Source of the DNA: Corallococcus coralloides DSM 2259
Lineage (GTDB): Bacteria; Myxococcota; Myxococcia; Myxococcales; Myxococcaceae
Direction of reading: 5' to 3'
Length of the DNA stretch: 64,000 bases
Assembly: GCF_000255295.1 (NCBI RefSeq)
Contig: NC_017030.1
Coordinates: forward strand, 6,038,328 to 6,102,327
In this document: positions 1-64,000 of the stretch, piece by piece
Layout: each line of letters begins with the position of its first letter
How positions within the stretch are numbered: position 1 is the first letter of the stretch
Notes under the pieces: generated by a model
Seen by the model: the letters and a program-made list of their open reading frames with translations, nothing else
Databases searched by the model: none
What the model was told of the DNA's origin: nothing
Program-made: the position numbers and the translations under genes

Positions 1-196
1 CCGGGAAGCCCTTGTAGCCCAGCTGACTGGGCGTCCCACCCCGCCGCGCCGTGTCCTCGCGAACCCACGCGTCAATGTCCGCCGTCGTCACGCCCGGCTG
101 GAGCCGGGTAGCCACATGCGCCAGCGTGCCCGCCGCCGCGCGGCCCGCCAGCCGCAGCCGCTCCACTTCACTGCCCTTGAAGAGAGGAATGCCCAT
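1..196 (-). CDS. map: Methionine aminopeptidase, N-terminal part; the gene continues beyond the window start
   Basis: The minus-strand translation from the ATG (cat at 194-196) reads MGIPLFKGSEVERLRLAGRAAAGTLAHVATRLQPGVTTADIDAWVREDTARRGGTPSQLGYKGFP, which matches the conserved type I MetAP N-terminus. It runs off the window edge, so it is absent from the ORF track. Confidence 0.6.
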   Translation of the reverse strand, partial: MGIPLFKGSEVERLRLAGRAAAGTLAHVATRLQPGVTTADIDAWVREDTARRGGTPSQLGYKGFP

Positions 197-297
197 GCCG
201 GGCAAGGTGGCACCCGCCCGTCCGGAGCGTCCAATGCTGTTCTGGCATGACGCGGCCTGGGTGCACGGCGCGCACGACTCGCGCTAACCTCACGCGC

Positions 298-582
298 GTG
301 AGCATCACGCACCTCCAGTCCTTCGTCGCGGTGGCGGAAGAGGGCCATGTGGGCCGGGCCGCGCTCCGGCTGCACATCACCCAGCCGCCGCTCAGCCGTC
401 ACATCCTCGCCCTGGAGGATGAGCTGGGCACGCCCCTCTTCGAGCGCGTCCCCAAGGGCATGCGTCTGCTGCCCACCGGTGAGGCCCTGCTCCACCACGC
501 GCGCCGCATCCTCGCGGAGGTGGAGGTCGCCACCCTCACCGTGCGCGAGGCGGCAGGAGCCTCCAAGCCGCCCTCCACCTGA
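298..582 (+). CDS. LysR-family HTH domain fragment (about 95-111 aa; C-terminal substrate-binding domain absent; likely a remnant or pseudogene)
   Basis: ORF 247..582 carries the LysR wHTH signature ITHLQSFVAVAEEGHVGRAALRLHITQPPLSRHILALEDELGTPLFER. It stops after about 110 aa where full-length LysR proteins have ~300. A GTG at 298 is the likely start. It is convergent with the helicase, whose stop lies 4 nt away. Confidence 0.45.
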   Translation: MSITHLQSFVAVAEEGHVGRAALRLHITQPPLSRHILALEDELGTPLFERVPKGMRLLPTGEALLHHARRILAEVEVATLTVREAAGASKPPST

Positions 583-585
583 CGG

Positions 586-3147
586 CTACGACCAGGCGGC
601 CATGCCGCCAATGCGGCGCAGCATCAGGATGGGGCCGTCGTCCATGCGCCGGCCGCGCAGGTCAATCTCACAGTCGATGACCCAGTCCCCATGGCCCTCC
701 GGGTCCATGATGCGCTGCTGGGCCTCCCACTGGCGCGTGCCCGCTTCCTTGAGCTGCGTGTTCGCCGGCTTGCGAGCCTGGGGCGTGAGCACCACCAGCT
801 TGTGCTCCTCGAAGTACGGCGCCATGGCCTGCTCCAGCTTCGGCGCGGTCCACTCGCCCAGCGCGTTGTCCAACATGCCCAGCGCGTCCAGGTAGCGGCG
901 CTGGCCCAGCGCGCGCAACAGCCGGTGCAGTTCCTCGCGCACGCGCGCGGCGAAGGCCTTGGGGTCCTCTGTGAGCTCCTTGGGCTTGAGGTCCACCACC
1001 GGCTTCACTTCGACGGGGGCCTCCGGGTTGCGCATCCGCTCCCACTCGTCCAGGAGGCTGGAGTCCACCTGACGCAGCGTCGCGCGCAGGTGGTCGATGA
1101 TGTCGTCCAGGTCCTCGTTGCGGAACTTCTCCGGCACCGTCTGCACCAGCGACTTGTAGACGTCACCCACGTAGCGCAGGAGCACGCCCTCGCTGCGCTG
1201 CAGGCCGTACTCGCGCACGTAGTCGTGGAAGGACATGAAGCGCTCGAACATGTCCCGGACAATGGACTTGGGCCGGATGTTCTCCTCGCCCACCCACGGG
1301 TGCTTCTTCGCGAAGGCGTTGAAGGTGCCGTAGACGAACTCGCGGTTCGGCTTGGGCCACTCCAGCTTCTCCAGCTCCTCCATGCGGTCGTCGTACTCCA
1401 CGCCCCGCGCCTTCATCTCCTGGATCTTCTCCCCCTTCAGCTGGTGCAGCTGCGCGTACAGCACCACGTCCGGGTTCTCCAGGATGGACTCCACCAGCGT
1501 GACGACGTCCAGCGCGTACGTGTCCAGCGTGGGGTCCAACAGCTCCAGCGTCTCATGCAGGTACAGGGACAGCGTGTGGTTGAGGCTGAAGTCGCGCTGC
1601 AGGTCCTCCGACACCTCCACCGTCGCCGAGTGCTTCTCCCACTGCACCACCTTCACGATGCCCGCGTCGCGCAGCGTGCGGAAGTACATCGCCGCGTCCT
1701 TCAGGAGCTTCTTCTTCGTGTAGTCGGAGCTGTGCGAGCGCATCACCAGCTGCACCAGCCGCCGGTAGCCGCCGCTGCCCTCCGTCTTGTCGCTCTGGAG
1801 CAGGTTGAGCAAGAGGCCGTGGCTCACGTCGAAGCGCGACTCCAGCGGCTCCGGCAGTCCGTTCTGGAGCCGCTCGAAGGTGCTCTTGTCGTACTGCACG
1901 AACCCCTTCTGCGGCGGCTTCGCCTTGGGCGACTTCTTCTTGCCCGCGGCCTCCTTCGCGGCCTGGCGGATGTTTTCGATCATGTACTCCGGGGCCTGCG
2001 CCACCACGCTGCCCTCGGTGTCGAAGCCCTTGCGGCCCGCGCGGCCGGCGATCTGCTTGAAGTCGCGCACGCTCAAGGTCGCCAGCTTCTCGCCGTTGAA
2101 CTTGAACAGCTGCGTGAAGAGCACCGTGCGGATGGGGATGTTCACGCCCACGCCCAGCGTGTCCGTGCCGCTGATGACCTTGAGCAGGCCCTGCTGCGCC
2201 AGCTTCTCCACGAGCAGGCGGTACTTGGGCAAGAGGCCCGCGTGGTGCATGCCGATGCCGTGGCGCAGGAAGCGCTGGAAGTCCTTGCCGTAGGGCGTGT
2301 CGAAGGGGGCGTCCAGCAGCGCCTGGCGGATCTCCTCCTTCTCCTCCTTGGTGTTGAAGTCCACGGACATCAGATTTTGCGCCTGCTCGGCCGCGGCCCG
2401 CTGCGTGAAGTTCACCAGGTACACGGGGTACTTCCCGCGCGCGATGAGGTCCTGGATGGTCTCGTGCAGCGGCACCTCGCGGTAGTCGAAGTCCAGCGGC
2501 ACGGGGCGCTCGGAGCTGCGCACCGTGGCCACCTCGCGGCCGGTGAGCTTCTCCAGGCTCTGCTCGATGACGTGCGTGTCGCCCAGCGTGGCGGACATCA
2601 ACAGGAACTGCGTCTTGGGCAGCGCCAGCAGCGGAATCTGCCAGGCCACCCCGCGCTCCTTGTCGGAGTAGTAGTGGAACTCGTCCATCACCACCGCGTC
2701 CACGCGCGCGGACGCGTCACGCAGCGCGAGGTTCGAAAGAATCTCCGCCGTGCAGCAGAGGATGGGCGCCTCGCGGTTGATGGACGCGTCGCCCGTCAGC
2801 ATGCCCACGTTCTCCGGGCCGAAGGCCTTGGAGAGCGCGAAGAACTTCTCGTTCACCAGCGCCTTGATGGGGCACGTGTAGAACGACACCTTGCCCTCGG
2901 CCATGGCCTTGAAGTGGAGCGCCATGGCCACCAGCGACTTGCCGGAGCCCGTGGGCGTCTTGAGGAACAGGTGCTTGTCGCTCAAGAGCTCCAGGATGGC
3001 CTCCTCCTGGGCGGAGTACAGACTCAAGCCGTTCGTGGCGACGTAGCTCACGAAGCGGTTGAGGATCTCGTCGGCATCGAGAGGGGGCTCGCCGGGCTTC
3101 GGCAGCAGGGCGGCGAGCGGGGCGCGGGTGTCGGCGGAGGCACTCAT
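586..3147 (-). CDS. DEAD/DEAH-box SF2 helicase with C-terminal DUF3516-like region (854 aa)
   Basis: ORF 586..3342, trimmed to the ATG at 3145-3147 (MSASADTR...). It has helicase motif I KTPTGSGKS, motif II DEFH, motif III SAT, and downstream helicase-C motifs. The long C-terminal extension is typical of DUF3516-containing helicases. Confidence 0.85.
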   Translation of the reverse strand: MSASADTRAPLAALLPKPGEPPLDADEILNRFVSYVATNGLSLYSAQEEAILELLSDKHLFLKTPTGSGKSLVAMALHFKAMAEGKVSFYTCPIKALVNEKFFALSKAFGPENVGMLTGDASINREAPILCCTAEILSNLALRDASARVDAVVMDEFHYYSDKERGVAWQIPLLALPKTQFLLMSATLGDTHVIEQSLEKLTGREVATVRSSERPVPLDFDYREVPLHETIQDLIARGKYPVYLVNFTQRAAAEQAQNLMSVDFNTKEEKEEIRQALLDAPFDTPYGKDFQRFLRHGIGMHHAGLLPKYRLLVEKLAQQGLLKVISGTDTLGVGVNIPIRTVLFTQLFKFNGEKLATLSVRDFKQIAGRAGRKGFDTEGSVVAQAPEYMIENIRQAAKEAAGKKKSPKAKPPQKGFVQYDKSTFERLQNGLPEPLESRFDVSHGLLLNLLQSDKTEGSGGYRRLVQLVMRSHSSDYTKKKLLKDAAMYFRTLRDAGIVKVVQWEKHSATVEVSEDLQRDFSLNHTLSLYLHETLELLDPTLDTYALDVVTLVESILENPDVVLYAQLHQLKGEKIQEMKARGVEYDDRMEELEKLEWPKPNREFVYGTFNAFAKKHPWVGEENIRPKSIVRDMFERFMSFHDYVREYGLQRSEGVLLRYVGDVYKSLVQTVPEKFRNEDLDDIIDHLRATLRQVDSSLLDEWERMRNPEAPVEVKPVVDLKPKELTEDPKAFAARVREELHRLLRALGQRRYLDALGMLDNALGEWTAPKLEQAMAPYFEEHKLVVLTPQARKPANTQLKEAGTRQWEAQQRIMDPEGHGDWVIDCEIDLRGRRMDDGPILMLRRIGGMAAWS

Positions 3148-3334
3148 CAGACCCGACTCTAAGGGGGTGCCGCCCCGTCCCCGTGAAAAATCGCGCGTTC
3201 CCGGGCCGGCACTCGCCCCCGGAGAGGCCCCCTGCCTGCCCGGCCTGTGCACCCGGGCACAGTGGCAACGGCTGAGACGCGCATGGCCATGGGCGGAGGG
3301 CCTCCCCATCCTGCCCACGCGACATTCACGGGGG

Positions 3335-3973
3335 ATGAACATGCGGACAGCGAAATTCTGGATGGGGACACTGCTGGCGGGCGCGCTGGCGCTGGGCTAC
3401 GGGTGCGGAAGCGACGCGAACAAGGATCCGACGCCGCAGGACGTGCCACAGCAGCAGGTCCCGGACGCGGGCGCCGACGCGGGCGTGGTGCTGACGCTCA
3501 CCGATGCGCAGATCGCCCGCGTCCTGCAAGTGGCCAACGAGGGCGAGGTGATGCTCGGCCAGTACGCCGCGCCGCTCGCCACCGACCAGGCCGTGATCGA
3601 CTTCAACAACCAGATGGTGACCGAGCACACCGCCGTGAAACAACGGCTGGACGCGCTGCTCGCGGCCGAGGGCATCACGCCCGAGGACTCCCCGCTGAGC
3701 CTCCAGTTGCAGGCGGAGGTCCAGCAGCTCATGGATGTCCTCCAGGGCCCGAACGCACCGGCCGCGGGCGCCGCGCTCGACCTGGCGCTGCTCAGCGCGC
3801 AGCTCAACGCGCACGCGCGCACCGCCTTCATCGGTGACAGCCTGCTGACGCCGCAGGCCACCAACACGGCCCTTCAGCAGGAGCTGGCCAGCGAACGGCA
3901 GGCCGTGCAGACGCACATCAACGAGGCGTCGGATCTCCAGTCCGTCATCGTCTTGCCTCCCGTCGAGCCGTAG
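3335..3973 (+). CDS. DUF4142-family lipoprotein (putative outer-membrane/periplasmic protein), paralog 1
   Basis: ATG at 3335 (MNMRTAKFWMGTLLAGALALGYGCGSD) gives a signal peptide plus a lipobox-like Cys. The C-terminal 156 aa are identical to the downstream paralog except one residue. High GC3 codon usage. Confidence 0.75.
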   Translation: MNMRTAKFWMGTLLAGALALGYGCGSDANKDPTPQDVPQQQVPDAGADAGVVLTLTDAQIARVLQVANEGEVMLGQYAAPLATDQAVIDFNNQMVTEHTAVKQRLDALLAAEGITPEDSPLSLQLQAEVQQLMDVLQGPNAPAAGAALDLALLSAQLNAHARTAFIGDSLLTPQATNTALQQELASERQAVQTHINEASDLQSVIVLPPVEP

Positions 3974-4079
3974 CGCGTTCCCCTGTCGCCGGAGCCAGCG
4001 GGTGGCTCCGGCGGCGGGACGGCGTCTGGGGCGTGGGTATGGGTTTCGCTCCGCGCGACATTCACTGAGGGGTGATCAC

Positions 4080-4751
4080 ATGCGAAGAGCAAGGTTCTGG
4101 TTGGGGGCGGTGGTGGCTGGGGCGCTCGCGCTGGGCGTGGGCTGCGATGACGACGACGACAACGACGGCAACTTCGATAGCGTGCCGGGGATGCCTGGCC
4201 AGCCGGACGATCCAGATTCGGGCACCCCGCCCGATCTCATTCCGAACATCCCGGATGCCGGACTGATACAGACGCTCAGCGACGCGCAGATCGCCCGCGT
4301 CCTGCAAGTGGCCAACGAGGGCGAGGTGATGCTCGGCCAGTACGCCGCGCCGCTCGCCACCGACCAGGCCGTGATCGACTTCAACAACCAGATGGTGACC
4401 GAGCACACCGCCGTGAAACAACGGCTGGACGCGCTGCTCGCGGCCGAGGGCATCACGCCCGAGGACTCCCCGCTGAGCCTCCAGTTGCAGGCGGAGGTCC
4501 AGCAGCTCATGGATGTCCTCCAGGGCCCGAACGCACCGGCCGCGGGCGCCGCGCTCGACCTGGCGCTGCTCAGCGCGCAGCTCAACGCGCACGCGCGCAC
4601 CGCCTTCATCGGTGACAGCCTGCTGACGCCGCAGGCCACCAACACGGCCCTTCAGCAGGAGCTGGCCAGCGAACGGCAGGCCGTGCAGACGCACATCAAC
4701 GAGGCGTCGGATCTCCAGTCCGCCATCGTCTTGCCTCCCGTCGAGCCGTAG
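4080..4751 (+). CDS. DUF4142-family lipoprotein, paralog 2 (acidic DDDDDNDG linker after the lipobox)
   Basis: ATG at 4080 (MRRARFWLGAVVAGALALGVGCDDDDD), lipobox LALGVGC. The C-terminal domain is 99.8% identical at nucleotide level to paralog 1. Confidence 0.75.
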   Translation: MRRARFWLGAVVAGALALGVGCDDDDDNDGNFDSVPGMPGQPDDPDSGTPPDLIPNIPDAGLIQTLSDAQIARVLQVANEGEVMLGQYAAPLATDQAVIDFNNQMVTEHTAVKQRLDALLAAEGITPEDSPLSLQLQAEVQQLMDVLQGPNAPAAGAALDLALLSAQLNAHARTAFIGDSLLTPQATNTALQQELASERQAVQTHINEASDLQSAIVLPPVEP

Positions 4752-4784
4752 CCAGAGCGCTTTCCGTCTCTGGATAAAAATACA

Positions 4785-4815
4785 GCTCGGGCTCTCAGAA
4801 CCTGAGAGCCCGAGC
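4785..4815. terminator. Perfect 14-bp-stem hairpin downstream of the second DUF4142 gene (terminator-like, no clear U-tract)
   Basis: The sequence gctcgggctctcag aac ctgagagcccgagc is an exact inverted repeat. Confidence 0.4.
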
Positions 4816-4899
4816 GCATTCGCACGACCCGTGGGGGAGGATTCGACCCAGGTGCTTTCCAATCGTGTCGGCCCGGTTTAGTAGGAATTTGGACCGCCG

Positions 4900-6555
4900 A
4901 TGCAAAAGCCAACCGAACCGACCTCCGCGCAGAGCGAGCCGTTGACGACGGGACGGGTCCTGCGCTCCACGTATGAGATTGGCACCGTGCTGGGCAAGGG
5001 CGGCATGGGCGCGGTGTTCCTCGCGCGTCACCTGCGCCTGCCGGGCAAGCAGGTCGCCATCAAGGTGCTGCACGGCGCGGAGGCGTTGTCGGAAGAGGTG
5101 GCGGTGCGCTTCCGGCGCGAGGCGGAGATCGCCTCCCGGCTGGGGCACCCGAACATCGTGGAGGTGCTGGACTTCGACACCCTGGAGGACGGCACGCCCT
5201 TCATGGTGATGGAGTACCTGCGCGGTGAGGGCCTGTCGCGCCGGCTGCGCAAGCAGAAGCAGCTGCCGCTGGATGAGGTCTTCTCCATCACGCGGCAGAT
5301 GGGCGCGGCGTTGCAGGCGGCGCACCGCGCGGGCGTGGTGCACCGCGACCTGAAGCCGGGCAACGTGTTCCTCGTGCCCACGGAGGCGGGCGGCGTCGTG
5401 GGCGAGCGCGTGAAGCTGCTCGACTTCGGCATCTCCAAGCTCGTGGACGCGCGCACGGTGATGACGCTGGACTCCGTGCTGATGGGGACGCCGCAGTACA
5501 TGGCCCCCGAGCAGGCCATGGGCCACAACAGCAACGTGGACGCGCGCACGGACCTCTTCGCGTTCGGCTGCATCGTCTACGAGATGCTCGCGGGCCGGCC
5601 GCCCTACTCCGGCGACAACGTCGCGGAGCTCATCTACCAGATCGTCCACCTGGAGCCCCCGCCGCTCCTGTCGCTGGCGCCCGGGACGCCGCCGCACGTG
5701 GTGGCGGCCATCTCCCGCGCGATGGCGAAGAAGCCGGAGGACCGCTACCCGGACGTGGGTGCGTTCATCCTGGAGCTGACGGGCAGCCCGCTCCAGACGC
5801 TCGCGGAAGTGAAGCCGGAGCAGCGCTCGCGCCCCACCACGCCCACGGCCCCGCCCTCGGCGCCGCGTCCGCCGGACCGAGAGGAGCACATCCCCACGGT
5901 GGGCATGCGTCCCCACGCCGGCCGCGATACCTCCCCTCCTCCCTCCGGGCCCCAGACGGAGTCCCTGGCCGCGCAGCCGCTGGCCCCCGCCCGCCCGAAG
6001 TGGCCGGTGGCCGTGGCGGTGGGGATGGCGGTCATCATCGCGTTCGCCGTCGCCTTCTTCTGGAAGCGCCCGGACGTGACGCCGCCCGCCGCCGTCGTGG
6101 TGAATCCCCCGGCCCAGCCTCGGCCCTCCACGCCCGTCACCCCGCCGCCCGCCGTGGTCGTGGCGCCGCCGGAGGACGTGAAGAAGCCCGTGGAGCCGGA
6201 GCCCCAGCAGACGCAGCCGACGGAGCCGGAGGAGCCCAGGCAGCCCACGACGGACCTGCCCACGGCGAACGCGAAGCCGAAGCCTCGCGGCACCCCCGAG
6301 TCCATGCCGGACAGCGTGCGCGAGGACCTGGTGGCGGCGCAGAAGGCGCTGGACGCGTCGAACACGGCGGAAGCGCTGCGTCACATCCGGCGCAGCCAGC
6401 GCACGAAGATCACCGGCCTGTCGTTCTCGCTGCTTACCCGCGTGTACTGCCAGCAGCACGACCTGGCGAACGCGCGAGCGCAATGGACCCGCGTACCGGC
6501 AACGGAACGTCCAAGGGTCCGACAATACTGTTCGCAGTACGATATCGACCTGTAG
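4900..6555 (+). CDS. Ser/Thr protein kinase with Pro-rich linker, single TM segment and C-terminal extracytoplasmic/TPR-like tail
   Basis: Hanks kinase motifs are present: GKGGMGAVF (Gly loop), VAIKVL, HRDLKPGNVFL, DFGISK, APEQ. A hydrophobic segment WPVAVAVGMAVIIAFAVAFF follows a PT-rich linker. Confidence 0.9.
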   Translation: MQKPTEPTSAQSEPLTTGRVLRSTYEIGTVLGKGGMGAVFLARHLRLPGKQVAIKVLHGAEALSEEVAVRFRREAEIASRLGHPNIVEVLDFDTLEDGTPFMVMEYLRGEGLSRRLRKQKQLPLDEVFSITRQMGAALQAAHRAGVVHRDLKPGNVFLVPTEAGGVVGERVKLLDFGISKLVDARTVMTLDSVLMGTPQYMAPEQAMGHNSNVDARTDLFAFGCIVYEMLAGRPPYSGDNVAELIYQIVHLEPPPLLSLAPGTPPHVVAAISRAMAKKPEDRYPDVGAFILELTGSPLQTLAEVKPEQRSRPTTPTAPPSAPRPPDREEHIPTVGMRPHAGRDTSPPPSGPQTESLAAQPLAPARPKWPVAVAVGMAVIIAFAVAFFWKRPDVTPPAAVVVNPPAQPRPSTPVTPPPAVVVAPPEDVKKPVEPEPQQTQPTEPEEPRQPTTDLPTANAKPKPRGTPESMPDSVREDLVAAQKALDASNTAEALRHIRRSQRTKITGLSFSLLTRVYCQQHDLANARAQWTRVPATERPRVRQYCSQYDIDL

Positions 6556-6615
6556 GGTCGTCCGGGCGCGCGGATTCTCCAGAGCGGGGGCGCGCCCGCA
6601 ATCCAAGGAGTCGTC

Positions 6616-7446
6616 GTGAGAGTCCTACTGGCAGTGGGGGTCGTGGCGCTGTCCCTGGGGTGTTCCCGGGGCGTGCGGCCCGACAGCGAGGTGGCGGGTA
6701 CGAAGCCCGTCACCGGCAAGGTGTATTCCAACGAGGCTGGCGAGAAGGTCACCCTCATCGCGCTGGAGCCCGGTGACGCGCACAAGGCGCTGGTGGCCTT
6801 CGAGGGCACGAAGAGCGAGCTGGACGGCCAGGTGCTGGTCGCGTCGGTGAACAGCGAGCGCGGCAAGACGCACTACTGGACGCCGTGGCGCGGCCGCAAG
6901 CAGCGCTTCGTCTCCGTGGAGGACCGGGGCGGCTACGAGGACCTCATCTTCAGCGACGTGAACCACACGGGCTACACGCACCTGAAGCCGGACGCGGGGA
7001 AGACGGGCGCGCTGAAGGTGGAGAAGATCTTCGAGCGCTACCAGGACCTGGAAGGCGACAAGAAGTACCAGGCGATGCTCGCGTTCGACCGCAAGTTCTG
7101 GGCGAACCAGGCGGAGGTGCAGCTGGGCGAGGCGCTCGCGGAGACGAACAAGGCGTGCGGCTCCAAGCTGACGTCCACCGTGGCCTGGGACTCCATCACG
7201 GACGCGCAGATCAACGAGATGTCCTTTGGCAGCTACTGCGTGGGCCCGCTGGAGTCGCTCCAGAAGCTGTGCGCGCGCTCCGACGAGGCCAAGCGCGCCG
7301 TCCAGCAGAAGCTCCAGACGGTGGAGTGCCGCATGGACGCGCAGGCCGCGCTGAAGCTGGAGGCCCAGAAGATCATCTGGTCCGTGACCTCGGGTTCGAC
7401 GGTGCAGCCGGACGAGACCACCACCTTCTTCATCGACAACCTCTAG
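6616..7446 (+). CDS. Lipoprotein, function unknown
   Basis: GTG start at 6616 is preceded by an AAGGAG RBS at 6605-6610. The signal peptide plus lipobox is LSLGCS. Codon usage is coherent. Confidence 0.65.
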   Translation: MRVLLAVGVVALSLGCSRGVRPDSEVAGTKPVTGKVYSNEAGEKVTLIALEPGDAHKALVAFEGTKSELDGQVLVASVNSERGKTHYWTPWRGRKQRFVSVEDRGGYEDLIFSDVNHTGYTHLKPDAGKTGALKVEKIFERYQDLEGDKKYQAMLAFDRKFWANQAEVQLGEALAETNKACGSKLTSTVAWDSITDAQINEMSFGSYCVGPLESLQKLCARSDEAKRAVQQKLQTVECRMDAQAALKLEAQKIIWSVTSGSTVQPDETTTFFIDNL

Positions 7447-7464
7447 AACGAAAGCCCACCGACA

Positions 7465-8280
7465 ATGACGCTTCGACGCATGGTCATCGCCCTGGGGCTC
7501 GTCCTGGCCCCGCAAGCCGCGCTCGCGCTGGATCCGCCCTGGAAGAAGGAAGAGAAGCTGCGCGACCGCATGGTGCTGGAGTCCGCCAGGGTCTGCGCGG
7601 ACGGCAAGGGCCACTACACGGTCATCATCCCCCACTCGCCGGAACACGAAGGCGACCTGTATTACGGGGACGGCAAGACGTTCACGCAGGTGACGCCCGT
7701 GGGCTACACCGACAGCAAGGAGGGCATGTTCTTCGAGCCGCGCTTCTTCAACCCCAAGGCCAACGAGAACTTCCGCGGTACGGACTACCGGGTCGTCTCC
7801 TATCTGCGGCTCAGCGAGGACGCCAAGACGTGCACGCTCAGCTGCGGGGAGAAGAGCCTGCCGCAGCAGCCGGTGCCGGCGGAGCAGGCCAAGGAGCTCC
7901 TGCGCAAGGCCACGTACCAGCCCAGCCCGGTGAAGTTCCAGCCGTACGCGCTGCTGCGTGACGACAAGGGCGTGTACTACCTGGTGGAGCGCGGCATCGG
8001 CGCGGACAACAAGAGCTTCCGCATCTTCACGGGCCAGCGCGGCCAGGTGAAGCAGCAGAAGATGCTCAACGTCGTCACCGACTCGCAGGGAGAAATCTTC
8101 TCCACGCAGGGCGGCGACCTGCGCCTCGTGGTGGACCGCGAGGAGCCGTCGTTCTGGGTGGTGAAGAGCAAGCGCCAGAAGCTGCGCGCGGTGCCGGTGG
8201 GTGAGAACCTGCCCTTCATCTACAACGAGCTGGGCGTCTACACGGGCGCGCGGCTGGGCACGCCCTGCGACGACGTGTAG
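7465..8280 (+). CDS. Secreted hypothetical protein
   Basis: ATG at 7465 followed by the signal peptide MTLRRMVIALGLVLAPQAALA. High GC3. No recognisable domain. Confidence 0.6.
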   Translation: MTLRRMVIALGLVLAPQAALALDPPWKKEEKLRDRMVLESARVCADGKGHYTVIIPHSPEHEGDLYYGDGKTFTQVTPVGYTDSKEGMFFEPRFFNPKANENFRGTDYRVVSYLRLSEDAKTCTLSCGEKSLPQQPVPAEQAKELLRKATYQPSPVKFQPYALLRDDKGVYYLVERGIGADNKSFRIFTGQRGQVKQQKMLNVVTDSQGEIFSTQGGDLRLVVDREEPSFWVVKSKRQKLRAVPVGENLPFIYNELGVYTGARLGTPCDDV

Positions 8281-8311
8281 TCCCGTAAGCACCGGGGAGC
8301 CCCGGGCACGG

Positions 8312-11080
8312 TCAGCCGTTGAGCACCTTCACGGCCTTGACCATGTCCGGGGCCAGCTCCTCGTGTTCCAGGAGCGTGAACCCCAGCTTCTTGCTGACGG
8401 CCTGCATGCCTCGGTTGCGAGTGAGGATGTCCGCGACGATGCGGCGCAGGCCCCAGTCCCTCCCGATATCCACCAGCCGCCGGAGCAGCTCCGTGCCCAG
8501 GCCCAGCCGCTGCGCGGGGTCGCTGACGGTGATGGCGAACTCCGCGTCCTTCGTGCCGCGCAGGCGCGTGAGCCGGCCCACCGCCAGAATCTCTCCCCCG
8601 CCCTTCCCGTCCGGGGACGGCCGCTCCGCGACGAGCGCCATCTCCCGCGCGTAGTCGTTGAAGCAGATGCGCGCCAGGCGCTCGTGGGCCACGCGCTGGC
8701 TGAGCTTCATCAGGCCCGCGTAGCGCATGAACACGGTCTGTTCGGAGAGGGCCTGGTGGAAGCGGCCCATGGCGGGCTCGTCCTCCGGGCGGATGGGGCG
8801 CACCAGCAGCTGCTCGCCGTTCTTCAGCGTGAGCACCTTCGCGTACTGGTGCGGGTACGGTTCGATGGCGAGCTTCGGCAGCGACGCGGCCTGGACGTCC
8901 GGCGGGTGCAGCACCACGCGCGCGTCCAGCGCGATGATGCGCTCGCCGGAGACGAGCAGCGGGTTGATGTCCAGCTCGCGGATGAGGCGCTGCTCCACCA
9001 CCAGCTGGCTGAAGCGCACCATCAGCCGCTCCAGTGCGCCCATGTCCACGGGGGCCCGGCCGCGCACGCCCTTGAGCGCATGGTGGATGCGCGTGCGCTC
9101 CATCATCCGGCGCGCGAGCGTGGTGGTGAGGGGCGGCAGGCCCAGGGCCCGGTCCTGCATCACCTCCACCAGCGTGCCGCCCGCGCCAAAGAGCAGCACC
9201 GGCCCGAACTGCGCGTCCAGGCTGCTGCCCAGGATCAGCTCGTAGCCGTCCAGCTTGGCCATGGGTTGCACGGTGACGCCGTGGAACGCGTCCTGGAGGC
9301 CCCGCTCCGTGAGCGCGTCGCGGATGGCGCGGTAGGCATCCCGCACCTGCGCCTCGTCGCGCAGGTCCAGGCGCACGCCGCCCACGTCCGTCTTGTGCGT
9401 CACCGTGAGCGAGTGCAGCTTGAGCACCACGGGGAAGCCCAGCGCGCGGGCCTTCTCCACCGCTTCGTCTTCCGACATGGCGAGCCACGTCTCCACGGTG
9501 GGGATGCCGTAGGCGGCCAGCAGGCGCTTGGACTCGTATTCGGACAGGAGGGTGCGGCCGGAGGCGCGGGCCTCGTCCACCAGGGCGCGCGCCACGTCGC
9601 GGGCTCCGCCAGTGGGCTCCTCCGCCAGCGTGGGCGTCTCATAGAGCCCGGCGATGTTGTCCGAGTAGCGCCACATGTAGTTGAAGACGCGGGCCGCGGT
9701 GTCCGGGTAGCCGAAGGTCGGGATGCCCGCGTCGTTGAGGATGCGCTCTCCGGCGGCGACCTCGGAGCCCCCCATCCAGCTGGCGAGCACGGGCTTGCCG
9801 GGCAGCTTCGCGTAGCCCTTGAGGCGGTCCGCCGTCTTGGTGGGCTCCGTCATGTCCTGCGGGGTGAGGATGACGAGCAGGCCGTCGCTGTTGGGGTCCG
9901 CGCCGGTGGTCTCCAGCGCCTTCGCGTAGCGCTCCGCGTCCGCGTCTCCCAGGATGTCCACCGGGTTGGCGTGGCTCCACGGAGGCGGCAGGAAGCCGTC
10001 CAGCTGCTTCCGGGTGTCGTCGGAGAGCACGGCCAGTTCTCCGCCGCCGGACACGAGCGCGTCCGTGGCGAGCACCGCGGGGCCGCCCGCGTTGGTGAGC
10101 AGGGTGAGCCTGCGTCCGGAGGGCCGGGGCTGGCGGGCCAGCACCTCCGCCATGTGGAACAGGTCCTCGATGGAGTCCACGCGCAGCACGCCCGCGCGGC
10201 GGAAGGCGGCGGAGAGCACCTCGTCGCTGCCGGCGAGCGTGCCGGTGTGGGACGCGGCGGCCTGCGCGGCCTGCGCGGTGCGGCCGGCCTTGATGACGAT
10301 GATGGGCTTGGTGAGGGCCACCTCGCGCGCGGCGGACAGGAAGGCGCGCGCGTCGCCGATGGACTCCATGTACAGCAGGATGGAGCGCGTCATCGGATCA
10401 TCCGCGAGGAAGTCGATGAGGTCTCCCCAGCCCACGTCCAGCATGGAGCCCACGGAGACGAAGGCGCTGAAGCCCACGGCCTCGCGCAGGCTCCAGTCGA
10501 GGATGGACGTCAGCAGCGCGCCGGACTGGCTGATGAAGGCCACGTTGCCTGGGCGGGCCATGCCCTTGGCGAAGGTGGCGTTGAAGCCACTCGTCGGGCG
10601 CATCACGCCCAGGCAGTTGGGCCCGATGATGCGCAGGTTCGCGGCCTGCGCGATGTGCAGCACCTCCTGCTCCAGCTTCGCGCCCTCCGGGCCCGTCTCC
10701 TTGAAGCCCGCGGAGATGATGATGGCGCCCTTGACGCCGACCTCCGCGCACTCGCGGATGATGGCCGGCACGGACTTCGCGGGCGTGACGATGACGGCCA
10801 GGTCCACGGGCTCCGGCAGCGCGCGCAGGGAAGGCCACGCCTTGATGCCGAGCACGTTGGGGCGCTGCGGGTTCACCGGGTAGACGGTGCCGCCGAACGG
10901 GCTGCTGATGAGGTTCCAGAGGACGGTGCGGCCCACGCTGCCGGGGCGCTCGCTCGCTCCCACCACCGCGACGCTGCGGGGGGAGAAGATGACCTCCAGC
11001 GGCTGACGGGTCCGCTGGTGGAGCAGGTCGATGGAAGGGTCCGTCCGGGCCGGGGGCGTGGCGGGGCGTTGCTCGTCCAT
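8312..11080 (-). CDS. Bifunctional ADP-forming acyl-CoA synthetase / GNAT protein lysine acetyltransferase (Pat-like)
   Basis: ORF 8312..11185, trimmed to the ATG at 11078-11080 (MDEQRPATP). The order is a CoA-binding domain, succinyl-CoA-synthetase-like flavodoxin domain, ATP-grasp, then a C-terminal GNAT acetyltransferase. This is the Pat architecture. Confidence 0.85.
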
Positions 11081-11219
11081 GGTGCGCTCTTCTTCCGTGG
11101 GGTGGCCGTACCGGAGCAATCTCCGGCAGGCCCCCATCGTGCACCAGTTGTCAGGAAGGGGACGGGGCAGCGGACGTTTCCCCATCCTGTTCCTTATGCG
11201 AGCGAACGGGCGGACGCCG

Positions 11220-12113
11220 TCAGGACGCGCGCGCCCGCTCCACCACCGGCTTGAGCACGGTGCTGGCGAACTGCTCCAGCGTGGTGGGTGTGGTGGTCTC
11301 CTTCGAGCGCGGCTCGGCCGGATCCATGCGCCCGTCCTGGGCGGCGCCGTACATCTCCACGAAGGTATCCGCCGCGAAAGCAGGCATGCCCGCGCCCAGC
11401 ATCCCGTTGCGCAGGTCCTCCAGCCCCACGCGGACGTACTTCACGGGCTGGCCCAGCACCTGGGTGAGGATGCTCGCGACCTCCGGATAGGTGACGTCCT
11501 TGGGGCCGTGGACGCCCACGTAGCGGTGGCCCGTCCACGACGGGTCCAGCAGGAGCTCGGCCGCCTTGGCCGCGATGTCCGCAGTGGCGACCATCGGGAA
11601 GGCCTTCGTCTCCGGGTACGCGCTGAAGAGGGCCCCCGCCTTCGCCAGGCTCTGCACGTCGCGCAGCAGGTTCTCCATGAAGAAGCCCGCGCGCAGGCTG
11701 ACGACGTTCGGCGCCGCGGCCTGGAAGGCCTCTTCCACGGGCTTCATCACGGACACCGGCCCCGTGCCCGGCCCGGTCTGCGCGCCGATGCTGGAGATGA
11801 GCACCACGCGCTTCACGCCGTGCGCCTTCACGCGCTCCGCAGCCAGCCGGCCGTTGGCCTTCGCCCAGTCCTGGAAGTCCGGGCGGATGGCGGGCGGAGA
11901 CAGCCAGAAGAGCGCCTCCGCGCCAACGAGCGCCGCGTCCAGCGTGGCCTGCTCGTCGATGGAGCCCTGCACCAGCTTCGCGCCCTGCTTCATCAGGTCC
12001 GCCACCTTCTCCGGCGTGCGCGAGATGACGGTGACCTGACGGCCCGCCTTCAGCAGCTTTTCCACGAGGGGACGACCGATGTTGCCGTTCGGGGTGTTGA
12101 TGACGATGGACAT
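11220..12113 (-). CDS. NmrA-family NAD(P)-binding protein (atypical SDR oxidoreductase / regulator-like)
   Basis: The real gene is the C-terminal 298 codons of ORF 11220..13106, from the ATG at 12111-12113: [32 protein letters not shown] is a Rossmann GxxGxxG motif. The upstream two-thirds of that ORF is antisense to the LysR gene. Confidence 0.8.
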
Positions 12114-12167
12114 GGGGTTTGCCTCCAGCGACCGCGAGATGGCGTGAACAGTGCCCCCGCGCCCGGC

Positions 12168-13199
12168 ATGAGGCCACTGCATGCTATGCATGCGCCCATG
12201 CGCCGCGCTCATGAAACCCCAGCGCCCTCCCCCGCGGAGGTGGACCTCTCCGGCATCAACCTCAACCTGATGGTGGCGCTGGATGCGCTGCTGCACGAGG
12301 TGCACGTCACCCGCGCCGCCGCGCGCGTGGGCCTCACCCAGTCCGCGATGAGCCATGCGCTCGCGCAGCTGCGGGAGCTGCTGGGCGACGCGCTCCTCAT
12401 CCGCGGCCGGGGCGGCATGGTGCTGACACCGCGCGCACAGCAGCTGGCCGCGCCGCTCAAGCGGGGGCTGGCGGAGCTGCGGCGGGCCCTGCGCGACGAG
12501 CCCTCGTTCGAGCCCGCCACCACGACCCGCCGCTTCACCGTGGCCACGCGCGACTTCTTCGGGTCGGTGCTGCTGCCGGGTGCGCTGGAGCTCCTGGGCC
12601 GCGAGGCCCCCGGCGTGGACCTGTCCGTGCTGCACGTGGACAGCAACACCTTCTCCAGCCACCTGGAGACGGGCGAGGTGGACCTGGCAATCATCGTCGC
12701 GCCCGTGCCGTCCGGGCCGGGCCTGCGCCAGCAGAAGCTCCTCACCGAGGACTTCGTCTGCGTGGTGCGCAAGGACCACCCCACCGTGCGCCGCAAGCTG
12801 GACCTGGACACCTACCTGAAGCTGTCCCACATCCTCATCAGCCCGAAGGGCGACGGCGTGGGCGCGGTGGACCTGGCCCTGGCCCAGCGCGGCCTGCCCC
12901 CGCGCCGCATCGCCGTGCGCGTGCCCTACTTCCTCATCGCGCCGTTGGCGGTGTCGCGCTCGGACCACGTCCTCACCGCGCCCCGCCGCCTCATCGCCGC
13001 GTTCCGCGACGCGTACGAACTCCAGGTGTTCCCCCCGCCCATCCCCTTGCGCCCCTTCGACATCCTCCAGGTCTGGCACGAGCGCTTCGACGGCGACCCC
13101 GCGCACCAGTGGCTGCGCGGACTGGTGGCGCGGTCCGTCAACACAGGGTCTGAAAACACCCGGACTTCACGAAGGGTGCGGCGCGCGCCAGCTTCCTGA
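12168..13199 (+). CDS. LysR-family transcriptional regulator (divergent from the NmrA-like gene)
   Basis: The N-terminal wHTH is LNLMVALDALLHEVHVTRAAARVGLTQSAMSHALAQLRELLGD, followed by a LysR substrate-binding domain. The start is ambiguous, with in-frame ATGs at 12168, 12186 and 12198. Confidence 0.8.
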   Translation: MRPLHAMHAPMRRAHETPAPSPAEVDLSGINLNLMVALDALLHEVHVTRAAARVGLTQSAMSHALAQLRELLGDALLIRGRGGMVLTPRAQQLAAPLKRGLAELRRALRDEPSFEPATTTRRFTVATRDFFGSVLLPGALELLGREAPGVDLSVLHVDSNTFSSHLETGEVDLAIIVAPVPSGPGLRQQKLLTEDFVCVVRKDHPTVRRKLDLDTYLKLSHILISPKGDGVGAVDLALAQRGLPPRRIAVRVPYFLIAPLAVSRSDHVLTAPRRLIAAFRDAYELQVFPPPIPLRPFDILQVWHERFDGDPAHQWLRGLVARSVNTGSENTRTSRRVRRAPAS

Positions 13200-13269
13200 C
13201 ACTCAGGGGGCACGACACTGAACGTCAGTACACAGGTGGGGGAGCATCGCATGGGGGGCTTCGTGTAGG

Positions 13270-13896
13270 GTGCTCCGCATGAATCCTGAGAAGCTTGTTT
13301 TCGCCCAGACCGTCGAAGCGCTCTTCGTCCGAGCGCTGGAGAACCGCCTGACGCCCGCATGCCGCGAGCACCTGAAGCGGGCGGGGCTGGACCTCGACCG
13401 CAAGCTGGAGCGCACCTATTCGCTGGAGCAGTGGCGGGAGTTCCTGCGCATCGCGGCCGGGCACGTCTATGGCGGTGTGCCGGCGGAGGCCGCGTACTAC
13501 TCCCTGGGCGAGCGCTTCATGGACGCCTACTTCGGCACCTTCTTTGGCCGTGCGCTCCTGGGCGTGGGCCGGCTGGCCGGTCCCCGGCGGATGCTGCTGC
13601 GGGCGGACCTGGGCTTTCGCGCCGGCAACAACTTCAGTGAAGTCAAAATCGTGGAGCGCAGCGCGACTTCGCTGGAGCTCTGGATGAACGACGTGCTGGC
13701 GGATCAGCCGACGTTCGCGGCGGGCTTGCTGGCGCGCGCGGTGGCGCTGTGCGGGGGCTGGCGGGTGGTGGCGCTGCCGGAGGAGTTCGACGGCACGGCG
13801 GCGACGTTCCACCTGCGCTGGAGCGAGGCCGCCGTGGAAGGGGCGCTCAGCGCCACTGAGGATGGGTCCGGAGGCGACGCTCGACCTCAGGCGTGA
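13270..13896 (+). CDS. DUF2378 / TIGR02265-family protein (Myxococcales-specific)
   Basis: Its length and composition match the Myxococcales-restricted TIGR02265/DUF2378 family (recalled, not tested); the N-terminus is MNPEKLVFAQTVEALFVRALE. Either the TTG at 13270 or the ATG at 13279 (MNPEKL) could be the start. Confidence 0.6.
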   Translation: MLRMNPEKLVFAQTVEALFVRALENRLTPACREHLKRAGLDLDRKLERTYSLEQWREFLRIAAGHVYGGVPAEAAYYSLGERFMDAYFGTFFGRALLGVGRLAGPRRMLLRADLGFRAGNNFSEVKIVERSATSLELWMNDVLADQPTFAAGLLARAVALCGGWRVVALPEEFDGTAATFHLRWSEAAVEGALSATEDGSGGDARPQA

Positions 13897-14698
13897 GGGT
13901 CCCCCCGTGCGGGGCCCGGGAGGACGAGCGCTCCCAGCGCTCCAGCCACCGGGTCCCCAGCGGGGCGGTCAGTGCTTCGTAGCGGGTCGAGGCCACGGTG
14001 GTCTCCCCCTTGGTGCCGGTGGAAGCGCCGGCGCCCACGTAGAACCCCGCGAGCAGCAGCGTGACGCGGGTGGGCGTGGCCGCGCTGTAGGTCATCAGCA
14101 GGGCGCCCTCTGCGTCTTCCCGGCAGTGCCGGCGCACCCGGGCGAGGACGGCTTCGGTCCACATGTCCGGGTTGGACGCGGGTGAGAACGGATCGAAGAA
14201 GACGAGGTCCGCCGGGGGCAGCTCCGCATCCGGCTCCAGGAAGGGCACGGCGTCCCCCAGCTTGAGGGTCCACTGGATGCCGGGCTCGCTCCAGGCGCCG
14301 TGCTTCATGAGGCTTTCACAGGCGTCGCGGAACGGCTGGAGGAAGGGGAAGCCCTCCGCGTCCGCGAGCGCGAGCCGCAGCGGGGCCAGGTCCACCTCGA
14401 AGCTGACGATGTGCAGGTCGCGGGCGCGGTCCGGGCCCAGTTCGCGGGCGCGGGTGAGCGCGGCGACGGCGTTGGTGGCGGCGCCCAGGCCCACGTCGTG
14501 GATGACGAGCGGCGGGCCGGGCTGGCGCAGGCGGTCCGCGAGGCCGGGCTGGTCGACGTAGAGGCGCAGGGCTTCCTGCCACGGCCCCACCGCGGGGTGC
14601 ATGACCTCGCCATGGCCCAGGTGGCGCACGGCGCGGTGGCCGTTGCGCAGGGTGACGAGTTCGAAGTCGCCGTCGCGCGGATGGGAGGGCTCGGACAT
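13847..14698 (-). CDS. MnmC/MnmD-like SAM-dependent methyltransferase domain protein (DUF752)
   Basis: This is the C-terminal 283 codons of ORF 13847..15856, from the ATG at 14696-14698 (MSEPSHPRDGDFELVTLRNG...VFFDPFSPASNPDMWT). The FDPF..NP..W signature is typical of the MnmC N-terminal methyltransferase domain. The remainder of that ORF is an antisense artefact. Confidence 0.7.
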   Translation of the reverse strand: MSEPSHPRDGDFELVTLRNGHRAVRHLGHGEVMHPAVGPWQEALRLYVDQPGLADRLRQPGPPLVIHDVGLGAATNAVAALTRARELGPDRARDLHIVSFEVDLAPLRLALADAEGFPFLQPFRDACESLMKHGAWSEPGIQWTLKLGDAVPFLEPDAELPPADLVFFDPFSPASNPDMWTEAVLARVRRHCREDAEGALLMTYSAATPTRVTLLLAGFYVGAGASTGTKGETTVASTRYEALTAPLGTRWLERWERSSSRAPHGGTLTPEVERRLRTHPQWR

Positions 14699-14746
14699 GG
14701 GGCTCCTGGCCTGGAGGGGACGTGTGGGAAAGGATGGGTGCCTAGC

Positions 14747-15742
14747 ATGACGACTCCAGGGCAGGAACATCGGGGCGCGCTTCACGGGGAGGACGTCCGG
14801 CACGGGGAGGCTGCGTTCGAGGGCGGCCGGGTGCGGCTGTCGCTGCGGGTGGAAGCGGAAACGCGCACGGTGCTGGCGGCGGCGTGGGAGGCGTCGATGG
14901 AAGCCTTGGGGGGCTCCGGGCATCCGCTGGCGGCGTGCCTGGAGTCGCTGTGTCAGAACGCGGTGGGCATGGGGGTGGACGTGTTCCTGCGCTTCGACGA
15001 CTTCCACCTGCGCTCGGGGTGTCCGGAGGGGTTGGAGGCGACGGAGGAGGCGGGGCTGGCGGTGCGGGTGTTCCGGCTGGCCTTCAGCCAGTTCCATCCC
15101 CGGGCCACGGGGCCCGCGTACCTGTCGAGCGGGCTGGTGCTGGCGAAGCTGCCCCGGGGCGCGCGTCCGGAGTGGGACGAGCCGGGGTTCTACTTCGCGC
15201 ACTACTACCGGGAAGAGCTGTGGCCCGCGGCGGTGGAGGAGGCGCGCCGGGGCGGCGTGCTGGGGCCTCAAGCGGCGTGTGCGTACATCGATGCGCTGCT
15301 GGCGAAGGCGGATGACACGGTGGAGCTGGACTGGCCCGTGGAGCAGGGCACGGCGACCTGGGACTGGCTGACGCGCGTGTGCCTGCCAGCGGTGACAAGG
15401 GGCGCGGAGCGGACGCGGCAGTTGCTGGAAGGTGGGTACGGGGGCGCGAGCGGCACGGGGAGCTTCCCCTTCGGGCACCTGGATGGAGGGCCGTGGCATC
15501 CACCGGTGGGGCTGCCGGAGCCCGAGGACGTGGGGCACGCGGAGTTCATCCTCGGGGACCTGGAGCACCTGCTGCCGGAGCTGCCGAAGGACGGCGTGCT
15601 GCTGGCCGCGCCGCGGTGGATGGCGGTGGGACAGACGCGGGACTCCCCTGCCCTGCGCAGGGCGGACATCTCCAGTGAGGAGGCTGGAGGCTTCGGCCTG
15701 TTCAACGCGGCGGCGCACGACGTGGGCGAAGACGATGATTGA
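14747..15742 (+). CDS. Hypothetical protein (331 aa), first gene of a three-gene translationally coupled operon
   Basis: ATG at 14747 within ORF 14300..15742. It has a balanced amino-acid composition including W, F, Y and C, and high GC3. Its stop overlaps the next gene's start (ATGATTGA). Confidence 0.55.
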   Translation: MTTPGQEHRGALHGEDVRHGEAAFEGGRVRLSLRVEAETRTVLAAAWEASMEALGGSGHPLAACLESLCQNAVGMGVDVFLRFDDFHLRSGCPEGLEATEEAGLAVRVFRLAFSQFHPRATGPAYLSSGLVLAKLPRGARPEWDEPGFYFAHYYREELWPAAVEEARRGGVLGPQAACAYIDALLAKADDTVELDWPVEQGTATWDWLTRVCLPAVTRGAERTRQLLEGGYGGASGTGSFPFGHLDGGPWHPPVGLPEPEDVGHAEFILGDLEHLLPELPKDGVLLAAPRWMAVGQTRDSPALRRADISSEEAGGFGLFNAAAHDVGEDDD

Positions 15743-16475
15743 TGGGCGCCTGCTGTGGGGGCTGGCGGCCCTGCTGTGCCTGTCGTGTGCTTCAGGTCCA
15801 AGGCAGTACGCGCAGACGTCCGACTCCGCGACCAGTGGATGTCTGCGCAATCCCACCTGCTACACGCAGCCGGGGGATGAAGCGTTCCTGCCGTGGGTGG
15901 ACAAGGCCGCCAGGGCCGCGGCCTCAGCGGGCGCCACGATGAAGCTCCTGGAGGCGGCGGACGTGGCCCGCATCGAGCACCTGTTGGTGGAGTGCGCGAA
16001 GGAGGCGAACCACGCCGTCAATGAACGTGAGTACGGCGAGGGGAAATACCCGGACGACAAGGAGTGCTTGCGCGTGGTGGGCTACGACAAGTACGGCGAT
16101 CCCATCCGACGCCAGGCCGAGCTTGGGACGATGAAACATGACGTTGCCTTCGCCTGCGTGCGGCGCGAAATCCTCCGGCTCTTCCCCAAGAACGTCTCGA
16201 TTGAGCCGCGCTATAGCGGCGACACCAGCTCTGGCGGCCCTGCCATGACGAGCATGTGGACGGGCTCGAACAAGCCCGACATCGTCCTTCACGCCACAGG
16301 TCAGCCTCTCCAGATTCAATGCATCTTCGACTTCAAGTTTCCGTGCACCCTCTCAGGCAAAAGCCAGCCGCTCGGCAGTTCTGAGACCCGGAAGCAAATG
16401 GCCCGCTACAAGGAGTTGGGCGGGAAATGCAGGCCAGCCATCATCACGCCTCAGTTTGGAGTCTTGCGTGAGTAA
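15735..16475 (+). CDS. Lipoprotein with C-terminal PD-(D/E)xK-like nuclease motif (candidate polymorphic/SitA-like toxin)
   Basis: ATG at 15735 (MIDGRLLWGLAALLCLSCAS, lipobox). The C-terminal region contains KPDIVLH ... IQCIFDFKFP, consistent with a D...(D/E)xK restriction-endonuclease-like active site. Confidence 0.55.
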   Translation: MIDGRLLWGLAALLCLSCASGPRQYAQTSDSATSGCLRNPTCYTQPGDEAFLPWVDKAARAAASAGATMKLLEAADVARIEHLLVECAKEANHAVNEREYGEGKYPDDKECLRVVGYDKYGDPIRRQAELGTMKHDVAFACVRREILRLFPKNVSIEPRYSGDTSSGGPAMTSMWTGSNKPDIVLHATGQPLQIQCIFDFKFPCTLSGKSQPLGSSETRKQMARYKELGGKCRPAIITPQFGVLRE

Positions 16476-17472
16476 GTACCCTTCATTCCACCACTTCGCT
16501 AGGTCGCTCCCCCGAGTCCAACTGGTCCTGCGCGCTGTCTTCTATTTGCCGCATGACCATGCGGTCGTAGCACCCGTCCTCCAACGCACCCTCGATATCT
16601 ACCGGGACTTCATCGGGCTCAATGGCGGGGCACTGACCGTCGGAGAGGATTCCGACATCATTGAGGATGTCTTCCCGGTTCAATCCGAGTTCTGGGAGGA
16701 AGTTCAACGCCACCTCACCAAGCCTCGATTTGAACACCTGGACGACATGGAGCAAGACTCCTACTGGTTTCGAAGATTGACCAAGAGGGGTTTCGACACA
16801 TGGGTTCTCCTCAAGGGAGGAGAGTCGGATCCCAGCGGCTACGAATTCAGCTTCCGCTCTCGGCTTCCCTGGCGCGAACCTTCTTCTGAGTACAGCGTTC
16901 TGAGCGTGAAGGTCCCCATGCAGTACCTGGAGGATCAGGGGCCCGAGAAGGCACGTGAGCTGGCGCTGTCGCTGGCGGAGCTCCTTCCCTTCAGCACGGG
17001 CCATGCGGGACTGTCGCTTTCGTTCACCCGTGGGAGGTCGAAACTCCTTCCCCTCCTGAGGGATCAACTGGTCCAACATCCCGGCTGGGATGTTCCACGG
17101 GAGAGTACGTGGGGCATGGGGGAAGGCGTTGACGGCATCCACTGGCTGAACTTCCTGGGCCCTCCCCTCCTCGAAACCGTTGGCGGCATCCAGGCGCTCC
17201 GCTCGCACCTGAGCCATCCGGAGACCTCCGTCCAGGAGCTCACCGGAGGCCGTGCCTTGATCAGCCTGGGACCCGCGCCGCTCGCGGGGGACACGAAGCT
17301 GGGTGAGACACTGCCGGCGTATCGCGAGCTGGCCCGGTTCCTGGAGCCCTGGCTCCTGCCCTTCCCCCACGTCAACACCTGGGACGGCTACACCGACGAA
17401 GAGGCCCGCCTCTGGTGGCGCCGCTTCCTGGAGGCCCCTCCCGAGAAGATATCCGACCCACGCGACGGGTAA
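16456..17472 (+). CDS. Hypothetical cytoplasmic protein, possibly DUF3396/type-VI-immunity-like (candidate immunity partner)
   Basis: ORF 16456..17472 has a TTG or GTG start overlapping the upstream stop. It is about 330 aa with no signal peptide. The family assignment comes from recall of Myxococcus DUF3396 proteins and is low-confidence. Confidence 0.5.
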
Positions 17473-17601
17473 CCGCGCCGGATTTTTTCACGCATTGCCC
17501 CAGCACCCGGCGCACTGATAATCCGCAACCCGGAGTGTTTACGTCGAGCGGCGGGCCGACGGTCGTGTTCGCGCCAGCCCTCGCGGATCGGGGTTTCATC
17601 G

Positions 17602-20600
17602 ATGCGGTCACAACGCGCTGTCTGGAGCAGGCTCCTGTTGTTCGCCGCGAGCCTGGGCCTTCTGTCCTGCGGCGGGAACGAGCGCCCGGCGGCATCCGCG
17701 GGCATCCGCACCAAGCACGCCCGTCTCGCGACGGCGCCGGCCTGGTACGACACCGCCTCCATGGCGACGGCGCGCGCGCAACACGCGGCCGTCCTGCTCC
17801 CCGACGGGAGGCTGCTCGTCGTCAATGGCGTCAATGACAACCCCGGCTTCGTGGGCGCAGCGGAGACCTACGATCCCGCCACCAACACGTGGAGCTCCGC
17901 GGGCCCCACCAGCCTCACGGGCAACATCACCCTGGCCGTGCTCCTGCCCACGGGCCGGGTGCTGGTGCTGACCGATGGTTCGCAGGGGGGACGCCTCTAT
18001 GATCCCGCCACCAACGCCTGGTCCGCCACGGGCAACATGTCCTCGACCCGCTCCATCCCCACGGCCACGCTGTTGGCCACGGGACAGGTCCTGATCGCGG
18101 GCGGCACCGGCGGTGGCGGCGTCCGGCTCACCACCGCGGAGCTCTACGACCCCGCGACCAACACCTTCCTTCCCACCGGGGCGATGCTCCAGGGACGGAA
18201 CGCGCACCTCGCCACGCGGCTGCGCGACGGACGCGTGCTCGCGGTGAGCGGCTTCAGCGGGTCCGGCGAGGTGGCCGGCGCCGACATCTACGCTCCCGCG
18301 ACCGGGACCTGGTCCGCCGCCGCGCCCCCGCTGGTCCCCCGTCACTACGCCACGAGCACCCTGCTCCCCAACGGCCGCGTGCTCGTCGCGGGCGGCTTCA
18401 CCACGGGCGGTGTCACGCCCCAGTCGGAGCTCTACGACCCGGTGGCCAACACCTGGACCGCCACGGGCAGCCTCGCGTTCCCGCGCTCCGGCCACATGGC
18501 CACGCTGCTGCCCGACGGGCGCGTCCTCGTCACCGGGGGTTCCCCCTCCAACGGAGCAGCGGCGCAGATCGAATCGGAAATCTACGATCCCGCCACCGGC
18601 ACCTGGACCTCCGCGGGCACGATGAACGTCGCCCGCGAGAACCACACCGCGACGCTGCTGCCCACGGGCAAGGTGTTCGTCGCGGGCGGCTACTCCAGGA
18701 CCCCCGGCACGACCTTCTACGCGGAGACGGAGGTCTACGACCCCGCCAGGAGCCAGTGGTCCCCGGCCGGCGCCATGGGCACGCCCCGGACGGATCCCGC
18801 GGTGGCGCTGCTGCCCTCGGGGCAGGTGCTCGTCGCGGGAGGCCGTGAGGTCGGCGCCTCCTCGACGGCGGTGGAAGTGTATGACCGGGCGAGCAACAGC
18901 TGGAGCGCCGCGCCCGCGCTCGCCGAGCGGCGCGAGCGCGCGACCGCGACCGTCCTTCGCTCCGGCCAGGTGCTGGTCGCCGGCGGACGCGACGGGAACG
19001 ACTCGACGGAGAGCGCGCAGCGCTTCGATCCCGCCACCAACACCTGGCTGGCCACCGCGGCCCTGCCGAGCCCGCGCCACCTGCACACCGCCACGCTCCT
19101 GCCGGATGGCCGGGTGCTCGTCGTCGGCGGTCAGCGCAACACCACCGTGCTGGACACCGTGGAGATCTACTCGCCCGACACGGATACCTGGACCTCCGGG
19201 GCCCCGCTCGCCTCGCCGCGCGGCGGGCACCGCGCAGTGCTGCTCCAGGACGGCCGGGTGCTCGTCGCGGGCGGCCACACGGGCGGCGGCGCGGAGCTGA
19301 ACTCGGCGGAGCTCTACGACCCCACCAGCAACACCTGGGCCCCGGCGGCGAACCTCCTGGGCGCCCGCGACGAACTGACGCTGACGCTCCTGCCGTCGGG
19401 TCAGGTGCTCGCGGCTGGCGGCCTCGCGGCCTTCACGAAGCTCACGTCCGCGGAGCTCTACACGCCCGGCACCAACACCTGGACGTCCGTGGGTGCGCTC
19501 TCGCAGGCGCGCTGGATCCACTCCGCCACGCTGATGCCTTCCGGCAAGGTGCTGGTCGCGGGCGGTATCACCACGACCGACGCCTACGCCAACACGGCGG
19601 AGGTCTACGACCCCAGCCTCCGCGAGTGGACCAACGTCGAGGACCCCGCCGCGGCGGGAGGCCTGATCACCGTCGCCCTGCCCTCGGGCGAGGTCCTGCT
19701 GGCGGGGGGGCAGGAGCCCACCAACGCGCAGCTGTTTGACGACACCCGGGCCCTTCCCGCCTGGAAGCCGACGGTGACGAACCCGGCGACCCTCGTCGCC
19801 GCCTGCCCCACCGTCGTGGAGGGCCTGCGGTTCCGGGGCATCTCCGGCGGAAGCGGCGGCAACTCCGCGGACTCGCCCACGGACTTCCCCCTGGTGCGCC
19901 TGCGGGCCGCCGAGGGTGGGCGCCTCTGGACGCTCCCCAGCAGCAACACCTCGGACACCCGCGCGACGGTGACCGTGCCCGCCGACGCGCCGCTGGGCAC
20001 CTACGCGCTCTCCGTCTTCGCCAACGCCATCCCCGGCGGTCGCATGGTGACGGTCGTCGCCAACCAGCCTCCGGCGGCGGCGGACCAGACGGTCACCATC
20101 GAGAAGGACACGCCGCTGGAGTTCGCCCTGTCCGGCACGGATCCGGACCCCGGCCAGGTGTTGACCTGGACGGTCGTCACCCCGCCGCAGCACGGCACGA
20201 TCACCACCGGAGCGCAGGGGAACCCCGTGTACACGCCCGAGCCCGGCTTCGTGGGCACGGACAGCTTCACCTACCGCGTCCGTGACTGCGCCAACGACAG
20301 CAACGTCGCGACCGTGACCCTCGACGTGACGGAGGACGTGGTCACCCGCACCCTCACCTGCCCCGCGAACGTCGTCGCGGAGGCGACGGGTCCGGACGGC
20401 GCCGTCGTGACGTACGACCCCGCGGTCCTGGATCCGGCGGGAGGCCTCCCGGTGAGCTACACGCAGCCGTCGGGCACGCAGTTCCCGATTGGCACCACGA
20501 CGGTCACCGCGACCTCCACCGGCGTCACCTGTTCGTTCCAGGTGACGGTGCAGGACACCACGGCGCCCACGCTGACCTGCCCCGAGTCCCGGAGCGCGGC

Positions 20601-20910
20601 CCCTGGCGAGACGGTCACGTTCGAGCCCACGGCCACGGACGCGGTGACGGCCTCTCCGGGGGTGACGTCCTCCCCCGCGTCCGGCACCGCCTTCCCGGCG
20701 GGCGCCACGACGGTCACCGTCACCGCCACGGATGACGCGGGCAACACCGCGCAGTGCACGTTCCAGGTCCGGGTCCAGGCGCAGGTCGTGGAGATCGCCG
20801 GCGGAGGCTGCGACAGCTCCGGTGGCACCACGTCCGCGCTGGCCCTCCTCGCCGCGCTCGCGGCCTGGGGGAACTCACGCCGCCGTCAGAACCCGGCCCG
20901 GGGGAACTGA
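17602..20910 (+). CDS. Kelch-repeat lipoprotein (about 13-17 Kelch motifs, galactose-oxidase-like beta-propellers) with C-terminal HYR/Ig-like domains and MYXO-CTERM sorting tail
   Basis: ATG at 17602, lipobox LLSCGG. The unit ELYDPATNTWS...R..HTATLLPDGRVLVAGG repeats every ~50 aa. The C-terminus GGGCDSSGGTTSALALLAALAAWGNSRRRQ fits the MYXO-CTERM pattern: Cys, a hydrophobic stretch, then an Arg-rich tail. Confidence 0.85.
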   Translation: MRSQRAVWSRLLLFAASLGLLSCGGNERPAASAGIRTKHARLATAPAWYDTASMATARAQHAAVLLPDGRLLVVNGVNDNPGFVGAAETYDPATNTWSSAGPTSLTGNITLAVLLPTGRVLVLTDGSQGGRLYDPATNAWSATGNMSSTRSIPTATLLATGQVLIAGGTGGGGVRLTTAELYDPATNTFLPTGAMLQGRNAHLATRLRDGRVLAVSGFSGSGEVAGADIYAPATGTWSAAAPPLVPRHYATSTLLPNGRVLVAGGFTTGGVTPQSELYDPVANTWTATGSLAFPRSGHMATLLPDGRVLVTGGSPSNGAAAQIESEIYDPATGTWTSAGTMNVARENHTATLLPTGKVFVAGGYSRTPGTTFYAETEVYDPARSQWSPAGAMGTPRTDPAVALLPSGQVLVAGGREVGASSTAVEVYDRASNSWSAAPALAERRERATATVLRSGQVLVAGGRDGNDSTESAQRFDPATNTWLATAALPSPRHLHTATLLPDGRVLVVGGQRNTTVLDTVEIYSPDTDTWTSGAPLASPRGGHRAVLLQDGRVLVAGGHTGGGAELNSAELYDPTSNTWAPAANLLGARDELTLTLLPSGQVLAAGGLAAFTKLTSAELYTPGTNTWTSVGALSQARWIHSATLMPSGKVLVAGGITTTDAYANTAEVYDPSLREWTNVEDPAAAGGLITVALPSGEVLLAGGQEPTNAQLFDDTRALPAWKPTVTNPATLVAACPTVVEGLRFRGISGGSGGNSADSPTDFPLVRLRAAEGGRLWTLPSSNTSDTRATVTVPADAPLGTYALSVFANAIPGGRMVTVVANQPPAAADQTVTIEKDTPLEFALSGTDPDPGQVLTWTVVTPPQHGTITTGAQGNPVYTPEPGFVGTDSFTYRVRDCANDSNVATVTLDVTEDVVTRTLTCPANVVAEATGPDGAVVTYDPAVLDPAGGLPVSYTQPSGTQFPIGTTTVTATSTGVTCSFQVTVQDTTAPTLTCPESRSAAPGETVTFEPTATDAVTASPGVTSSPASGTAFPAGATTVTVTATDDAGNTAQCTFQVRVQAQVVEIAGGGCDSSGGTTSALALLAALAAWGNSRRRQNPARGN

Positions 20911-20913
20911 GAC

Positions 20914-22653
20914 ATGCGCTCCCTCTTTTCTCGAATGGATCTCCCCTTGCGTATGAAGGCAAAGAGCTGGGCGCTGGCCGCGCTGCTGGCCACCGCCGTC
21001 ACCCCCGCCGCGTTCGCGCAGACCACCACGAGCCCGCTGAGGCCGCTTGACCTGGAGCGCCTGCGCTTCACGCCAGCGGCGACGGACTCGATGCTGGTGG
21101 ACACCGGCCGCGTGCTCCCCGAGGGCGGCTACCGCCTGCTCCTCATGGTCAACTACGAGCGCGGCATCCTCCTGCTCCAGGGCAGCGACGGACTGGAGCG
21201 CTCCATCCTCCACTACCGCACCGCGGGCTGGCTGGCCGGCGCGTGGTCGCCGGTGGACCGGTTGGAGTTCTCCGCGAAGCTGCCCGTCATCATCGCGCAG
21301 GGCGGCCACGGCGCGGAGCAGCTGGTGGGCGTGAGCGAGCCGGACTCGTTCGGCCTGGGCACGCCGGAGCTGGGCGTGCGCTACGAGCTGCTGCGGCGCG
21401 AGGAAGGCGCGCCGGTGTTCCTGGGCCTGGGATTGGACATCGGGATTCCGGGAGGCACGGCGGACGCGTTCGGCCGTCAGGCGGGCTGGGCCGGGTTCCA
21501 GTTCGCGCCCCGCGTGTCGGTGAGCCGTGAGCTGGGCCCCGTGGTGCTGGGCGCCAACGCGGGCATCCGGATCCGCTCGAAGGAAGTCGAGCCCGGCCGC
21601 GACGTGGGCACGGAGCTGGAGCAGGGAGTGGTGGTGGCCACGCGCGGCAAGGGCCTTCGCGCCGAAATCGCGCTGCAGGCCGCCGAGTCGCTCGTGGAGT
21701 CGGACTTCGCGCTGGAGCTGCTGGGCGGCGTGCGGCTGCCGGTGGGCGCGGGCTTCGAGGCGTTCGCGATTGGCGGGCACGGCTTCACGGACATTCCGGG
21801 CACGCCGTCGTTCCGGTTGGGCGCGGGCATCGCGTACGCGAACGAGCCCGAGCCCGTGGACCGCTGCCGCACCGGCCGCAGCCACACGCCGGAGCAGTGC
21901 CCGAACGAGGACGACGACGGCGACGGCGTGGCGAACAAGGATGACCGCTGCCCGCTGGAGTCCGGCTCCGTGGAGAACAACGGCTGCCCGGACAAGGACT
22001 CGGACGGCGACGGCGTGGTGGACCGCGAGGATCAGTGCCCGAACGAGGCCGGTCCCTCGTCCGAGCGCGGCTGCCCCGCGAAGGACTCGGATGGCGACGG
22101 CGTGCCGGACAAGGACGATGCCTGCCCGAACGAGGCCGGTCCCTCGTCCGAGCGTGGCTGCCCCGTGAAGGACACGGATGGCGACGGCGTGCCGGACAAG
22201 GACGATGCCTGCCCGAACGAGGCCGGTCCCTCGTCCGAGCGTGGCTGCCCCGTGAAGGAACAGCCCAAGCCCGAGCCGACTCCCGAGGAGAAGCCCGCGG
22301 AGGAGACGACGTCGCCGCTGGGCCACATCGTCCAGTTCCCGGTGAACCAGTCGGAGTTCCAGGAGAACGAGCAGCGGCAGCTGGATGCCATCGTGGCCTA
22401 CCTGAAGGCGAACCCGAAGCTGAACGTCCGGATTGAAGGCCACACGGACAACAGCGGTCCGGAGGAGGCCAACCGCACGCTGAGCCAGCAGCGCGCGAAC
22501 CGCGTGCGCGCGTACCTCATCCAGCAGGGCATCGCGGGCTCGCGGCTGGAGGCGAAGGGCTTCGGCCCCGACCGTCCGCGCGTGTCCAACGAGACGCCGG
22601 AAGGCCGCAGCGCGAACCGCCGCGTGGAGTTCGTCCCCGTCACGGGGAGCTGA
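20914..22653 (+). CDS. OmpA-family outer membrane protein with thrombospondin type-3 (TSP3) calcium-binding repeats
   Basis: There is a signal peptide (MKAKSWALAALLATAVTPAAFAQ, which may be the true start at 20953). Repeated DxDxDGVxDxxDxCP motifs follow. The C-terminal OmpA domain is NVRIEGHTDNSGPEEANRTLSQQRANRVRAYL. Confidence 0.85.
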   Translation: MRSLFSRMDLPLRMKAKSWALAALLATAVTPAAFAQTTTSPLRPLDLERLRFTPAATDSMLVDTGRVLPEGGYRLLLMVNYERGILLLQGSDGLERSILHYRTAGWLAGAWSPVDRLEFSAKLPVIIAQGGHGAEQLVGVSEPDSFGLGTPELGVRYELLRREEGAPVFLGLGLDIGIPGGTADAFGRQAGWAGFQFAPRVSVSRELGPVVLGANAGIRIRSKEVEPGRDVGTELEQGVVVATRGKGLRAEIALQAAESLVESDFALELLGGVRLPVGAGFEAFAIGGHGFTDIPGTPSFRLGAGIAYANEPEPVDRCRTGRSHTPEQCPNEDDDGDGVANKDDRCPLESGSVENNGCPDKDSDGDGVVDREDQCPNEAGPSSERGCPAKDSDGDGVPDKDDACPNEAGPSSERGCPVKDTDGDGVPDKDDACPNEAGPSSERGCPVKEQPKPEPTPEEKPAEETTSPLGHIVQFPVNQSEFQENEQRQLDAIVAYLKANPKLNVRIEGHTDNSGPEEANRTLSQQRANRVRAYLIQQGIAGSRLEAKGFGPDRPRVSNETPEGRSANRRVEFVPVTGS

Positions 22654-22677
22654 CTCCCGCGGGTCTCAACGTGACGC

Positions 22678-22701
22678 CGCTTCGTGGACATCCACGAAGC
22701 G
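22678..22701. terminator. Hairpin between the convergent OmpA-family and HAD genes (candidate bidirectional terminator)
   Basis: cgcttcgtgg acat ccacgaagcg forms a 10-bp perfect stem with a 4-nt loop. Confidence 0.4.
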
Positions 22702-22742
22702 GCGCACGGTAGGTCCCAGCACCTCGAAGGATGGCGCGGGCG

Positions 22743-23516
22743 TCAGGCCTCTTCGGGGTGCAGCTGTACCAGCGCGGGAAGCTCCGCCGCACGGTCGCGC
22801 AGCCGCGCCTTGGGCCGGATGGCCACCGGGACGCGAGAGGCCGCGAGCAACTCCAGATCGAACACGTTGTCGCCGAACGCCGCGTAGAGCGGCCGGTTCG
22901 TCCTCTCCCTCAGGCTGTTCACCTTGCCGGGGCCGTAGGGCACGGGCTCGAAGACGGACGTCAGCAGCCGTCCGCCCTCCTCCTTCGGCGTGCACGCCAC
23001 CACGAAGTCGGGCGTGATGCCCACCTCGCGCACCGCGGCCTCCACCACCGCGCGCGGCGACGCACTGACCACGTAGCAGTCCACGCCCTGCCCCCGGGCC
23101 CACTCCACCACGCGGCGGGCCTCCGGATGGACGCGGCCGGCCACGCCCCGCCGCGCCACCACGTCGAGCGCGAAGCCGCGCAGCTCCTCCGCGTGCCAGC
23201 CGGCGAAGATCCACGCCATCATCTCGTAGGTGTCCTTCTCCGGCAGCCGCCCGGCCTCGAACGCCTTGAACAGCGCGTGCGCCAGCGTCACCGCATCCGG
23301 ATGCGCTTCCACGCCATGGCGGGCCCCCAGCCGCTCCAGCGCCGCGCGGGCCTCGGGGCGCACGCCGCCATGCTCCAGCAGGGCCATGAACAGGTCATCC
23401 CCCACGTCCCCGCTCCACAGCGTGCCGTCCCCATCGAAGGCCAGCACGCCGTCCGGCGTCCGCTCCACCTCGCGACGGATGCGCTCCAGCGTCTCCTCGA
23501 CCCGCTCAGTCCTCAT
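22743..23516 (-). CDS. HAD-family hydrolase (HAD-IB / phosphoserine-phosphatase-like)
   Basis: The FDGDGTLWSGDVGDD motif is HAD motif I (DxDxT). The start was chosen at the ATG at 23514-23516 (MRTERVEE). In-frame alternatives lie at 23525 and 23540. Confidence 0.75.
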   Translation of the reverse strand: MRTERVEETLERIRREVERTPDGVLAFDGDGTLWSGDVGDDLFMALLEHGGVRPEARAALERLGARHGVEAHPDAVTLAHALFKAFEAGRLPEKDTYEMMAWIFAGWHAEELRGFALDVVARRGVAGRVHPEARRVVEWARGQGVDCYVVSASPRAVVEAAVREVGITPDFVVACTPKEEGGRLLTSVFEPVPYGPGKVNSLRERTNRPLYAAFGDNVFDLELLAASRVPVAIRPKARLRDRAAELPALVQLHPEEA

Positions 23517-23602
23517 GGCCGGCATCCTCGCTGGCCGCACCGTCCGGTGTCACCCGCGTCCGCGACGCCAGGACGCGGGCTGTTCACCATTCCAGGGAAT
23601 GG

Positions 23603-24202
23603 ATGAGTACCCTCCCGAGCATGGCACGAACGGAGAAAGAGAAGATGCTCGCGGGCGAGCTGTACGTCGCCACCGACCCGCAGCTGACGGCCGAGCGGGT
23701 CCGCGCCCGCAGGCTGCTGCGCACCTACAACCAGTCCACCGAGGACGAGCTGACGCTGCGTGAGAGCCTGCTCGCCGAGCTTCTGGGCAAGGTGGGCGCC
23801 GGAACGTGGATCGAGCCGCCCTTCCTCTGCGATTACGGCGAGCACATCCGGCTGGGCGAGCGCGTCTTCATGAACTTCCAGTGCGTCATCCTGGACTGCA
23901 ACCCGGTGACGATTGGCGACGACGTGTCCTTCGGTCCGGGCGTGCAGGTGTACGCGGCCACGCATCCCCTGGACCCGGATGAACGCATCAAGGGTCCTGA
24001 GCTGGGCCGCCCCGTCACCATCGGTTCGAAGGTGTGGATTGGAGGCGGCTCCATCATCTGCCCGGGCGTCACCATCGGCGAGGGCTCCACCATTGGCGCG
24101 GGCAGCGTGGTGACGCGGGACATCCCGCCGTACGTCTTCGCCGCCGGCAATCCCTGTCGCGTCATCCGGAACCTCAGCCCACCGCCTGGTGGGTCTCGGT
24201 GA
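23603..24202 (+). CDS. maa: Maltose/galactoside O-acetyltransferase (left-handed beta-helix hexapeptide family)
   Basis: The N-terminus EKEKMLAGELY, the body GERVFMNFQCVILDCNPVTIGDDVSFGPGVQVYAATHP, and the hexapeptide repeats are Maa/LacA signatures. An alternative start lies at 23621 (MARTEKEK). Confidence 0.85.
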   Translation: MSTLPSMARTEKEKMLAGELYVATDPQLTAERVRARRLLRTYNQSTEDELTLRESLLAELLGKVGAGTWIEPPFLCDYGEHIRLGERVFMNFQCVILDCNPVTIGDDVSFGPGVQVYAATHPLDPDERIKGPELGRPVTIGSKVWIGGGSIICPGVTIGEGSTIGAGSVVTRDIPPYVFAAGNPCRVIRNLSPPPGGSR

Positions 24203-24926
24203 CGCCCTGGTACCCGTAGAGGCCGCTGTCGTACGGGGTGATGGCGTCGTCGGCCTTCTTGGTGCAGGCCGCGGCGGTGGGGTCGAAGGCCTGGAACTGG
24301 CCCTTGTCGTCCTTGAACTCCACCCACGCATGGAGGCCCCGGTCCGTATTGCCGAAGACGACGCGCGCGTCCACGCCGGCCTGCTCGAAGCGCTGCTCGG
24401 CCTCGATGGCCATGTCCACGCAGACGCCGGACTTGGACGCGTCGAAGGTGCTGGCGTTCTTCATGGCGGCATCCCACGACTTGCCGCCCGAGTAGTCGTA
24501 CTTCCAGGACGTGGCCTCCTTCGCGATGTCCTGGGCCACCTGGTCCGCGCTCTTGCCGGAGGACGGGCCCTTCGCGCCCTGAGCCTGCGCGGGAGCCGGG
24601 GCCGGAGCGGGCTGGGGCTTCTGGGCCTGGGCCCTGGACGGCTCGAAGCTGTCGCGGTTCCTGTTCTGCTGGAAGCTCTGTGCGCCGGTGGGCTTCGGGC
24701 CCTGGGCCTTCGCGCCCTCGCCCTTCAGCAGGGCCTCCTTCGTCAGGCCCAGCTCCTTCAGCAGCTTGGCGAACTCCTGGGGCTGCTTCGCGGAGTCCAC
24801 CGTCTTCACCGGCTTGCCATCCGGGGTGACGACCTTCACCACGACATTCCGCGGGGCCTGCGCGGCTTCGGGGGAAGGTTTCGCGCACGGGCGCGAGGAC
24901 GGACGCGAGAGGGAGGAGATCGCCAT
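24174..24926 (-). CDS. Transglutaminase-like cysteine-protease-fold protein with low-complexity Ala/Pro/Gln-rich N-terminal half
   Basis: The C-terminal region has GVCVDMAIEAEQRF...GLHAWVEF...D, which is the Cys-His-Asp arrangement of the transglutaminase core. Confidence 0.55.
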   Translation of the reverse strand: MAISSLSRPSSRPCAKPSPEAAQAPRNVVVKVVTPDGKPVKTVDSAKQPQEFAKLLKELGLTKEALLKGEGAKAQGPKPTGAQSFQQNRNRDSFEPSRAQAQKPQPAPAPAPAQAQGAKGPSSGKSADQVAQDIAKEATSWKYDYSGGKSWDAAMKNASTFDASKSGVCVDMAIEAEQRFEQAGVDARVVFGNTDRGLHAWVEFKDDKGQFQAFDPTAAACTKKADDAITPYDSGLYGYQGVTETHQAVG

Positions 24927-25105
24927 GGGACAGGGCCTCGAAGAAGCAGCGGGGATGCCTGTCCCATGAGCACGGCGTGTGCCAGCGCTCGTGCTTCATG
25001 GGGTGAACGCCAAACCCCTGTGTTTCCAGGGCACGTGGGCCTGGCCTCGTCAGCGAAGGCCCTCGCCACTGATGACAGCCGTTGGCGGAGTGATGTCCGG
25101 CGTCA

Positions 25106-26290
25106 TCACCCCGCGGACTCGGAGGCGCCCTCGGGCTCTGGCTCCTCCGGGCCCTCCACGGTGCGCTCCAGTGTCCGAGCGAGCGCGGCCCGCGCCTCCG
25201 CGGCCCCCTCGAAGGGCTCATCGCTCCCGGCCCGCGCCGGAGGAGGCACCGTCGCATCCAGTTCGTCCGGGTGCAGGCGGAACCACTTCGCGACGAGCAT
25301 CACCTCCTGGGCCTCCTGCGCGCGGAGGCCAATCGCCTCCGGCTCCGGCACGTCGAAGATGTCCCGCACGCGCGCGTCCAGCGCCGCCTGCTCCTCCGGC
25401 GTCCGGGGCGTGGGCACCTCCGCGCGGATCCGTCCCCGCCGCAGCACGTACGTGCGGTCCTCCCCGCCGTGCCCGCGCGCCGTGTAGATCAGCGACAGCC
25501 GCCGCAGCGTGCGCCCCAGCTCGACGATCCACGCCTGTACGTTCTCCAGCCGCTCCGCGCGATCCCGCAGCTCCGCCGCGTATTCGAACTGGAGCCGCCG
25601 CGCTGCCATCGCCATGCGCTCGCGCAGGATGACCAGCGGCCGGTCCGACTCGCCGTTGAGGAACGCCCGCGCCAGCGCGACCTGCGCCAGGTACTCCGCC
25701 GTCGTGCACCCGCTCGCGCACGGCGACAGACACCTCGCCGTCTGCCCGCGCATGCACCGCGGGTCCTCTTTCAGGGGGAAGAGCTGGATCTGATCCGCCA
25801 GCCGCATGGGCGTCTCGGACGGGCAGTCGCGCAGCTCCAGCAGGTCGTTCACCGCGCGCACCACGTCCGCCATGGTGTGCCGGCCGTGGAAGGGCCCGAA
25901 GTACTCCGCGCTTCCGCCGCCGCCGGGCTGGCCCACCACGCGCAGGCGGGGCACGGCCTCGCGCGTGAGCTGGAGGAAGCAGTGCGCGCGGTCGCGCTTG
26001 TGCTCCACGTTGTAGAGGGGCCGGTGGCTCTTGATCAGCCGGAACTCATGGAGCAGCGCCGCGAACTCGCTGGCTGTGTACTCCCACTCCACCTGGTGCG
26101 CCTGGGCGACGATCTCCCAGGCCTTCTCGCCCTCGTCCGCGCGGAAGTACGACAGGAGCCGCGTGCGCACGCGCACGGACTTGCCCACGTAGAGCAGCTC
26201 CCCAGCAGGACCGAAGAACCGGTACACGCCGGGCCGGTTCTCCGCGCTCGCGCGGACGTGACTCAGGAGGGTGGCGACGCGCGGGTCCAT
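25106..26290 (-). CDS. GIY-YIG nuclease superfamily protein (UvrC N-terminal-like / Cho-like)
   Basis: The GIY-YIG motif is GVYRFFGPAGELLYVGKSVRVRTRLLSY, followed by a conserved R...E. Confidence 0.7.
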   Translation of the reverse strand: MDPRVATLLSHVRASAENRPGVYRFFGPAGELLYVGKSVRVRTRLLSYFRADEGEKAWEIVAQAHQVEWEYTASEFAALLHEFRLIKSHRPLYNVEHKRDRAHCFLQLTREAVPRLRVVGQPGGGGSAEYFGPFHGRHTMADVVRAVNDLLELRDCPSETPMRLADQIQLFPLKEDPRCMRGQTARCLSPCASGCTTAEYLAQVALARAFLNGESDRPLVILRERMAMAARRLQFEYAAELRDRAERLENVQAWIVELGRTLRRLSLIYTARGHGGEDRTYVLRRGRIRAEVPTPRTPEEQAALDARVRDIFDVPEPEAIGLRAQEAQEVMLVAKWFRLHPDELDATVPPPARAGSDEPFEGAAEARAALARTLERTVEGPEEPEPEGASESAG

Positions 26291-26423
26291 GCGGCGAAAA
26301 GGTGCACCGGGCAGCAGGACCCGGGCACCGCAGGCTAACCCGCCACGTCTCGCCGCACCGCCGTCCGCGCGCCGCCCGTCACAACCCGGCCGGAGGGCGG
26401 GCGGAGGGCCACGCGCCCGGACT

Positions 26424-27824
<1,401 letters not shown>

Positions 27825-27873
27825 TTACCGCGCGTCTTGGGTCGCCGCGCCATTTCCGTTACAAGCCGCCGCC

Positions 27874-29472
27874 ATGTTCAACGTCATCAACGTCTCCAAG
27901 GCCTATGGGCCCAAGAAGCTGTTCGAGGAGGTCAACGTCGCCTTCTCGCCGGGCCGCCGCTACGGCCTGACCGGTCCGAACGGGGCCGGCAAGTCCACGT
28001 TCATGAAGATCCTCGCGGGAGACGAGGAGCAGGACACGGGCGAGATCATCCGCCCGCGCAAGCTGGGCATCCTGCGCCAGGACCACTTCCGCTATGAGAA
28101 CGACCGCGTCATCGACGTGGTGTTGATGGGCAACCGCCACCTGTGGGCGGCGATGGACGAGAAGAACAAGCTGCTCGCCAAGTCGGACATCACCGAGGAG
28201 GACGGCAACCGGCTGGGTGAGCTGGAAGGCGTCATCGCGGAAGAGGACGGCTATTCGGCGGAGAGCGACGCGGCCACGCTGCTGGCCGGCCTTGGCATCG
28301 AGGAGTCCTTCCACGAAGAGCCCATGCGCCAGCTGACGGGCGGCCTGAAGCTGCGCGTGTTGCTCGCGCAGGCGCTGTTCGGCAAGCCGGAAGGGCTGCT
28401 GCTCGACGAGCCCACGAACAACCTGGATATCGATTCCATCCGCTGGCTGGAGAACTTCCTGCATGTGTACGAGGGCGTGCTGATCACCATCAGCCACGAC
28501 CGGCACTTCCTGAACTCCATCTGCACGCACATCGCGGACATCGATTACGAGACCATCATCCAGTACACGGGTGGTTACGACGACATGGTCCGGCAGAAGT
28601 CGCAGCTGCGCACCCGGGTCGAGTCCGAGACGGCGGAGAAGAAGAAGAAGATCGCCCAGCTGCAGGACTTCGTGGCGCGCTTCCACGCCGGTACGCGCGC
28701 GTCGCAGGTGCAGAGCCGCATCAAGCAGATCGACAAGCTGAAGACGGAGGACCTGAAGCGCTCGAACATCGCGCGGCCGTTCATCCGGTTCGACCAGAAG
28801 GTGGTGAGCGGCCGGCAGACGCTGATGTTCGAGGGGCTGAAGAAGTCCTTCGACGGGCAGCAGGTCATCAAGCCGTTCACGGGCCTGGTCTGCAAGGGCG
28901 AGCGCATCTGCGTGATTGGCCGCAACGCCGTGGGTAAGTCCACGCTGGTGAAGATGCTGGCGGGGCAGCTGGAGCCGGACGCGGGCACCATCACCTGGGG
29001 CCACCAGGCGACGGTGGGCTACCTGCCGCAGGACCACCACGGCGTCATCCACAAGGGCACGACGTGCTTCGGCTACCTCCGGGAGATCAGCGAGAAGCTG
29101 ACGAACGAGGAGATTTCCGGCGTGTTGGGCCGGATGCTCTTCTCGGGTGAGGAGCGGATGAAGGCGACGGACACGCTCTCCGGCGGTGAGACGGTGCGCG
29201 TGCTGTTGTCCAAGCTGATGATCACGCAGGACAACGTGCTGATCCTCGACGAGCCGACGAACCACCTGGACCTGGAGTCCATCGCGGCGCTGGCGGAAGG
29301 CCTGTCGAAGTTCGAGGGAACGGTCATCTGCGTGACGCACGACCAGGAGCTCATCTCCGAGGTCGCGACCCGCATCTGGAGCCTGGAGGCGGGCAAGGAC
29401 GTGCTCGACTTCAACGGCCCCTACTCCGAGTTCATGGAGAAGCACGCGGACGCGGCGCTCAAGCGTCGGTAG
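27874..29472 (+). CDS. ABC-F family ATPase (tandem ABC domains, no TMD; ribosome-associated/translation-factor-type)
   Basis: ATG at 27874 (MFNVINVSKAYG) within ORF 27412..29472. There are two Walker A motifs (GPNGAGKST, GRNAVGKST) and two signature motifs (LTGGLKLR, LSGGETVR). The Lys-rich interdomain linker is typical of ABC-F. Confidence 0.9.
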   Translation: MFNVINVSKAYGPKKLFEEVNVAFSPGRRYGLTGPNGAGKSTFMKILAGDEEQDTGEIIRPRKLGILRQDHFRYENDRVIDVVLMGNRHLWAAMDEKNKLLAKSDITEEDGNRLGELEGVIAEEDGYSAESDAATLLAGLGIEESFHEEPMRQLTGGLKLRVLLAQALFGKPEGLLLDEPTNNLDIDSIRWLENFLHVYEGVLITISHDRHFLNSICTHIADIDYETIIQYTGGYDDMVRQKSQLRTRVESETAEKKKKIAQLQDFVARFHAGTRASQVQSRIKQIDKLKTEDLKRSNIARPFIRFDQKVVSGRQTLMFEGLKKSFDGQQVIKPFTGLVCKGERICVIGRNAVGKSTLVKMLAGQLEPDAGTITWGHQATVGYLPQDHHGVIHKGTTCFGYLREISEKLTNEEISGVLGRMLFSGEERMKATDTLSGGETVRVLLSKLMITQDNVLILDEPTNHLDLESIAALAEGLSKFEGTVICVTHDQELISEVATRIWSLEAGKDVLDFNGPYSEFMEKHADAALKRR

Positions 29473-29498
29473 TCCGAACCGCAATTCCAGACAGTGCG

Positions 29499-29545
29499 AA
29501 CGCCGCCCGTTTCCGGTCCTCCGGAAGCGAGGCGGCGTTTTCGTG
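29499..29545 (+). terminator. Rho-independent terminator downstream of the ABC-F gene
   Basis: A 9-bp GC-rich stem (aacgccgcc ... ggcggcgtt) encloses an inner hairpin and is followed by TTTTCG. Confidence 0.5.
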
Positions 29546-29608
29546 CGCGTGTCCATCCCTCTCCCGGGTGATGTCACTCCCTTGACCGGGTCGGCAAGAC
29601 TCACGCTA

Positions 29609-30826
29609 AACGACCGCGCATGAATCCCGATCGGCTCGGAGGGTAGGCAGGCGCTGGGAGCGGCAGGAAAGGGGCAGGAGCTCGCGCCGTTCGGCCTTGT
29701 GTGCGCAAGAACCGGATGAAGAAGCGAGTCCTGCCTCAGGGAAGGCAACAACTACGCCTGCGATGTCCTGACCGCAGGCGGCTGATTCGCTGGGGAGAGA
29801 GGACTGGCTGCCCGCTCACCTTGCGGCGGTGCCTGGCGGTAGCGAAGGTGGCCAGTGGTCAGTCACGGACGCAAGCCGCGCGGCAACTGCTGTGCGCCAC
29901 GTCCACGGTGGTGTCCGCGGTTCAGCGCTTCCAGGAATCAGGCCGAGAAGGCCTCTTGGACGGGCGTGCTCAAAGTGGGCAGCGCAAAGTGGATGAGCGA
30001 TTCCGGCAGACGTTGTGCCGGGTGCTGGAAGGCACGCCGCGGCAGTCCGGTTGGCGGCGCACGACGTGGACGCGCGAGTTGCTGGTCCGTGAGGTGGAGA
30101 GGCGAGGCTGGGTACGCGTCTCGCCCGCGACGATGGGACGCGCCTTGGCCTCGGTGGGAGCCCAGAGAAGGCGTCCGCGTCCCGTGGTGTGCTGCCCCTG
30201 GCCGGAGCGCAGACGCCGTCGGCGCCTCTGGCAGCTGAAATGCCGTGCGGCCTTCGCCCGGCCCGAGGAGCCCGTGCTTTTCGAGGATGAGATGGACGTG
30301 CACCTCAACCCGAAAATCGGTCCCGACTGGACGTTGCCTGGACAGCGCAGAGAGGTCGTCACTCCGGGCAACAACCAGAAGCGTTTCGTGGCGGGAGCGC
30401 TGGATGCGCGCACGGCCCGGGTGACTTGGGTGCAGGGGGAGAAGAAGACGAGTGCTCTCTTCATTGACCTGGTGCGCGCCGTGGACGCCGCCTATCCCAG
30501 GGCGAAGCGTCTGCATTTCATCCTCGACAATGCCGCCACCCACTCCAGCAAGAAGACGCAGAAGGCGCTGGAGGCACTGGGCGAGCGGCTGGTGCTGCAC
30601 TTCCTTCCGCCATACTGCCCGGAGGGCAACCGCATCGAACGCCTGTGGTGGGACGTGCACGCCAACGTCACCCGTAACCATCGCTGCAAGAAAATGGAGG
30701 CGCTCATGACCGAGGTGGACGCCTACCTCGACGCGCGGAACACCCAGAAGTCCGCCAGCCCCTTGCTGCGCGTCGCCTCCGCTCGACGCGCAGCTTGAGA
30801 CCATTCGAGAATTACGATCGGTCGTT
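29609..30826 (+). mobile_element. IS630/Tc1-mariner family insertion sequence, apparently intact (1218 bp), flanked by TA target-site duplications at 29607-29608 and 30827-30828
   Basis: Terminal inverted repeats are present: AACGACCG at the left end, CGGTCGTT at the right end. It is inserted just downstream of the ABC-F terminator and encodes a single DDE transposase ORF. Confidence 0.8.
29701..30798 (+). CDS. IS630-family DDE transposase
   Basis: There is an N-terminal HTH region (...LTLRRCLAVAKVASGQSRTQAARQLLCATSTVVSAVQRFQESGREGLLD). The DDE_3 catalytic residues sit in LFEDEMDVHLNP, HFILDNAATH and PPYCPEGNRIERLW. Confidence 0.85.
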   Translation: MRKNRMKKRVLPQGRQQLRLRCPDRRRLIRWGERTGCPLTLRRCLAVAKVASGQSRTQAARQLLCATSTVVSAVQRFQESGREGLLDGRAQSGQRKVDERFRQTLCRVLEGTPRQSGWRRTTWTRELLVREVERRGWVRVSPATMGRALASVGAQRRRPRPVVCCPWPERRRRRRLWQLKCRAAFARPEEPVLFEDEMDVHLNPKIGPDWTLPGQRREVVTPGNNQKRFVAGALDARTARVTWVQGEKKTSALFIDLVRAVDAAYPRAKRLHFILDNAATHSSKKTQKALEALGERLVLHFLPPYCPEGNRIERLWWDVHANVTRNHRCKKMEALMTEVDAYLDARNTQKSASPLLRVASARRAA

Positions 30827-31021
30827 TAGGCCGTCAGTCCATGGTGGCCTGGCTGGGGGTGAGCGATGGTTCTGTCCATGATGTGGGGGGGTGTTGGCGT
30901 CGTTGTTCGCGGCCTTGTGGTTCCGGTCCCGTTCTCGCATTCACCCGTTGCAGGAACGGCTCAAGCCCATCGTGAACATTGACGCCGAGAAGAAACGAAT
31001 CACTGAAGAGATCGCACAATG

Positions 31022-34000
31022 TTACCGAAAAAGCCGTATGCGCTCTTGCAGAGTAAGAGCGATCGGAATGTTACGTGCCGCGAGCTCGGCAGCTAATTCC
31101 ACTAACGCCTCGCGCGCTTTGGCATCATTCGCAAGGGCGGGAGCATTGCGTGTCAAGGCCGTATCGAGCAACTCAACAAGAGCATCTCCATTTTCATCGC
31201 GCCACCACTGGCGCCCCGTCTTGCTGACACGCAATGCGGCCGATATCCACCTCAATCCGTCAAGACGCAAGAATGTCCCTACTTCGGACGACAGGAAGCG
31301 ACAGAAGCGTCTCACACTCTCCTCGCTGTGGCCGAGATGTGCTTGTGCCCAGCGGTCGTAAAGATCACGCATGTCCGGCACTGATTTAGACGGCAGGTGC
31401 TTTAGCAAGTCCTCATTACCAAAGCCGAGCAGATCACCCAACAAGCGCTCACCATAGGGCCAGTATAGGTCGCGCGCTCCCCACTTCGCGTCCAGTGCAT
31501 ATTGCACGAGTGAACGCCACAATGGCCGGAACCGCTCAACATCGCAGCCCTGATTGAGCAAGAGAAATAGATTACGGGTAAAGTACTGAAGCGCGTAATG
31601 CGCCTTGGGGCCGCACGAAAGAACCGCTTCCCAAACGGGGCGGGCTTCGGCCGGTGACAGTGAAACTGAGAGCGAACCGAGCTTGGCTAAAAGATCGTAA
31701 CCAATCTGCTGACTAGGGGGAGAGCACTCGCCATCCGCCTCCCCCTGGGCTTGCATATATTCAACTTCACAGTCCCAAAGCTGCAAAACGAGTTCGCGAT
31801 CTTTAAGCAAATCGCCAGTGCCTAGTCCTTTCAGCAGCCAATTGAACAGCAGGCCGAGGAAATTTATGTCTAGGCCGATCGAGTGTCGAGCGTCGAATTC
31901 TCGACCTCTGCATTGCTGTACTGTCAACCCGTTGGCACGAGCCCATCTAGCCCTCTCAAGACGCTGATAGCCCATCAAGACGCGGCCGATTTTGACACCA
32001 GTCGAGACGGCCCCCTCTTGGCGAAGAGGGAAGCGCCTAATCCTCGCCAGCCAACCGTGCCAAATAGGCCCAATTCTCTCTGAATCATCATAATTCGGCG
32101 CTAGCATTACTAGAGCAGACCAAAACAACCCCACTTGGAGAAATCGCCACCAAGTGGAGCCCAACATTTCGCGCTTAGCGTAAGCAATCGACACAAGCGT
32201 GACCACAACCCTGCTATCACCGCAAGTGAGAAGGCGAAGCACAAGAGCTTCCCATTCGGCGCTCTCGTCAAATTTAGTCCAGAGATGCATGACAGCGAAG
32301 GCAGTAAACGGGAGCGAGTCCTCTCCCCCGCTGATTCGTGCAGTACGAATAGCGACCGCGGTTTCTCCCACCTCCAGCGCCGACGCCCGAATGATCTCCA
32401 CCAAACGCTGCCTCTTCGTTGGCTCCCTACCCAACCAAGAAGCGCCGCAAACAACGAGCGTTGTCGCCAGAGCCAACATGCTCTTCATCTTAACTGATGA
32501 CTCGACCGTGCTGCTGCGATTCGACGACTCCAGAAGCTCATAAAACCTTCCTGCAACGTCGTCGGAAAGCGATTGCTGAGCCCGCAACAACTGCTCACAT
32601 TGACTTGGGATTATGAGCTGCTGAATTTCAGCCTCATGGGACTTCTGCCATGCTTTCGCCTCTTGACGAAGGCTCTCGGGATAGACCAGCGCAAAAACCT
32701 CTGCACCTGTCTCGCTATCGATGACGCGATGATAGTTCGCTCGATCGAGAGCCGCCCACATGAACCTGAGTTCCAGTGACTGTTTAGGATCATTGGGGAT
32801 CACCCATGTCGGAATTGCGAACTGCAGTTTTTCCGCGACGACATCGTCCTCCTTGAGCAAGTTGGCCACGATATCAACGAACCTCTGCCGGCGGTGCGCC
32901 GCCAGTGTCCAACTTTTTGCGAACTCAAACATCACTTCACTGCTGTTCGCCCAATGCCAGCCAATGAATCTACTACCAACCTGCTCAACACACTGAGCAT
33001 CCCAATAGAACATCAACGGACTTGTAAGCAGGGGCGCGAGTGGTCCCGGCAAAAGCGCAGGTTGGTACTTGCCAAGATTGACGAGCAAGCCGAGGAACGC
33101 AACTGACGCGCCCTCCTTTAAAATACCCTCAACCCAGTGCGCAATGTCTGCGTTTTTGTCGACCTGCAGCGTCAACCATCTTTCGAGCGCATCAAGAGCG
33201 CAATGTAAATTCCCATCACGAATAGAATTCTCCTGCGTCCAACCAAACAGCAGAGGGCCGCCAATGAACTCTTTCTCAATGCCATTTCCCATCTCAAGCT
33301 TCACGGTCGGAACCGAGCGATTCGTCCCAAACCGAGCGCTATCTACCCATCGATCCGTGCAAAAATTCACAAGCTTGATTATCGCCTGCAAAGCCTCGCG
33401 CGGCGCAATTTGGAGAAAGAGAAAGAACGGCGTCTTCCAGAACGCAGTCGGATAGCCGTCCCTTGCAGCCTCAAGCCCTAATTTTATCTTCCACCGTCCG
33501 GCTCCGTATTCCTCGCAAGGCTGATCTTTAATAATGAGCGCCAGCAAAACTTCTGCTGCCACTGTCGGCCGCGTGCGCATTAACGGCCCCAGACTGCTAC
33601 CGCCTAGGCATGCATTTCGAAAATCGTGATCGATCGGGCGCATTGCTCCAAGCGGCCACGGTTCCAATTCGTGTCGGCCTGGAACTACAAGCTGTGGTAA
33701 GTCTCTGCGCCGCGATTCAGTCGCTCGCATCCGGGTGTCGTTTTTGAGACGCGCTGCACGCTCTTCAGCTTGTCTCTTACGAGCGACTGCGACGCGTATG
33801 AGGACGTCCTTTGAAATGGGACGTCGGCCAGACATCTCCAATGCCCAGCACGACACTTCATCAGGTAGATCAGGCGCACCTGCGAGTGGTGCGGCGAAAA
33901 ACACCGGATCCTGGCTCAGAAACATGACTCCTTGCTCTTTGAGAACCTGCACAGTTCTAGCCATTGCTATTGCGAGTTCGGCAAACTCTCGCCGGAACGG

Positions 34001-36295
34001 CGTCGGATTGCCGTTCGCGAGCATCGGCGGCGTGCCGGACAGCCACGTCTCGGCCAACTTCGCCAGAGCAGGCAAAAGCATGGATGTGATGCGGTCGCGG
34101 TGGGTCGCGAGAAAGCGTACTATGGGCGGCCATCTCGCAGCGATCACCGACCGGTATCGAGTCTCTATGTGTAAGCCAAGTGTCGGATTGTCGCTCAAGG
34201 GCGGTAAAACACGTGGCACCGTACCAATGTGATGAAAGCGGGTAAGAAGCCGAGTCATTCGCTTTCCGTTCTCGGCTAAAAGTAGATCGACGCGCTCGTA
34301 AAGAAAGCGCTCAGCTTCCGGGTCGAGGCAAAGGGCGTCGAGCAACATGTCGGAAGCAAGGGGCATTTCTGTTTCTTCCGCTGCAGCAAACGCCTCATCC
34401 CACGCTGTTGCCGTTCCTGCGGGTTGGCGCAGCAGGAACTGTCCGAGCATGCGCAGTGCTGCACTCCATAATGGGTTAGACGCCAGAGCGGACCAGCGAG
34501 CCGTGTTACGGGCGATCTGCTTCAGAAACTGAAACCGCGCCCAGTCGGCTGCGAGATCGTGCTCGAACTCAAGGTGATTAGTCCGCTCGTTGAGACGAAG
34601 TGGAAGGTGGGCTGGACCTTGTTGAAATGTCCTAGCATCACCTGGCCGAAGGTCCGTGAGAGCAAAACTTCGCTCGAAGGATGCCTCGCGCTCTGCAAGG
34701 CGCATCAGAAGCTCTTGGATTTCAGCTCGGCCGTCGGTCCAGAAGCGCCAAAGCCGGTCTGCGACTGCCGCATGGGACGCCGGAGCTACTGTTCCAGCTG
34801 TAAGCGCCGCTCTAGCCTGGATGACCCAACCCAGCGTCTTCAGGTTCGCTAAGACGGCGACTGTTTCTGGATGGCCAACCAGCCAACTGAGCGCTGGCGT
34901 GGCGCTGAGCGCAGCCTCCACGTCGGAACTCTTGAGCAACCCCAGCTCAATAAGGACCGAAGGTTGGGCGCCAAGTATTGTCTCTGCTCGTTCAGCCCAG
35001 CTTTGGGTCTGACTTATCACAATCAGCCGCCAAGCGGCTTGGGGGGAATTATCTGAAGCTAAGAGTTCATGAACAAACCGCCTAACAATGCTCGTTTCAC
35101 TCGGCTCTATCCGCTCCACTGAATCAAGGACCAACACATTTCGAGCGTTCGCGCTCGCCTTCAGGACATCAAGCAGTGCGTGCTGAAGTGGAAGACTTGA
35201 TCGTCGCACAACACTAAGCGCTGCCTGTACTTGATTCGGACCAAGCCACACCTGAGTCCATGCCGCGAAGCGCGTGTCCAGGACTGTTTTCACCAGCGCC
35301 GATTTGCCCGCGCCTGAGTCGCCGAAGACAACAGAAATCGAGTTCTCGGCAAGCGCCGCCTCCAGCTTTCCAGCTTCATCGTGCCGGGCGATACTCACAC
35401 CGTTCGGCAACGATGCCTCGATGTGTGCTTTGTAGTCCGTGGTCAGGTTGGCGAGTGTTGTCCAATCCCCCGAGCCCGCGCCATCCGATGGTCCGCTCGA
35501 CGCCGGAACCGGCCCCGACTCCAGGAAGGCCCGTGTGTAAGCGGCCGCGACATCGCATGCATAGGGCCGCCAGTTCTCCACGGTGGCGCTGCCCTTCTCC
35601 GCGTCCGCCAGATCGGACACCCCCCGAATCATCAAAAACCTGGGGCGCGAGCCGGTCTGGTGCAGAGCGAGCGCAGTCCCTCCTCCTTCCATTTCCACGC
35701 CTATGAGCTTGTCCCAAACCTCTTGGTTCTGCCGCAGCGTCTCCCCATCGGCCAGCACGTCGCCGCCAGAGAGGATGATACCCGAGTGACGCAGTGGCCT
35801 ACCTGGCACTGGTCGAACTTCTTGCGTCCGGCTTTCCCAGCCCCCAGGCAGGTTAATGGCTGCATCGAGTAAGGTAGCGTCCACGCGATAAACCTCCCAT
35901 CGGGTGATACGCCTATCCTCAAGCCGCTTGCCTACGGTGTAGTCCGCTATCTGGTTGGCGACGAGGACATCCCCCAGGCCTGCGACCGACCTTCGCCCTC
36001 CTGCAATGCCCACAAAGAGCACGTGCCGCGGGCCCCACCGGTGCACGACCGCCATCGCCTTTGCGGCGGCCTGGATCGGCCCCATTCCAGCTAGACTGGT
36101 CACCAGGACACGGTAGCGTGCGCCATCCGAACGCATGGTCGGAACAAAAGCTTCGTAGTAAGTGTGCGGATCATCATCCTCTCTATCCAGCCTGCTGTAC
36201 CCGGGCAGATGGCGGAGCATCGCATCCCGTTCCTGCTCAAGTGCCGCGATAATGACGAAATCCACCGGACGTGAAACCTGCGCTGCCTGATGCAT
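31022..36295 (-). CDS. 1757-aa STAND-type P-loop NTPase with N-terminal purine nucleoside phosphorylase / MTA-SAH nucleosidase-like (PNP_UDP_1) domain and a ~1200-aa helical C-terminal region; Avs/NLR-like candidate antiphage defence protein
   Basis: The N-terminal ~270 aa match the Pfs/MTAN pattern: VDFVIIAALEQERDAM, SLAGMGPIQAAAKAMAVV...VLFVGIAGG, GDVLVANQIADY, VEMEGGGTA, RGVSDLAD. Then come Walker A VVFGDSGAGKSALV and Walker B NVLVLDSVE. GC is about 56% against ~70% for the flanks. ATG at 36293-36295, TAA stop at 31022-31024. Confidence 0.8.
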   Translation of the reverse strand: MHQAAQVSRPVDFVIIAALEQERDAMLRHLPGYSRLDREDDDPHTYYEAFVPTMRSDGARYRVLVTSLAGMGPIQAAAKAMAVVHRWGPRHVLFVGIAGGRRSVAGLGDVLVANQIADYTVGKRLEDRRITRWEVYRVDATLLDAAINLPGGWESRTQEVRPVPGRPLRHSGIILSGGDVLADGETLRQNQEVWDKLIGVEMEGGGTALALHQTGSRPRFLMIRGVSDLADAEKGSATVENWRPYACDVAAAYTRAFLESGPVPASSGPSDGAGSGDWTTLANLTTDYKAHIEASLPNGVSIARHDEAGKLEAALAENSISVVFGDSGAGKSALVKTVLDTRFAAWTQVWLGPNQVQAALSVVRRSSLPLQHALLDVLKASANARNVLVLDSVERIEPSETSIVRRFVHELLASDNSPQAAWRLIVISQTQSWAERAETILGAQPSVLIELGLLKSSDVEAALSATPALSWLVGHPETVAVLANLKTLGWVIQARAALTAGTVAPASHAAVADRLWRFWTDGRAEIQELLMRLAEREASFERSFALTDLRPGDARTFQQGPAHLPLRLNERTNHLEFEHDLAADWARFQFLKQIARNTARWSALASNPLWSAALRMLGQFLLRQPAGTATAWDEAFAAAEETEMPLASDMLLDALCLDPEAERFLYERVDLLLAENGKRMTRLLTRFHHIGTVPRVLPPLSDNPTLGLHIETRYRSVIAARWPPIVRFLATHRDRITSMLLPALAKLAETWLSGTPPMLANGNPTPFRREFAELAIAMARTVQVLKEQGVMFLSQDPVFFAAPLAGAPDLPDEVSCWALEMSGRRPISKDVLIRVAVARKRQAEERAARLKNDTRMRATESRRRDLPQLVVPGRHELEPWPLGAMRPIDHDFRNACLGGSSLGPLMRTRPTVAAEVLLALIIKDQPCEEYGAGRWKIKLGLEAARDGYPTAFWKTPFFLFLQIAPREALQAIIKLVNFCTDRWVDSARFGTNRSVPTVKLEMGNGIEKEFIGGPLLFGWTQENSIRDGNLHCALDALERWLTLQVDKNADIAHWVEGILKEGASVAFLGLLVNLGKYQPALLPGPLAPLLTSPLMFYWDAQCVEQVGSRFIGWHWANSSEVMFEFAKSWTLAAHRRQRFVDIVANLLKEDDVVAEKLQFAIPTWVIPNDPKQSLELRFMWAALDRANYHRVIDSETGAEVFALVYPESLRQEAKAWQKSHEAEIQQLIIPSQCEQLLRAQQSLSDDVAGRFYELLESSNRSSTVESSVKMKSMLALATTLVVCGASWLGREPTKRQRLVEIIRASALEVGETAVAIRTARISGGEDSLPFTAFAVMHLWTKFDESAEWEALVLRLLTCGDSRVVVTLVSIAYAKREMLGSTWWRFLQVGLFWSALVMLAPNYDDSERIGPIWHGWLARIRRFPLRQEGAVSTGVKIGRVLMGYQRLERARWARANGLTVQQCRGREFDARHSIGLDINFLGLLFNWLLKGLGTGDLLKDRELVLQLWDCEVEYMQAQGEADGECSPPSQQIGYDLLAKLGSLSVSLSPAEARPVWEAVLSCGPKAHYALQYFTRNLFLLLNQGCDVERFRPLWRSLVQYALDAKWGARDLYWPYGERLLGDLLGFGNEDLLKHLPSKSVPDMRDLYDRWAQAHLGHSEESVRRFCRFLSSEVGTFLRLDGLRWISAALRVSKTGRQWWRDENGDALVELLDTALTRNAPALANDAKAREALVELAAELAARNIPIALTLQERIRLFR

Positions 36296-36397
36296 CCCGA
36301 GTCACCTCTCCCCCCTGTTGTTCTACCACTGAAGGCACTGGTTGCTTCCAGCCTTTCGCCCGGCTTGGTCTACGTCAAGCTCCACCATGCGTACCTA

Positions 36398-36835
36398 AAC
36401 GACCGATCGTAGTTCTCGAACGGATTCAAGCTGCACATCGAGCAGGTGCGGCGCGCAGCAAGGGGCTGGCTGTCTTCTGCGAGTTGCGCGTGTCGAGGTA
36501 GGCGTCCACCTCGGCCAGGAGCGCCTCCATCTTCTTGCAGCGATGGTTGCGGGTGACGTTGGCATGCGCGTGCCACCAGACGCGCTCACTGCGGTTGCCC
36601 TCGGGGCAGTACGGCGGCAGGAAGTGCAGCACCAGCCGCCCCCAATTTCTTCCAGCGCCTTCTGCGTCTTCATACTGCAGTGGGTCACGGCATTATCGAG
36701 GATGAAGTGCAGACGCTTGACTTGGGGGTTGGCGGCGTCGACGGCGCGCACCAAGTCGATGAAGAGCGCACTCATCTTCTTCTCGCCCTGCACCCACGTC
36801 ATTTCCAAGAGCAGATCGACCCACTTCGACCGCAA
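36398..36835 (-). mobile_element. Truncated, frameshifted IS630-family copy (3' ~440 bp only), inverted relative to the intact copy and ~85% identical at protein level
   Basis: The terminal IR plus TA sit at 36396-36405 (cTAaacgaccgatcgtagttctcgaa), matching the right end of the element at 30800-30828. Two frames (36426..36632 and 36395..36835) encode the transposase C-terminus (LHFLPPYCPEGNR, HFILDNAVTH). Similarity to the transposase is lost upstream of about 36800. Confidence 0.75.
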
Positions 36836-37120
36836 GGTCTACCGGTAGCCCAACCTTGTTGAGCGCCGCATCCGCTCAGGTCAAGTACTCTCGGTGGATG
36901 GCTACGCGCTACGACAAGCGGACATCACACATCCTATCCTTCGTCCCGCTTATTGCGGCCCGTCTCTGGCTCTGCTTTGCCTACACGACCGAGCTGGAAG
37001 CGCTGCGCCATCATGGTCCATTTCTCCACATTTCGCTGGACACCGCAAAATGGACTTGGTCTCTTGCCTTGTGCAACTTCCTTGCGATGGCCGAACTCAT
37101 ACTTAGACTGAACGCCACTT

Positions 37121-37459
37121 ATGCCTATCCAGTGGAAACCTCAACAACGCAAGCGCATTGAAAAGATACTCAACGACCATCCAATCGACAGTGGCGAATG
37201 CGGCGAAGCGGCCGAGAAGATCCTACCAATAGCTCAGGTGCTCGATCCTGGCTCACATAGAATAAAAATCACACCAAAGGGCCATTACAGATACGTCTGC
37301 CCCAAAATCCCCCTCACTGAACCTTGGTTTAACCATACGGCAACAGCAGTCACCCTCCACTATGTCGATGTTCTGACGGGCGCCAAAGGCACAGAGAAAT
37401 CAGCCTACTGGGAAGAGCACTGGAAGCATCCGGAATGCCTTGAGTTCGAGAAGTCATGA
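37121..37459 (+). CDS. Hypothetical small protein (112 aa), low-GC, first gene of a two-gene module
   Basis: ATG at 37121. It overlaps the next gene by 4 nt (ATGA). About 50% GC. The spacing IDSGECGEAAE ... WFNHTATAVTLHYVD might indicate a papain-like Cys/His pair; this is speculative. Confidence 0.5.
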   Translation: MPIQWKPQQRKRIEKILNDHPIDSGECGEAAEKILPIAQVLDPGSHRIKITPKGHYRYVCPKIPLTEPWFNHTATAVTLHYVDVLTGAKGTEKSAYWEEHWKHPECLEFEKS

Positions 37460-38547
37460 GCACTCTCAAAGAAGCGGTCCTCTCCTACATAGACGAACAG
37501 CTCAATTCAATCCTTGCCGCCCCAGGCATGTGGGGCTCCGGAGAGAGCGTTGAGTTTCAGTTCATTCAACTCCTTGAGTTTCGTTCAGTCATACTCAGGC
37601 CTGAGTTGGAAAAAACGAATCCCCGGTCCGTCCTTGATGATTATCAAAAATTCCTAGGGGAGGCATTTCCAGGATCGCATCCCGCCCCGCTCTTTCGACT
37701 GGTCGCAAAGCACCGACGAGAACAAGATTTCACCAGCCTGCTTGAGCGATTCAGTGTTCGACAAAAACAAGTCCTATCCAGACACATCGAGAATCAGCAG
37801 CACGACATAATCATAAAGCTAAATCTATCGAAATCATATCACACCCCCCGCGCCTCGACGCTGAGCTCGTATTATGAGATATTTCATCGAGTCCTTCGAG
37901 CAGTCTCACGCAGAAGAGGCACTCGCGGACTGGCTAGCCACGACATTGAGGAGGCCATCGACTTCACCTTGCCCGATGTCATCATACAACAGGCCAATGG
38001 CGCGCCTGCAAGCATCACCATGCCGCTTGACCAGTTAGAGTCGGCAGAGCGCGAAGATGTCAGTCGTGGCATAAGCAATCTTGTAGCGGTTAGCGAATGG
38101 GCGGCAGACCCCGATGGCTCTGTCGAATCGCTTGTCAACTCAATTCCACATGAAGAGTATCCAGAGCGCATTGCGGCCCAGGCACTCCGCCTTATCCCTG
38201 GTGAGGATTTGGCCGTTCAGACTGTTGAGCTGAGTGGGACCCTTATCAGGCGCCCTAAGCCGGTCGTTCTTATGCCGTTTTATGGCGAACGAATGGTCGA
38301 GGTTGTCAGAACGAGACGAAAGGGACGCAAGTTCAATGAGTTTGGCACAATTCGAGCGGTTGACATTGATCAACTTTCAATGCGAATTAAGACAAAAAAT
38401 CGCACATACAAATGTTGGCTCAAAGACCGAACATTGCTTGAACGCGCCAAAAGGGCTCTTGGGCGGAGCGCCCAAATCGTTGGGACGATCTACAACACGC
38501 CAGGCAGTCCTGTGGTTGTTGACGTCAAAGACATAGATATTCACTGA
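37456..38547 (+). CDS. Hypothetical protein (363 aa), low-GC, second gene of the two-gene module
   Basis: ATG at 37456, translationally coupled to the upstream gene. No recognisable domain. Composition is AT-rich relative to the host. Confidence 0.55.
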   Translation: MSTLKEAVLSYIDEQLNSILAAPGMWGSGESVEFQFIQLLEFRSVILRPELEKTNPRSVLDDYQKFLGEAFPGSHPAPLFRLVAKHRREQDFTSLLERFSVRQKQVLSRHIENQQHDIIIKLNLSKSYHTPRASTLSSYYEIFHRVLRAVSRRRGTRGLASHDIEEAIDFTLPDVIIQQANGAPASITMPLDQLESAEREDVSRGISNLVAVSEWAADPDGSVESLVNSIPHEEYPERIAAQALRLIPGEDLAVQTVELSGTLIRRPKPVVLMPFYGERMVEVVRTRRKGRKFNEFGTIRAVDIDQLSMRIKTKNRTYKCWLKDRTLLERAKRALGRSAQIVGTIYNTPGSPVVVDVKDIDIH

Positions 38548-38559
38548 CACCCAATTCCG

Positions 38560-39030
38560 TTGACGATTGAGCTGCCCCTTCTGGTGCTGCGTCCCGTTCA
38601 CGTCGGCGCTAGCCCCATCCCAGCGGATCAGTTGGTCGGAACCTGGGGGCAGCGAGCACATCCTCGGGCCTCAAGTCCGAGGCAAGCTGACGATGAGGCG
38701 GGAAAGGGCATAACTGGCGAGCACGCATCGCAGGCTTCAGTGTTCCGGTCCGGATCGACGGCCAGAAACCGTCGGTTGTCGTCTCCGAGCAACAGGGTAG
38801 GCTTCAGCCCACGCTTTCGGAGAACGGCCAAAGCATCACGGGGCATTGAATCCGGCCCCACATACTCATGAGCAGGATGAAGTTCGCCGCCACGGTGAGC
38901 TGCGCTCGCTTCAGCCAAGTATCTGGCGCGGCAACGTTGCTCATATGGATGCCCAGTTTTCGCTGTATCTTGTCCCCCAGAAGCCAGCCTGATAGCTCCG
39001 TACCGGTGTTCATCCGCAACCCGGAGCGGA
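38560..39030 (+). pseudogene. Decayed 5' fragment (start codon plus ~470 nt) of a serine-hydrolase gene paralogous to 41691..43442
   Basis: ORF 38560..38871 begins MTIELPLLVLRPVHVGASPIPADQLVGTWGQ, against MTRYRFLGLLLALLPLHVGAVPMPADPLVGIWGS in the intact gene. Nucleotide similarity of ~70-75% with frameshifts continues to about 39026, including gttcatccgcaacccggagcggaacttc. Confidence 0.6.
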
Positions 39031-39136
39031 ACTTCTCACCCATTCGGCACAAGGTGGCCACCGAGCTGAACGCGGCTGGTGACATAGAAGCCGGACGCGA
39101 CGGTGCGCAAGGTGTCAGTGGGTATGATGCAGGGCC

Positions 39137-40585
39137 ATGTATCCGAGACGCCGTCTTCTGGCCCGTGGGCAGTGGTTGTTCGACCTCAGACCGCATCGGC
39201 TCATCGTCTTCCACGGAGCCGAAGGCGTGCGCCGGGAGGTCAGTGGAGACGTTCCGAATCCTCCGCCCGCGCCCGTGGTGCTCGCCGCGCTCGATGAGTC
39301 ACCGGACGTTTGCGTGGGGAGCGGGGATCGGCGTGTCTTCTCTGTGGGGGCCGGCGCGAGCGCTCCCGTTCAGCCCTTTCCGAGGAAGTGCTTCGATCTC
39401 ATCACCGATGGGGATCGGCTCATCGGAACGATGGTGGACGGCGCCCTCAAGCTGACCACCCTCTTCACGACCGATGGGTCCGGGCAGCGATGGGAACCCA
39501 TGACCTTGCCCAAGCCCGTGAGCGTCAGTCACGGGTACGGATATTCCGAGGGGCGCCCCCACCGGCAGTCCCCCGATGGGGCATTCCTCGACACGAGCCC
39601 CTTTGGCACCACCGTCGTGGAGAAGGGCCGGGGCCGCGTCTACGTGCTCCGTGCGGGGGCGGCTCAGCCGGAGGGCGCGCTTCAGGTGGAGCCGGGCCAT
39701 GAGCAGGACATCTGGCGGGCCCAGGCCACTCCCCACGGTGTGCTTCTCCTGCTCGTCATCAATTACCGGCAGACGGCGCTCCTCCACTTCGCGCTCAATG
39801 GCACCCTGCTCGGCTCCCTACCGAAGCAGGATGGTGATGACGATGAGGGTGAGGAACTGACCTGGGGCGGTGCCGGGGTGTGCGTCCTCGACGCGGACCG
39901 GGCGCTCCTCTTCGTCCAGGACAAGATCCTCCTGGTGTCCCTGCCCGGGCTCCAGGTGCTGGAGACGCTCGCGGGGGAGTGGCCCAGCTTCGTGTCCGTG
40001 ACGCCCGCGGGGCCTCACCGGTGGTGGGTGGGCCCCGAGGACAGTGACGCGCTCTTCCTGCTCACCGCCGAGCCCGGACACCCCTTGCGCCTCCACGCCT
40101 CACACCGTCCGGTGAGCCCAGGCGCGCCGCTCATGCACGTGGGCTACAAGACGCCCACGCTCCACTGGGCCGAGTACAGCTCGGCGCCGCTGACCGTGTC
40201 CGCGCCCGTGACCGAAACGTGGCGTGCGGTGGTGCGCAATGACGGGACCACGTGTGAGGCCGTGCGGATCCGCGTGTCCGGGGTGCTCGTCGGCGCTCGC
40301 GTGGTGGACGTGAGCGTGCGGTATCGCGGCCAGCCGCTCCCGATGGTGGAGGAGCACCGCGTGAACCTCGTGGGGGTTACCGCCGGACTCGAGGGAGGAG
40401 CCACCGCGGAGCTGGAGGTGACCTTCAAGCCCCGGAGCGAGGGCTCGGGAGCGCTGACCATCACCGTCGAGCCATGCTCCTGGCAGTCGCAGGGCAAAGA
40501 GTGGCAGTGGGACAAAGAGGAGTCTCGCGTCCTCGCGGTGACGGGCCATCCCGCATCCGCCCAGTTCCTGCTCACGGTGGAGTAG
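39137..40585 (+). CDS. Hypothetical protein (482 aa), high-GC
   Basis: It has coherent GC3 and a mixed composition. The start is uncertain. No assignable domain. Confidence 0.5.
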   Translation: MYPRRRLLARGQWLFDLRPHRLIVFHGAEGVRREVSGDVPNPPPAPVVLAALDESPDVCVGSGDRRVFSVGAGASAPVQPFPRKCFDLITDGDRLIGTMVDGALKLTTLFTTDGSGQRWEPMTLPKPVSVSHGYGYSEGRPHRQSPDGAFLDTSPFGTTVVEKGRGRVYVLRAGAAQPEGALQVEPGHEQDIWRAQATPHGVLLLLVINYRQTALLHFALNGTLLGSLPKQDGDDDEGEELTWGGAGVCVLDADRALLFVQDKILLVSLPGLQVLETLAGEWPSFVSVTPAGPHRWWVGPEDSDALFLLTAEPGHPLRLHASHRPVSPGAPLMHVGYKTPTLHWAEYSSAPLTVSAPVTETWRAVVRNDGTTCEAVRIRVSGVLVGARVVDVSVRYRGQPLPMVEEHRVNLVGVTAGLEGGATAELEVTFKPRSEGSGALTITVEPCSWQSQGKEWQWDKEESRVLAVTGHPASAQFLLTVE

Positions 40586-41669
40586 TGCGAACCTTCCCGG
40601 GCTCGGGCGCGGCGCTCATCTTCCAGATCAGAGCGCCCCCTCCGACGAGGACCCCCAGCCCCACTGCCGCCGCGAGGATCCAGCCTCGTCCCACGCGGGG
40701 CCGTGCCTGGTTCTCCGGGCCGTCTGGAGCCGGGGCGACGACGGTCGGGTCGTCGCTCGGAGAGACCTGCTGGACGAGCTGGGCTACCTGCCGCGAGGTC
40801 ACCGGCTCTCCCACCGAGCGGATGAAATCTTCCAGGTCCTTCCGGAACGTGTGGCAGTCCGGGTAGCGCTGGTCCCGATCCTTCGCGAGCGCCCGGGCGA
40901 GGATGGCTCGAAGGGCATCGGGCAGGTCCGGCCGGTGCTGCTCGGCGGGCACCAGGGGCTCGTATGCGACGGCCCGAAACAAGTTGAATTCGGACACGGA
41001 CTCAAAAGGTCTGTGCGTGGTGAGCATTTCGTAGAGCACCAGACCGAGTGAGTAGACGTCCACCCGCAGGTCCACCGACACGCCCATGATCTCCTCGGGC
41101 GCCATGTACCTGTACTTGCTCATGTCGGGGTAGTGGTACTCGGGAGCCCACCGTACCCGGAAGTAGTCGATGCCGAAGTCCACCACCTTGGCCGTCCCCT
41201 GGCGAGACAGGAGGATGTTGTACGGCCGGATGCAGCGGTGGATGAGCCGCAGCGGCTCGTTCGTCTTGGGCTCGGTGAGGTCGTGGGCATGGGCGAGCCC
41301 CTCGCAGGCTTGCGAGATGATGCGTGCGCACAGGGTCGCTGGGAGGGTCATCCGCTGGGTCGTCACGTGCTTGATCACCCTGCACAGACTGGGCCCATCG
41401 ATGTGCTCCCTGGCGAGGAAGTACGTGCCGTCCGTCTCACCGACGTCAACGACCTTCGCGAGGTGCGGGTGCGTGAGCCGGGCGGCATCCCTCGCCGTGT
41501 CGAGGAACATCTCCGGAAAGTTCACGTGCTCGGCCATGTCCGAGCGGAGGCACTGGAGCACCAGCGTCTTCTCGATGCCCTGAGGGTCGGTGGCCTTGGC
41601 CAGAGAATCTTCGATGATGCCTTCGACCAGCGGGCGGATGCGCTGGTATTTGCCGACTTGGGATGTCAC
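40572..41669 (-). CDS. Protein-kinase-like protein, predicted pseudokinase, with C-terminal TM anchor
   Basis: The kinase fold is recognisable (DFGIDYF, MAPEEIMG, HRPDLPDALRAILARAL), but the catalytic loop reads HRCIRPYN rather than HRD. The Gly-rich loop and the VAIK lysine are absent. The GTG start near 41669 is uncertain because it lies only ~21 nt from the divergent gene. Confidence 0.65.
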   Translation of the reverse strand: MTSQVGKYQRIRPLVEGIIEDSLAKATDPQGIEKTLVLQCLRSDMAEHVNFPEMFLDTARDAARLTHPHLAKVVDVGETDGTYFLAREHIDGPSLCRVIKHVTTQRMTLPATLCARIISQACEGLAHAHDLTEPKTNEPLRLIHRCIRPYNILLSRQGTAKVVDFGIDYFRVRWAPEYHYPDMSKYRYMAPEEIMGVSVDLRVDVYSLGLVLYEMLTTHRPFESVSEFNLFRAVAYEPLVPAEQHRPDLPDALRAILARALAKDRDQRYPDCHTFRKDLEDFIRSVGEPVTSRQVAQLVQQVSPSDDPTVVAPAPDGPENQARPRVGRGWILAAAVGLGVLVGGGALIWKMSAAPEPGKVRTTPP

Positions 41670-41690
41670 GGAGCGTATGAATAGCAGACC

Positions 41691-43442
41691 ATGACCCGGT
41701 ATCGCTTCCTTGGGCTTCTGCTGGCGCTGCTTCCTCTCCATGTCGGCGCTGTCCCCATGCCAGCGGATCCGTTGGTGGGCATCTGGGGCAGTGAGCGCAT
41801 CCTCGGGCCTCAAGTTCGGGGCGAATTGACACTGCTTCGGAACGGGGACATCTGGCGCGCGCGCATCGCGGGCTTCGATGTTCCTGCCCGGGTCGAGGGC
41901 CGGAAGGTGTCCGTCGTCTTCCCAGGAGGCGAACTCCGAGCGACGTTGGCGGAGAGCGGCCAGAGCATCACCGGCCACTGGATCCAGCCGCGCGTGCTCA
42001 TGAGCGGCATGAAGTTCGCCAGTCCGGTAGAGCTGCGCGCTCTTCAGCCGGGTGTGTGGCGAGGCACCGTGGCACCGCTGGAGGACCGGTTCTCGCTGTA
42101 TCTCGTCATCCAGAAACAGCCTGACGGCTCGGTGACGGCGTTCATCCGCAACCCGGAGCGGAACTTCGGCAACCGGATGCTGTTCCGCGTGGAGCTCCAG
42201 GACCGCACGGTCCGGCTCACGTCCACCAAGGGCAACAACCCGATTGAAGGCACGTTCGACGCGCAGTCCGGACGGCTGTCCCTCCCCTACCCTCCCTTCG
42301 ACACGACGTTCGACTTCACTCGCCGGGATCGTTCGCAGGCCGTGGGCCTCTACTCCCGCACGCCTGCTCCTGTTCCCTACGCCTACCAGAAGCCCATCGC
42401 GGAGGACGACGGCTGGACCACGGCCTCCGCCGCCGACGTCGGCATGGATGTCCAACCGCTCCAGCAGCTCGTGCAGCGCATCCTCGACCAGGAGCCGAGC
42501 CCGGAATCAGTGCCCGCCATCCAGGGTCTGCTCATCGCGCGCCATGGGAAGCTCATCGTTGAAGAGTACTTCCAGGGCTTCGACAAGGAGCGTCCCCACG
42601 ACCTGCGGTCCTCCTCCAAGTCCTACGCGTCCCTGCTGATTGGCATTGCCCTGGACCAGGGTGCCCCCTTCACCGTGGACACGCCCGTCGCCTCACTCTT
42701 CCCTGAGTACAAGGGCAAGCTCTCCAACCTGGATGCTCGCAAGCGCAAGCTCACCGTCGCGCACCTGATGACCATGGCGACGGGCCTGGCTTGTGACGAT
42801 GACGAACCGGATTCACCCGGCAACGAGGACCGGCTCGAGGACTCTGTACCGGATTGGTACAAGTACACGCTGGACCTCCCCATGGTCCGCGCTCCCGGCG
42901 GCGGGAAGGCTGTGTACTGCTCCGCGAACATCAACCTGCTGGGCGGCGTCCTCCGCAACACCACCCGCACGTGGATCCCCGAGTTCTTTACCCAGAACGT
43001 CGCCACGCCCCTCCAGATGCGCGGCTATCACCTGGACCTCATGCCCGACGGCGAGCAGTACCTGGGCGGCGGCATCTACATGCGCCCCCGGGATGCCCTG
43101 AAGCTCGGGCAGCTCTACCTCTCGGGTGGCACCTGGAACGGGAAGCGCGTGGTCAGCCAGCGCTGGGTGGAACGCTCCGTCGCGAACCAGGCGACGATGC
43201 CGGACGGACGGACCTATGGCTACACGTGGTGGCGCCATGAGCTTCGCGTCGGTGACCGTGTGTATTCGCAGTACGAGGCCAGCGGCAATGGTGGCCAGCT
43301 CGTGATGGTCGTCCCGGAGCTGGACCTCGTCGTGCTGTTCACCGCGGGCAACTACAACCACGTCGCCCTCTGGCGGAAGTTCCGAGAGGAACTCCTGCCC
43401 CGGTACATCATGGCCGCGGTCACTGCTCCCCCGCGGCCCTGA
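41691..43442 (+). CDS. Serine hydrolase, beta-lactamase/transpeptidase fold (class C/PBP-like) with ~250-aa N-terminal extension
   Basis: There is a signal peptide MTRYRFLGLLLALLPLHVGA. The S-x-x-K active-site motif SSSKSY and downstream class-C-like motifs are present. Confidence 0.8.
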   Translation: MTRYRFLGLLLALLPLHVGAVPMPADPLVGIWGSERILGPQVRGELTLLRNGDIWRARIAGFDVPARVEGRKVSVVFPGGELRATLAESGQSITGHWIQPRVLMSGMKFASPVELRALQPGVWRGTVAPLEDRFSLYLVIQKQPDGSVTAFIRNPERNFGNRMLFRVELQDRTVRLTSTKGNNPIEGTFDAQSGRLSLPYPPFDTTFDFTRRDRSQAVGLYSRTPAPVPYAYQKPIAEDDGWTTASAADVGMDVQPLQQLVQRILDQEPSPESVPAIQGLLIARHGKLIVEEYFQGFDKERPHDLRSSSKSYASLLIGIALDQGAPFTVDTPVASLFPEYKGKLSNLDARKRKLTVAHLMTMATGLACDDDEPDSPGNEDRLEDSVPDWYKYTLDLPMVRAPGGGKAVYCSANINLLGGVLRNTTRTWIPEFFTQNVATPLQMRGYHLDLMPDGEQYLGGGIYMRPRDALKLGQLYLSGGTWNGKRVVSQRWVERSVANQATMPDGRTYGYTWWRHELRVGDRVYSQYEASGNGGQLVMVVPELDLVVLFTAGNYNHVALWRKFREELLPRYIMAAVTAPPRP

Positions 43443-43449
43443 CCTGCTC

Positions 43450-44109
43450 TCAATCGCGGTCCGGCGCTCCCAGCGGGAAGAGCTTCCGGTACGGCCTCCC
43501 TCCATCCACCGCCCGAGCAACCGACGGACGCGCGAGCAACCTCGCGCGATAGGCGCGCAGCTGGGGACACGACTCGGGAATCCGGTGCGTCCAGTCCGCG
43601 TAGAACAGCGACGGTGCGGCGGCACAGTCCGCCAGCGTGAAGTCGTTGCCCACGGCCCAGGTCCGGCCCCCCAGCTGCCCTTCAATCCAGCCGTAGGCGC
43701 GCTCCAGCTTCTCCACCGCCAGCTTCATCCCGTCCTGGCGCTTCACCGGGTCCCCCGTCAGCGCACCATCCACGGCGTGCTGGGTCGCGTTCATCACGTG
43801 CAGGTCGAAGAAGCGGTCGAGGAACCGCACGTCCAGCGCGGCCAGCGGGTCCTCGGGCAGCAGGCGCACCGGCCCGGGATGCTTCAGCTGGAGATACTCG
43901 ATGATGATGCTCGTCTCGATGATGTTGCGGTCGCCGTCCACCAGCAGCGGGAACTTGCGCAGCGGCCAGCGGCGCAGCCATTCGGCTGAATGCTCAGGCG
44001 TCTCCGGGCTGATGCTTCGAAACTCGAAAGGCGTGCCGTTCTCATACAGCGCGATGAGCACCTTCTGCGTGTACGAGGAGAAATAGTGACCGTAGACCGC
44101 GAGCGACAT
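43450..44109 (-). CDS. Glutathione S-transferase
   Basis: ATG at 44107-44109 (MSLAVYGHYFSSYTQKVLIALYENGTPFEF), a thioredoxin-like GST N-terminal domain. Confidence 0.8.
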   Translation of the reverse strand: MSLAVYGHYFSSYTQKVLIALYENGTPFEFRSISPETPEHSAEWLRRWPLRKFPLLVDGDRNIIETSIIIEYLQLKHPGPVRLLPEDPLAALDVRFLDRFFDLHVMNATQHAVDGALTGDPVKRQDGMKLAVEKLERAYGWIEGQLGGRTWAVGNDFTLADCAAAPSLFYADWTHRIPESCPQLRAYRARLLARPSVARAVDGGRPYRKLFPLGAPDRD

Positions 44110-44188
44110 CCTTGGACCCTTCCATTCGACTACTTGCGTTTCACAACGGGTTGAACCGTATTTAGACCCCTTGCATACTGCAAGGAGT

Positions 44189-44701
44189 ATGGCCATGCCG
44201 CTGACAGGGCGCTCCGGCTGCCCCATCAACCTGACGCTCGAACAGCTCGGCGACCGTTGGAGCCTGATCGTCATCCGCGACGTCATGTTCGGGAACCGGC
44301 GCAGCTACGGCGACCTGCTCTCGCAGAGCGAGGAAGGCATCGCCTCCAACATCCTCGCGGACCGGCTCAAGCGCCTGACCGCGTCTGGCCTGCTGTCGCG
44401 ACGCCCGGATCCGAACCACCAGCAGAAAGGCATCTACAGCCTCACGGAGCCATCCATCCAGCTGGTGCCCCTGCTCGCGCACATGGGTGCCTGGGGCCGC
44501 CGGCACACGCAGGTGAGCGAGGAACTCTCCGTGCGCGCGGAGCTGCTGGAGAAGGGCGGCCCGTCCCTCTGGGATGCATTCATGGTCGAGCTGCGCCACC
44601 TGCACCTGGACGCGCCGCGCCCTTCTCGTTCGGTGTTCCGCGAGCTTCAGGCCGCCTATGAGAAGGCCGTCGCGCGCAAGGCCCGGGACGGAAGGCCCTG
44701 A
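44189..44701 (+). CDS. HxlR-family winged-helix transcriptional regulator (divergent from the GST gene)
   Basis: CPINLTLEQLGDRWSLIVIRDVMFG is the HxlR signature. An AAGGAG RBS sits at 44182-44187. The start is the ATG at 44189 or 44195. Confidence 0.8.
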   Translation: MAMPLTGRSGCPINLTLEQLGDRWSLIVIRDVMFGNRRSYGDLLSQSEEGIASNILADRLKRLTASGLLSRRPDPNHQQKGIYSLTEPSIQLVPLLAHMGAWGRRHTQVSEELSVRAELLEKGGPSLWDAFMVELRHLHLDAPRPSRSVFRELQAAYEKAVARKARDGRP

Positions 44702-44724
44702 AGCGGATAGCGTTCACCGCGCTC

Positions 44725-45345
44725 ATGAAAGTCCTCGGCTGGTGGATGTTCGTCCTGATGTGCGCGCTGTGGCTCCCCGCCTGCGGTCCCTACGACTGCA
44801 CCCCGGAGAACTGCGCGGACGGATGCTGCTCCGCGCTCAATGAGTGCATCCGCTACCGGAGCGACTCGGAATGCGGCCCCAATGGCGGCGTCTGTGAATC
44901 CTGCGGAGCAGGCAGTGTCTGCCGGCTGGACCAGCGCGCCTGCTACACGGGCGTGATGCGCACGTACATCCAGCCCCGGCGCGCCGTCATCGCGGACTTC
45001 GACCCGGACACGGGCGAGGACTGGGACTCCGATGGCTCTCCACCGGACGTCGTCGTGGAGATGAACTGCCCCTCCGCTCCCGAGCGCTCCCGTACCCCCG
45101 AGGACGAGAGCTGGGACCCCGAATGGCGCTCCGGCGGCTGCCAGGTCATCACCTCCAACCTCCTGCGCTACCCGCTCGAAATCTCCATTTTCGACAACGA
45201 CGACTTCACCTTCGATGACGAGTTCGGCGGCCTCTCCTACCAGGTCACCCACGCGGACCTGAACCTGGGCCGCATCGAGATCTCCCTCCCGCCCATCGTG
45301 AAGACGCTCGTGTTCGACCTGAGCCACAACTACGCGCCGCAGTGA
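44725..45345 (+). CDS. Cys-rich lipoprotein, function unknown
   Basis: The signal peptide plus lipobox is MKVLGWWMFVLMCALWLPACG, followed by multiple CxxC-type cysteines. Confidence 0.6.
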   Translation: MKVLGWWMFVLMCALWLPACGPYDCTPENCADGCCSALNECIRYRSDSECGPNGGVCESCGAGSVCRLDQRACYTGVMRTYIQPRRAVIADFDPDTGEDWDSDGSPPDVVVEMNCPSAPERSRTPEDESWDPEWRSGGCQVITSNLLRYPLEISIFDNDDFTFDDEFGGLSYQVTHADLNLGRIEISLPPIVKTLVFDLSHNYAPQ

Positions 45346-45393
45346 GCCGGGCCCGGCTGTAACCGCTCACGCGCCCCCTGCGTAGTCCTGACC

Positions 45394-45879
45394 ATGCGCG
45401 TCCACCTCCTGCCGCTCATGGTCCTGTTCGCCGCCGCCTGCGGCCCCTCCTCCTCCGTGGACGAGGGGCTCGGCGTCGTCGAGGGCATCGACACGTCCGA
45501 GAAGGGCATCACGGCCTTCGTCCGCTCGGGCCAGTACACCTCCTGGCTCGCGGAGCCCTCGGTCCACGACACGCGCGCTCCCCACGGCAGCAAGGTCCGC
45601 GTGTTCTTCAACGACGTCGTCGCGCAGTCGCTTCGCGACGGCAACGCCACGCACCCCGTGGGCAGCATCCTGGTGAAGGAGCTCTTCGAGGACGACGGGA
45701 AGACGCTCCGGGGCCACGCGCTGGACGTGAAGGTCGCCGAAGGCCCCGGCAAGGACACCTGGCTCTTCTACGAGGGCTTCGGCCCCGACTACACCCGGAA
45801 CTACTACGGACGCGCCCACTCCACCTGCCACGGCTGCCACTCGGACGGGACGGACTACGTCACCTCTCCCCTGCCCTGA
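45394..45879 (+). CDS. Cytochrome P460-like lipoprotein (c-type heme motif near C-terminus)
   Basis: The lipobox is LFAAACG. CHGCH supplies a CxxCH heme-binding motif 20 aa from the C-terminus, as in cytochrome P460. GSILVKELFEDDG resembles a conserved P460 segment. Confidence 0.55.
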   Translation: MRVHLLPLMVLFAAACGPSSSVDEGLGVVEGIDTSEKGITAFVRSGQYTSWLAEPSVHDTRAPHGSKVRVFFNDVVAQSLRDGNATHPVGSILVKELFEDDGKTLRGHALDVKVAEGPGKDTWLFYEGFGPDYTRNYYGRAHSTCHGCHSDGTDYVTSPLP

Positions 45880-45932
45880 AAATGACGACGGGCGGCCCCC
45901 TTTCGAGGACCGCCCGCCGCTGAACGGCAGGA

Positions 45933-46973
45933 CTACCGTGCAGCGGACTTCCGGCGCATCAGGAACACGCCCAGGCCCACGCCTGCGGCCCACTTCGCCG
46001 CGGCGGCCAGCGGCGTCTTGCTCAGCGCCACCGGGCGGCTCTCGTACAGCGGCTGCGGCGGAACCGGACGGAAGTCCGTGGCGCCGGGGAGGTTCGCGCC
46101 CTTCTCCTCCGCCTCCGTCTTCGTCACGTTCGGTCCCGGCGCGTCCGGATCCCGCGCGCCCGGCGCCTTCCCGTCCGGCGACTTGTGCTCAAGGATGCCG
46201 TTGATCTCCGCGCCCAGCAGCACGACCATGCAGGAGATCTGCATCCACAGCAGCATCACGATGACGCCGCCGATGGCGCCGTAGTTCACGTCGTACGAGC
46301 CGAAGTTCGCCACGTACTTCGAGAACCCCCACGAGGCGATCACCCAGATGACCACGCTCACCACCGAGCCCGGCGTGATGAACTTGAACTTCTGCTTCAC
46401 GTCCGGCAGCACGTAGTAGAGCACCGCCAGCAGCAGCATCATCAGGATGCCCGCCACCGGCATGCGCAGCCACAGCACGAGGCTGGTGAATGGCTCCCCG
46501 AGCTTGTCCGCGATGGCCGGCGTGACGATGGCGACGAGGGCCGCCAGCACCACCGTGACGGCCGTGCCCAGCGTCGTCAGCAGCGCGATGCCACGCTTCT
46601 TCCAGAACGGGCGCTTCTCCGTCACGCCGTAGACCGTGTTGAGCGCGTCCATCAGCGCCACCACACCGCCGGAGGCCGCCCAGACGGCGCCCACGCCACC
46701 GATCGTCAAAAGCCCCACCGGATTGCTGGTCGCCAGCGCCTCCAGCCGCTCGCCCAGGATCTTCGTCACCTCCTGGGGCGCCACCTTCGACAGCTCCTGG
46801 ATGAGCTGCTGCGCCTGGTGCGGATCAATCAGCACACCGGCCAGTGACACGAGGAACAGCAGGAACGGGAACAGCGCCATGATGGCGGAGAACGTCAGCG
46901 CGCCCGCGACGTTGCCCACGTTGTCGCGCCCCCACTCATCCTTGAGGGACTTGAAGAACTCCTTCCAACTCAT
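45933..46973 (-). CDS. YihY/BrkB (virulence factor BrkB / RNase-BN-like) family inner-membrane protein
   Basis: ATG at 46971-46973 (MSWKEFFKSL). There are six predicted TM helices, plus the conserved NVGNVAGALTFSAIMALFPFLLF and VANFGSYDVNYGAIGGVIVMLLW segments. Confidence 0.8.
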   Translation of the reverse strand: MSWKEFFKSLKDEWGRDNVGNVAGALTFSAIMALFPFLLFLVSLAGVLIDPHQAQQLIQELSKVAPQEVTKILGERLEALATSNPVGLLTIGGVGAVWAASGGVVALMDALNTVYGVTEKRPFWKKRGIALLTTLGTAVTVVLAALVAIVTPAIADKLGEPFTSLVLWLRMPVAGILMMLLLAVLYYVLPDVKQKFKFITPGSVVSVVIWVIASWGFSKYVANFGSYDVNYGAIGGVIVMLLWMQISCMVVLLGAEINGILEHKSPDGKAPGARDPDAPGPNVTKTEAEEKGANLPGATDFRPVPPQPLYESRPVALSKTPLAAAAKWAAGVGLGVFLMRRKSAAR

Positions 46974-47140
46974 TCCCCTGCCGGGCAGGACCATGCGTCT
47001 CCTCCTTGGAGGAGATTGGGCATTCCATCCCCCGGCTGGCTTCCTCCCTCGGGACGAGGCCTGCCCCCCTGCCTGCTCACCGCGCAGGAGGCGGGGAATG
47101 ACAAGCCCCCCGCGCCACGCCTGCCCGGCCGCCCTTTGCG

Positions 47141-47686
47141 TCAGAAAACGGGCAGCACGGGCGCGTCCTTCAGCTGGGGCGCGCGCTGATCCTTCGGGGA
47201 AAGCAGGGGCTCCTTCACCGGCCAGGGGATGGCCAGGTCCGGATCATTCCAGGCCACGCTGCGCTCGGACTCCGGGGAGTACAGCGCGGTGCACTTGTAG
47301 AAGAAGTCCGCCGAGTCGCTCACCACGCAGAACCCGTGCGCGAAGCCCGCCGGCACCCAGAGCTGGTGCTTGTTCTCGCCCGTCAGCTCCGCGGCCACCC
47401 AGCGGCCGAACGTGGGCGACCCCTTGCGGATGTCCACCGCCACGTCCCACACCGCGCCCGCCAGGCACTGCACCAGCTTGCCCTGCGCGTTCGGCTCCTG
47501 GAAGTGCAGCCCTCGCAGCGTGCCCTTCACCGAGCGCGACAGGTTGTCCTGCACGAACGGGCCGACCACGCCCACGTCCGCGTAGCGCTTCGCGTGGAAG
47601 GACTCGAGGAAGAAGCCCCGGTCATCGCCGAACACCTTCGGCTCGATGAGCAGGACGTCCGGAATCGCCAGTGGGGTCACCTTCAC
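47141..47686 (-). CDS. rmlC: dTDP-4-dehydrorhamnose 3,5-epimerase
   Basis: GTG start at 47684-47686 ([26 protein letters not shown]). It overlaps the rmlA stop by 4 nt. RmlC cupin motifs are present. Confidence 0.85.
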
Positions 47687-48564
47687 GACACCGCCCCCCG
47701 CTTCTCCACCAGGTCCAACAGGTACTGGCCGTACTCGTTCTTGCGCATGGGCTCCGCCAGCGCCGTCAGCCGCTGCTCGTCGATGTAGCCCATGCGGAAG
47801 GCGATCTCCTCCGGACAGGCCACCTTGAGGCCCTGACGGCGCTCGATGATCTCGATGTAGTTGGAGGCCTGCATCAGCGACTCGTGCGTGCCGGTGTCCA
47901 GCCACGCGTAGCCGCGTCCCATCAGCTCCACGTTGAGCTGGCCGCGGCGCAGGTACTCCGCGTTGACGTCGGTGATCTCGTACTCGCCGCGCTTGCCCGG
48001 CTTGAGGTTCGCCGCGATGTCGATGACCTGGTTGTCGTAGAAGTACAGGCCCGTGACGGCGTAGTGCGACTTGGGCTTCGCCGGCTTCTCCTCGATGCTG
48101 ACGGCCTTGTGCTGGGCGTCGAGCTCCACCACGCCGTAGCGCTCCGGATCCTTCACGTAGTAGCCGAACACCGTGGCGCCCTGCGTGCGCCTCGACGCGC
48201 GCTGGGTGAGCTCCCCCATGCCGTGGCCGTAGAAGATGTTGTCACCCAGGATGAGCGACACGGGGTCCTTCCCCACGAAGTCCCGGCCGATGACGAACGC
48301 CTGCGCCAGTCCCTCCGGGCGCGGCTGCTCGGCGTACTGGAGGCGGATGCCCCACTGCTCTCCGTCGCCCAGCAGCTCGCGGAAGCGCGGCAGGTCCTGC
48401 GGCGTGGAGATGATGAGGATCTCCCGGATGCCCGCCAGCATCAGCGTCGTCAGCGGGTAGTAGATCATCGGCTTGTCGTAGACGGGCAACAGCTGCTTGC
48501 TCACCACGCGCGTCAGCGGGTACAGGCGCGTGCCCGACCCCCCGGCCAGAACGATTCCCTTCAT
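47683..48564 (-). CDS. rmlA: Glucose-1-phosphate thymidylyltransferase
   Basis: ATG at 48562-48564. [18 protein letters not shown] is the canonical RmlA N-terminus. It is the C-terminal part of ORF 47683..49014. Confidence 0.9.
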
Positions 48565-48635
48565 GCGTTCTCCCCTGTGTTCCACGGCCCGGCCGCGAAA
48601 CGGATGCGCGCGGCCGTGCCGCCACGCGCGGATGC

Positions 48636-49535
48636 TCAACCGGCGCGGTGCGCCTTCCAGGCCGCGTGGAAGCGCGCCAGGGACTCCGCCAGCTCCAGCG
48701 GTTGGGCCTTCAGCTCCGTGCGCACCTTGTCCGTCTTGAGGCCGCTGCGCAGCGGACGGGGGCTGGCCAGCTTCAGGTCCGCCATGCGCGTGGGCGTGAT
48801 CAGCGACGCGTCGAAGCCGAACACCTCGCAGAGCGCCCGGCCGAAGCCCACCCGGTCGATGACCGTGCCACCGCAGGTGTTCCACACCCCGCCGAGCCGC
48901 CGCTCCCCCAGCTCCACCAGCATGGCGGCCACGCTGTCCGCGAAGCTGGGGGACACCACCTGGTCCTCGAAGAGCTTCACCGGCTGGCCCTTCTCCAGCG
49001 CCCCCACCAGCCACGCCCCGAAGTTGGGGCGCCCCGCCGCGGGCCAGCCGTACACCACCGCGGTGCGCGCGATGGCACAGCCCGGCGCGAAGACGCGCGC
49101 GGCCTGCTCGGCCATGTGCTTGGTCAGCGCGTACACGCCGCGGGGGTTGGGCAGCGCGTCCTCGGAATACGGCCCCGCGTCCCCGTCGAAGACGTAGTCC
49201 GTGGAGACGTGCACCAGGTGCGCGCCCGCGAGCTTCGCCGCGCGGGCCACCGCCGCCGTGGCGTGGACGTTCGCCGCGTAGGCCGCGTCCGGGTCCTTCT
49301 CACACGCGTCCACCTCCGTCATGGACGCGGGGTGGATGATGGCCTCCGGACGGGCCTGGGCGATGGCCGCGGCCACGTCCTGCTCGCGCGTGAGGTCCAC
49401 CTCCACGTAGCCGTGCGTGCCGCCCGTGCGCCGGGGACCGCGCCCCAGGCCCACGACTTCATGTCCGCGCTCGGTCAGCTGCGCGCAGACGCGGCTGCCC
49501 ACCAGACCGTTGGCCCCCGTGACGACAAAGCGCAT
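48636..49535 (-). CDS. rmlD: dTDP-4-dehydrorhamnose reductase
   Basis: [16 protein letters not shown] is the Rossmann N-terminus. The RmlD YxxxK motif YALTK is present. Confidence 0.85.
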
Positions 49536-49539
49536 GACG

Positions 49540-50565
49540 CTAACCCCGCCCCTGCAGACGGGCCTTGTACTGGGTGTCGAAGTACTGCCGGTAGGCGCCG
49601 CTGGTGACGCGCTCCCACCAGGCGCGGTTCTCCACGTACCAGGTCACCGTCTCCGCCAGCCCCTGCTCGAAGGTGTGCTTCGGCTGATAACCCAGCTCCG
49701 TGCGGATCTTCGTGGGGTCGATGGCGTAGCGGCGGTCATGGCCGGGCCGGTCCGCCACGTACTGGATGAGGGACTCGGGCTTCTTCAGGAGGCCCAGGAT
49801 GCCCTTGACGATCTCGATGTTGCGCCGCTCGGAGCCGCCGCCGATGTTGTAGACCTCGCCCGCGCGGCCCTTCTCCAGCGCCACCAGCAGGCCCTGGCAG
49901 TGGTCGTCCACGTGGAGCCAGTCGCGCACGTTGGCGCCGTCGCCGTAGACGGGCAGCGGTTTGTCGTGCAGCGCGTTCACCACCATCAGCGGGATGAGCT
50001 TCTCCGGGAACTGGTAGCGGCCGTAGTTGTTCGAGCAGCGCGTCACCACCACGTCCATCTTGAAGGTGTGGTGGTAGGCCAGCGCGACCAGGTCCGAGGA
50101 CGTCTTGGAGGCGGAGTACGGGCTGGAGGGCTGCAGCGGAGAGGTCTCCGTGAAGGCGCCCGTGGGCCCCAGCGAGCCGTAGACCTCGTCGGTGGAGACC
50201 ATCAGGAAGCGCTTCACGCCCCGGGCGCGGCAGGCCTCCAGGAGCTGCTGGGTGCCCAGCACGTTGGTGTGGATGAACACCTCCGGGCCCAGGATGGAGC
50301 GGTCCACGTGGCTTTCAGCCGCCAGGTGCATCACCGCATCGATGCCGTGCTGGACGATGAGGTGCTCGACCAGCTCCCGGTTGGCGATGTCACCGCGCAC
50401 GAAGACGTGCCGCGGGTCACCTTCCAGGTCGGCGAGGGTCTCGAGGTTGCCCGCGTACGTGAGCTTGTCGAGGTTGACGATCTTCCAGTCGGGCCGCTCG
50501 CGGCGGAGGTACTTCACCAGGTTGGAGCCGATGAAGCCGCAGCCCCCTGTCACCAGGACGTTCAT
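49540..50565 (-). CDS. rmlB: dTDP-glucose 4,6-dehydratase
   Basis: ATG at 50563-50565. MNVLVTGGCGFIGSNLV, the YSASK catalytic motif, and extended-SDR features are present. Confidence 0.9.
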   Translation of the reverse strand: MNVLVTGGCGFIGSNLVKYLRRERPDWKIVNLDKLTYAGNLETLADLEGDPRHVFVRGDIANRELVEHLIVQHGIDAVMHLAAESHVDRSILGPEVFIHTNVLGTQQLLEACRARGVKRFLMVSTDEVYGSLGPTGAFTETSPLQPSSPYSASKTSSDLVALAYHHTFKMDVVVTRCSNNYGRYQFPEKLIPLMVVNALHDKPLPVYGDGANVRDWLHVDDHCQGLLVALEKGRAGEVYNIGGGSERRNIEIVKGILGLLKKPESLIQYVADRPGHDRRYAIDPTKIRTELGYQPKHTFEQGLAETVTWYVENRAWWERVTSGAYRQYFDTQYKARLQGRG

Positions 50566-50679
50566 TGACACGCCACCACTCGTACGTCGGGAGAAAGCGC
50601 CCTCCGTAGCGGAGGGACGGATCCCCGTCAAGGCACGCGCGCGACCACTTGTGGCCGATGCGGGCCAGGGGTAAATGCC

Positions 50680-52326
50680 TTGCCCAACGTGAGCCTCTGG
50701 AACAGCAAGCGAGGGACCGCGTCCTCGAGCGCCGGAGCGGTCCACCAGCTCGTACCGCGGCTGGCCTGGGGCGACGCCGTGGGCAACCAGGTGCGCTACC
50801 TGCGCGACCTCCTGCGCGGATGGGGGTACGCGTCGGAGATCTACGCGGAGCAGTGGGACGAGGCGTGCCGGGACGATGTGCGCCCCGCGCTCGAGTACGC
50901 GCGCGACGCGGGCCGGGACACGGCGCTGCTCGTCCACCACAGCTTCGAGTCGCGGCTGGTGCCGCTCGTGGCCAAGGCGAAGGGGCGCAAGGCGCTGCTG
51001 TACCACAACGTCACCCCCGAGCGGTTCTTCGAGGGGACGGACCGCCACGTCGCCCGCGGCTGCATGCTGGCGCGCGATGAGCTGCTCCAGCTGCGCGAGC
51101 ACGTGACGCACGCCTGGGCGTACTCGCACTTCAGCGTGGAGGAGCTGTCCGCCGCGGGGTACCCGGACGCGAGCGTCCTGCCCTTCGCGGTGGACTGGAA
51201 CGCGTTCAACGTGCCGCCGGACGCGGCCCTGCGCGAGCAGGTGGAGGACGGGTGCTCCAACGTGCTCTTCGTGGGCCGCACCGTGCCCAGCAAGCGGCTG
51301 GAGGACGTGCTGCGCGTCTTCACCGCCTACCAGCGCCTGTACCAGCCCAAGAGCCGGCTGCTGGTGGCGGGGACGCTCTACAGCAGCGCGCCCTATGACG
51401 CGTCCGTGCTGGCGCTGCGCGAGCAGCTGGGCCCGGACCGCGTGGTGTTCCTGGGGCGGGTGGACGCCGCCCAATTGTCCGCGTGCTTCGCCTCCGCCAC
51501 CGCGTACCTCTCCATGAGCCGCCACGAGGGCTTCGGCGTCCCGCTGCTGGAGGCCATGTACCGGGGCGTGCCGGTGGTGGCCTACGGCGCCGCGGCGGTG
51601 CCGGAGACCATGGGCGGCGCGGGCCTCACCACCCTGTCGGACGACCCCTCGCAGGTGGCGGGGCTCCTGGCGGTGCTGGAGCGCGACCCCGCCCTGCGCT
51701 CACGGGTGGTGGAGGCGCAGCGCCAGCGACTGGCGTCACTGGACCAGCAGTCCGTGGCCCAGCGCGTGCGCGAGGCGCTCATGCCCTTCCTCCAGGGGGA
51801 CGCGCCCCCTCCCCGCCCGTCCGCCGGGCCCGCCGTCACCGTCGTGTGCCCGGGCTTCGACGCCGCGCCGGATGCGCCCATGTCCCGCCTGGCGCGCGCG
51901 GTGGTGGACCGGCTGCCGGACGCGAGCCTGTGGACGGTGCGCCGGCAGGTGCTGCCCCTGCAGCTGGCCCCGGGCGAGGAGCGCGAGGGCGTGACGCGGG
52001 TGCGGCGCTTCACGCCGGATGAGCCCACGTTCGGGTTGGACGGGGTCAGCCCGCCGTCGTCGTCCCTGGAGACGGGCGTGCGGTGCACCTCCGGGCCGTT
52101 GCTGTTCGCGGGCGCCGGTGAAGAGGTGGCCCGGCGCACGGTGTCGCGGCTGCCGGCGGACACGCGCGTCGCGGGCGTGTGGGAGCCCCGCCGCGCGCCG
52201 GACGCGGGGGTCCGCCAGGTCCTGGGAAAGAGGCTGTGGGAGCTCACCCCGGGGCGCGACCTGACGTCGCTGGCGGCGGAGCTGGCAAGAGAGCTGGACG
52301 TGGGAGGACACCCGCATGCGCGCTGA
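50680..52326 (+). CDS. Glycosyltransferase family 4 (GT-B) with C-terminal extension
   Basis: EGFGVPLLEAMYRGVPVV is the GT4 E-x7-E region. The start is uncertain: TTG at 50680, GTG at 50689, or an internal ATG. Confidence 0.75.
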   Translation: MPNVSLWNSKRGTASSSAGAVHQLVPRLAWGDAVGNQVRYLRDLLRGWGYASEIYAEQWDEACRDDVRPALEYARDAGRDTALLVHHSFESRLVPLVAKAKGRKALLYHNVTPERFFEGTDRHVARGCMLARDELLQLREHVTHAWAYSHFSVEELSAAGYPDASVLPFAVDWNAFNVPPDAALREQVEDGCSNVLFVGRTVPSKRLEDVLRVFTAYQRLYQPKSRLLVAGTLYSSAPYDASVLALREQLGPDRVVFLGRVDAAQLSACFASATAYLSMSRHEGFGVPLLEAMYRGVPVVAYGAAAVPETMGGAGLTTLSDDPSQVAGLLAVLERDPALRSRVVEAQRQRLASLDQQSVAQRVREALMPFLQGDAPPPRPSAGPAVTVVCPGFDAAPDAPMSRLARAVVDRLPDASLWTVRRQVLPLQLAPGEEREGVTRVRRFTPDEPTFGLDGVSPPSSSLETGVRCTSGPLLFAGAGEEVARRTVSRLPADTRVAGVWEPRRAPDAGVRQVLGKRLWELTPGRDLTSLAAELARELDVGGHPHAR

Positions 52327-52843
52327 GGACCTCATCACCGACGACCCCACCGTGAAGGCGGTGCTGGAGTCCCTGGAGCGGCTGCCCACGCCCGAGCCCG
52401 AGAAGGTGGAGGCACTGCGCCGACGGCTCGCCGCCACCCAGGCACAGCCCCCCAGCTCCGCGTGGCCCACGTTCCTGGAGGGCGCGCGGATGAAGCGCGA
52501 CGCGCGCTACGCGGATCCGCCTTCGTCCCACCGGCCCCTGGTGGGGCCCGCGCTGGTGATGGCCAAGCGCGCCTTCCGGCTGGCGTTCCAGCCCTTCATC
52601 AACGAGGCGCTCCGGCGGCAGGTGGAGTTCAACGAGGCCATCCTGGACGCGCTCGCGCTCATCCACGAGCACCAGCGCGTCCAGGCGCGCACGCAGTCCC
52701 TGTGGCGCCAGGAGGTGGAGCGCCAGCTGGAGCAGCTGACCTCGCGCCTGCCTCCTGTCCCGCCGGAGCCTTCGCCAGAGCCCTCCGGGGAGCCCGCTCA
52801 GGAGCCGCCGCGCCGGGCGCCCTCGCGGCGCCGTGGCCGCTAG
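52316..52843 (+). CDS. Hypothetical protein, overlaps the GT4 stop
   Basis: The ATG at 52316 overlaps the upstream stop by 11 nt. Composition is coherent. No domain. Confidence 0.4.
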   Translation: MRAEDLITDDPTVKAVLESLERLPTPEPEKVEALRRRLAATQAQPPSSAWPTFLEGARMKRDARYADPPSSHRPLVGPALVMAKRAFRLAFQPFINEALRRQVEFNEAILDALALIHEHQRVQARTQSLWRQEVERQLEQLTSRLPPVPPEPSPEPSGEPAQEPPRRAPSRRRGR

Positions 52844-53115
52844 CCCTCCTTGGGGGACGCGCGGAAGAGCTCATGGACGCCTTCAAAAAACCGGGCTTCC
52901 AGGCCGACAGCCTGGCGGACCGGGCGCACGCCCTGAAGAAGCTCCTCCGGCCGCTCGTCTCCCTGGCGGGCCAGGGGCTGGGCGCGGGGGCCCGGGGCCT
53001 GGGGCTGGAGGATGCAGGTATCTTCCTCACGCGCGTGAGCGGGAACCGGGCGTAGCGGGTTGTTCCCGCGTGCCATGAAACGGTAGAAGGCCCGGAAGAC
53101 GCAGGAAGGGGCTGA

Positions 53116-53814
53116 ATGGACACCCGACAGGGCCTCATCGTGTTGCTGGCCTTCAACGAAGAGGAGTGCATCGGCTCGACGGTGGCGGAGCTGCGCGAGG
53201 CGCTGCCGGAGTTCGACGTGCTCGTCGTGGACGACGGTTCCCGCGACGCCACCGCCCAGCGCGCTCGGGACAGCGGGGCGCGGGTGCTCAGCCATCCGTT
53301 CAACCTGGGCGTCGCCGCGGGCGAGGCCAGCGGCCTGCTGTTCGCGTCCCGCAACGGGTACGACCACGTCATCCGCATGGACGGCGACGGCCAGCATGAT
53401 CCGGCGTCCGTGCCCGCGCTGCGCGAGGCGCTCCAGTCGGGCGTGGAGCTGGTCATCGGCAGCCGCTTCGCGGGCGTCACCAGCTTCCGCTCCACGTGGC
53501 TGCGCCGCTTCGGCAACCGGTTCCTGGCGGGCCTGCTGTCCTCGCTGAGCCGCCACCGCATCACCGACCCCACCTCCGGCTTCCGGGGCTTCGGTCCGCA
53601 GGCGATCCGCTTCTTCGCGCGCGTCCACCCGCACGACTACCCGGAGCCGGAGAGCGTGCTGATGGCGGCGCGGCAGGGCTTCGCCATCGCGGAGGTGCCG
53701 GTGCGCATGCGTCCGCGCCTCACCGGCACCAGCTCGCTGACGCCGTGGAAGTCGGCCTTCTACATGGCGAAGGTGTCCTTCGCCCTGCTCATGGAGCGGG
53801 TCCGTCCCGTCTGA
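53116..53814 (+). CDS. Glycosyltransferase family 2, polyprenol-phosphate sugar transferase type (DPM1/ArnC/GtrB-like)
   Basis: Typical GT2 polyprenol-phosphate glycosyltransferase motifs are present: LAFNEEECIGSTV, VVDDGSRDAT, DGDGQHDP, TSGFRGF. Confidence 0.85.
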   Translation: MDTRQGLIVLLAFNEEECIGSTVAELREALPEFDVLVVDDGSRDATAQRARDSGARVLSHPFNLGVAAGEASGLLFASRNGYDHVIRMDGDGQHDPASVPALREALQSGVELVIGSRFAGVTSFRSTWLRRFGNRFLAGLLSSLSRHRITDPTSGFRGFGPQAIRFFARVHPHDYPEPESVLMAARQGFAIAEVPVRMRPRLTGTSSLTPWKSAFYMAKVSFALLMERVRPV

Positions 53815-53819
53815 TTCCC

Positions 53820-54230
53820 ATGTTTCGCTCCAGCTTCATTGGCGTGGCCTTCGCGGCCGCCTTCGCCTTCAGCGTCCTGTGGTCGGCCCGGGGCCGGCGC
53901 ACCAGCGAACGGCACACCTTCGCGTGGCTGCTGGTGGCGGTGGCCATCGCGGGCCTGTCGCTGTGGCGCCACGGCATCGACGCGCTGGCGACGGCCATGG
54001 GCATCTATTACGCCCCGTCCGCCCTCTTCTTCATCGCCCTGTCGTGCCTCATGTGGCTGGTGTACCGGCTGAGCCTCCAGGTGGCCGACCAGCGCCAGCA
54101 GCTCAAGCGGCTGGCCCAGGAGGTCGCCCTGCTCACCTCCGCGGAGGCCGAGCGCGCCGTGCGTGCGCAGCCCCGTCCTGAAGCCATCTCCCCCGCCGTC
54201 GCCGCCCGGCGCGACTCGCACGCCGTCTGA
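53820..54230 (+). CDS. DUF2304-family small membrane protein
   Basis: ATG at 53820 (MFRSSFIGVAFAAAFAFSVLW). It has three TM helices and a coiled C-terminus. It lies immediately after the GT2 gene, as is typical for DUF2304. Confidence 0.7.
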   Translation: MFRSSFIGVAFAAAFAFSVLWSARGRRTSERHTFAWLLVAVAIAGLSLWRHGIDALATAMGIYYAPSALFFIALSCLMWLVYRLSLQVADQRQQLKRLAQEVALLTSAEAERAVRAQPRPEAISPAVAARRDSHAV

Positions 54231-54257
54231 GGGCCCACCGGGCCCCACCCGTCCTCC

Positions 54258-55655
54258 ATGCTTCCGTCTTCACCGTCCCCGTCCCCGCTGCGTCCGTTCT
54301 TCATCGCGCCCGTCGTGGCCTTCCTCGTCGTGGCCGCCGTGCTGGGCGCGGTGCTGAGCTTCCTCACGCCCCCGTTCCAGGTGGCGGACGAGCCGGCGCA
54401 CTTCTACCGCGCGTACCAGATCTCCCAGGGGCAGCTGACGGCCACGCGGATGCCCGGAGGTGACGCGGGTGGGCAGCTCCCGCGCAGCATCGTGCGGGTG
54501 GCGCAGGACGTGTCCGCGGGCGTGGGCGGCAATCCCGGGGCGCGCCAGGACCGGCAGCGCCTGCGCGAGGCGATGCACGCGGCGCTGGCGCCCCAGGACA
54601 CCCAGGAGTGGGGCTTCGCCGCATCCTCCATCTACTTCCCGCTGGTCTACTTCCCGCAGTCGCTGGGCATGGCGCCCGCGCGGATGTTGGAGGCGCCCCC
54701 GGTGGTGGTGCTGTGGGCGGGCCGGCTGGCCAACATGCTGGTGGCGCTGGTGCTCACCGCGGTGGCGCTGCGCCTGATGCCCTTCCAGCGGTGGGCCTTC
54801 GCGCTGCTGGCGCTCACGCCCATGGTGCTCTTCCAGCGCGCGTCCGTGTCCGCGGACCCCATCACGATGTCGGCGTGCCTGCTGCTGGTGGCGCTGTCGC
54901 TGCACTTCACGTTCGCGCACCCGGAGCCCCTGGGTGCGAAGCAGCTGGGCCTGCTGCTGGCGAGCGCGGTGTTCGTGGCGCTGTGCAAGCAGGCCTACCT
55001 GCCGCTGTCGCTGGTGTTCCTGCTGCTGCCGCTCGCCCGGCTGGGGACGCGCGGCCGCTACGCCCTGGCCCTGGCCGCCATCGTCACCGTGCCCGCGCTG
55101 CTCCAGTTCGCGTGGTCCTCCACGGTGCGGGACGTCTTCCGTCCCAGCGAGGTGGTGGCGCAGGTGGCCCACGTGCGCGCGCACCCCTTCCAGGTGCTGG
55201 GCGTGCTGGTGCGTGACTTCTGGAACCGGCTGCCGGACTTCCTGCATCAGGGCGGCGGCGTGCTGGGCTGGCTGGACACGCCGGTGCCCCGCTCCGCCCT
55301 CTTCGCCCTGGCCGCGCTGCTCTTCGGGGTGATGGCGCTGGACGCGAACAAGGACGCGCCGAAGGTGGGCTGGCGCGAGCGCGCGGTGGCGCTGGGGGTG
55401 GCGGCGGCGGGCGTGCTGGCCATCCAGGCCATGCTGTACCTGGCGTGGACGGCGCCGGGCGCGAACCACGTGGACGGGGTGCAGGGCCGCTACCTGCTGC
55501 CCTACGCGCCGCTGCTGGTGGTGGCGCTGGCCCCGCCCGCCTGGGTGCCGAGCGGACTGACGCGCTTCAAGCCGGTGCTCATCGCCGGCTTCCTCGTGCT
55601 CACCGCGGCGGTGACGCTCACCACGGTGTACCAGCGCTACTACGGCCCGGCGTAG
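54258..55655 (+). CDS. DUF2142-family polytopic membrane protein (putative membrane glycosyltransferase)
   Basis: It has about 11 predicted TM helices. Together with the two upstream genes it forms the conserved GT2/DUF2304/DUF2142 arrangement. Confidence 0.7.
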   Translation: MLPSSPSPSPLRPFFIAPVVAFLVVAAVLGAVLSFLTPPFQVADEPAHFYRAYQISQGQLTATRMPGGDAGGQLPRSIVRVAQDVSAGVGGNPGARQDRQRLREAMHAALAPQDTQEWGFAASSIYFPLVYFPQSLGMAPARMLEAPPVVVLWAGRLANMLVALVLTAVALRLMPFQRWAFALLALTPMVLFQRASVSADPITMSACLLLVALSLHFTFAHPEPLGAKQLGLLLASAVFVALCKQAYLPLSLVFLLLPLARLGTRGRYALALAAIVTVPALLQFAWSSTVRDVFRPSEVVAQVAHVRAHPFQVLGVLVRDFWNRLPDFLHQGGGVLGWLDTPVPRSALFALAALLFGVMALDANKDAPKVGWRERAVALGVAAAGVLAIQAMLYLAWTAPGANHVDGVQGRYLLPYAPLLVVALAPPAWVPSGLTRFKPVLIAGFLVLTAAVTLTTVYQRYYGPA

Positions 55656-55689
55656 GAGCCGGGCCGGTGTTTCCATCCACCCCCGCGGT

Positions 55690-58600
55690 TCAGCGGTGGG
55701 TGGCCGCGGCGCTGGCGGTCGCGCGGGGCGTGCTTCGCGCGGCGGGCGGGGTCACGAGGCCCGCCAGGAACCCGTGGAGCTCGCGGGCCTGGGTCACGTA
55801 GTCGCGCACGGCGGCGCGGTGCGGGTTCTGGTACCGCGCCAGACGCTCCGGGTGGGCCATCAGGTCGCGCAGCACGCGGCGGTAGCCGTCTGCGTCGCCA
55901 ATGGCCAGGACGTTGCCGTTGACGCCATCCACGATGTCCTCGCTGACGCCGCCCGACGCCGTGGTGACCACCCACACGTTCCGGGCCAGGGCCTCGCGCA
56001 CCGCCAGCCCGAAGCTCTCCTTCCACTGCGAGGGCATCAGCAGCACGTCCACGCCGTCGAAGAAGGCGTCCAGGCCGTCCTGATCATACGGAGGCACCAC
56101 CTCCACCTGCCCCTTCACCTTCCATTCCTTCGCGTCGATGGCGGCCGGCCCCAGGCGCAGCTGGATGTCGGTCATCTTCAGGACCCAGTTGGAGTCCGGC
56201 ACCGACTCCAGGATGTCCTTGAGCCAGAAGTACCCCTTGTGCACCGCGCGGCCGCCCAGGTAGGCGAAGCGCACCGGGGCGTTCGCGGGGCGCGCGGCGC
56301 GCTCCCGGCCGGGCAGCAGCACGCCGTTCTTGTTCACGACGATGCGCTCCGGCGCGATGCCGTTGGCGATGTAGAGCTGGCGCTGGAACTCGCTGGGCGT
56401 CATCAGCAGGGCCGCGCCGTCCAGCACCTTGCGAAGGGCGAACGTGCGCTTGAAGGTGTAGCGCGAGTCCGGCATGCACTTGGAGCACACGCGCAGGTCG
56501 ATGGCCTTCTGGTCGCAGTACGAGTTGTCCTCGCGGACCATGAACTGCCGCTCGCACAGCCACCACGCGTCATGGAGGGTGATGGTGTACGGGATGCCCT
56601 CCGCGGCGCACGCCGTGGCGATCGTGGAGCTCAAGAGCTGGATGGAGTGGAAGTGCACCACGTCCGGGCGCACCGACTTGAGCACCTGGGTGAAGGTCTC
56701 CCCCATGCGCGGGTTCTGGTACTCCTGGGCGCGGTCGGTGAGGGACGGCACCTTGGTGGCGATGACCGGCAGGCCCATTGCCTCGTAGCGAACCACCGAG
56801 TAGTCCGGCAGCGTCGAGCCCACGATGCCGGTGAACACGGTGACGTCGCAGCCCTCCGCCTTCAGCCGGTCCGACACCTGCTCCGCGACGATGGTGGCCC
56901 CGCCGAAGCTCAAGGGCGCGAAGAGCACGTTGACCGCCAGCACCTTGAGGCGCGGCGGCGGCGCGGGCGGCAGGTGCTGGAGGATGGGCTGGAGCCGCTC
57001 CGTGGCCACCACCGCGGGGTGGTAGCGCGCCATCACGCTGCGGTGGGCCTCCTCGCCCATGCGCTTGCGCAGCGACGCATCCTCCACCAGCGCGGACAGC
57101 GCGGACTCCCACTCCTCACGGGTGGTGGCGAGGAAGCCGTTGCGGCCGTGTTCGAGGATCTCCCGGAACGGCCCGGTGCTGGAGCACACCGTGGGCACGC
57201 GGAAGACGGACGCCTCGATGAACTTGATGTTGCTCTTGGCTTCGTTGAAGACCGTCGGCTCCAGCGGCGCGATGGAGATCTGCCAGGACGCGAGCGCGCG
57301 CAGGTAGTCCTCCGCGTCCAGGAAGGGGATGCGGAAGATGCGGTCGGAGAAGCGCTTGAAGCCCTCCGGCAGCTCCAGGTAGCCGTGGATGGCCAGGCGC
57401 ACGTTGGGATGGCGCTCCATCACCGCGAGGATGGCGTCGGCGGCGATGGTGAAGTCGGCGTCGTGCGTGCGCGTTCCACTGCCGTAGCCGATGGTGACCC
57501 AGTCCGGATCCACCGCGGGCGGGCGCGCCTCCATCTCCTTCGCCACCTCCAGGATGACGTCGTCCAGGCAGTTCTCGACGATGTAGACCTTGCCGGAGTT
57601 GGCCTTGGCCATCTCCCTCGCGAGGGTGGGCGTGCTGGCGATGGCGTTCTCACTCAGGCTGAGCGCCCTGCGGTATTGCCGCACGCCGTTGATCAGCAGC
57701 TCGCGCTCGGCGGCGGGCAGCCGCAGCACGTTGGAGTTCTGCTCGTACTGCTCCACGTCGAAGATGAGGTCGTCGACGTCGAAGAAGTGCGGCAGGCCCA
57801 GGCGCCGGGTCTCCGCCAGCAGCTCCTCCACGGCGGGATAGGCGGGCACGCGGTAGTAGATGACCAGGCCGTGGAACTGGAGCGCGGCCTTGCACTCCGC
57901 GTGGTCGTGCCAGTTCACGACGGTGACGTCGTACCCGAGCCGGTGGAACATGGCGACCTTCTGATCCACGCGGTAGCGCTTGCACTGGGGCAGCGACAGC
58001 TCCGCGATGATCAGGATGCGCTGGCCCATGCTGGCCTGGGAGACCTGCGTCAGCGGCACGGTCCACGGAGACGGGGGCGCGGGCGGCGCGCTCGGGGCCG
58101 GGGCGATGACCGGCGCGGCGGGGGCGACGGGGGTGGCCGGCGTGAGGGCGGCCTTGGCGGCGCGCAGCGCCTGGAGCGCGCCCTGCTTCGCGGGCAGCCG
58201 GATCAGCTTCGCGCCCACCTTGTGCAGCGTGCCCTTGCTCTTCTGGTAGTAGTGGCCGCGCTTCGTGCCGGGGGGCAGCACGCGCTCGCGCATGGCCCAG
58301 TAGCGGTTGATGGCCTTCCAGGCGAGGCTGCCGTTGATGTGCGCCAGCTCCGAGCCCTGGCGCGACACGTGCGCATCCAGCTCGTGGATGCGGGCGTTCT
58401 TGCGGCCCAGCTCGTCCTGGAGCATCCGCTGGGCCAGGCCCAGCCGCGCGAGCCGGCCTTCGGTCTCGCGCAGGGTGCTCGCGGTGTCGCGTGCCGCTTC
58501 ACGGGCGGCGTCCAGCTCCGCCTGGAGCTGCTGCGCCTGGCGCGCGTGGTCCGCGGCCTGCTGCTCCTTCTGTCCGTAGGCGTCTCGCAGGTGCTGCTGC

Positions 58601-59307
58601 TGCAGCAGGAGCGTCAGGCGCCCGCCCAGCGTGGCGAAGGCCTGCCGCAGGTGTTCGCGCTCCGCGTCGCGGGTGCTCGTCAGGGCCACCATCCCTTCCG
58701 GCTGCTCCGGGCCCACGGCGAGCACGCCCAGACCGAAGCCGTGCTCGAACTCGAAGGAGGGATGCTGGCCCCGGATCTCCTCCCACAGCCGCCAGACGCC
58801 GAAGTTGCGCTCGCGCACCTGGGTGTCGTGGAAGAGGACGACGCCGCGCGCGCTCAGCTTGGGACGCCAGCGCTCGAAGTCCGCCTTGACCTGCGCGTAT
58901 TCGTGGCAGCCATCGATGTGGAGCAGGTCGACGGAGCCGTCCGCGAACTGGCTCAGGGCCTCGTCGAAGGTCATCGCGTGCAGCTGGGAGAACCGGCTGT
59001 AGCGCGGGTCATGGTGCGCGCGCAGGTCCGCGAGCACCTCCGGCCCGTAGAAGCCCGCCTGCGAGTCGCCCTTCCAGGTGTCCACCGCGTGGCAGCGCGT
59101 CTCCAGCTTCAGCGCGTCCACCGCCTGGCAGAACGCGGAGTAGGACACTCCGGTGTGCGTGCCCAGTTCCACCAGCGTCGCGGGACGCAGCAGGTCCACC
59201 AGGAACATCGCGAACGGGACGTGCTCCACCCAGGCGGAGGAGGCCAGCAGCCGCAGGGGCTGCGTGAGGCAGAGGGGGTGTTCCAGGGGATTGAGCTGTG
59301 AATGCAT
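55690..59307 (-). CDS. Multidomain protein (1205 aa): N-terminal class I SAM-dependent methyltransferase (TylF/MycF-like), coiled-coil spacer, two glycosyltransferase (GT-B, GT4-like) domains
   Basis: ATG at 59305-59307 ([10 protein letters not shown]). Methyltransferase motifs are [12 protein letters not shown] and [11 protein letters not shown] coiled coil ([16 protein letters not shown]) is followed by two GT-B halves. Confidence 0.8.
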
Positions 59308-59456
59308 GTTCGTGACGTCCGGAAGGCAGACCCTCGCGGCAGGCAAGGCACGCCCCCCTCCTTGGCGGATGTCCTCCATGTCATCCCCTTCCGGGGAGCG
59401 TCAAGGCTGGCAGGCCGCCCGCTCCTCGTGGGAGGAGGCGCGTCCGCTGTTCTTTT

Positions 59457-61733
59457 CTACGGTGTCTGGACGAAGTCGAGGCGCGGATGGCTGGAGGGGT
59501 CGGTCCGTCCCGCGCGGACCCACGCTTCACGCAGCCGCTTGGCGTCGTGGGTCGCCGCGAGTGCTCCCTCCCGCGAACGGGTGCGCACGAGTCGCGCGTG
59601 GGGGGCGTAGAGGACGCGCAGCCCGGCGTCGCCCGCGCGCAGGCACAGGTCCACGCCCCGCGCCTCGTCGGAGGTGAAGGCCGCGTCCCAACCTCCGAGC
59701 GACTCCAGGACCTCGCGGCGGACCATCGCGCAGGCGCTGGAGACGGCGCGTACGTCGCGCGGCCAATGCGAGCCGCCGAATGCGCCGAGCGTGGGATCGA
59801 ACAGCCCCGCGAAGGGGCGCAGCACCCGGCCCTCGGCGTCGAAGCGCAGCCCGGCCTCCAGCACCTGCCCCGCGGGAGAGACGATGCGCGCGCCCACCAC
59901 GCCGACGCCGGGGCGCGAGGCCTGCGACGCGAGCTCCCTCAGCCACCCCGGCCCGGTCGGGAGCGTGCCTGCTTCCAGGACGAGGATGAGGTCGCCCCGG
60001 GCCTCGCGCAGCAACTGGTTCGCCACGGCGCCCGGGGTCGCGGTCGCGTCCACCTGGACGTGGATGGCGTTGCCGGTGGAAGAAGCGGCTGGGGACGAAA
60101 CAGGGACGCGGACCTCCACGTCCAGGTCGTCCGTGAAGGCGAGGAGCGCCGCGAGCTCGGCTTCGGTGGGCGCTTCCGACAGCAGCACGGACACCCGCGG
60201 ACGGCCCACGAGCGGGTGGCGGATCCGGTACAGCCCTGGCGCGACGGTCTCCGCCGAGCCGCCCTCCCCCATCCGCGACAGGTGCTCCGCCACGGCCCTG
60301 CGGCCTGCTTCGGAGGCCGCGGGCTTCGCGCTCGCGTCCGTGGCCGTGGAGCCGGGCAGCGTCCGCCAGTGGTAGAGCACGCGGGGGATGTGCTCGAAGC
60401 GCCGCGTGCGCTCCATCAGGCGCAGGAGCAGGTCGTGGTCCTGTGCGCCCTCGAAGCCCGGGCGGATGCCTCCCACCTCGCGCAGCAGCGATGCACGCAC
60501 CACGAGGAAGTGGCAGACGTAGTTCACCGCGCGGAGCAGCTCCGGGGACAGCGCGGGCTTCAGGTAGAGCGCGAAGCGCAGCCCCCGAGCGTCCACCTTG
60601 TCCTCGTCCGAGTAGACGACGTCCGCGTCCGGCGCTTCACCCAGCCGCAGCGCGACCTCGGCCAACGCGTGCGGCGCCAGCAGGTCATCGTGGTCGAGGA
60701 AGCCTACGTACTCCCCGGTGGCCAGGGCCAGTGCGGCGTTGGTGGCGCGGGCGATGCCCTGGTTCGACTCCAGCCGCTCGAAGCGGATCCGCGCGTCGCC
60801 GGCCGCGGCCTCTCGCAGCGCGTCCGCCACCGCCGCCGAGCGCGACCCATCGTCCACGATGCACAGTTCCCAGTGCGGGTACACCTGCGCGCGCACGGAC
60901 GCGATGCATGCGCGGAGGACATCCACCGGTGTCTCCCAGGCGGGCGTAACCAGGCTGATCCGAGGCTGGCGCTCAAGCCGGGCAAGCGCTGCGGTCGCGT
61001 CGCGGACCTCGCGGGTTTCCAGCGCCAGGGCTTCGCGCGTGTACGTCTCCGCCGAGGGGAAGAGCACGGCGGGACGGGCCGCGCCCAGGAGGTGCCGCAA
61101 CAGGCGGACGGTCGCGTGATTGAAGGCGACCTGCCGCCGCCACAGCTCGCGCCACAGGGGCAGGCCCATCGCGCCGGCCTCTTGCGACAGCACGTCGCAG
61201 CGGGCTTCGAGCGCGTCCAGTGCCTCGGCGGCGCCCTCGGTCCGAAGGGGCCATCCGGCGCCGGAGAGCAGGGCCACGACCGCGAGATTCCAGGCCCGCT
61301 GCGCCTCCAGCCCTGGCACGGAGGGAAGCCACCGGCCCACTGCGCCCACGGGCCGCGGATCCGCGAGTCGTGAGAGTTCCTTGCGGGCCAACTCCGGCAG
61401 CGTCCGTTCCGGCTGCCGGATCAATGCCCTCAGCCGCAGGTTGAAGCGCAGCTGGCGCTCCAGCACCCACCGCTGCAAGGGCGAAAGCCCCCGGGTTCCC
61501 CACCGTTTGGCGGCGGTGATGATCGGGCCCCAGCGCGCACGGTGCGACTGCGGTACGTCGAAGCCCAGCACCTCGACGAAGGCATCGTGGGGCGGATGCG
61601 CCCGGCCGTCGTGATGTCCTGACGCAGCCTGCGCGGCGGAGGATGGATTCCGGTCAGCCGTGGCCAACGTCACGGCCTCGACGCCTGGCGTCTCTCGCGG
61701 ACCACGAGGGCCGTCACTGTCGGCGGCACTCAT
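59457..61733 (-). CDS. Tandem glycosyltransferase family 2 protein
   Basis: GT2 motifs are ISLVTPAWETPVDVLRACIASVRAQVYPHWELCIVDDGS and FLDHDDLLAPHAL. A second GT-A domain lies C-terminal. The start is uncertain: the ATG near 61733 (MSAADSD) or the one at 61820. Confidence 0.75.
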   Translation of the reverse strand: MSAADSDGPRGPRETPGVEAVTLATADRNPSSAAQAASGHHDGRAHPPHDAFVEVLGFDVPQSHRARWGPIITAAKRWGTRGLSPLQRWVLERQLRFNLRLRALIRQPERTLPELARKELSRLADPRPVGAVGRWLPSVPGLEAQRAWNLAVVALLSGAGWPLRTEGAAEALDALEARCDVLSQEAGAMGLPLWRELWRRQVAFNHATVRLLRHLLGAARPAVLFPSAETYTREALALETREVRDATAALARLERQPRISLVTPAWETPVDVLRACIASVRAQVYPHWELCIVDDGSRSAAVADALREAAAGDARIRFERLESNQGIARATNAALALATGEYVGFLDHDDLLAPHALAEVALRLGEAPDADVVYSDEDKVDARGLRFALYLKPALSPELLRAVNYVCHFLVVRASLLREVGGIRPGFEGAQDHDLLLRLMERTRRFEHIPRVLYHWRTLPGSTATDASAKPAASEAGRRAVAEHLSRMGEGGSAETVAPGLYRIRHPLVGRPRVSVLLSEAPTEAELAALLAFTDDLDVEVRVPVSSPAASSTGNAIHVQVDATATPGAVANQLLREARGDLILVLEAGTLPTGPGWLRELASQASRPGVGVVGARIVSPAGQVLEAGLRFDAEGRVLRPFAGLFDPTLGAFGGSHWPRDVRAVSSACAMVRREVLESLGGWDAAFTSDEARGVDLCLRAGDAGLRVLYAPHARLVRTRSREGALAATHDAKRLREAWVRAGRTDPSSHPRLDFVQTP

Positions 61734-61737
61734 GGTC

Positions 61738-63159
61738 TCAGCGTCCACTGCCGGATTTGATCCGGTTCGCCAGGGCCTTGAGCGTGCCGTGGACCCAGGG
61801 GATGCCGTGCACGCGGGCATTCAACGCATCCACGACCCGGTGGCGGAACTCACGGGCCTGGAGCGTTTCATTGCGGATCCGCGCCACGGCGTCCACCCAG
61901 GACTCCAGGGGGCGTACCAGCCACGTCCCCGGAGCCACGGCGACGGCCGGCGACTCGCGCGGCCCCCGCACCTCGCACGAGGCGATGCCTGCCACGAACA
62001 CTGGCGGAAACAGCGCCCCCAGCCTCGCGGGCAGCTCCCCGAGTCCCGTTTCCATCGCCACCGGAAAGGGCCCGATGCGCTGACGGTCGATGACCATCGC
62101 GTGGACGAGCTCCGGATGGGCCACCAGGTGCTCCACCTCCAGCCGGTCGCCCAGCGGGAACGGCACCTTCGCGCGCACATAGGGCGGAGTCCCCTCACCG
62201 GACGCCCACTCGGTGCGGAACGCCCGCGCCAACGCCCAGGCCTCGCGGCCCGTCTGGAGCGCGCGCACCAACTCCACGTAGTGACGCGGGTACACCACGC
62301 ACCGCGCATCCACGAACGCCAGGTACTGTCCCCGGGCCTCGCGCACGGCCTCCGCGTACAGGGCTGCCGCTGGCGCCCGCACGGTGCGCGCCTGGAACGA
62401 CCCCAGCCTGCCGTAGCGCTCCAGCGCCGCCTCCGCACCGGACAGGTCCACGCCCTCGGGCGCCGCGAGCAGCAGCTCCAGCGGCTGCTGCTCCTGACAC
62501 GCCAGCGCGAAGAGGGTCTCGTCGAGCGCCGCGTCCCGCGTCCCCGGCTCCACCGTGACGACGACGCTGAGCAGCCCCGCCACCGGCGCGCGCACGGACT
62601 CGTCCGGCACCGCGACGTAGAGCCCCTCCTCCACCTGCGTGGACGGCGACAGCTGGGCCAGCACCGCCCGCAGCGCCTGCGCGGTGTCTTCCGCCAGCGC
62701 CGTGCCTCCGGACGCGCACGGCACCACCTCACGGTGCGCCACGCGGTAGCCCGCCTCGGCCAGCCGCCGCAGCATCCGCTGCTCGGAGAGCCCTGCGCGC
62801 ACCGGCGCCTCCCCCGTCAGCGCGCCCATCAACGCCCGCGCCGAGCCCGCGTTGCGCAGGCCGAACACCAGCTCCGCCCCCGGCGCCTCGCGCCGCAACG
62901 CCTCCAGCCCGTCCTCCAGCACCCGCTCGACCGCGGCGCCCTCCAGCACCACCAGCGTCGGCGCGGGTCCCCTCCCCCGCTTCCACTCCGGTCCCGGCAG
63001 CTCCCGCACGGAACAACCCCGAGCCCGCAGGGCCTCCGCCACCGCTGGCGACGCGCCCACCAGACTCACCACCGCGCCCGCGCGCGCACGCGACAGCACC
63101 AGCGCCATCCACCGCTCGGACGCGGCGGACGGGGGCGCCTCTTCGGACAGAGCGTTCAC
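61738..63159 (-). CDS. Glycosyltransferase-like protein (GT-A-like C-terminal half; N-terminal Rossmann-like domain)
   Basis: Composition is coherent, and the 4-nt overlaps with both neighbours indicate an operon. The assignment to a GT-A fold is weak. Confidence 0.55.
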   Translation of the reverse strand: MNALSEEAPPSAASERWMALVLSRARAGAVVSLVGASPAVAEALRARGCSVRELPGPEWKRGRGPAPTLVVLEGAAVERVLEDGLEALRREAPGAELVFGLRNAGSARALMGALTGEAPVRAGLSEQRMLRRLAEAGYRVAHREVVPCASGGTALAEDTAQALRAVLAQLSPSTQVEEGLYVAVPDESVRAPVAGLLSVVVTVEPGTRDAALDETLFALACQEQQPLELLLAAPEGVDLSGAEAALERYGRLGSFQARTVRAPAAALYAEAVREARGQYLAFVDARCVVYPRHYVELVRALQTGREAWALARAFRTEWASGEGTPPYVRAKVPFPLGDRLEVEHLVAHPELVHAMVIDRQRIGPFPVAMETGLGELPARLGALFPPVFVAGIASCEVRGPRESPAVAVAPGTWLVRPLESWVDAVARIRNETLQAREFRHRVVDALNARVHGIPWVHGTLKALANRIKSGSGR

Positions 63160-64000
63160 CAGCGCCTCCGAGCAAACTCCAGGTGGTGCCTGAAGTTCGC
63201 GATGCCCGCGAGCTTCCGCCCGGGCTTGAGGATGTCGGGCGTCTGGAATGGCTCGCCGCCCAGCTGCGCGTACTCCCGCAGGCGGGCATTCATGAAGGCC
63301 GCGTCACCGTACTTCGCCCCGAGCAGGGCCGCGCTGCGGCGGACCATCCGCTCGCGCACCGGGCTCTCCTCCCGGGTGACGGTGTAGTGGTGCACCAGCG
63401 CGGAGGGCGCCACCCGGATGGACAACCCGGACGCCCTCGCTCGCCACGACAGGTCCACGTCCTCGCAGTACATGAAGAAGCGCTCGTCGAAGCCACCCAC
63501 CCGCGCGTGCAGCTTCTTCGTCACCAGCAGCACGCAGCCGCTGCACCAGGGCGTCTCGCCCGTCGACGGATGGTACGGCTTGGGGTGCTCGTCCGGGAAC
63601 AGCCGGGCCTCCACCAGCCCCGTGTCCGCGCGCTGATCCGCCTCCCGCGCCAGCTCCCGCACGCAGTCCGGATGCAAGAGCCCGTCCGGGTTCACGCAGA
63701 CGTAGTAGCGCGCCCCGCCCGAACCGAAGGCCTCCGCCATCATCCGGTTGTGCGCGGCCCCGAAGCCCAGGTTCCTCCCGGCGTGCCGGTAGTCCGCGTC
63801 CGCGTCCAACCGCATCACCCGCGCGCGCAGCGTGTCGTCCGGCGAGTTGTCCAGCCAGACGACCCGGAACGCGGGCGCACCCGGAGCCTCGCGGTTCCAC
63901 CGGAGCGACTCCCACAGTCGCTCCAGCTCCCGCTCCGGGTTCCGGTAAAGCACGATGCCCAGCCAGATGCCCGGCCCCCCCCCGTTCGCCGAAGCAGGGC
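63156..64000 (-). CDS. Glycosyltransferase family 2 (rhamnosyltransferase-like); the 5' end probably extends beyond the window
   Basis: IVLYRNPERELERLWESL...VVWLDNSPDD and CVNPDG..., FFMYCEDVDLSWRA are GT2 motifs. Upstream of the listed start the frame stays open (PGIWLGIVLYRN) with no ATG before the window end. Confidence 0.7.
   Translation of the reverse strand, partial: PASANGGGPGIWLGIVLYRNPERELERLWESLRWNREAPGAPAFRVVWLDNSPDDTLRARVMRLDADADYRHAGRNLGFGAAHNRMMAEAFGSGGARYYVCVNPDGLLHPDCVRELAREADQRADTGLVEARLFPDEHPKPYHPSTGETPWCSGCVLLVTKKLHARVGGFDERFFMYCEDVDLSWRARASGLSIRVAPSALVHHYTVTREESPVRERMVRRSAALLGAKYGDAAFMNARLREYAQLGGEPFQTPDILKPGRKLAGIANFRHHLEFARRRW

Follow-up and report, generated by a model that had tools for sequence, protein, structure and literature searches.

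A variable chromosomal slot in Corallococcus coralloides DSM 2259 holds a low-GC mosaic with an Avs4-like PNP-STAND gene and a separate two-gene cassette

Results

In the 64,000-nucleotide stretch of the Corallococcus coralloides DSM 2259 chromosome analysed here (hereafter the window), the DNA between a gene for an ABC-F ATPase and a gene for a 482-aa protein is a foreign, low-GC mosaic that comprises at least two separate acquisitions as well as relics. The best overall explanation, to which we give a probability of about 0.72, is a replaceable slot that took up an Avs4-like PNP-STAND module, a separate cassette and, later, an IS630 insertion.

Foreign cargo lies between conserved flanks

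Sliding GC was 0.51-0.64 over ~30.8-39.1 kb of the window versus 0.68-0.73 in the flanks. Within the block it was 0.52-0.59 at 30750-35250, 0.61-0.64 at 35250-36750 and 0.51-0.54 at 36750-38750, and it had returned to the flank level by about 39250. By segment, GC was 0.558 in the main body of the giant gene described below, 0.63 in its PNP part and 0.51 in the two-gene cassette (window mean, 0.682), and GC3 was 0.53-0.69 in the cargo versus 0.84-0.93 in the flanking host genes. The tetranucleotide distance to the rest of the window was 36-55 in every 2-kb segment starting from 30001 to 38001, which deviates by more than 3 sd from the background of 20.6 ± 4.2. Both measures agree with the low-GC interval, 30827-38560, that an earlier note on this DNA had proposed. 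The variable region proper, from the IS630 target site (29607) to 39110, is wider than this composition-based interval. Promoter and terminator scans gave signals at or below chance.

On the left, the ABC-F gene (27412-29472, plus strand; two ABC_tran domains and ABC_tran_Xtn) belongs to a flank that, as far as 29540-29607, is 92-95% identical at the nucleotide level in C. exercitus, C. aberystwythensis and C. carmarthensis. On the right, the conserved flank (39111-40585, plus strand), which includes the 482-aa gene (39137-40585), starts at a sharp homology boundary ~26 nt upstream of that gene, and seven genomes align only from GTCAGTGGGTATGATGCAGGGCCATGTA onward; the 482-aa protein is 78-86% identical in relatives. 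Both flanks are common to four other Corallococcus species and conserved at 86-95%. The fetched DNA spanned the slot completely in three of these four species, and in all three the cargo differs completely from that of DSM 2259, measuring 2.4, 4.8 and 8.4 kb versus 9.5 kb. The foreign composition, the conserved flanks and the absence of the cargo from related genomes support the earlier proposal that the block was horizontally acquired. The same proposal had predicted that in relatives the ABC-F gene would adjoin the gene at 39137 or that at 41691, but direct adjacency to the 39137 gene was seen in none of the three spanned species; each holds other cargo, and no slot is empty.

The C. exercitus slot contains PD-Lambda-1 (PADLOC, E 1.6e-153) and a PDC-M04A/DUF3800 gene, and that of C. 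carmarthensis an AriA/PtuA-like ATPase and also a Kelch/Ig surface protein. In C. aberystwythensis, a duplicated 3′ end of the ABC-F gene brackets the cargo. Together with the Avs4-like giant gene of DSM 2259, the defence genes in the first two species favour the interpretation of the block as a defence island. Genes lying upstream of the 482-aa gene were also checked in Hyalangium, Pyxidicoccus and Myxococcus and were not defence-like, so the evidence for the slot comes from Corallococcus alone, where three genomes are fully spanned. A toxin-immunity pair is present elsewhere in the window.

Could the block instead be a decayed prophage or integrative element, not a recombination hotspot? Such an origin would fit the foreign composition, the IS debris and a Foldseek search in which the 363-aa protein of the cassette resembled uncharacterised phage proteins, but unrelated cargo lies between identical boundaries in three related species, and the cassette had no relatives in a scan of viral contigs. 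We rejected this origin as very unlikely, because no tRNA gene, Rfam family, integrase, phage domain, phage structural gene or att-like direct repeat was found for the block.

The IS630 copies neither bound nor mobilise the block

The intact IS630-family element (1224 bp; 29606-30829, plus strand) lies just left of the interval 30827-38560. It has inverted repeats of ~25 bp (29606-29630 and 30805-30829), a transposase ORF at 29701-30798 (DDE_3, E 5.5e-27, with HTH_29/HTH_32/HTH_23) and a flanking TA at 29607-8 and 30827-8. The target is intact in C. exercitus: window positions 29607 and 30828 correspond to 7353 and 7356 of its locus (L001), which bears out the TA duplication that the earlier note had described. 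Because the element has its own TA duplication and the empty site in C. exercitus continues into native sequence on the inner side, it must have inserted alone into resident DNA.

That inner sequence (30830-31018, plus strand) is a relic of a PD-Lambda-1-like gene of the DUF4041/T5orf172 type, consisting of the upstream region and the first ~50 codons. It is 72% identical to positions 7356-7544 of the C. exercitus locus, where the PD-Lambda-1 homologue begins, and the homology stops at ~31018, at the stop codon of the giant gene, leaving ~190 bp. An ORF at 30891-31361 is the frame of this relic running into the antisense strand of the giant gene. PD-Lambda-1, composed of DUF4041 and T5orf172, is a validated defence system (Vassallo et al. 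2022, PMC9519451).

The second, truncated and inverted IS630-family copy, placed earlier at 36398-36835, was located at 36394-36835 (minus strand), with inverted repeats at 84-87% and a weak DDE_3 match. Its portion at 36394-36801 corresponds to the 3′ ~408 nt, with 85.8% blastn identity to positions 817-1224 of the intact element. Because the copies are only ~86% identical, they are two different IS630 elements. In a composite transposon, two inverted IS630 copies would have carried the giant gene into the site; inverted copies do bracket this gene, with right-end repeats pointing towards it from 30829 and, on the side of its start, from 36395. We rejected this possibility as extremely unlikely on the basis of the empty-site alignment and the 86% identity. 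Also against it, the PD-Lambda-1-like relic continues on the inner side of the intact copy, the second copy is without its outer end and without the 5′ two-thirds of the transposase, and no IS630 element flanks any homologue of the giant gene. The two copies do not move the island, nor do they delimit it as had been suggested: the intact copy is a separate simple insertion in native sequence and the other is an internal fragment.

A probable C-terminal remnant of an IS5-family transposase, weakly evidenced by tblastn, was located at 36856-36990 (plus strand). The remnant peptide (...WMATRYDKRTSHILSFVPLIAARLWL) matched plasmid regions annotated as IS5-family transposases (E 1e-3 to 2e-2) and had no match in Pfam. 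The ORF at 36856-37161 is probably not a gene.

At the right edge, a frameshifted serine-hydrolase fragment (38578-39035, plus strand) represents codons ~10-159 of the gene at 41691-43442, with 75% blastn identity to 41718-42167 at the 5′ end of that gene and a tblastx match split among several frames. Compared with the orthologues in four Corallococcus species, its identity is 71-77%, and none of the four has a fragment at this position. A decayed fragment of a neighbouring gene had been recognised here correctly, but calling that gene housekeeping-type was loose wording, because it encodes a beta-lactamase-fold hydrolase.

COCOR_04801 joins a PNP domain to an Avs4-like body

The giant NTPase gene is a stand-alone gene at 31022-36295 on the minus strand, and its 1757-aa product matches COCOR_04801 at 100%. 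The protein consists of a PNP/MTAN-like nucleosidase domain, a STAND P-loop NTPase and a long C-terminal region. Pfam identified PNP_UDP_1 (PF01048, E 6.7e-16) and, weakly, nSTAND1; PADLOC models matched were PDC-M60C (E 5.5e-25), the CBASS PN-effector (E 9.7e-18) and, in part, Avs4 (E 5.9e-8).

The PNP_UDP_1 (MTAN-like) effector domain (aa 14-258; 35522-36256, minus strand) contains the motifs AALEQE (aa 17-22), GIAGG (96-100), VEMEGG (200-205) and RGVSD (224-228; D228), the last two of which line up with their counterparts in MTA/SAH nucleosidases of solved structure. Its score against the MTAN equivalog was 68 bits, below the cutoff of 169. The closest relatives are myxobacterial PNP-STAND proteins, which are 52-63% identical over this domain only. 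A Gly/Ser-rich linker (aa 264-276) follows the domain. GC3 was 0.69 in the PNP domain versus 0.58 in the rest of the gene (p about 1e-3), and the best composition change point was near codon 350 versus a domain junction at ~codon 276; a chimeric origin is weakly supported by composition alone.

The STAND core (35003-35398, minus strand) has a Walker A motif GDSGAGKS (K331) and a Walker B motif LVLDSVE (D391 and E394). A family alignment of 17 members shows no variation at G325, S327, G328, G330, K331, S332, D391 and E394, and the core aligns to EcAvs4 residues 208-337. The remaining ~1325 aa (31025-35002, minus strand), the presumed sensor, are 33-50% identical in homologues P0002-P0017, which bear other N-terminal domains. 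On the same ~1470-aa body, the head is PNP in COCOR_04801, HNH in P0017 and PDC-M54A-like in P0002-P0016; in P0002 the commonest head and the NTPase together match PDC-M54A over its first 423 positions (E 6e-14). The homologues with HNH or PDC-M54A-like heads equal COCOR_04801 in length. Family members are patchily distributed, solitary and compositionally foreign genes in unrelated contexts.

A PDB search with the family profile returned only EcAvs4 (8DGF) as significant (E 3e-13). The match falls into three colinear stretches, with profile positions 923-1098 and 1530-1738 aligned to EcAvs4 761-937 and 1370-1574. The NCBIfam Avs4 model (NF041815) matched at E 7e-12 with 43.4 bits, against an equivalog cutoff of 1500, and most of the C-terminal region had no match to anything known. 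On sequence grounds, COCOR_04801 is a distant colinear relative of Avs4, not an Avs4 orthologue.

These relationships suggest that COCOR_04801 is probably antiviral. We considered it unlikely that the protein is instead a myxobacterial STAND/NLR-like regulator, acting in developmental or kin-related cell death or in nucleoside-metabolite signalling, and that the slot is a general accessory hotspot. Myxobacteria do have many STAND/NLR-like proteins that could act in signalling or kin-related cell death, among them many of PNP-STAND type whose C-termini differ (pentapeptide, TPR, WD40, SAVED and TIR). The Kelch/Ig surface protein in the C. carmarthensis slot, the non-defence-like neighbours of the 482-aa gene in other genera and the toxin-immunity pair of the window would fit a regulatory role too. 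However, the chassis of COCOR_04801 is related to Avs4 only, its family swaps nuclease and nucleosidase heads as antiviral STANDs do, the family members are patchy, solitary and foreign in composition, and PD-Lambda-1 occupies the same slot in a sister species.

A two-gene cassette travels independently

The two-gene AT-rich module that the earlier note had described consists of a 112-aa gene (37121-37459, plus strand) and a 363-aa gene, COCOR_04803 (37456-38547, plus strand), which overlap at ATGA. In the 112-aa protein, Cys27, His72 and Asp83, which lie 45 and 11 residues apart, do not vary among 14 sequences. An AlphaFold single-sequence model (pLDDT 53) placed C27 at a helix start, D83 on a strand and H72 in a low-confidence segment. 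These residues point to a small putative Cys-His-Asp hydrolase; HMM and PDB profile searches gave no support for a papain-like or NlpC-P60-like hydrolase fold. COCOR_04803 has an N-terminal ~110-aa helical module, a middle alpha/beta region and a C-terminal OB fold, a five-stranded beta barrel with a helix between strands 3 and 4. In its family, the N-terminal module is constant and the C-termini are variable.

Other bacteria have the pair, with its ATGA overlap conserved, at more than 12 unrelated sites, as low-GC DNA against high-GC hosts, and the partner gene is immediately preceded by a 112-aa homologue in every locus that includes upstream sequence. Searches of Pfam (E up to 10), NCBIfam, PADLOC, PHROGs and PDB profiles gave no match to the cassette, Pfam gave nothing on 50 distant members of the family, and a word-index homologue search with the 112-aa protein found only itself. 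A metagenome scan found 12 cassette loci, mostly short and too few for neighbourhood enrichment. DUF6575, which is listed among validated E. coli defence domains (PMC9519451), was suggested by the name given to a structural match from a phage and dropped, as it had no sequence confirmation. We rejected the idea that the giant gene and the cassette are functionally linked, because homologues of each occur without the other.

The cassette lies mostly among housekeeping genes, and defence-type neighbours were seen only in the window and in one of eight other annotated loci (L015), where the cassette accompanies an MmeI-type restriction-modification gene. Because it travels alone and mostly in housekeeping contexts, a defence role is only putative. 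Our best guess is a toxin/antitoxin-like or abortive-infection pair. It is possible that the cassette is an orphan toxin-immunity or plain addiction module that is unrelated to phage defence and lies in the slot by chance. The housekeeping contexts, the lack of a match to defence models, the tight coupling of the genes, like that of toxin-antitoxin pairs, and the constant N-terminal module with variable C-termini would all agree with this. On the other hand, the proteins have no secretion signal and no known toxin or immunity domain, and two contexts, the window and L015, are defence-rich. We regard as a doubtful proposal that the pair is an undescribed immune or abortive-infection system, in which the Cys-His-Asp hydrolase would be restrained by the N-terminal module of its partner and the C-terminus, which varies and is an OB fold here, would recognise a nucleic acid or protein of the phage. 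In this proposal the cassette, complete in itself and low in GC, spreads among Myxococcota and other soil bacteria. The addiction and immune interpretations overlap, since pairs of toxin-antitoxin type often have a part in abortive infection.

Discussion

In the history that we favour, the slot between the ABC-F and 482-aa genes would be hypervariable and turn over by replacement. An earlier PD-Lambda-1-like occupant would have been overwritten in DSM 2259, with 190 bp left, and what fills the slot now would be two or more low-GC modules, acquired independently of each other, together with IS debris and a gene fragment. The first module is an Avs4-like STAND NTPase in which a PNP/MTAN-type nucleosidase has replaced the usual N-terminal nuclease, and the second a self-contained cassette of translationally coupled genes. 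The intact IS630 would be a later, independent TA-targeted insertion, and the truncated IS630 and the IS5-like piece would be scars of earlier events. The analysis itself establishes composition, boundaries, synteny, domain content and family relations; the antiviral role, the trigger, the substrate and what the cassette does are inferred from them. During infection, the long C-terminal region of COCOR_04801 may bind a conserved phage protein, after which the STAND core would oligomerise in an NTP-dependent manner. The clustered PNP domains would then cleave adenine nucleotides, most likely ATP/dATP as for Cap17 and DtcC, and the resulting energy depletion would abort the infection.

Phage defence has received little study in Corallococcus, and these results document in its chromosome a replaceable cargo slot whose boundaries are fixed and where scars of successive replacement are visible as the PD-Lambda-1-like relic, flank duplicates and IS fragments. 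COCOR_04801 presents a clear natural effector swap, with a myxobacterial-type PNP nucleosidase in place of a nuclease on an Avs4-like chassis, which makes it a testable candidate for immunity to myxophages by ATP depletion. The compact two-gene cassette is widely scattered and without annotation in any library searched.

The intact IS630 agrees with its family in transposase and HTH domains, inverted repeats and TA duplication, and the truncated copy is a 3′ fragment of another family member that is ~86% identical to it. PD-Lambda-1 has a full-length homologue in the C. exercitus slot, whereas DSM 2259 keeps only a non-functional relic. The PADLOC candidate systems PDC-M54A and PDC-M60C gave partial matches only, and the rest of the proteins was unmatched.

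Like Avs4 (AVAST type 4, a portal-sensing antiviral STAND NTPase), COCOR_04801 is a single large gene of similar overall length with an N-terminal effector, a STAND core with Walker A and B motifs and a long C-terminus, and its family swaps N-terminal effectors on this tripartite layout as is characteristic of Avs/AVAST proteins. Unlike Avs4, its effector is a PNP nucleosidase and not a nuclease, and the similarity amounts to only 43-51 bits. Because most of the ~1300-aa C-terminal region is not alignable to Avs4, the trigger need not be the portal protein. PNP domains at the N-termini of Avs proteins and the ATP nucleosidase activity of immune PNP domains have been published (bioRxiv 10.1101/2023.01.24.525353), and Cap17 of CBASS and DtcC of Detocs are immune PNP/ATP nucleosidase effectors (Rousset et al. 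2023, bioRxiv 10.1101/2023.01.24.525353). COCOR_04801 shares with Cap17 and DtcC the PNP_UDP_1 fold, matches to PADLOC immune PNP models and the nucleosidase motifs, including the VSD aspartate. It differs from them in that its PNP domain is fused to an Avs4-like chassis, outside CBASS or Detocs.

At the level of the chromosome, the arrangement seen here, foreign cargo in a slot whose genes differ from one Corallococcus species to the next, is of a well-known kind. Defence islands, or chromosomal defence hotspots, that lie between conserved core genes have been described in E. coli, Pseudomonas and Vibrio. Unlike these, the Corallococcus slot is known from three spanned relatives in one myxobacterial genus, and part of its cargo, the Kelch/Ig protein and the uncharacterised cassette, is not defence-like. 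Like them, it has fixed boundaries, species-specific cargo that includes defence genes, and mobile-element scars. The two-gene cassette is the only potentially new element, and the rest is of known kind.

Composition and content of the low-GC block

The compositional anomaly at 30827-38560 is real. Sliding GC was 0.68-0.73 in the flanks, fell to 0.52-0.59 at 30750-35250, 0.61-0.64 at 35250-36750 and 0.51-0.54 at 36750-38750, and was back at flank level by about 39250. Third-position GC was 0.53-0.69 in the cargo genes versus 0.84-0.93 in the flanking genes for an ABC-F protein (27412-29472, plus strand) and a conserved 482-aa protein (39137-40585, plus strand). The tetranucleotide distance to the rest of the window was 36-55 in every 2-kb window starting at 30001-38001, against a background of 20.6 ± 4.2. 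These three measures bear out the GC drop claimed in the earlier note, and every item of the anatomy listed there was found, namely an intact and a truncated IS630, a giant gene, a two-gene module and a gene fragment. The giant ORF (31022-36295, minus strand) and the 363-aa ORF of the module are, respectively, COCOR_04801 (100% identity) and COCOR_04803 of Corallococcus coralloides DSM 2259. Domain, repeat, tRNA, Rfam and PHROGs searches of the window, and a viral-contig scan for the two-gene module, found no gene or repeat supporting a prophage or integrative element, an origin that we regard as very improbable.

A second low-GC patch (GC about 0.59) lies at 15432-17472. One ORF in it is lipoprotein-like, with its true start probably around MIDGRLLWGLAALLCLSCASG, and the ORF after it encodes a TsiV-family 'type VI immunity for VRR-NUC' protein (PF11876, E 8.5e-42); the two ORFs are probably a nuclease toxin/immunity pair.

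A cargo slot between conserved flanks

Scanning genomes for the 482-aa protein yielded seven loci. The flanks are common to four Corallococcus species at 86-95% nucleotide identity; the fetched DNA spans the interval between the ABC-F and 482-aa genes (the slot) in three species, and the C. interemptor locus reaches only about 2 kb upstream. In all seven genomes, homology restarts on the right at one sharp point, window ~39111, about 26 nt upstream of the ATG of the 482-aa gene.

Slot content differs in each of the three species spanned. C. exercitus carries a full homologue of PD-Lambda-1 (PADLOC E 1.6e-153) with DUF4041 and T5orf172, the domain content of that system (PMC9519451), together with a DUF3800/PDC-M04A gene. 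C. carmarthensis carries a Kelch/Ig protein and an AAA_21-methyltransferase protein, the latter with AriA/PtuA-like ATPase matches. In C. aberystwythensis, several unknown genes and pieces resembling IS630 and IS5 share the slot with a 537-bp stretch duplicated from the 3′ end of the ABC-F gene (95% identity); the two copies (1042-1574 and 6679-7215 of that locus, L002) stand either side of about 5 kb of cargo. This bracketing of cargo and insertion-sequence pieces points to cargo arriving in the slot along with donor-flank pieces. Related genomes had been expected to carry the site free of cargo, but no empty slot was present among the three Corallococcus species spanned: it was always filled, and the cargo had been replaced. 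Genes checked upstream of the 482-aa gene in Hyalangium, Pyxidicoccus and M. qinghaiensis were unrelated and not defence-like, which limits the documented slot to Corallococcus.

IS630 elements and other scars

Alignment with the C. exercitus locus (L001) paired window 24171-29607 with L001 2013-7353 and window 30828-31018 with L001 7356-7544. Because these segments adjoin in L001, the 1224-bp IS630 is precisely absent from C. exercitus. The target in the window lineage is GACTCACGC-TA-GGCCGTC, with TA either side of the element; the intact copy is a classical simple IS630 insertion. The other copy (36394-36835, inverted) retains only the 3′ ~408 nt and belongs to a different IS630 member, with 86% identity to the intact element. 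The empty site in C. exercitus and the divergence of the two copies exclude a composite IS630 transposon, and the proposal that the IS630 copies bound the island did not hold, one being a simple insertion and the other a fragment. Both are bystanders and scars. Weak evidence also points to a probable C-terminal end of an IS5-family transposase at 36856-36990.

Window 30830-31018 matches the beginning of the PD-Lambda-1 gene of C. exercitus at 72% identity, and this homology ends no more than 3 nt from the stop codon of the giant gene. In the window lineage, an earlier, PD-Lambda-1-like occupant of the slot was overwritten. The junction between this native relic and foreign DNA (31019-31024) lies within 3 nt of the TAA stop, and the giant gene arrived without a 3′ untranslated region or terminator.

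A hydrolase-gene fragment at 38578-39035 corresponds, at 75% identity and with frame changes, to codons ~10-159 of the gene at 41691-43442, which encodes a beta-lactamase-fold protein. Its identity to orthologues in four species is 71-77%, compared with 86-88% among true orthologues, and it was not found at the same position in the other genomes compared; this rules out a recent local copy and leaves a donor-flank relic or an old duplicate as its origin. A 627-aa ORF on the minus strand (40572-42455) is over-extended: its C-terminal part resembles a Ser/Thr kinase by motifs read by eye, and the part upstream of that runs antisense to the beginning of the plus-strand beta-lactamase-fold gene.

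The two-gene cassette

The 112-aa gene (37121-37459, plus strand) and the 363-aa gene (37456-38547, plus strand) share an ATGA overlap, and neither protein had a match in Pfam, NCBIfam, PADLOC or PHROGs. The coupled pair recurs in Archangium violaceum and C. terminator, in a Polyangiaceae MAG whose small gene is apparently frameshifted, and in several metagenome contigs; its context is different at each site and mostly housekeeping. Compared across three high-GC myxobacterial hosts, cassette GC was 0.52-0.57 versus 0.68 in the flanks. Since the cassette never adjoins a giant-gene homologue, it is an independent mobile unit.

Cys27, His72 and Asp83 are invariant in 14/14 small-protein sequences, with a spacing compatible with a minimal papain/NlpC-P60-like hydrolase, a candidate fold for which HMM and PDB-profile searches and a structure model gave no HMM or confident structural support. 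In Foldseek comparisons, the 363-aa chain as a whole is similar to a small number of uncharacterised phage proteins (E 7e-9 to 5e-7, low TM-score). Its profile found 692 clusters, many matching the N-terminal ~110 aa only. This stretch (window 37456-37785) is a separate, widespread module that is also joined to other C-termini, including a Peptidase_M23 domain. At metagenome loci sharing only this module (among L022-L025 and L027), the small Cys-His-Asp gene is still immediately upstream. The reading we rate as most likely for the cassette is a putative toxin/antitoxin-like or abortive-infection pair.

The giant gene

A PNP_UDP_1 domain occupies residues 14-258 of the 1757-aa giant protein (Pfam E 6.7e-16). 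It keeps the motifs AALEQE, GIAGG, VEMEGG and RGVSD; VEMEG and RGVSD align with the corresponding motifs in solved MTA/SAH nucleosidases. The domain scores below the housekeeping MTAN equivalog cutoff (68 vs 169 bits) and matches the PADLOC immune PNP models PDC-M60C (E 5.5e-25) and CBASS PN-effector (E 9.7e-18). A Gly/Ser-rich linker (aa 264-276) joins it to a P-loop core whose Walker A (GDSGAGKS) and Walker B (LVLDSVE) motifs are invariant across the family. The original GenBank CDS (1732 aa) begins 25 codons too late: it lacks 36221-36295 (minus strand), so that the PNP domain, which aligns to homologues from VDFVIIAALEQERD, loses its first strand and its conserved ALEQE motif. The 1757-aa start is already in RefSeq WP_083892326.1.

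The homologues P0002-P0017 align to residues ~280-1757 at 33-50% identity and equal overall length. The head of P0017 is an HNH nuclease matching CBASS endonuclease effector models; the other members have a common ~280-aa head that matches the start of the PADLOC candidate PDC-M54A. The closest relatives of the PNP head are myxobacterial PNP-STAND proteins (52-63% identity). Homologues are solitary, in unrelated neighbourhoods. One, the HNH-headed member in Parasphingorhabdus marina (L012 2946-11785), adjoins a serine recombinase / DUF2924 / DUF3489 block, and is thus probably on an integrative element.

Comparison with known defence systems

Against the PDB, the family profile had one significant relative, EcAvs4 (8dgf, E 3e-13), matched in three colinear stretches corresponding to the NTPase, the middle and the C-terminus. 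NCBIfam and PADLOC models for Avs4, described as portal-sensing, match the giant protein, yet far under their family thresholds. A non-antiviral role for this STAND protein seems unlikely. Its architecture bears the signature of a putative Avs-type sensor that is encoded by one gene and whose effectors are swapped among relatives. Earlier work has already reported PNP domains at the N-termini of Avs proteins, as well as immune PNP domains that act as ATP/dATP nucleosidases (bioRxiv 10.1101/2023.01.24.525353). In the mechanism we propose, the giant protein would bind its trigger through the sensor and oligomerise in an NTP-dependent manner, and the activated PNP domain would then deplete adenine nucleotides.

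Taken together, these results support a horizontally acquired defence island, as the earlier note had proposed, with three corrections: the slot is filled in the relatives too, the IS630 elements are not boundaries, and the island combines at least two acquisitions in a mosaic. Among its parts, only the unannotated cassette could prove new. All identifiable parts are of known kinds: IS630, PD-Lambda-1, an Avs-type STAND whose effector is a PNP domain, and a putative defence hotspot.

Follow-up and report, generated by a model that had tools for sequence, protein, structure and literature searches.

The closest described relatives of the protein reported here are Avs4, whose structurally solved member EcAvs4 (PDB entry 8DGF) is a sensor of phage portal protein, and two families of immune effectors, Cap17 of CBASS and DtcC of Detocs, whose domains are ATP and dATP nucleosidases (Rousset et al., 2023). 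According to published work, a sensor family can acquire new targets, and the ability to sense portal evolved on two occasions. Diverse Avs genes have already been reported to carry an N-terminal nucleosidase domain, and the nucleosidase domain of a fungal NLRN, from Hyaloscypha variabilis, cleaves ATP in vitro (Rousset et al., 2023); the literature that we searched held no experimentally characterised bacterial nucleosidase-Avs. Within a 64,000-nucleotide stretch of the genome of Corallococcus coralloides DSM 2259 (hereafter, the window), we analyzed the gene COCOR_04801, a well-supported candidate, on sequence grounds, for a relative of Avs4 that senses phage as a single protein and was acquired horizontally. 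Because nucleosidase-bearing Avs N-termini were reported in 2023, its architecture belongs to a known kind, and COCOR_04801 is not a fundamentally new type of bacterial immune gene.

The open reading frame is intact and uninterrupted, begins with ATG, and stays open across 5.3 kb at roughly 57% GC (Table 1). The RefSeq protein, WP_083892326.1, has 1757 residues, and the GenBank version, AFE06036.1, with 1732, begins 25 codons too late. The GenBank start corresponds to Met26 and would drop strand beta-1 and the catalytic Glu22, both of which are conserved across 31 homologous domains and retained by the longer protein. No sigma-70-like promoter was found upstream in a scan that used the E. coli consensus only. 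All of the motifs cited in the initial annotation are found, each once: IIAALEQE (aa 15), GMGPIQAA (aa 70), GIAGG (aa 96), GDVLVA (aa 108), VEMEG (aa 200), RGVSDLAD (aa 224), GDSGAGKS (aa 325), and VLVLDS (aa 387).

Table 1. Features of COCOR_04801 and of the flanking insertion sequences; positions are those of the window.
Feature	Position	Strand	Basis or remark
Whole gene COCOR_04801, 1757 aa + stop	31022..36295	-	ORF call; RefSeq WP_083892326.1
Shine-Dalgarno-like GGAGAGG	36305..36311	-	Direct sequence reading; 9 nt 5' of the ATG at 36295
N-terminal effector, aa 11-262, predicted PNP/MTAN-fold nucleosidase of the Cap17/DtcC immune type	35510..36265	-	Pfam, PADLOC, AlphaFold2, Foldseek
Low-complexity linker, aa 263-276, PASSGPSDGAGSG; putative effector-swap junction	35468..35509	-	Core homology onset, pLDDT, GC3
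STAND-type P-loop NTPase region, aa 295-560	34616..35413	-	Invariant motifs, family-profile alignment to EcAvs4
Walker A GDSGAGKS, aa 325-332	35300-35323	-	Invariant in family
Walker B VLVLDSVE, aa 387-394	35114-35137	-	Invariant in family
C-terminal alpha-helical sensor, aa 561-1757, predicted Avs4 sensor fold	31025..34615	-	
Intact IS630-family element, terminal inverted repeats CTAAACGACCG...	29606..30830	+	190 bp past the COCOR_04801 stop codon
DDE_3 transposase of the intact IS630-type element	29701-30798		Pfam DDE_3 5.5e-27 + helix-turn-helix domains
Terminal inverted repeats of the intact IS	29606-29630 and 30805-30829		
Truncated inverted copy of the same IS end	36394..36801	-	Inverted repeats, ~86% pairwise identity, weak DDE_3 match

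The N-terminus had been read as a PNP/MTAN-type nucleosidase, and both the sequence family and the solved structures, where a mismatch would count against this reading, agree with it. Pfam PNP_UDP_1 (PF01048) matches aa 14-258 with an E-value of 6.7e-16 and 58.8 bits (gathering score 25.1). An AlphaFold2 model of the domain has a pLDDT of 90.8, and its top 50 Foldseek matches in the PDB are, without exception, MTANs or futalosine hydrolases (50/50), the best being MTANs (E 6e-19). The predicted catalytic residues are E22, M202-E203, R224, and S227-D228. Three of them, E22, E203, and D228, are invariant in the 31 homologous domains and align, as do R224 and M202, with Glu12, Glu174, Asp197, Arg193, and Met173, respectively, of E. 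coli MTAN. When the query is aligned with a Cap17-like domain, a DtcC-like domain, two other nucleosidase fusions, and the E. coli MTAN, the residues E22, M202-E203, and D228 are invariant, and K123, R161-P162, and W242 are common to the query and the immune-type domains only, to the exclusion of MTAN. MTAN Ser76 is replaced by Ile97 in COCOR_04801.

The further proposal that this domain is an immune-type effector is strengthened by its nearest relatives. The best match in a tblastn search of plasmids is a SAVED-fused protein encoded beside a CBASS cyclase (38% identity, E 3e-31), and the same search recovered a response-regulator fusion in a three-gene Detocs-like operon (25.6% identity, E 1e-13), compared with about E 1.6e-5 for the best of the solved MTANs (phmmer, single sequence). 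PADLOC matches the domain with PDC-M60C (5.5e-25) and with the CBASS 'Effector PN-superfamily' model (1e-17). Moreover, in most of its roughly 80 nearest homologues (39-63% identity), the domain is joined to NB-ARC, NACHT, TPR, WD40, TIR, SAVED, or caspase modules. By these comparisons, the nucleosidase domain of COCOR_04801 is much nearer to Cap17-type and DtcC-type proteins than to the housekeeping MTAN.

A Walker A/B NTPase is fused to the nucleosidase as originally described, with both motifs in place. Residues G325, S327, G328, G330, K331, S332, D391, and E394 are invariant in 18 family members, and a family profile aligns aa 295-432 of the NTPase with EcAvs4 residues 208-337. No curated STAND profile scored above its threshold, Pfam nSTAND1 reaching 22.8 bits against a cut-off of 27.1; Pfam NACHT and AAA_16 matches occur in siblings only and are sub-threshold. 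Homology to the NTPase of Avs4 is nonetheless significant when the family profile is used. The linker that joins the nucleosidase to this region has a pLDDT below 50, and homology to every member of the core family (the proteins that share the NTPase and sensor) begins at aa 275-278. GC3 is 0.685 in the nucleosidase part, vs 0.58 in the core.

The initial annotation had recognized an Avs- or STAND-type NTPase and sensor, which our searches sustain, and had found the arrangement unlike any named system, which they do not: the protein is in fact a distant relative of Avs4. A profile of the family searched against the PDB matched EcAvs4 (8DGF) and nothing else (E 2.1e-13), and the match comprises three collinear stretches that end at equal distances from the two C-termini. 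Compared with known structures, the model of the sensor gave 8DGF as its sole specific match, by a wide margin and with two independent methods, at a sensor identity of only 12%. The NCBIfam Avs4 model (NF041815) gives the query 43.4 bits and five relatives 30-90 bits, all below its cut-off of 1500, and is the sole NCBIfam match for every relative tested. These sequence and model comparisons support placing the NTPase and sensor of COCOR_04801 with the Avs-type STAND proteins, as a distant relative of Avs4.

At 50% identity, the core family falls into 1136 clusters, all annotated 'hypothetical protein'. We compared 17 full-length relatives (28-50% identity), 13 relatives in genome contigs with a readable N-terminus, and 77 full-length cluster representatives. 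The core is common to all of them from aa 277 onward, and a nucleosidase N-terminus was found in none of these approximately 110 relatives. Most of the full-length cluster representatives (71/77) begin with a 'TRSTSGAGFxFED' domain, and a few relatives carry an HNH-type endonuclease. The 'TRSTSGAGFxFED' domain found no match in a Pfam or PDB profile search; its D...DD...SCK pattern suggests a PD-(D/E)xK, Cap4-like nuclease. The nucleosidase of COCOR_04801 replaces this usual, nuclease-like N-terminal domain of the core family. Exchange of the N-terminal effector among close homologues is a hallmark of the Avs family, and, to judge from the aligned N-termini, the core family displays it. In the databases searched, no second pairing of a nucleosidase with an Avs4-like core occurred among the sequences examined.

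The distribution of the core family is patchy, with members in Alpha-, Beta-, and Gammaproteobacteria, Acidobacteriota, and Planctomycetota and copies on plasmids, on integrative elements, and in defence islands of Proteobacteria; a scan of the genome collection found no member in other myxobacteria. Homologues that are core housekeeping genes, conserved in synteny across Myxococcales, would speak against an immune role, and none were seen; the distribution is accessory and mobile instead. One relative adjoins AbiE, a TIR protein, a relaxase, and type IV secretion genes, another an integrase, a transposase, a HEPN protein, and MobA, and a third a serine recombinase; the contexts of two of the five relatives consist of ordinary metabolic genes. 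No conserved neighbour, partner, or downstream effector gene is present in any family context examined, where the gene is always solitary, and a multi-gene system is rejected on this ground.

COCOR_04801 lies between tgt/ABC-F and a Ser/Thr-kinase gene, in a low-GC island of about 9.5 kb, with a GC content of 0.51-0.61 over 31-39 kb of the window vs about 0.70 in the flanks, and its GC3 is 0.60, compared with 0.78-0.93 in neighbouring host genes. The low-GC part of the earlier description of an IS-flanked island therefore stands. The IS flanks are present too, with the qualification that one copy is truncated and that the two are only about 86% identical; the terminal repeat of the truncated copy lies 99 bp upstream of the COCOR_04801 start. 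Because of this divergence and truncation, a recent composite transposon is rejected. From its composition and surroundings, we regard COCOR_04801 as a foreign insertion that is specific to the strain and bracketed by IS copies. We also reject any functional association with the adjacent two-gene cassette at 37121-38547, since that pair recurs elsewhere without an Avs-like gene. The window contains no tRNA genes, and no Rfam families were found between 14 and 40 kb.

Beyond the established domain identities, folds, conserved catalytic and nucleotide-binding residues, effector swap, and mobile, foreign context, we infer what triggers COCOR_04801, how it oligomerises, what it cleaves, and how it would protect the cell, as follows. 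The helical C-terminal domain of about 1200 residues would bind a conserved phage protein directly, with portal as the leading candidate. Ligand binding would free the central NTPase (K331, D391/E394) from autoinhibition, and the NTPase would then bind ATP and drive oligomerisation; Avs3, Avs4, and Avs7 form tetramers. Oligomerisation would unite the N-terminal nucleosidase domains, induced proximity being the on-switch. According to the crystallographic literature, MTAN dimerises and its subunits share an active site, and PNP-family enzymes generally work as oligomers; therefore, an induced-proximity switch is plausible. [quoted passage not shown] For this model as a whole, a single-gene STAND protein that senses a phage protein and then depletes ATP and dATP, its core representing a divergent, unnamed sister family of Avs4, we estimate a joint probability of roughly 0.7.

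A shared fold with EcAvs4 does not guarantee a shared ligand, and with the architecture and effector as modelled the trigger could be another phage protein, or a perturbation of the host, and not portal. We consider this possible and hold it as a minority view, against which stand the unrivalled structural match to 8DGF, obtained by a wide margin with two independent methods, and sequence similarity to Avs4 that is collinear along the whole protein. Similarly, the nucleosidase might free the base from some other nucleotide (NAD, SAM-derived nucleosides, NMPs) or make a signalling molecule. For PNPase-superfamily domains in NTP-dependent conflict systems, Kaur et al. (2020) suggested a role in making second messengers, and specificity is not readable from sequence, the MTAN Ser76 being Ile97 here. 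However, the family members have no conserved partner or downstream effector gene beside them, the nucleosidase takes the effector's place, which in siblings belongs to other N-terminal domains, and the domain groups with Cap17- and DtcC-type proteins, the tested members of which cleave ATP and dATP; a substrate of another kind is unlikely. A housekeeping role, with an MTA/SAH nucleosidase or futalosine hydrolase joined to a regulatory ATPase, is effectively refuted. The fold is MTAN-like, and the NCBIfam models for MTAN (NF004079, E 8e-19) and futalosine hydrolase (E 3e-12) do detect the domain, but with 68 bits against an equivalog cut-off of 169 and 46.5 bits against 124.7; in addition, the gene shows no synteny or conservation in Myxococcales, its codon composition is foreign, and its nearest relatives are immune-type fusions.

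COCOR_04801 could also be a dead gene, a chimeric remnant of IS-mediated rearrangement, unexpressed or nonfunctional, but we judge this quite unlikely: the frame is open over 5.3 kb at about 57% GC, the catalytic, Walker, and family-invariant residues are all intact, and the ribosome-binding site is good. In favour of a relic are the truncated IS found 99 bp before the start codon and the lack of any second example of the fusion in the databases searched. The failure to find a sigma-70-like promoter, which also favours a relic, comes from a scan confined to the E. coli consensus. A social role in the host, in which an NLR-like protein switches on death during kin discrimination or developmental lysis, would parallel the fungal nucleosidase-NLR allorecognition proteins. 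Such fungal proteins exist (Rousset et al., 2023), the most similar nucleosidase domains are abundant in multidomain NLR-like proteins of Hyalangium, Myxococcus, Sorangium, and Minicystis, and the literature describes such systems as enriched in multicellular bacteria. Yet the sensor core comes from a family carried on plasmids and integrative elements of non-social Proteobacteria, its fold is that of a phage-portal receptor, and COCOR_04801 itself is an IS-bracketed, strain-specific arrival with foreign composition, all of which makes a social role highly improbable. It is very unlikely, too, that a captured Avs4-like sensor and a myxobacterial nucleosidase together form a self/non-self or developmental death switch that is not antiphage in the present host; in a milder version, the ligand of the sensor may be other than portal and the substrate of the nucleosidase other than ATP. 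Were either version true, COCOR_04801 would found a functionally distinct Avs-like family.

On the preferred reading, that of a single-gene antiphage protein of the Avs4 type with a nucleosidase effector, COCOR_04801 leaves the overall picture of bacterial immunity unchanged. It offers an effector exchange made by nature on a scaffold anchored by the Avs4-portal cryo-EM structure: over 100 relatives have a nuclease-like N-terminus where a single protein has a nucleosidase, and the pair is convenient for asking if oligomerisation alone activates a PNP-fold enzyme. COCOR_04801 shows only weak, partial matches to the Avs4 models of PADLOC and NCBIfam, and naming such proteins Avs4-like would improve the annotation of defence genes. 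COCOR_04801 is also a candidate receptor for myxophage proteins and, as such, a lead into the little-known phage defence of myxobacteria.

Among known systems, the protein most resembles Avs4. Both are single chains of about 1600-1750 aa in which an effector at the N-terminus precedes a P-loop STAND NTPase and a large helical C-terminal sensor, both are encoded by solitary genes on mobile elements, and they share collinear sequence similarity in the NTPase, middle, and C-terminal regions as well as a sensor fold for which Avs4 is the unique match. COCOR_04801 differs in covering the PADLOC Avs4 model only in part, in having about 76 more residues between the NTPase and the middle region, and in its effector, a PNP-fold nucleosidase, whereas NCBIfam describes Avs4 as an anti-phage nuclease. 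With Cap17 and DtcC it shares the PNP-fold type, the catalytic Glu/Glu/Asp, and the residues K123, R161-P162, and W242; unlike theirs, its activating module is fused, not separate, and is a STAND sensor in place of a cyclic-oligonucleotide-binding SAVED domain or a phospho-receiver domain. The PNP-Avs and PNP-NLR proteins have the same order of N-terminal nucleosidase, central NOD/STAND NTPase, and C-terminal sensor, but are built from NB-ARC, NACHT, TPR, and WD40 modules, whereas the core of COCOR_04801 is Avs4-like. Two PADLOC entries, both uncharacterised candidate models that fall short of the whole protein, are also related: PDC-M60C matches the nucleosidase domain, and PDC-M54A (1657 positions) matches the N-terminal domain and NTPase of one sibling, P0002 (6e-14), but not COCOR_04801 itself. 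Finally, MtnN/Pfs has the same fold (TM 0.78-0.82, target-normalised) and catalytic triad but is a housekeeping enzyme of about 230 aa with 17-23% identity to the COCOR_04801 domain, which differs from it by insertions at aa 118-170, by the Ser76 to Ile97 replacement, and by falling short of the equivalog cut-off.

The N-terminal domain (residues 11–262) of COCOR_04801, a gene of Corallococcus coralloides DSM 2259, has the PNP/MTAN-type fold that the initial annotation had read from its motifs. All eight motifs listed for the whole protein occur once with the expected residues (IIAALEQE at 15, GMGPIQAA at 70, GIAGG at 96, GDVLVA at 108, VEMEG at 200, RGVSDLAD at 224, GDSGAGKS at 325 and VLVLDS at 387). 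Pfam PNP_UDP_1 matches residues 14–258 with 58.8 bits (gathering score 25.1), and an AlphaFold2 model of residues 1–285 (mean pLDDT 90.8; input of 31 homologous domains) finds only MTA/SAH nucleosidases or futalosine hydrolases among its best 50 matches in the PDB (E-values down to 6e-19; target-normalised TM 0.78–0.82 for the best matches). Relative to E. coli MTAN, Glu12 corresponds to E22, Met173-Glu174 to M202-E203, Arg193 to R224, and Asp197 to D228. The annotated lengths of the protein differ: GenBank AFE06036.1 begins at Met26 (1732 aa), RefSeq WP_083892326.1 has 1757 aa. The longer form is right, because residues 11–25 make the first beta-strand of the model and hold Glu22, which is invariant in the alignment of the 31 homologous domains. 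A Met26 start (36221–36295 (-)) would remove this strand and the catalytic Glu22; Met1 at 36295 is also favoured by the RefSeq record and a ribosome-binding site.

Such a fold could belong to a housekeeping MTAN, an identity rejected by a score of 68 bits against the NCBIfam MTAN cut-off of 169 and by the mostly multidomain nature of the relatives. In a single-sequence PDB search, solved MTANs match the domain with an E-value of 1.6e-5 at best. Its roughly 80 nearest relatives (39–63% identity) are N- or C-terminal in every protein, in hosts of about 970–2340 aa, and the majority of these hosts additionally contain NB-ARC, NACHT, TPR, WD40, TIR, SAVED, caspase or GGDEF modules. Among the best plasmid matches is a nucleosidase-SAVED protein of Cap17 architecture adjoining a ‘CBASS oligonucleotide cyclase’ (38% identity, E-value 3e-31); a second, which joins a response regulator to a nucleosidase, is encoded in an operon of three genes arranged as in Detocs (1e-13). 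In alignment, K123, R161-P162 and W242 are common to the SAVED- and response-regulator-fused proteins and absent in MTAN. PADLOC matches the domain to PDC-M60C (5.5e-25) and the CBASS ‘Effector PN-superfamily’ (1e-17). Diverse Avs genes have been reported to begin with the same nucleosidase domain, which was also described in fungal NLRs (Rousset et al., 2023).

Residues 277–1757, the NTPase and sensor (hereafter, the core), define one protein family. The 17 full-length relatives (28–50% identity, 59–84% query coverage) all lack PF01048, and the Walker A and Walker B residues do not vary across the family alignment. Searched against the PDB, the family profile has a single significant entry, 8DGF, E. 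coli Avs4 in complex with the PhiV-1 portal (E-value 2.1e-13), with collinear query/Avs4 stretches at 295–432/208–337, 924–1099/761–937 and, weakly, 1531–1739/1370–1574. NCBIfam and PADLOC Avs4 models match residues 945–1070, and Avs4 is the only NCBIfam family matched by each of five further core members, at 30–90 bits against the 1500-bit equivalog cut-off. Together, the three collinear stretches and the model matches indicate a remote homologue of Avs4 over the entire NTPase-sensor length, yet no Avs4 equivalog. Since its scores fall short of the curated equivalog cut-offs for both Avs4 and MTAN, we name the protein ‘Avs4-like, PNP effector’, not Avs4. The analysis confirms what the initial annotation observed and supports its proposal of a candidate antiphage-type protein joining a nucleosidase to a STAND sensor.

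The sensor alone retrieves 1136 clusters (50% identity) at E ≤1e-3 and 482 at E ≤1e-30. Among 77 full-length representatives from the best 150 of these 1136 clusters, 71 begin with a conserved domain of about 270 aa (‘TRSTSGAGFxFED’), one has an HNH-type endonuclease N-terminus, and none has a nucleosidase. The first search returned relatives with these same two types, and most of 13 genome-contig relatives with a readable N-terminus open with ‘TRSTSGAGFxFED’ or the related ‘GxGFxFED’ (one is the HNH form). In every relative, homology to the query starts at residues 275–278, just after a Gly/Ser-rich linker that is disordered in the AlphaFold2 model. The nucleosidase is closest to myxobacterial domains (Hyalangium 63%, Myxococcus 56% identity) and the core to proteobacterial proteins (50%); GC3 is 0.685 in the former and 0.58 in the latter. 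These sequence patterns are most simply explained by an Avs4-like gene that was acquired horizontally and exchanged its N-terminal module for a nucleosidase. The motif string of the sibling domain, in relatives P0002–P0016 and core-family loci L001–L007, is ‘TRSTSGAGFxFED...GWxIDDLL...LAxSCKSNxQV’. Pfam and PDB sequence searches do not recognise this domain, and its sole match is the PADLOC candidate PDC-M54A; its motif pattern suggests that it may be a PD-(D/E)xK, Cap4-like nuclease.

A genome-collection scan found core relatives in Rhizobium, Polaromonas, Frateuria, Aromatoleum, Mesorhizobium, sphingomonads, Bryobacteraceae and Pirellulaceae, and none in other myxobacteria. The case that the initial annotation had named as refuting its proposal, a housekeeping gene in Myxococcales-wide synteny, does not apply. 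Plasmid-borne relatives occur in Paraburkholderia, Burkholderia and Aromatoleum. Some core relatives lie alongside AbiEi/AbiEii, a TIR protein, a relaxase and type IV secretion genes; a phage-type integrase, transposase, HEPN protein and MobA; or a serine recombinase, and two others have metabolic-gene surroundings. No neighbour is conserved in the contexts examined, which makes this a single-gene system. On Aromatoleum aromaticum EbN1 plasmid NC_006824.1 (110557–116548), the IS1182-like ISAzo2 cuts a core-family copy in two, so a defence-type gene has been inactivated there.

COCOR_04801 lies in a low-GC stretch of about 9.5 kb (roughly 29.6–39.1 kb). The same terminal repeat (…ACGATCGGTCGTTTAG) of both IS copies faces the gene, and the copies are too diverged (~86% identity) for a recent composite transposon. 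A two-gene cassette lies where GC in the window is lowest (0.51) and has no Pfam or PADLOC match. The pair (112–118 aa plus 362–363 aa) recurs among unrelated neighbours in Archangium violaceum (locus L024, 5666–7089) and a metagenome contig (L023, 5648–7092), and the 363-aa protein has 28 relatives, mainly myxobacterial. The cassette resembles a mobile module unconnected with the Avs-like gene. The 482-aa ORF at the right edge has host-like GC3 (0.84) and no match in Pfam or PADLOC. Elsewhere, a GC dip (0.594 at 16–17 kb) holds an ORF matching TsiV, a type VI secretion immunity protein against VRR-NUC toxins, which may be an orphan immunity gene.

Features of the island around COCOR_04801 and of the GC dip at 16–17 kb
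Feature	Position	Strand	Remarks
338-aa ORF	16456–17472	+	Pfam TsiV, E-value 8.5e-42
tgt	26424–27632		left of island
ABC-F ATPase	27412–29472		left of island
IS630-family element	29606–30830		intact; 190 bp past COCOR_04801 stop codon
COCOR_04801	31022–36295	-	uninterrupted; 5274 nt, 1757 codons
Ribosome-binding site GGAGAGG	9 nt before COCOR_04801 ATG	-	read from sequence
Truncated inverted IS copy	36394–36801		same end, ~86% identical; 99 bp upstream of COCOR_04801 start
Cassette gene 1	37121–37459	+	112 aa
Cassette gene 2 (COCOR_04803)	37456–38547	+	363 aa; ATGA overlap
482-aa ORF	39137–40585	+	right of island
Ser/Thr kinase, beta-lactamase-family protein, GST			right of island

By analogy, we take the protein to work like an Avs protein. 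As in Avs3, Avs4 and Avs7, the sensor would bind a phage protein, the NTPase would then swap ADP for ATP, and oligomerisation would draw the nucleosidase domains together, so that depletion of ATP and dATP would abort infection. Oligomeric action is the general rule among PNP-family enzymes, and in the MTAN dimer the partner subunit completes the active site, a natural reason for proximity to activate the nucleosidase. Our best guess for the trigger is the phage portal, at a little under even odds, given the 12% sensor identity to Avs4 and published sensor retargeting and independent portal sensors.

Predictions of PNPase effectors in NTPase conflict systems date from 2015–2020, nucleosidase-Avs fusions were reported in 2023 (Rousset et al., 2023), and the recognised Avs families now number at least 90. 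No other sequence examined combines an Avs4-like core with a nucleosidase, but the combination is no new principle. COCOR_04801 offers a useful natural effector swap, and its core family, annotated only as hypothetical proteins, exposes an annotation gap. Among known systems, Avs4 is the nearest to the protein in structure, and Cap17 and DtcC are the nearest to its effector; exchange of the N-terminal module, which we infer here, is the signature of Avs families.
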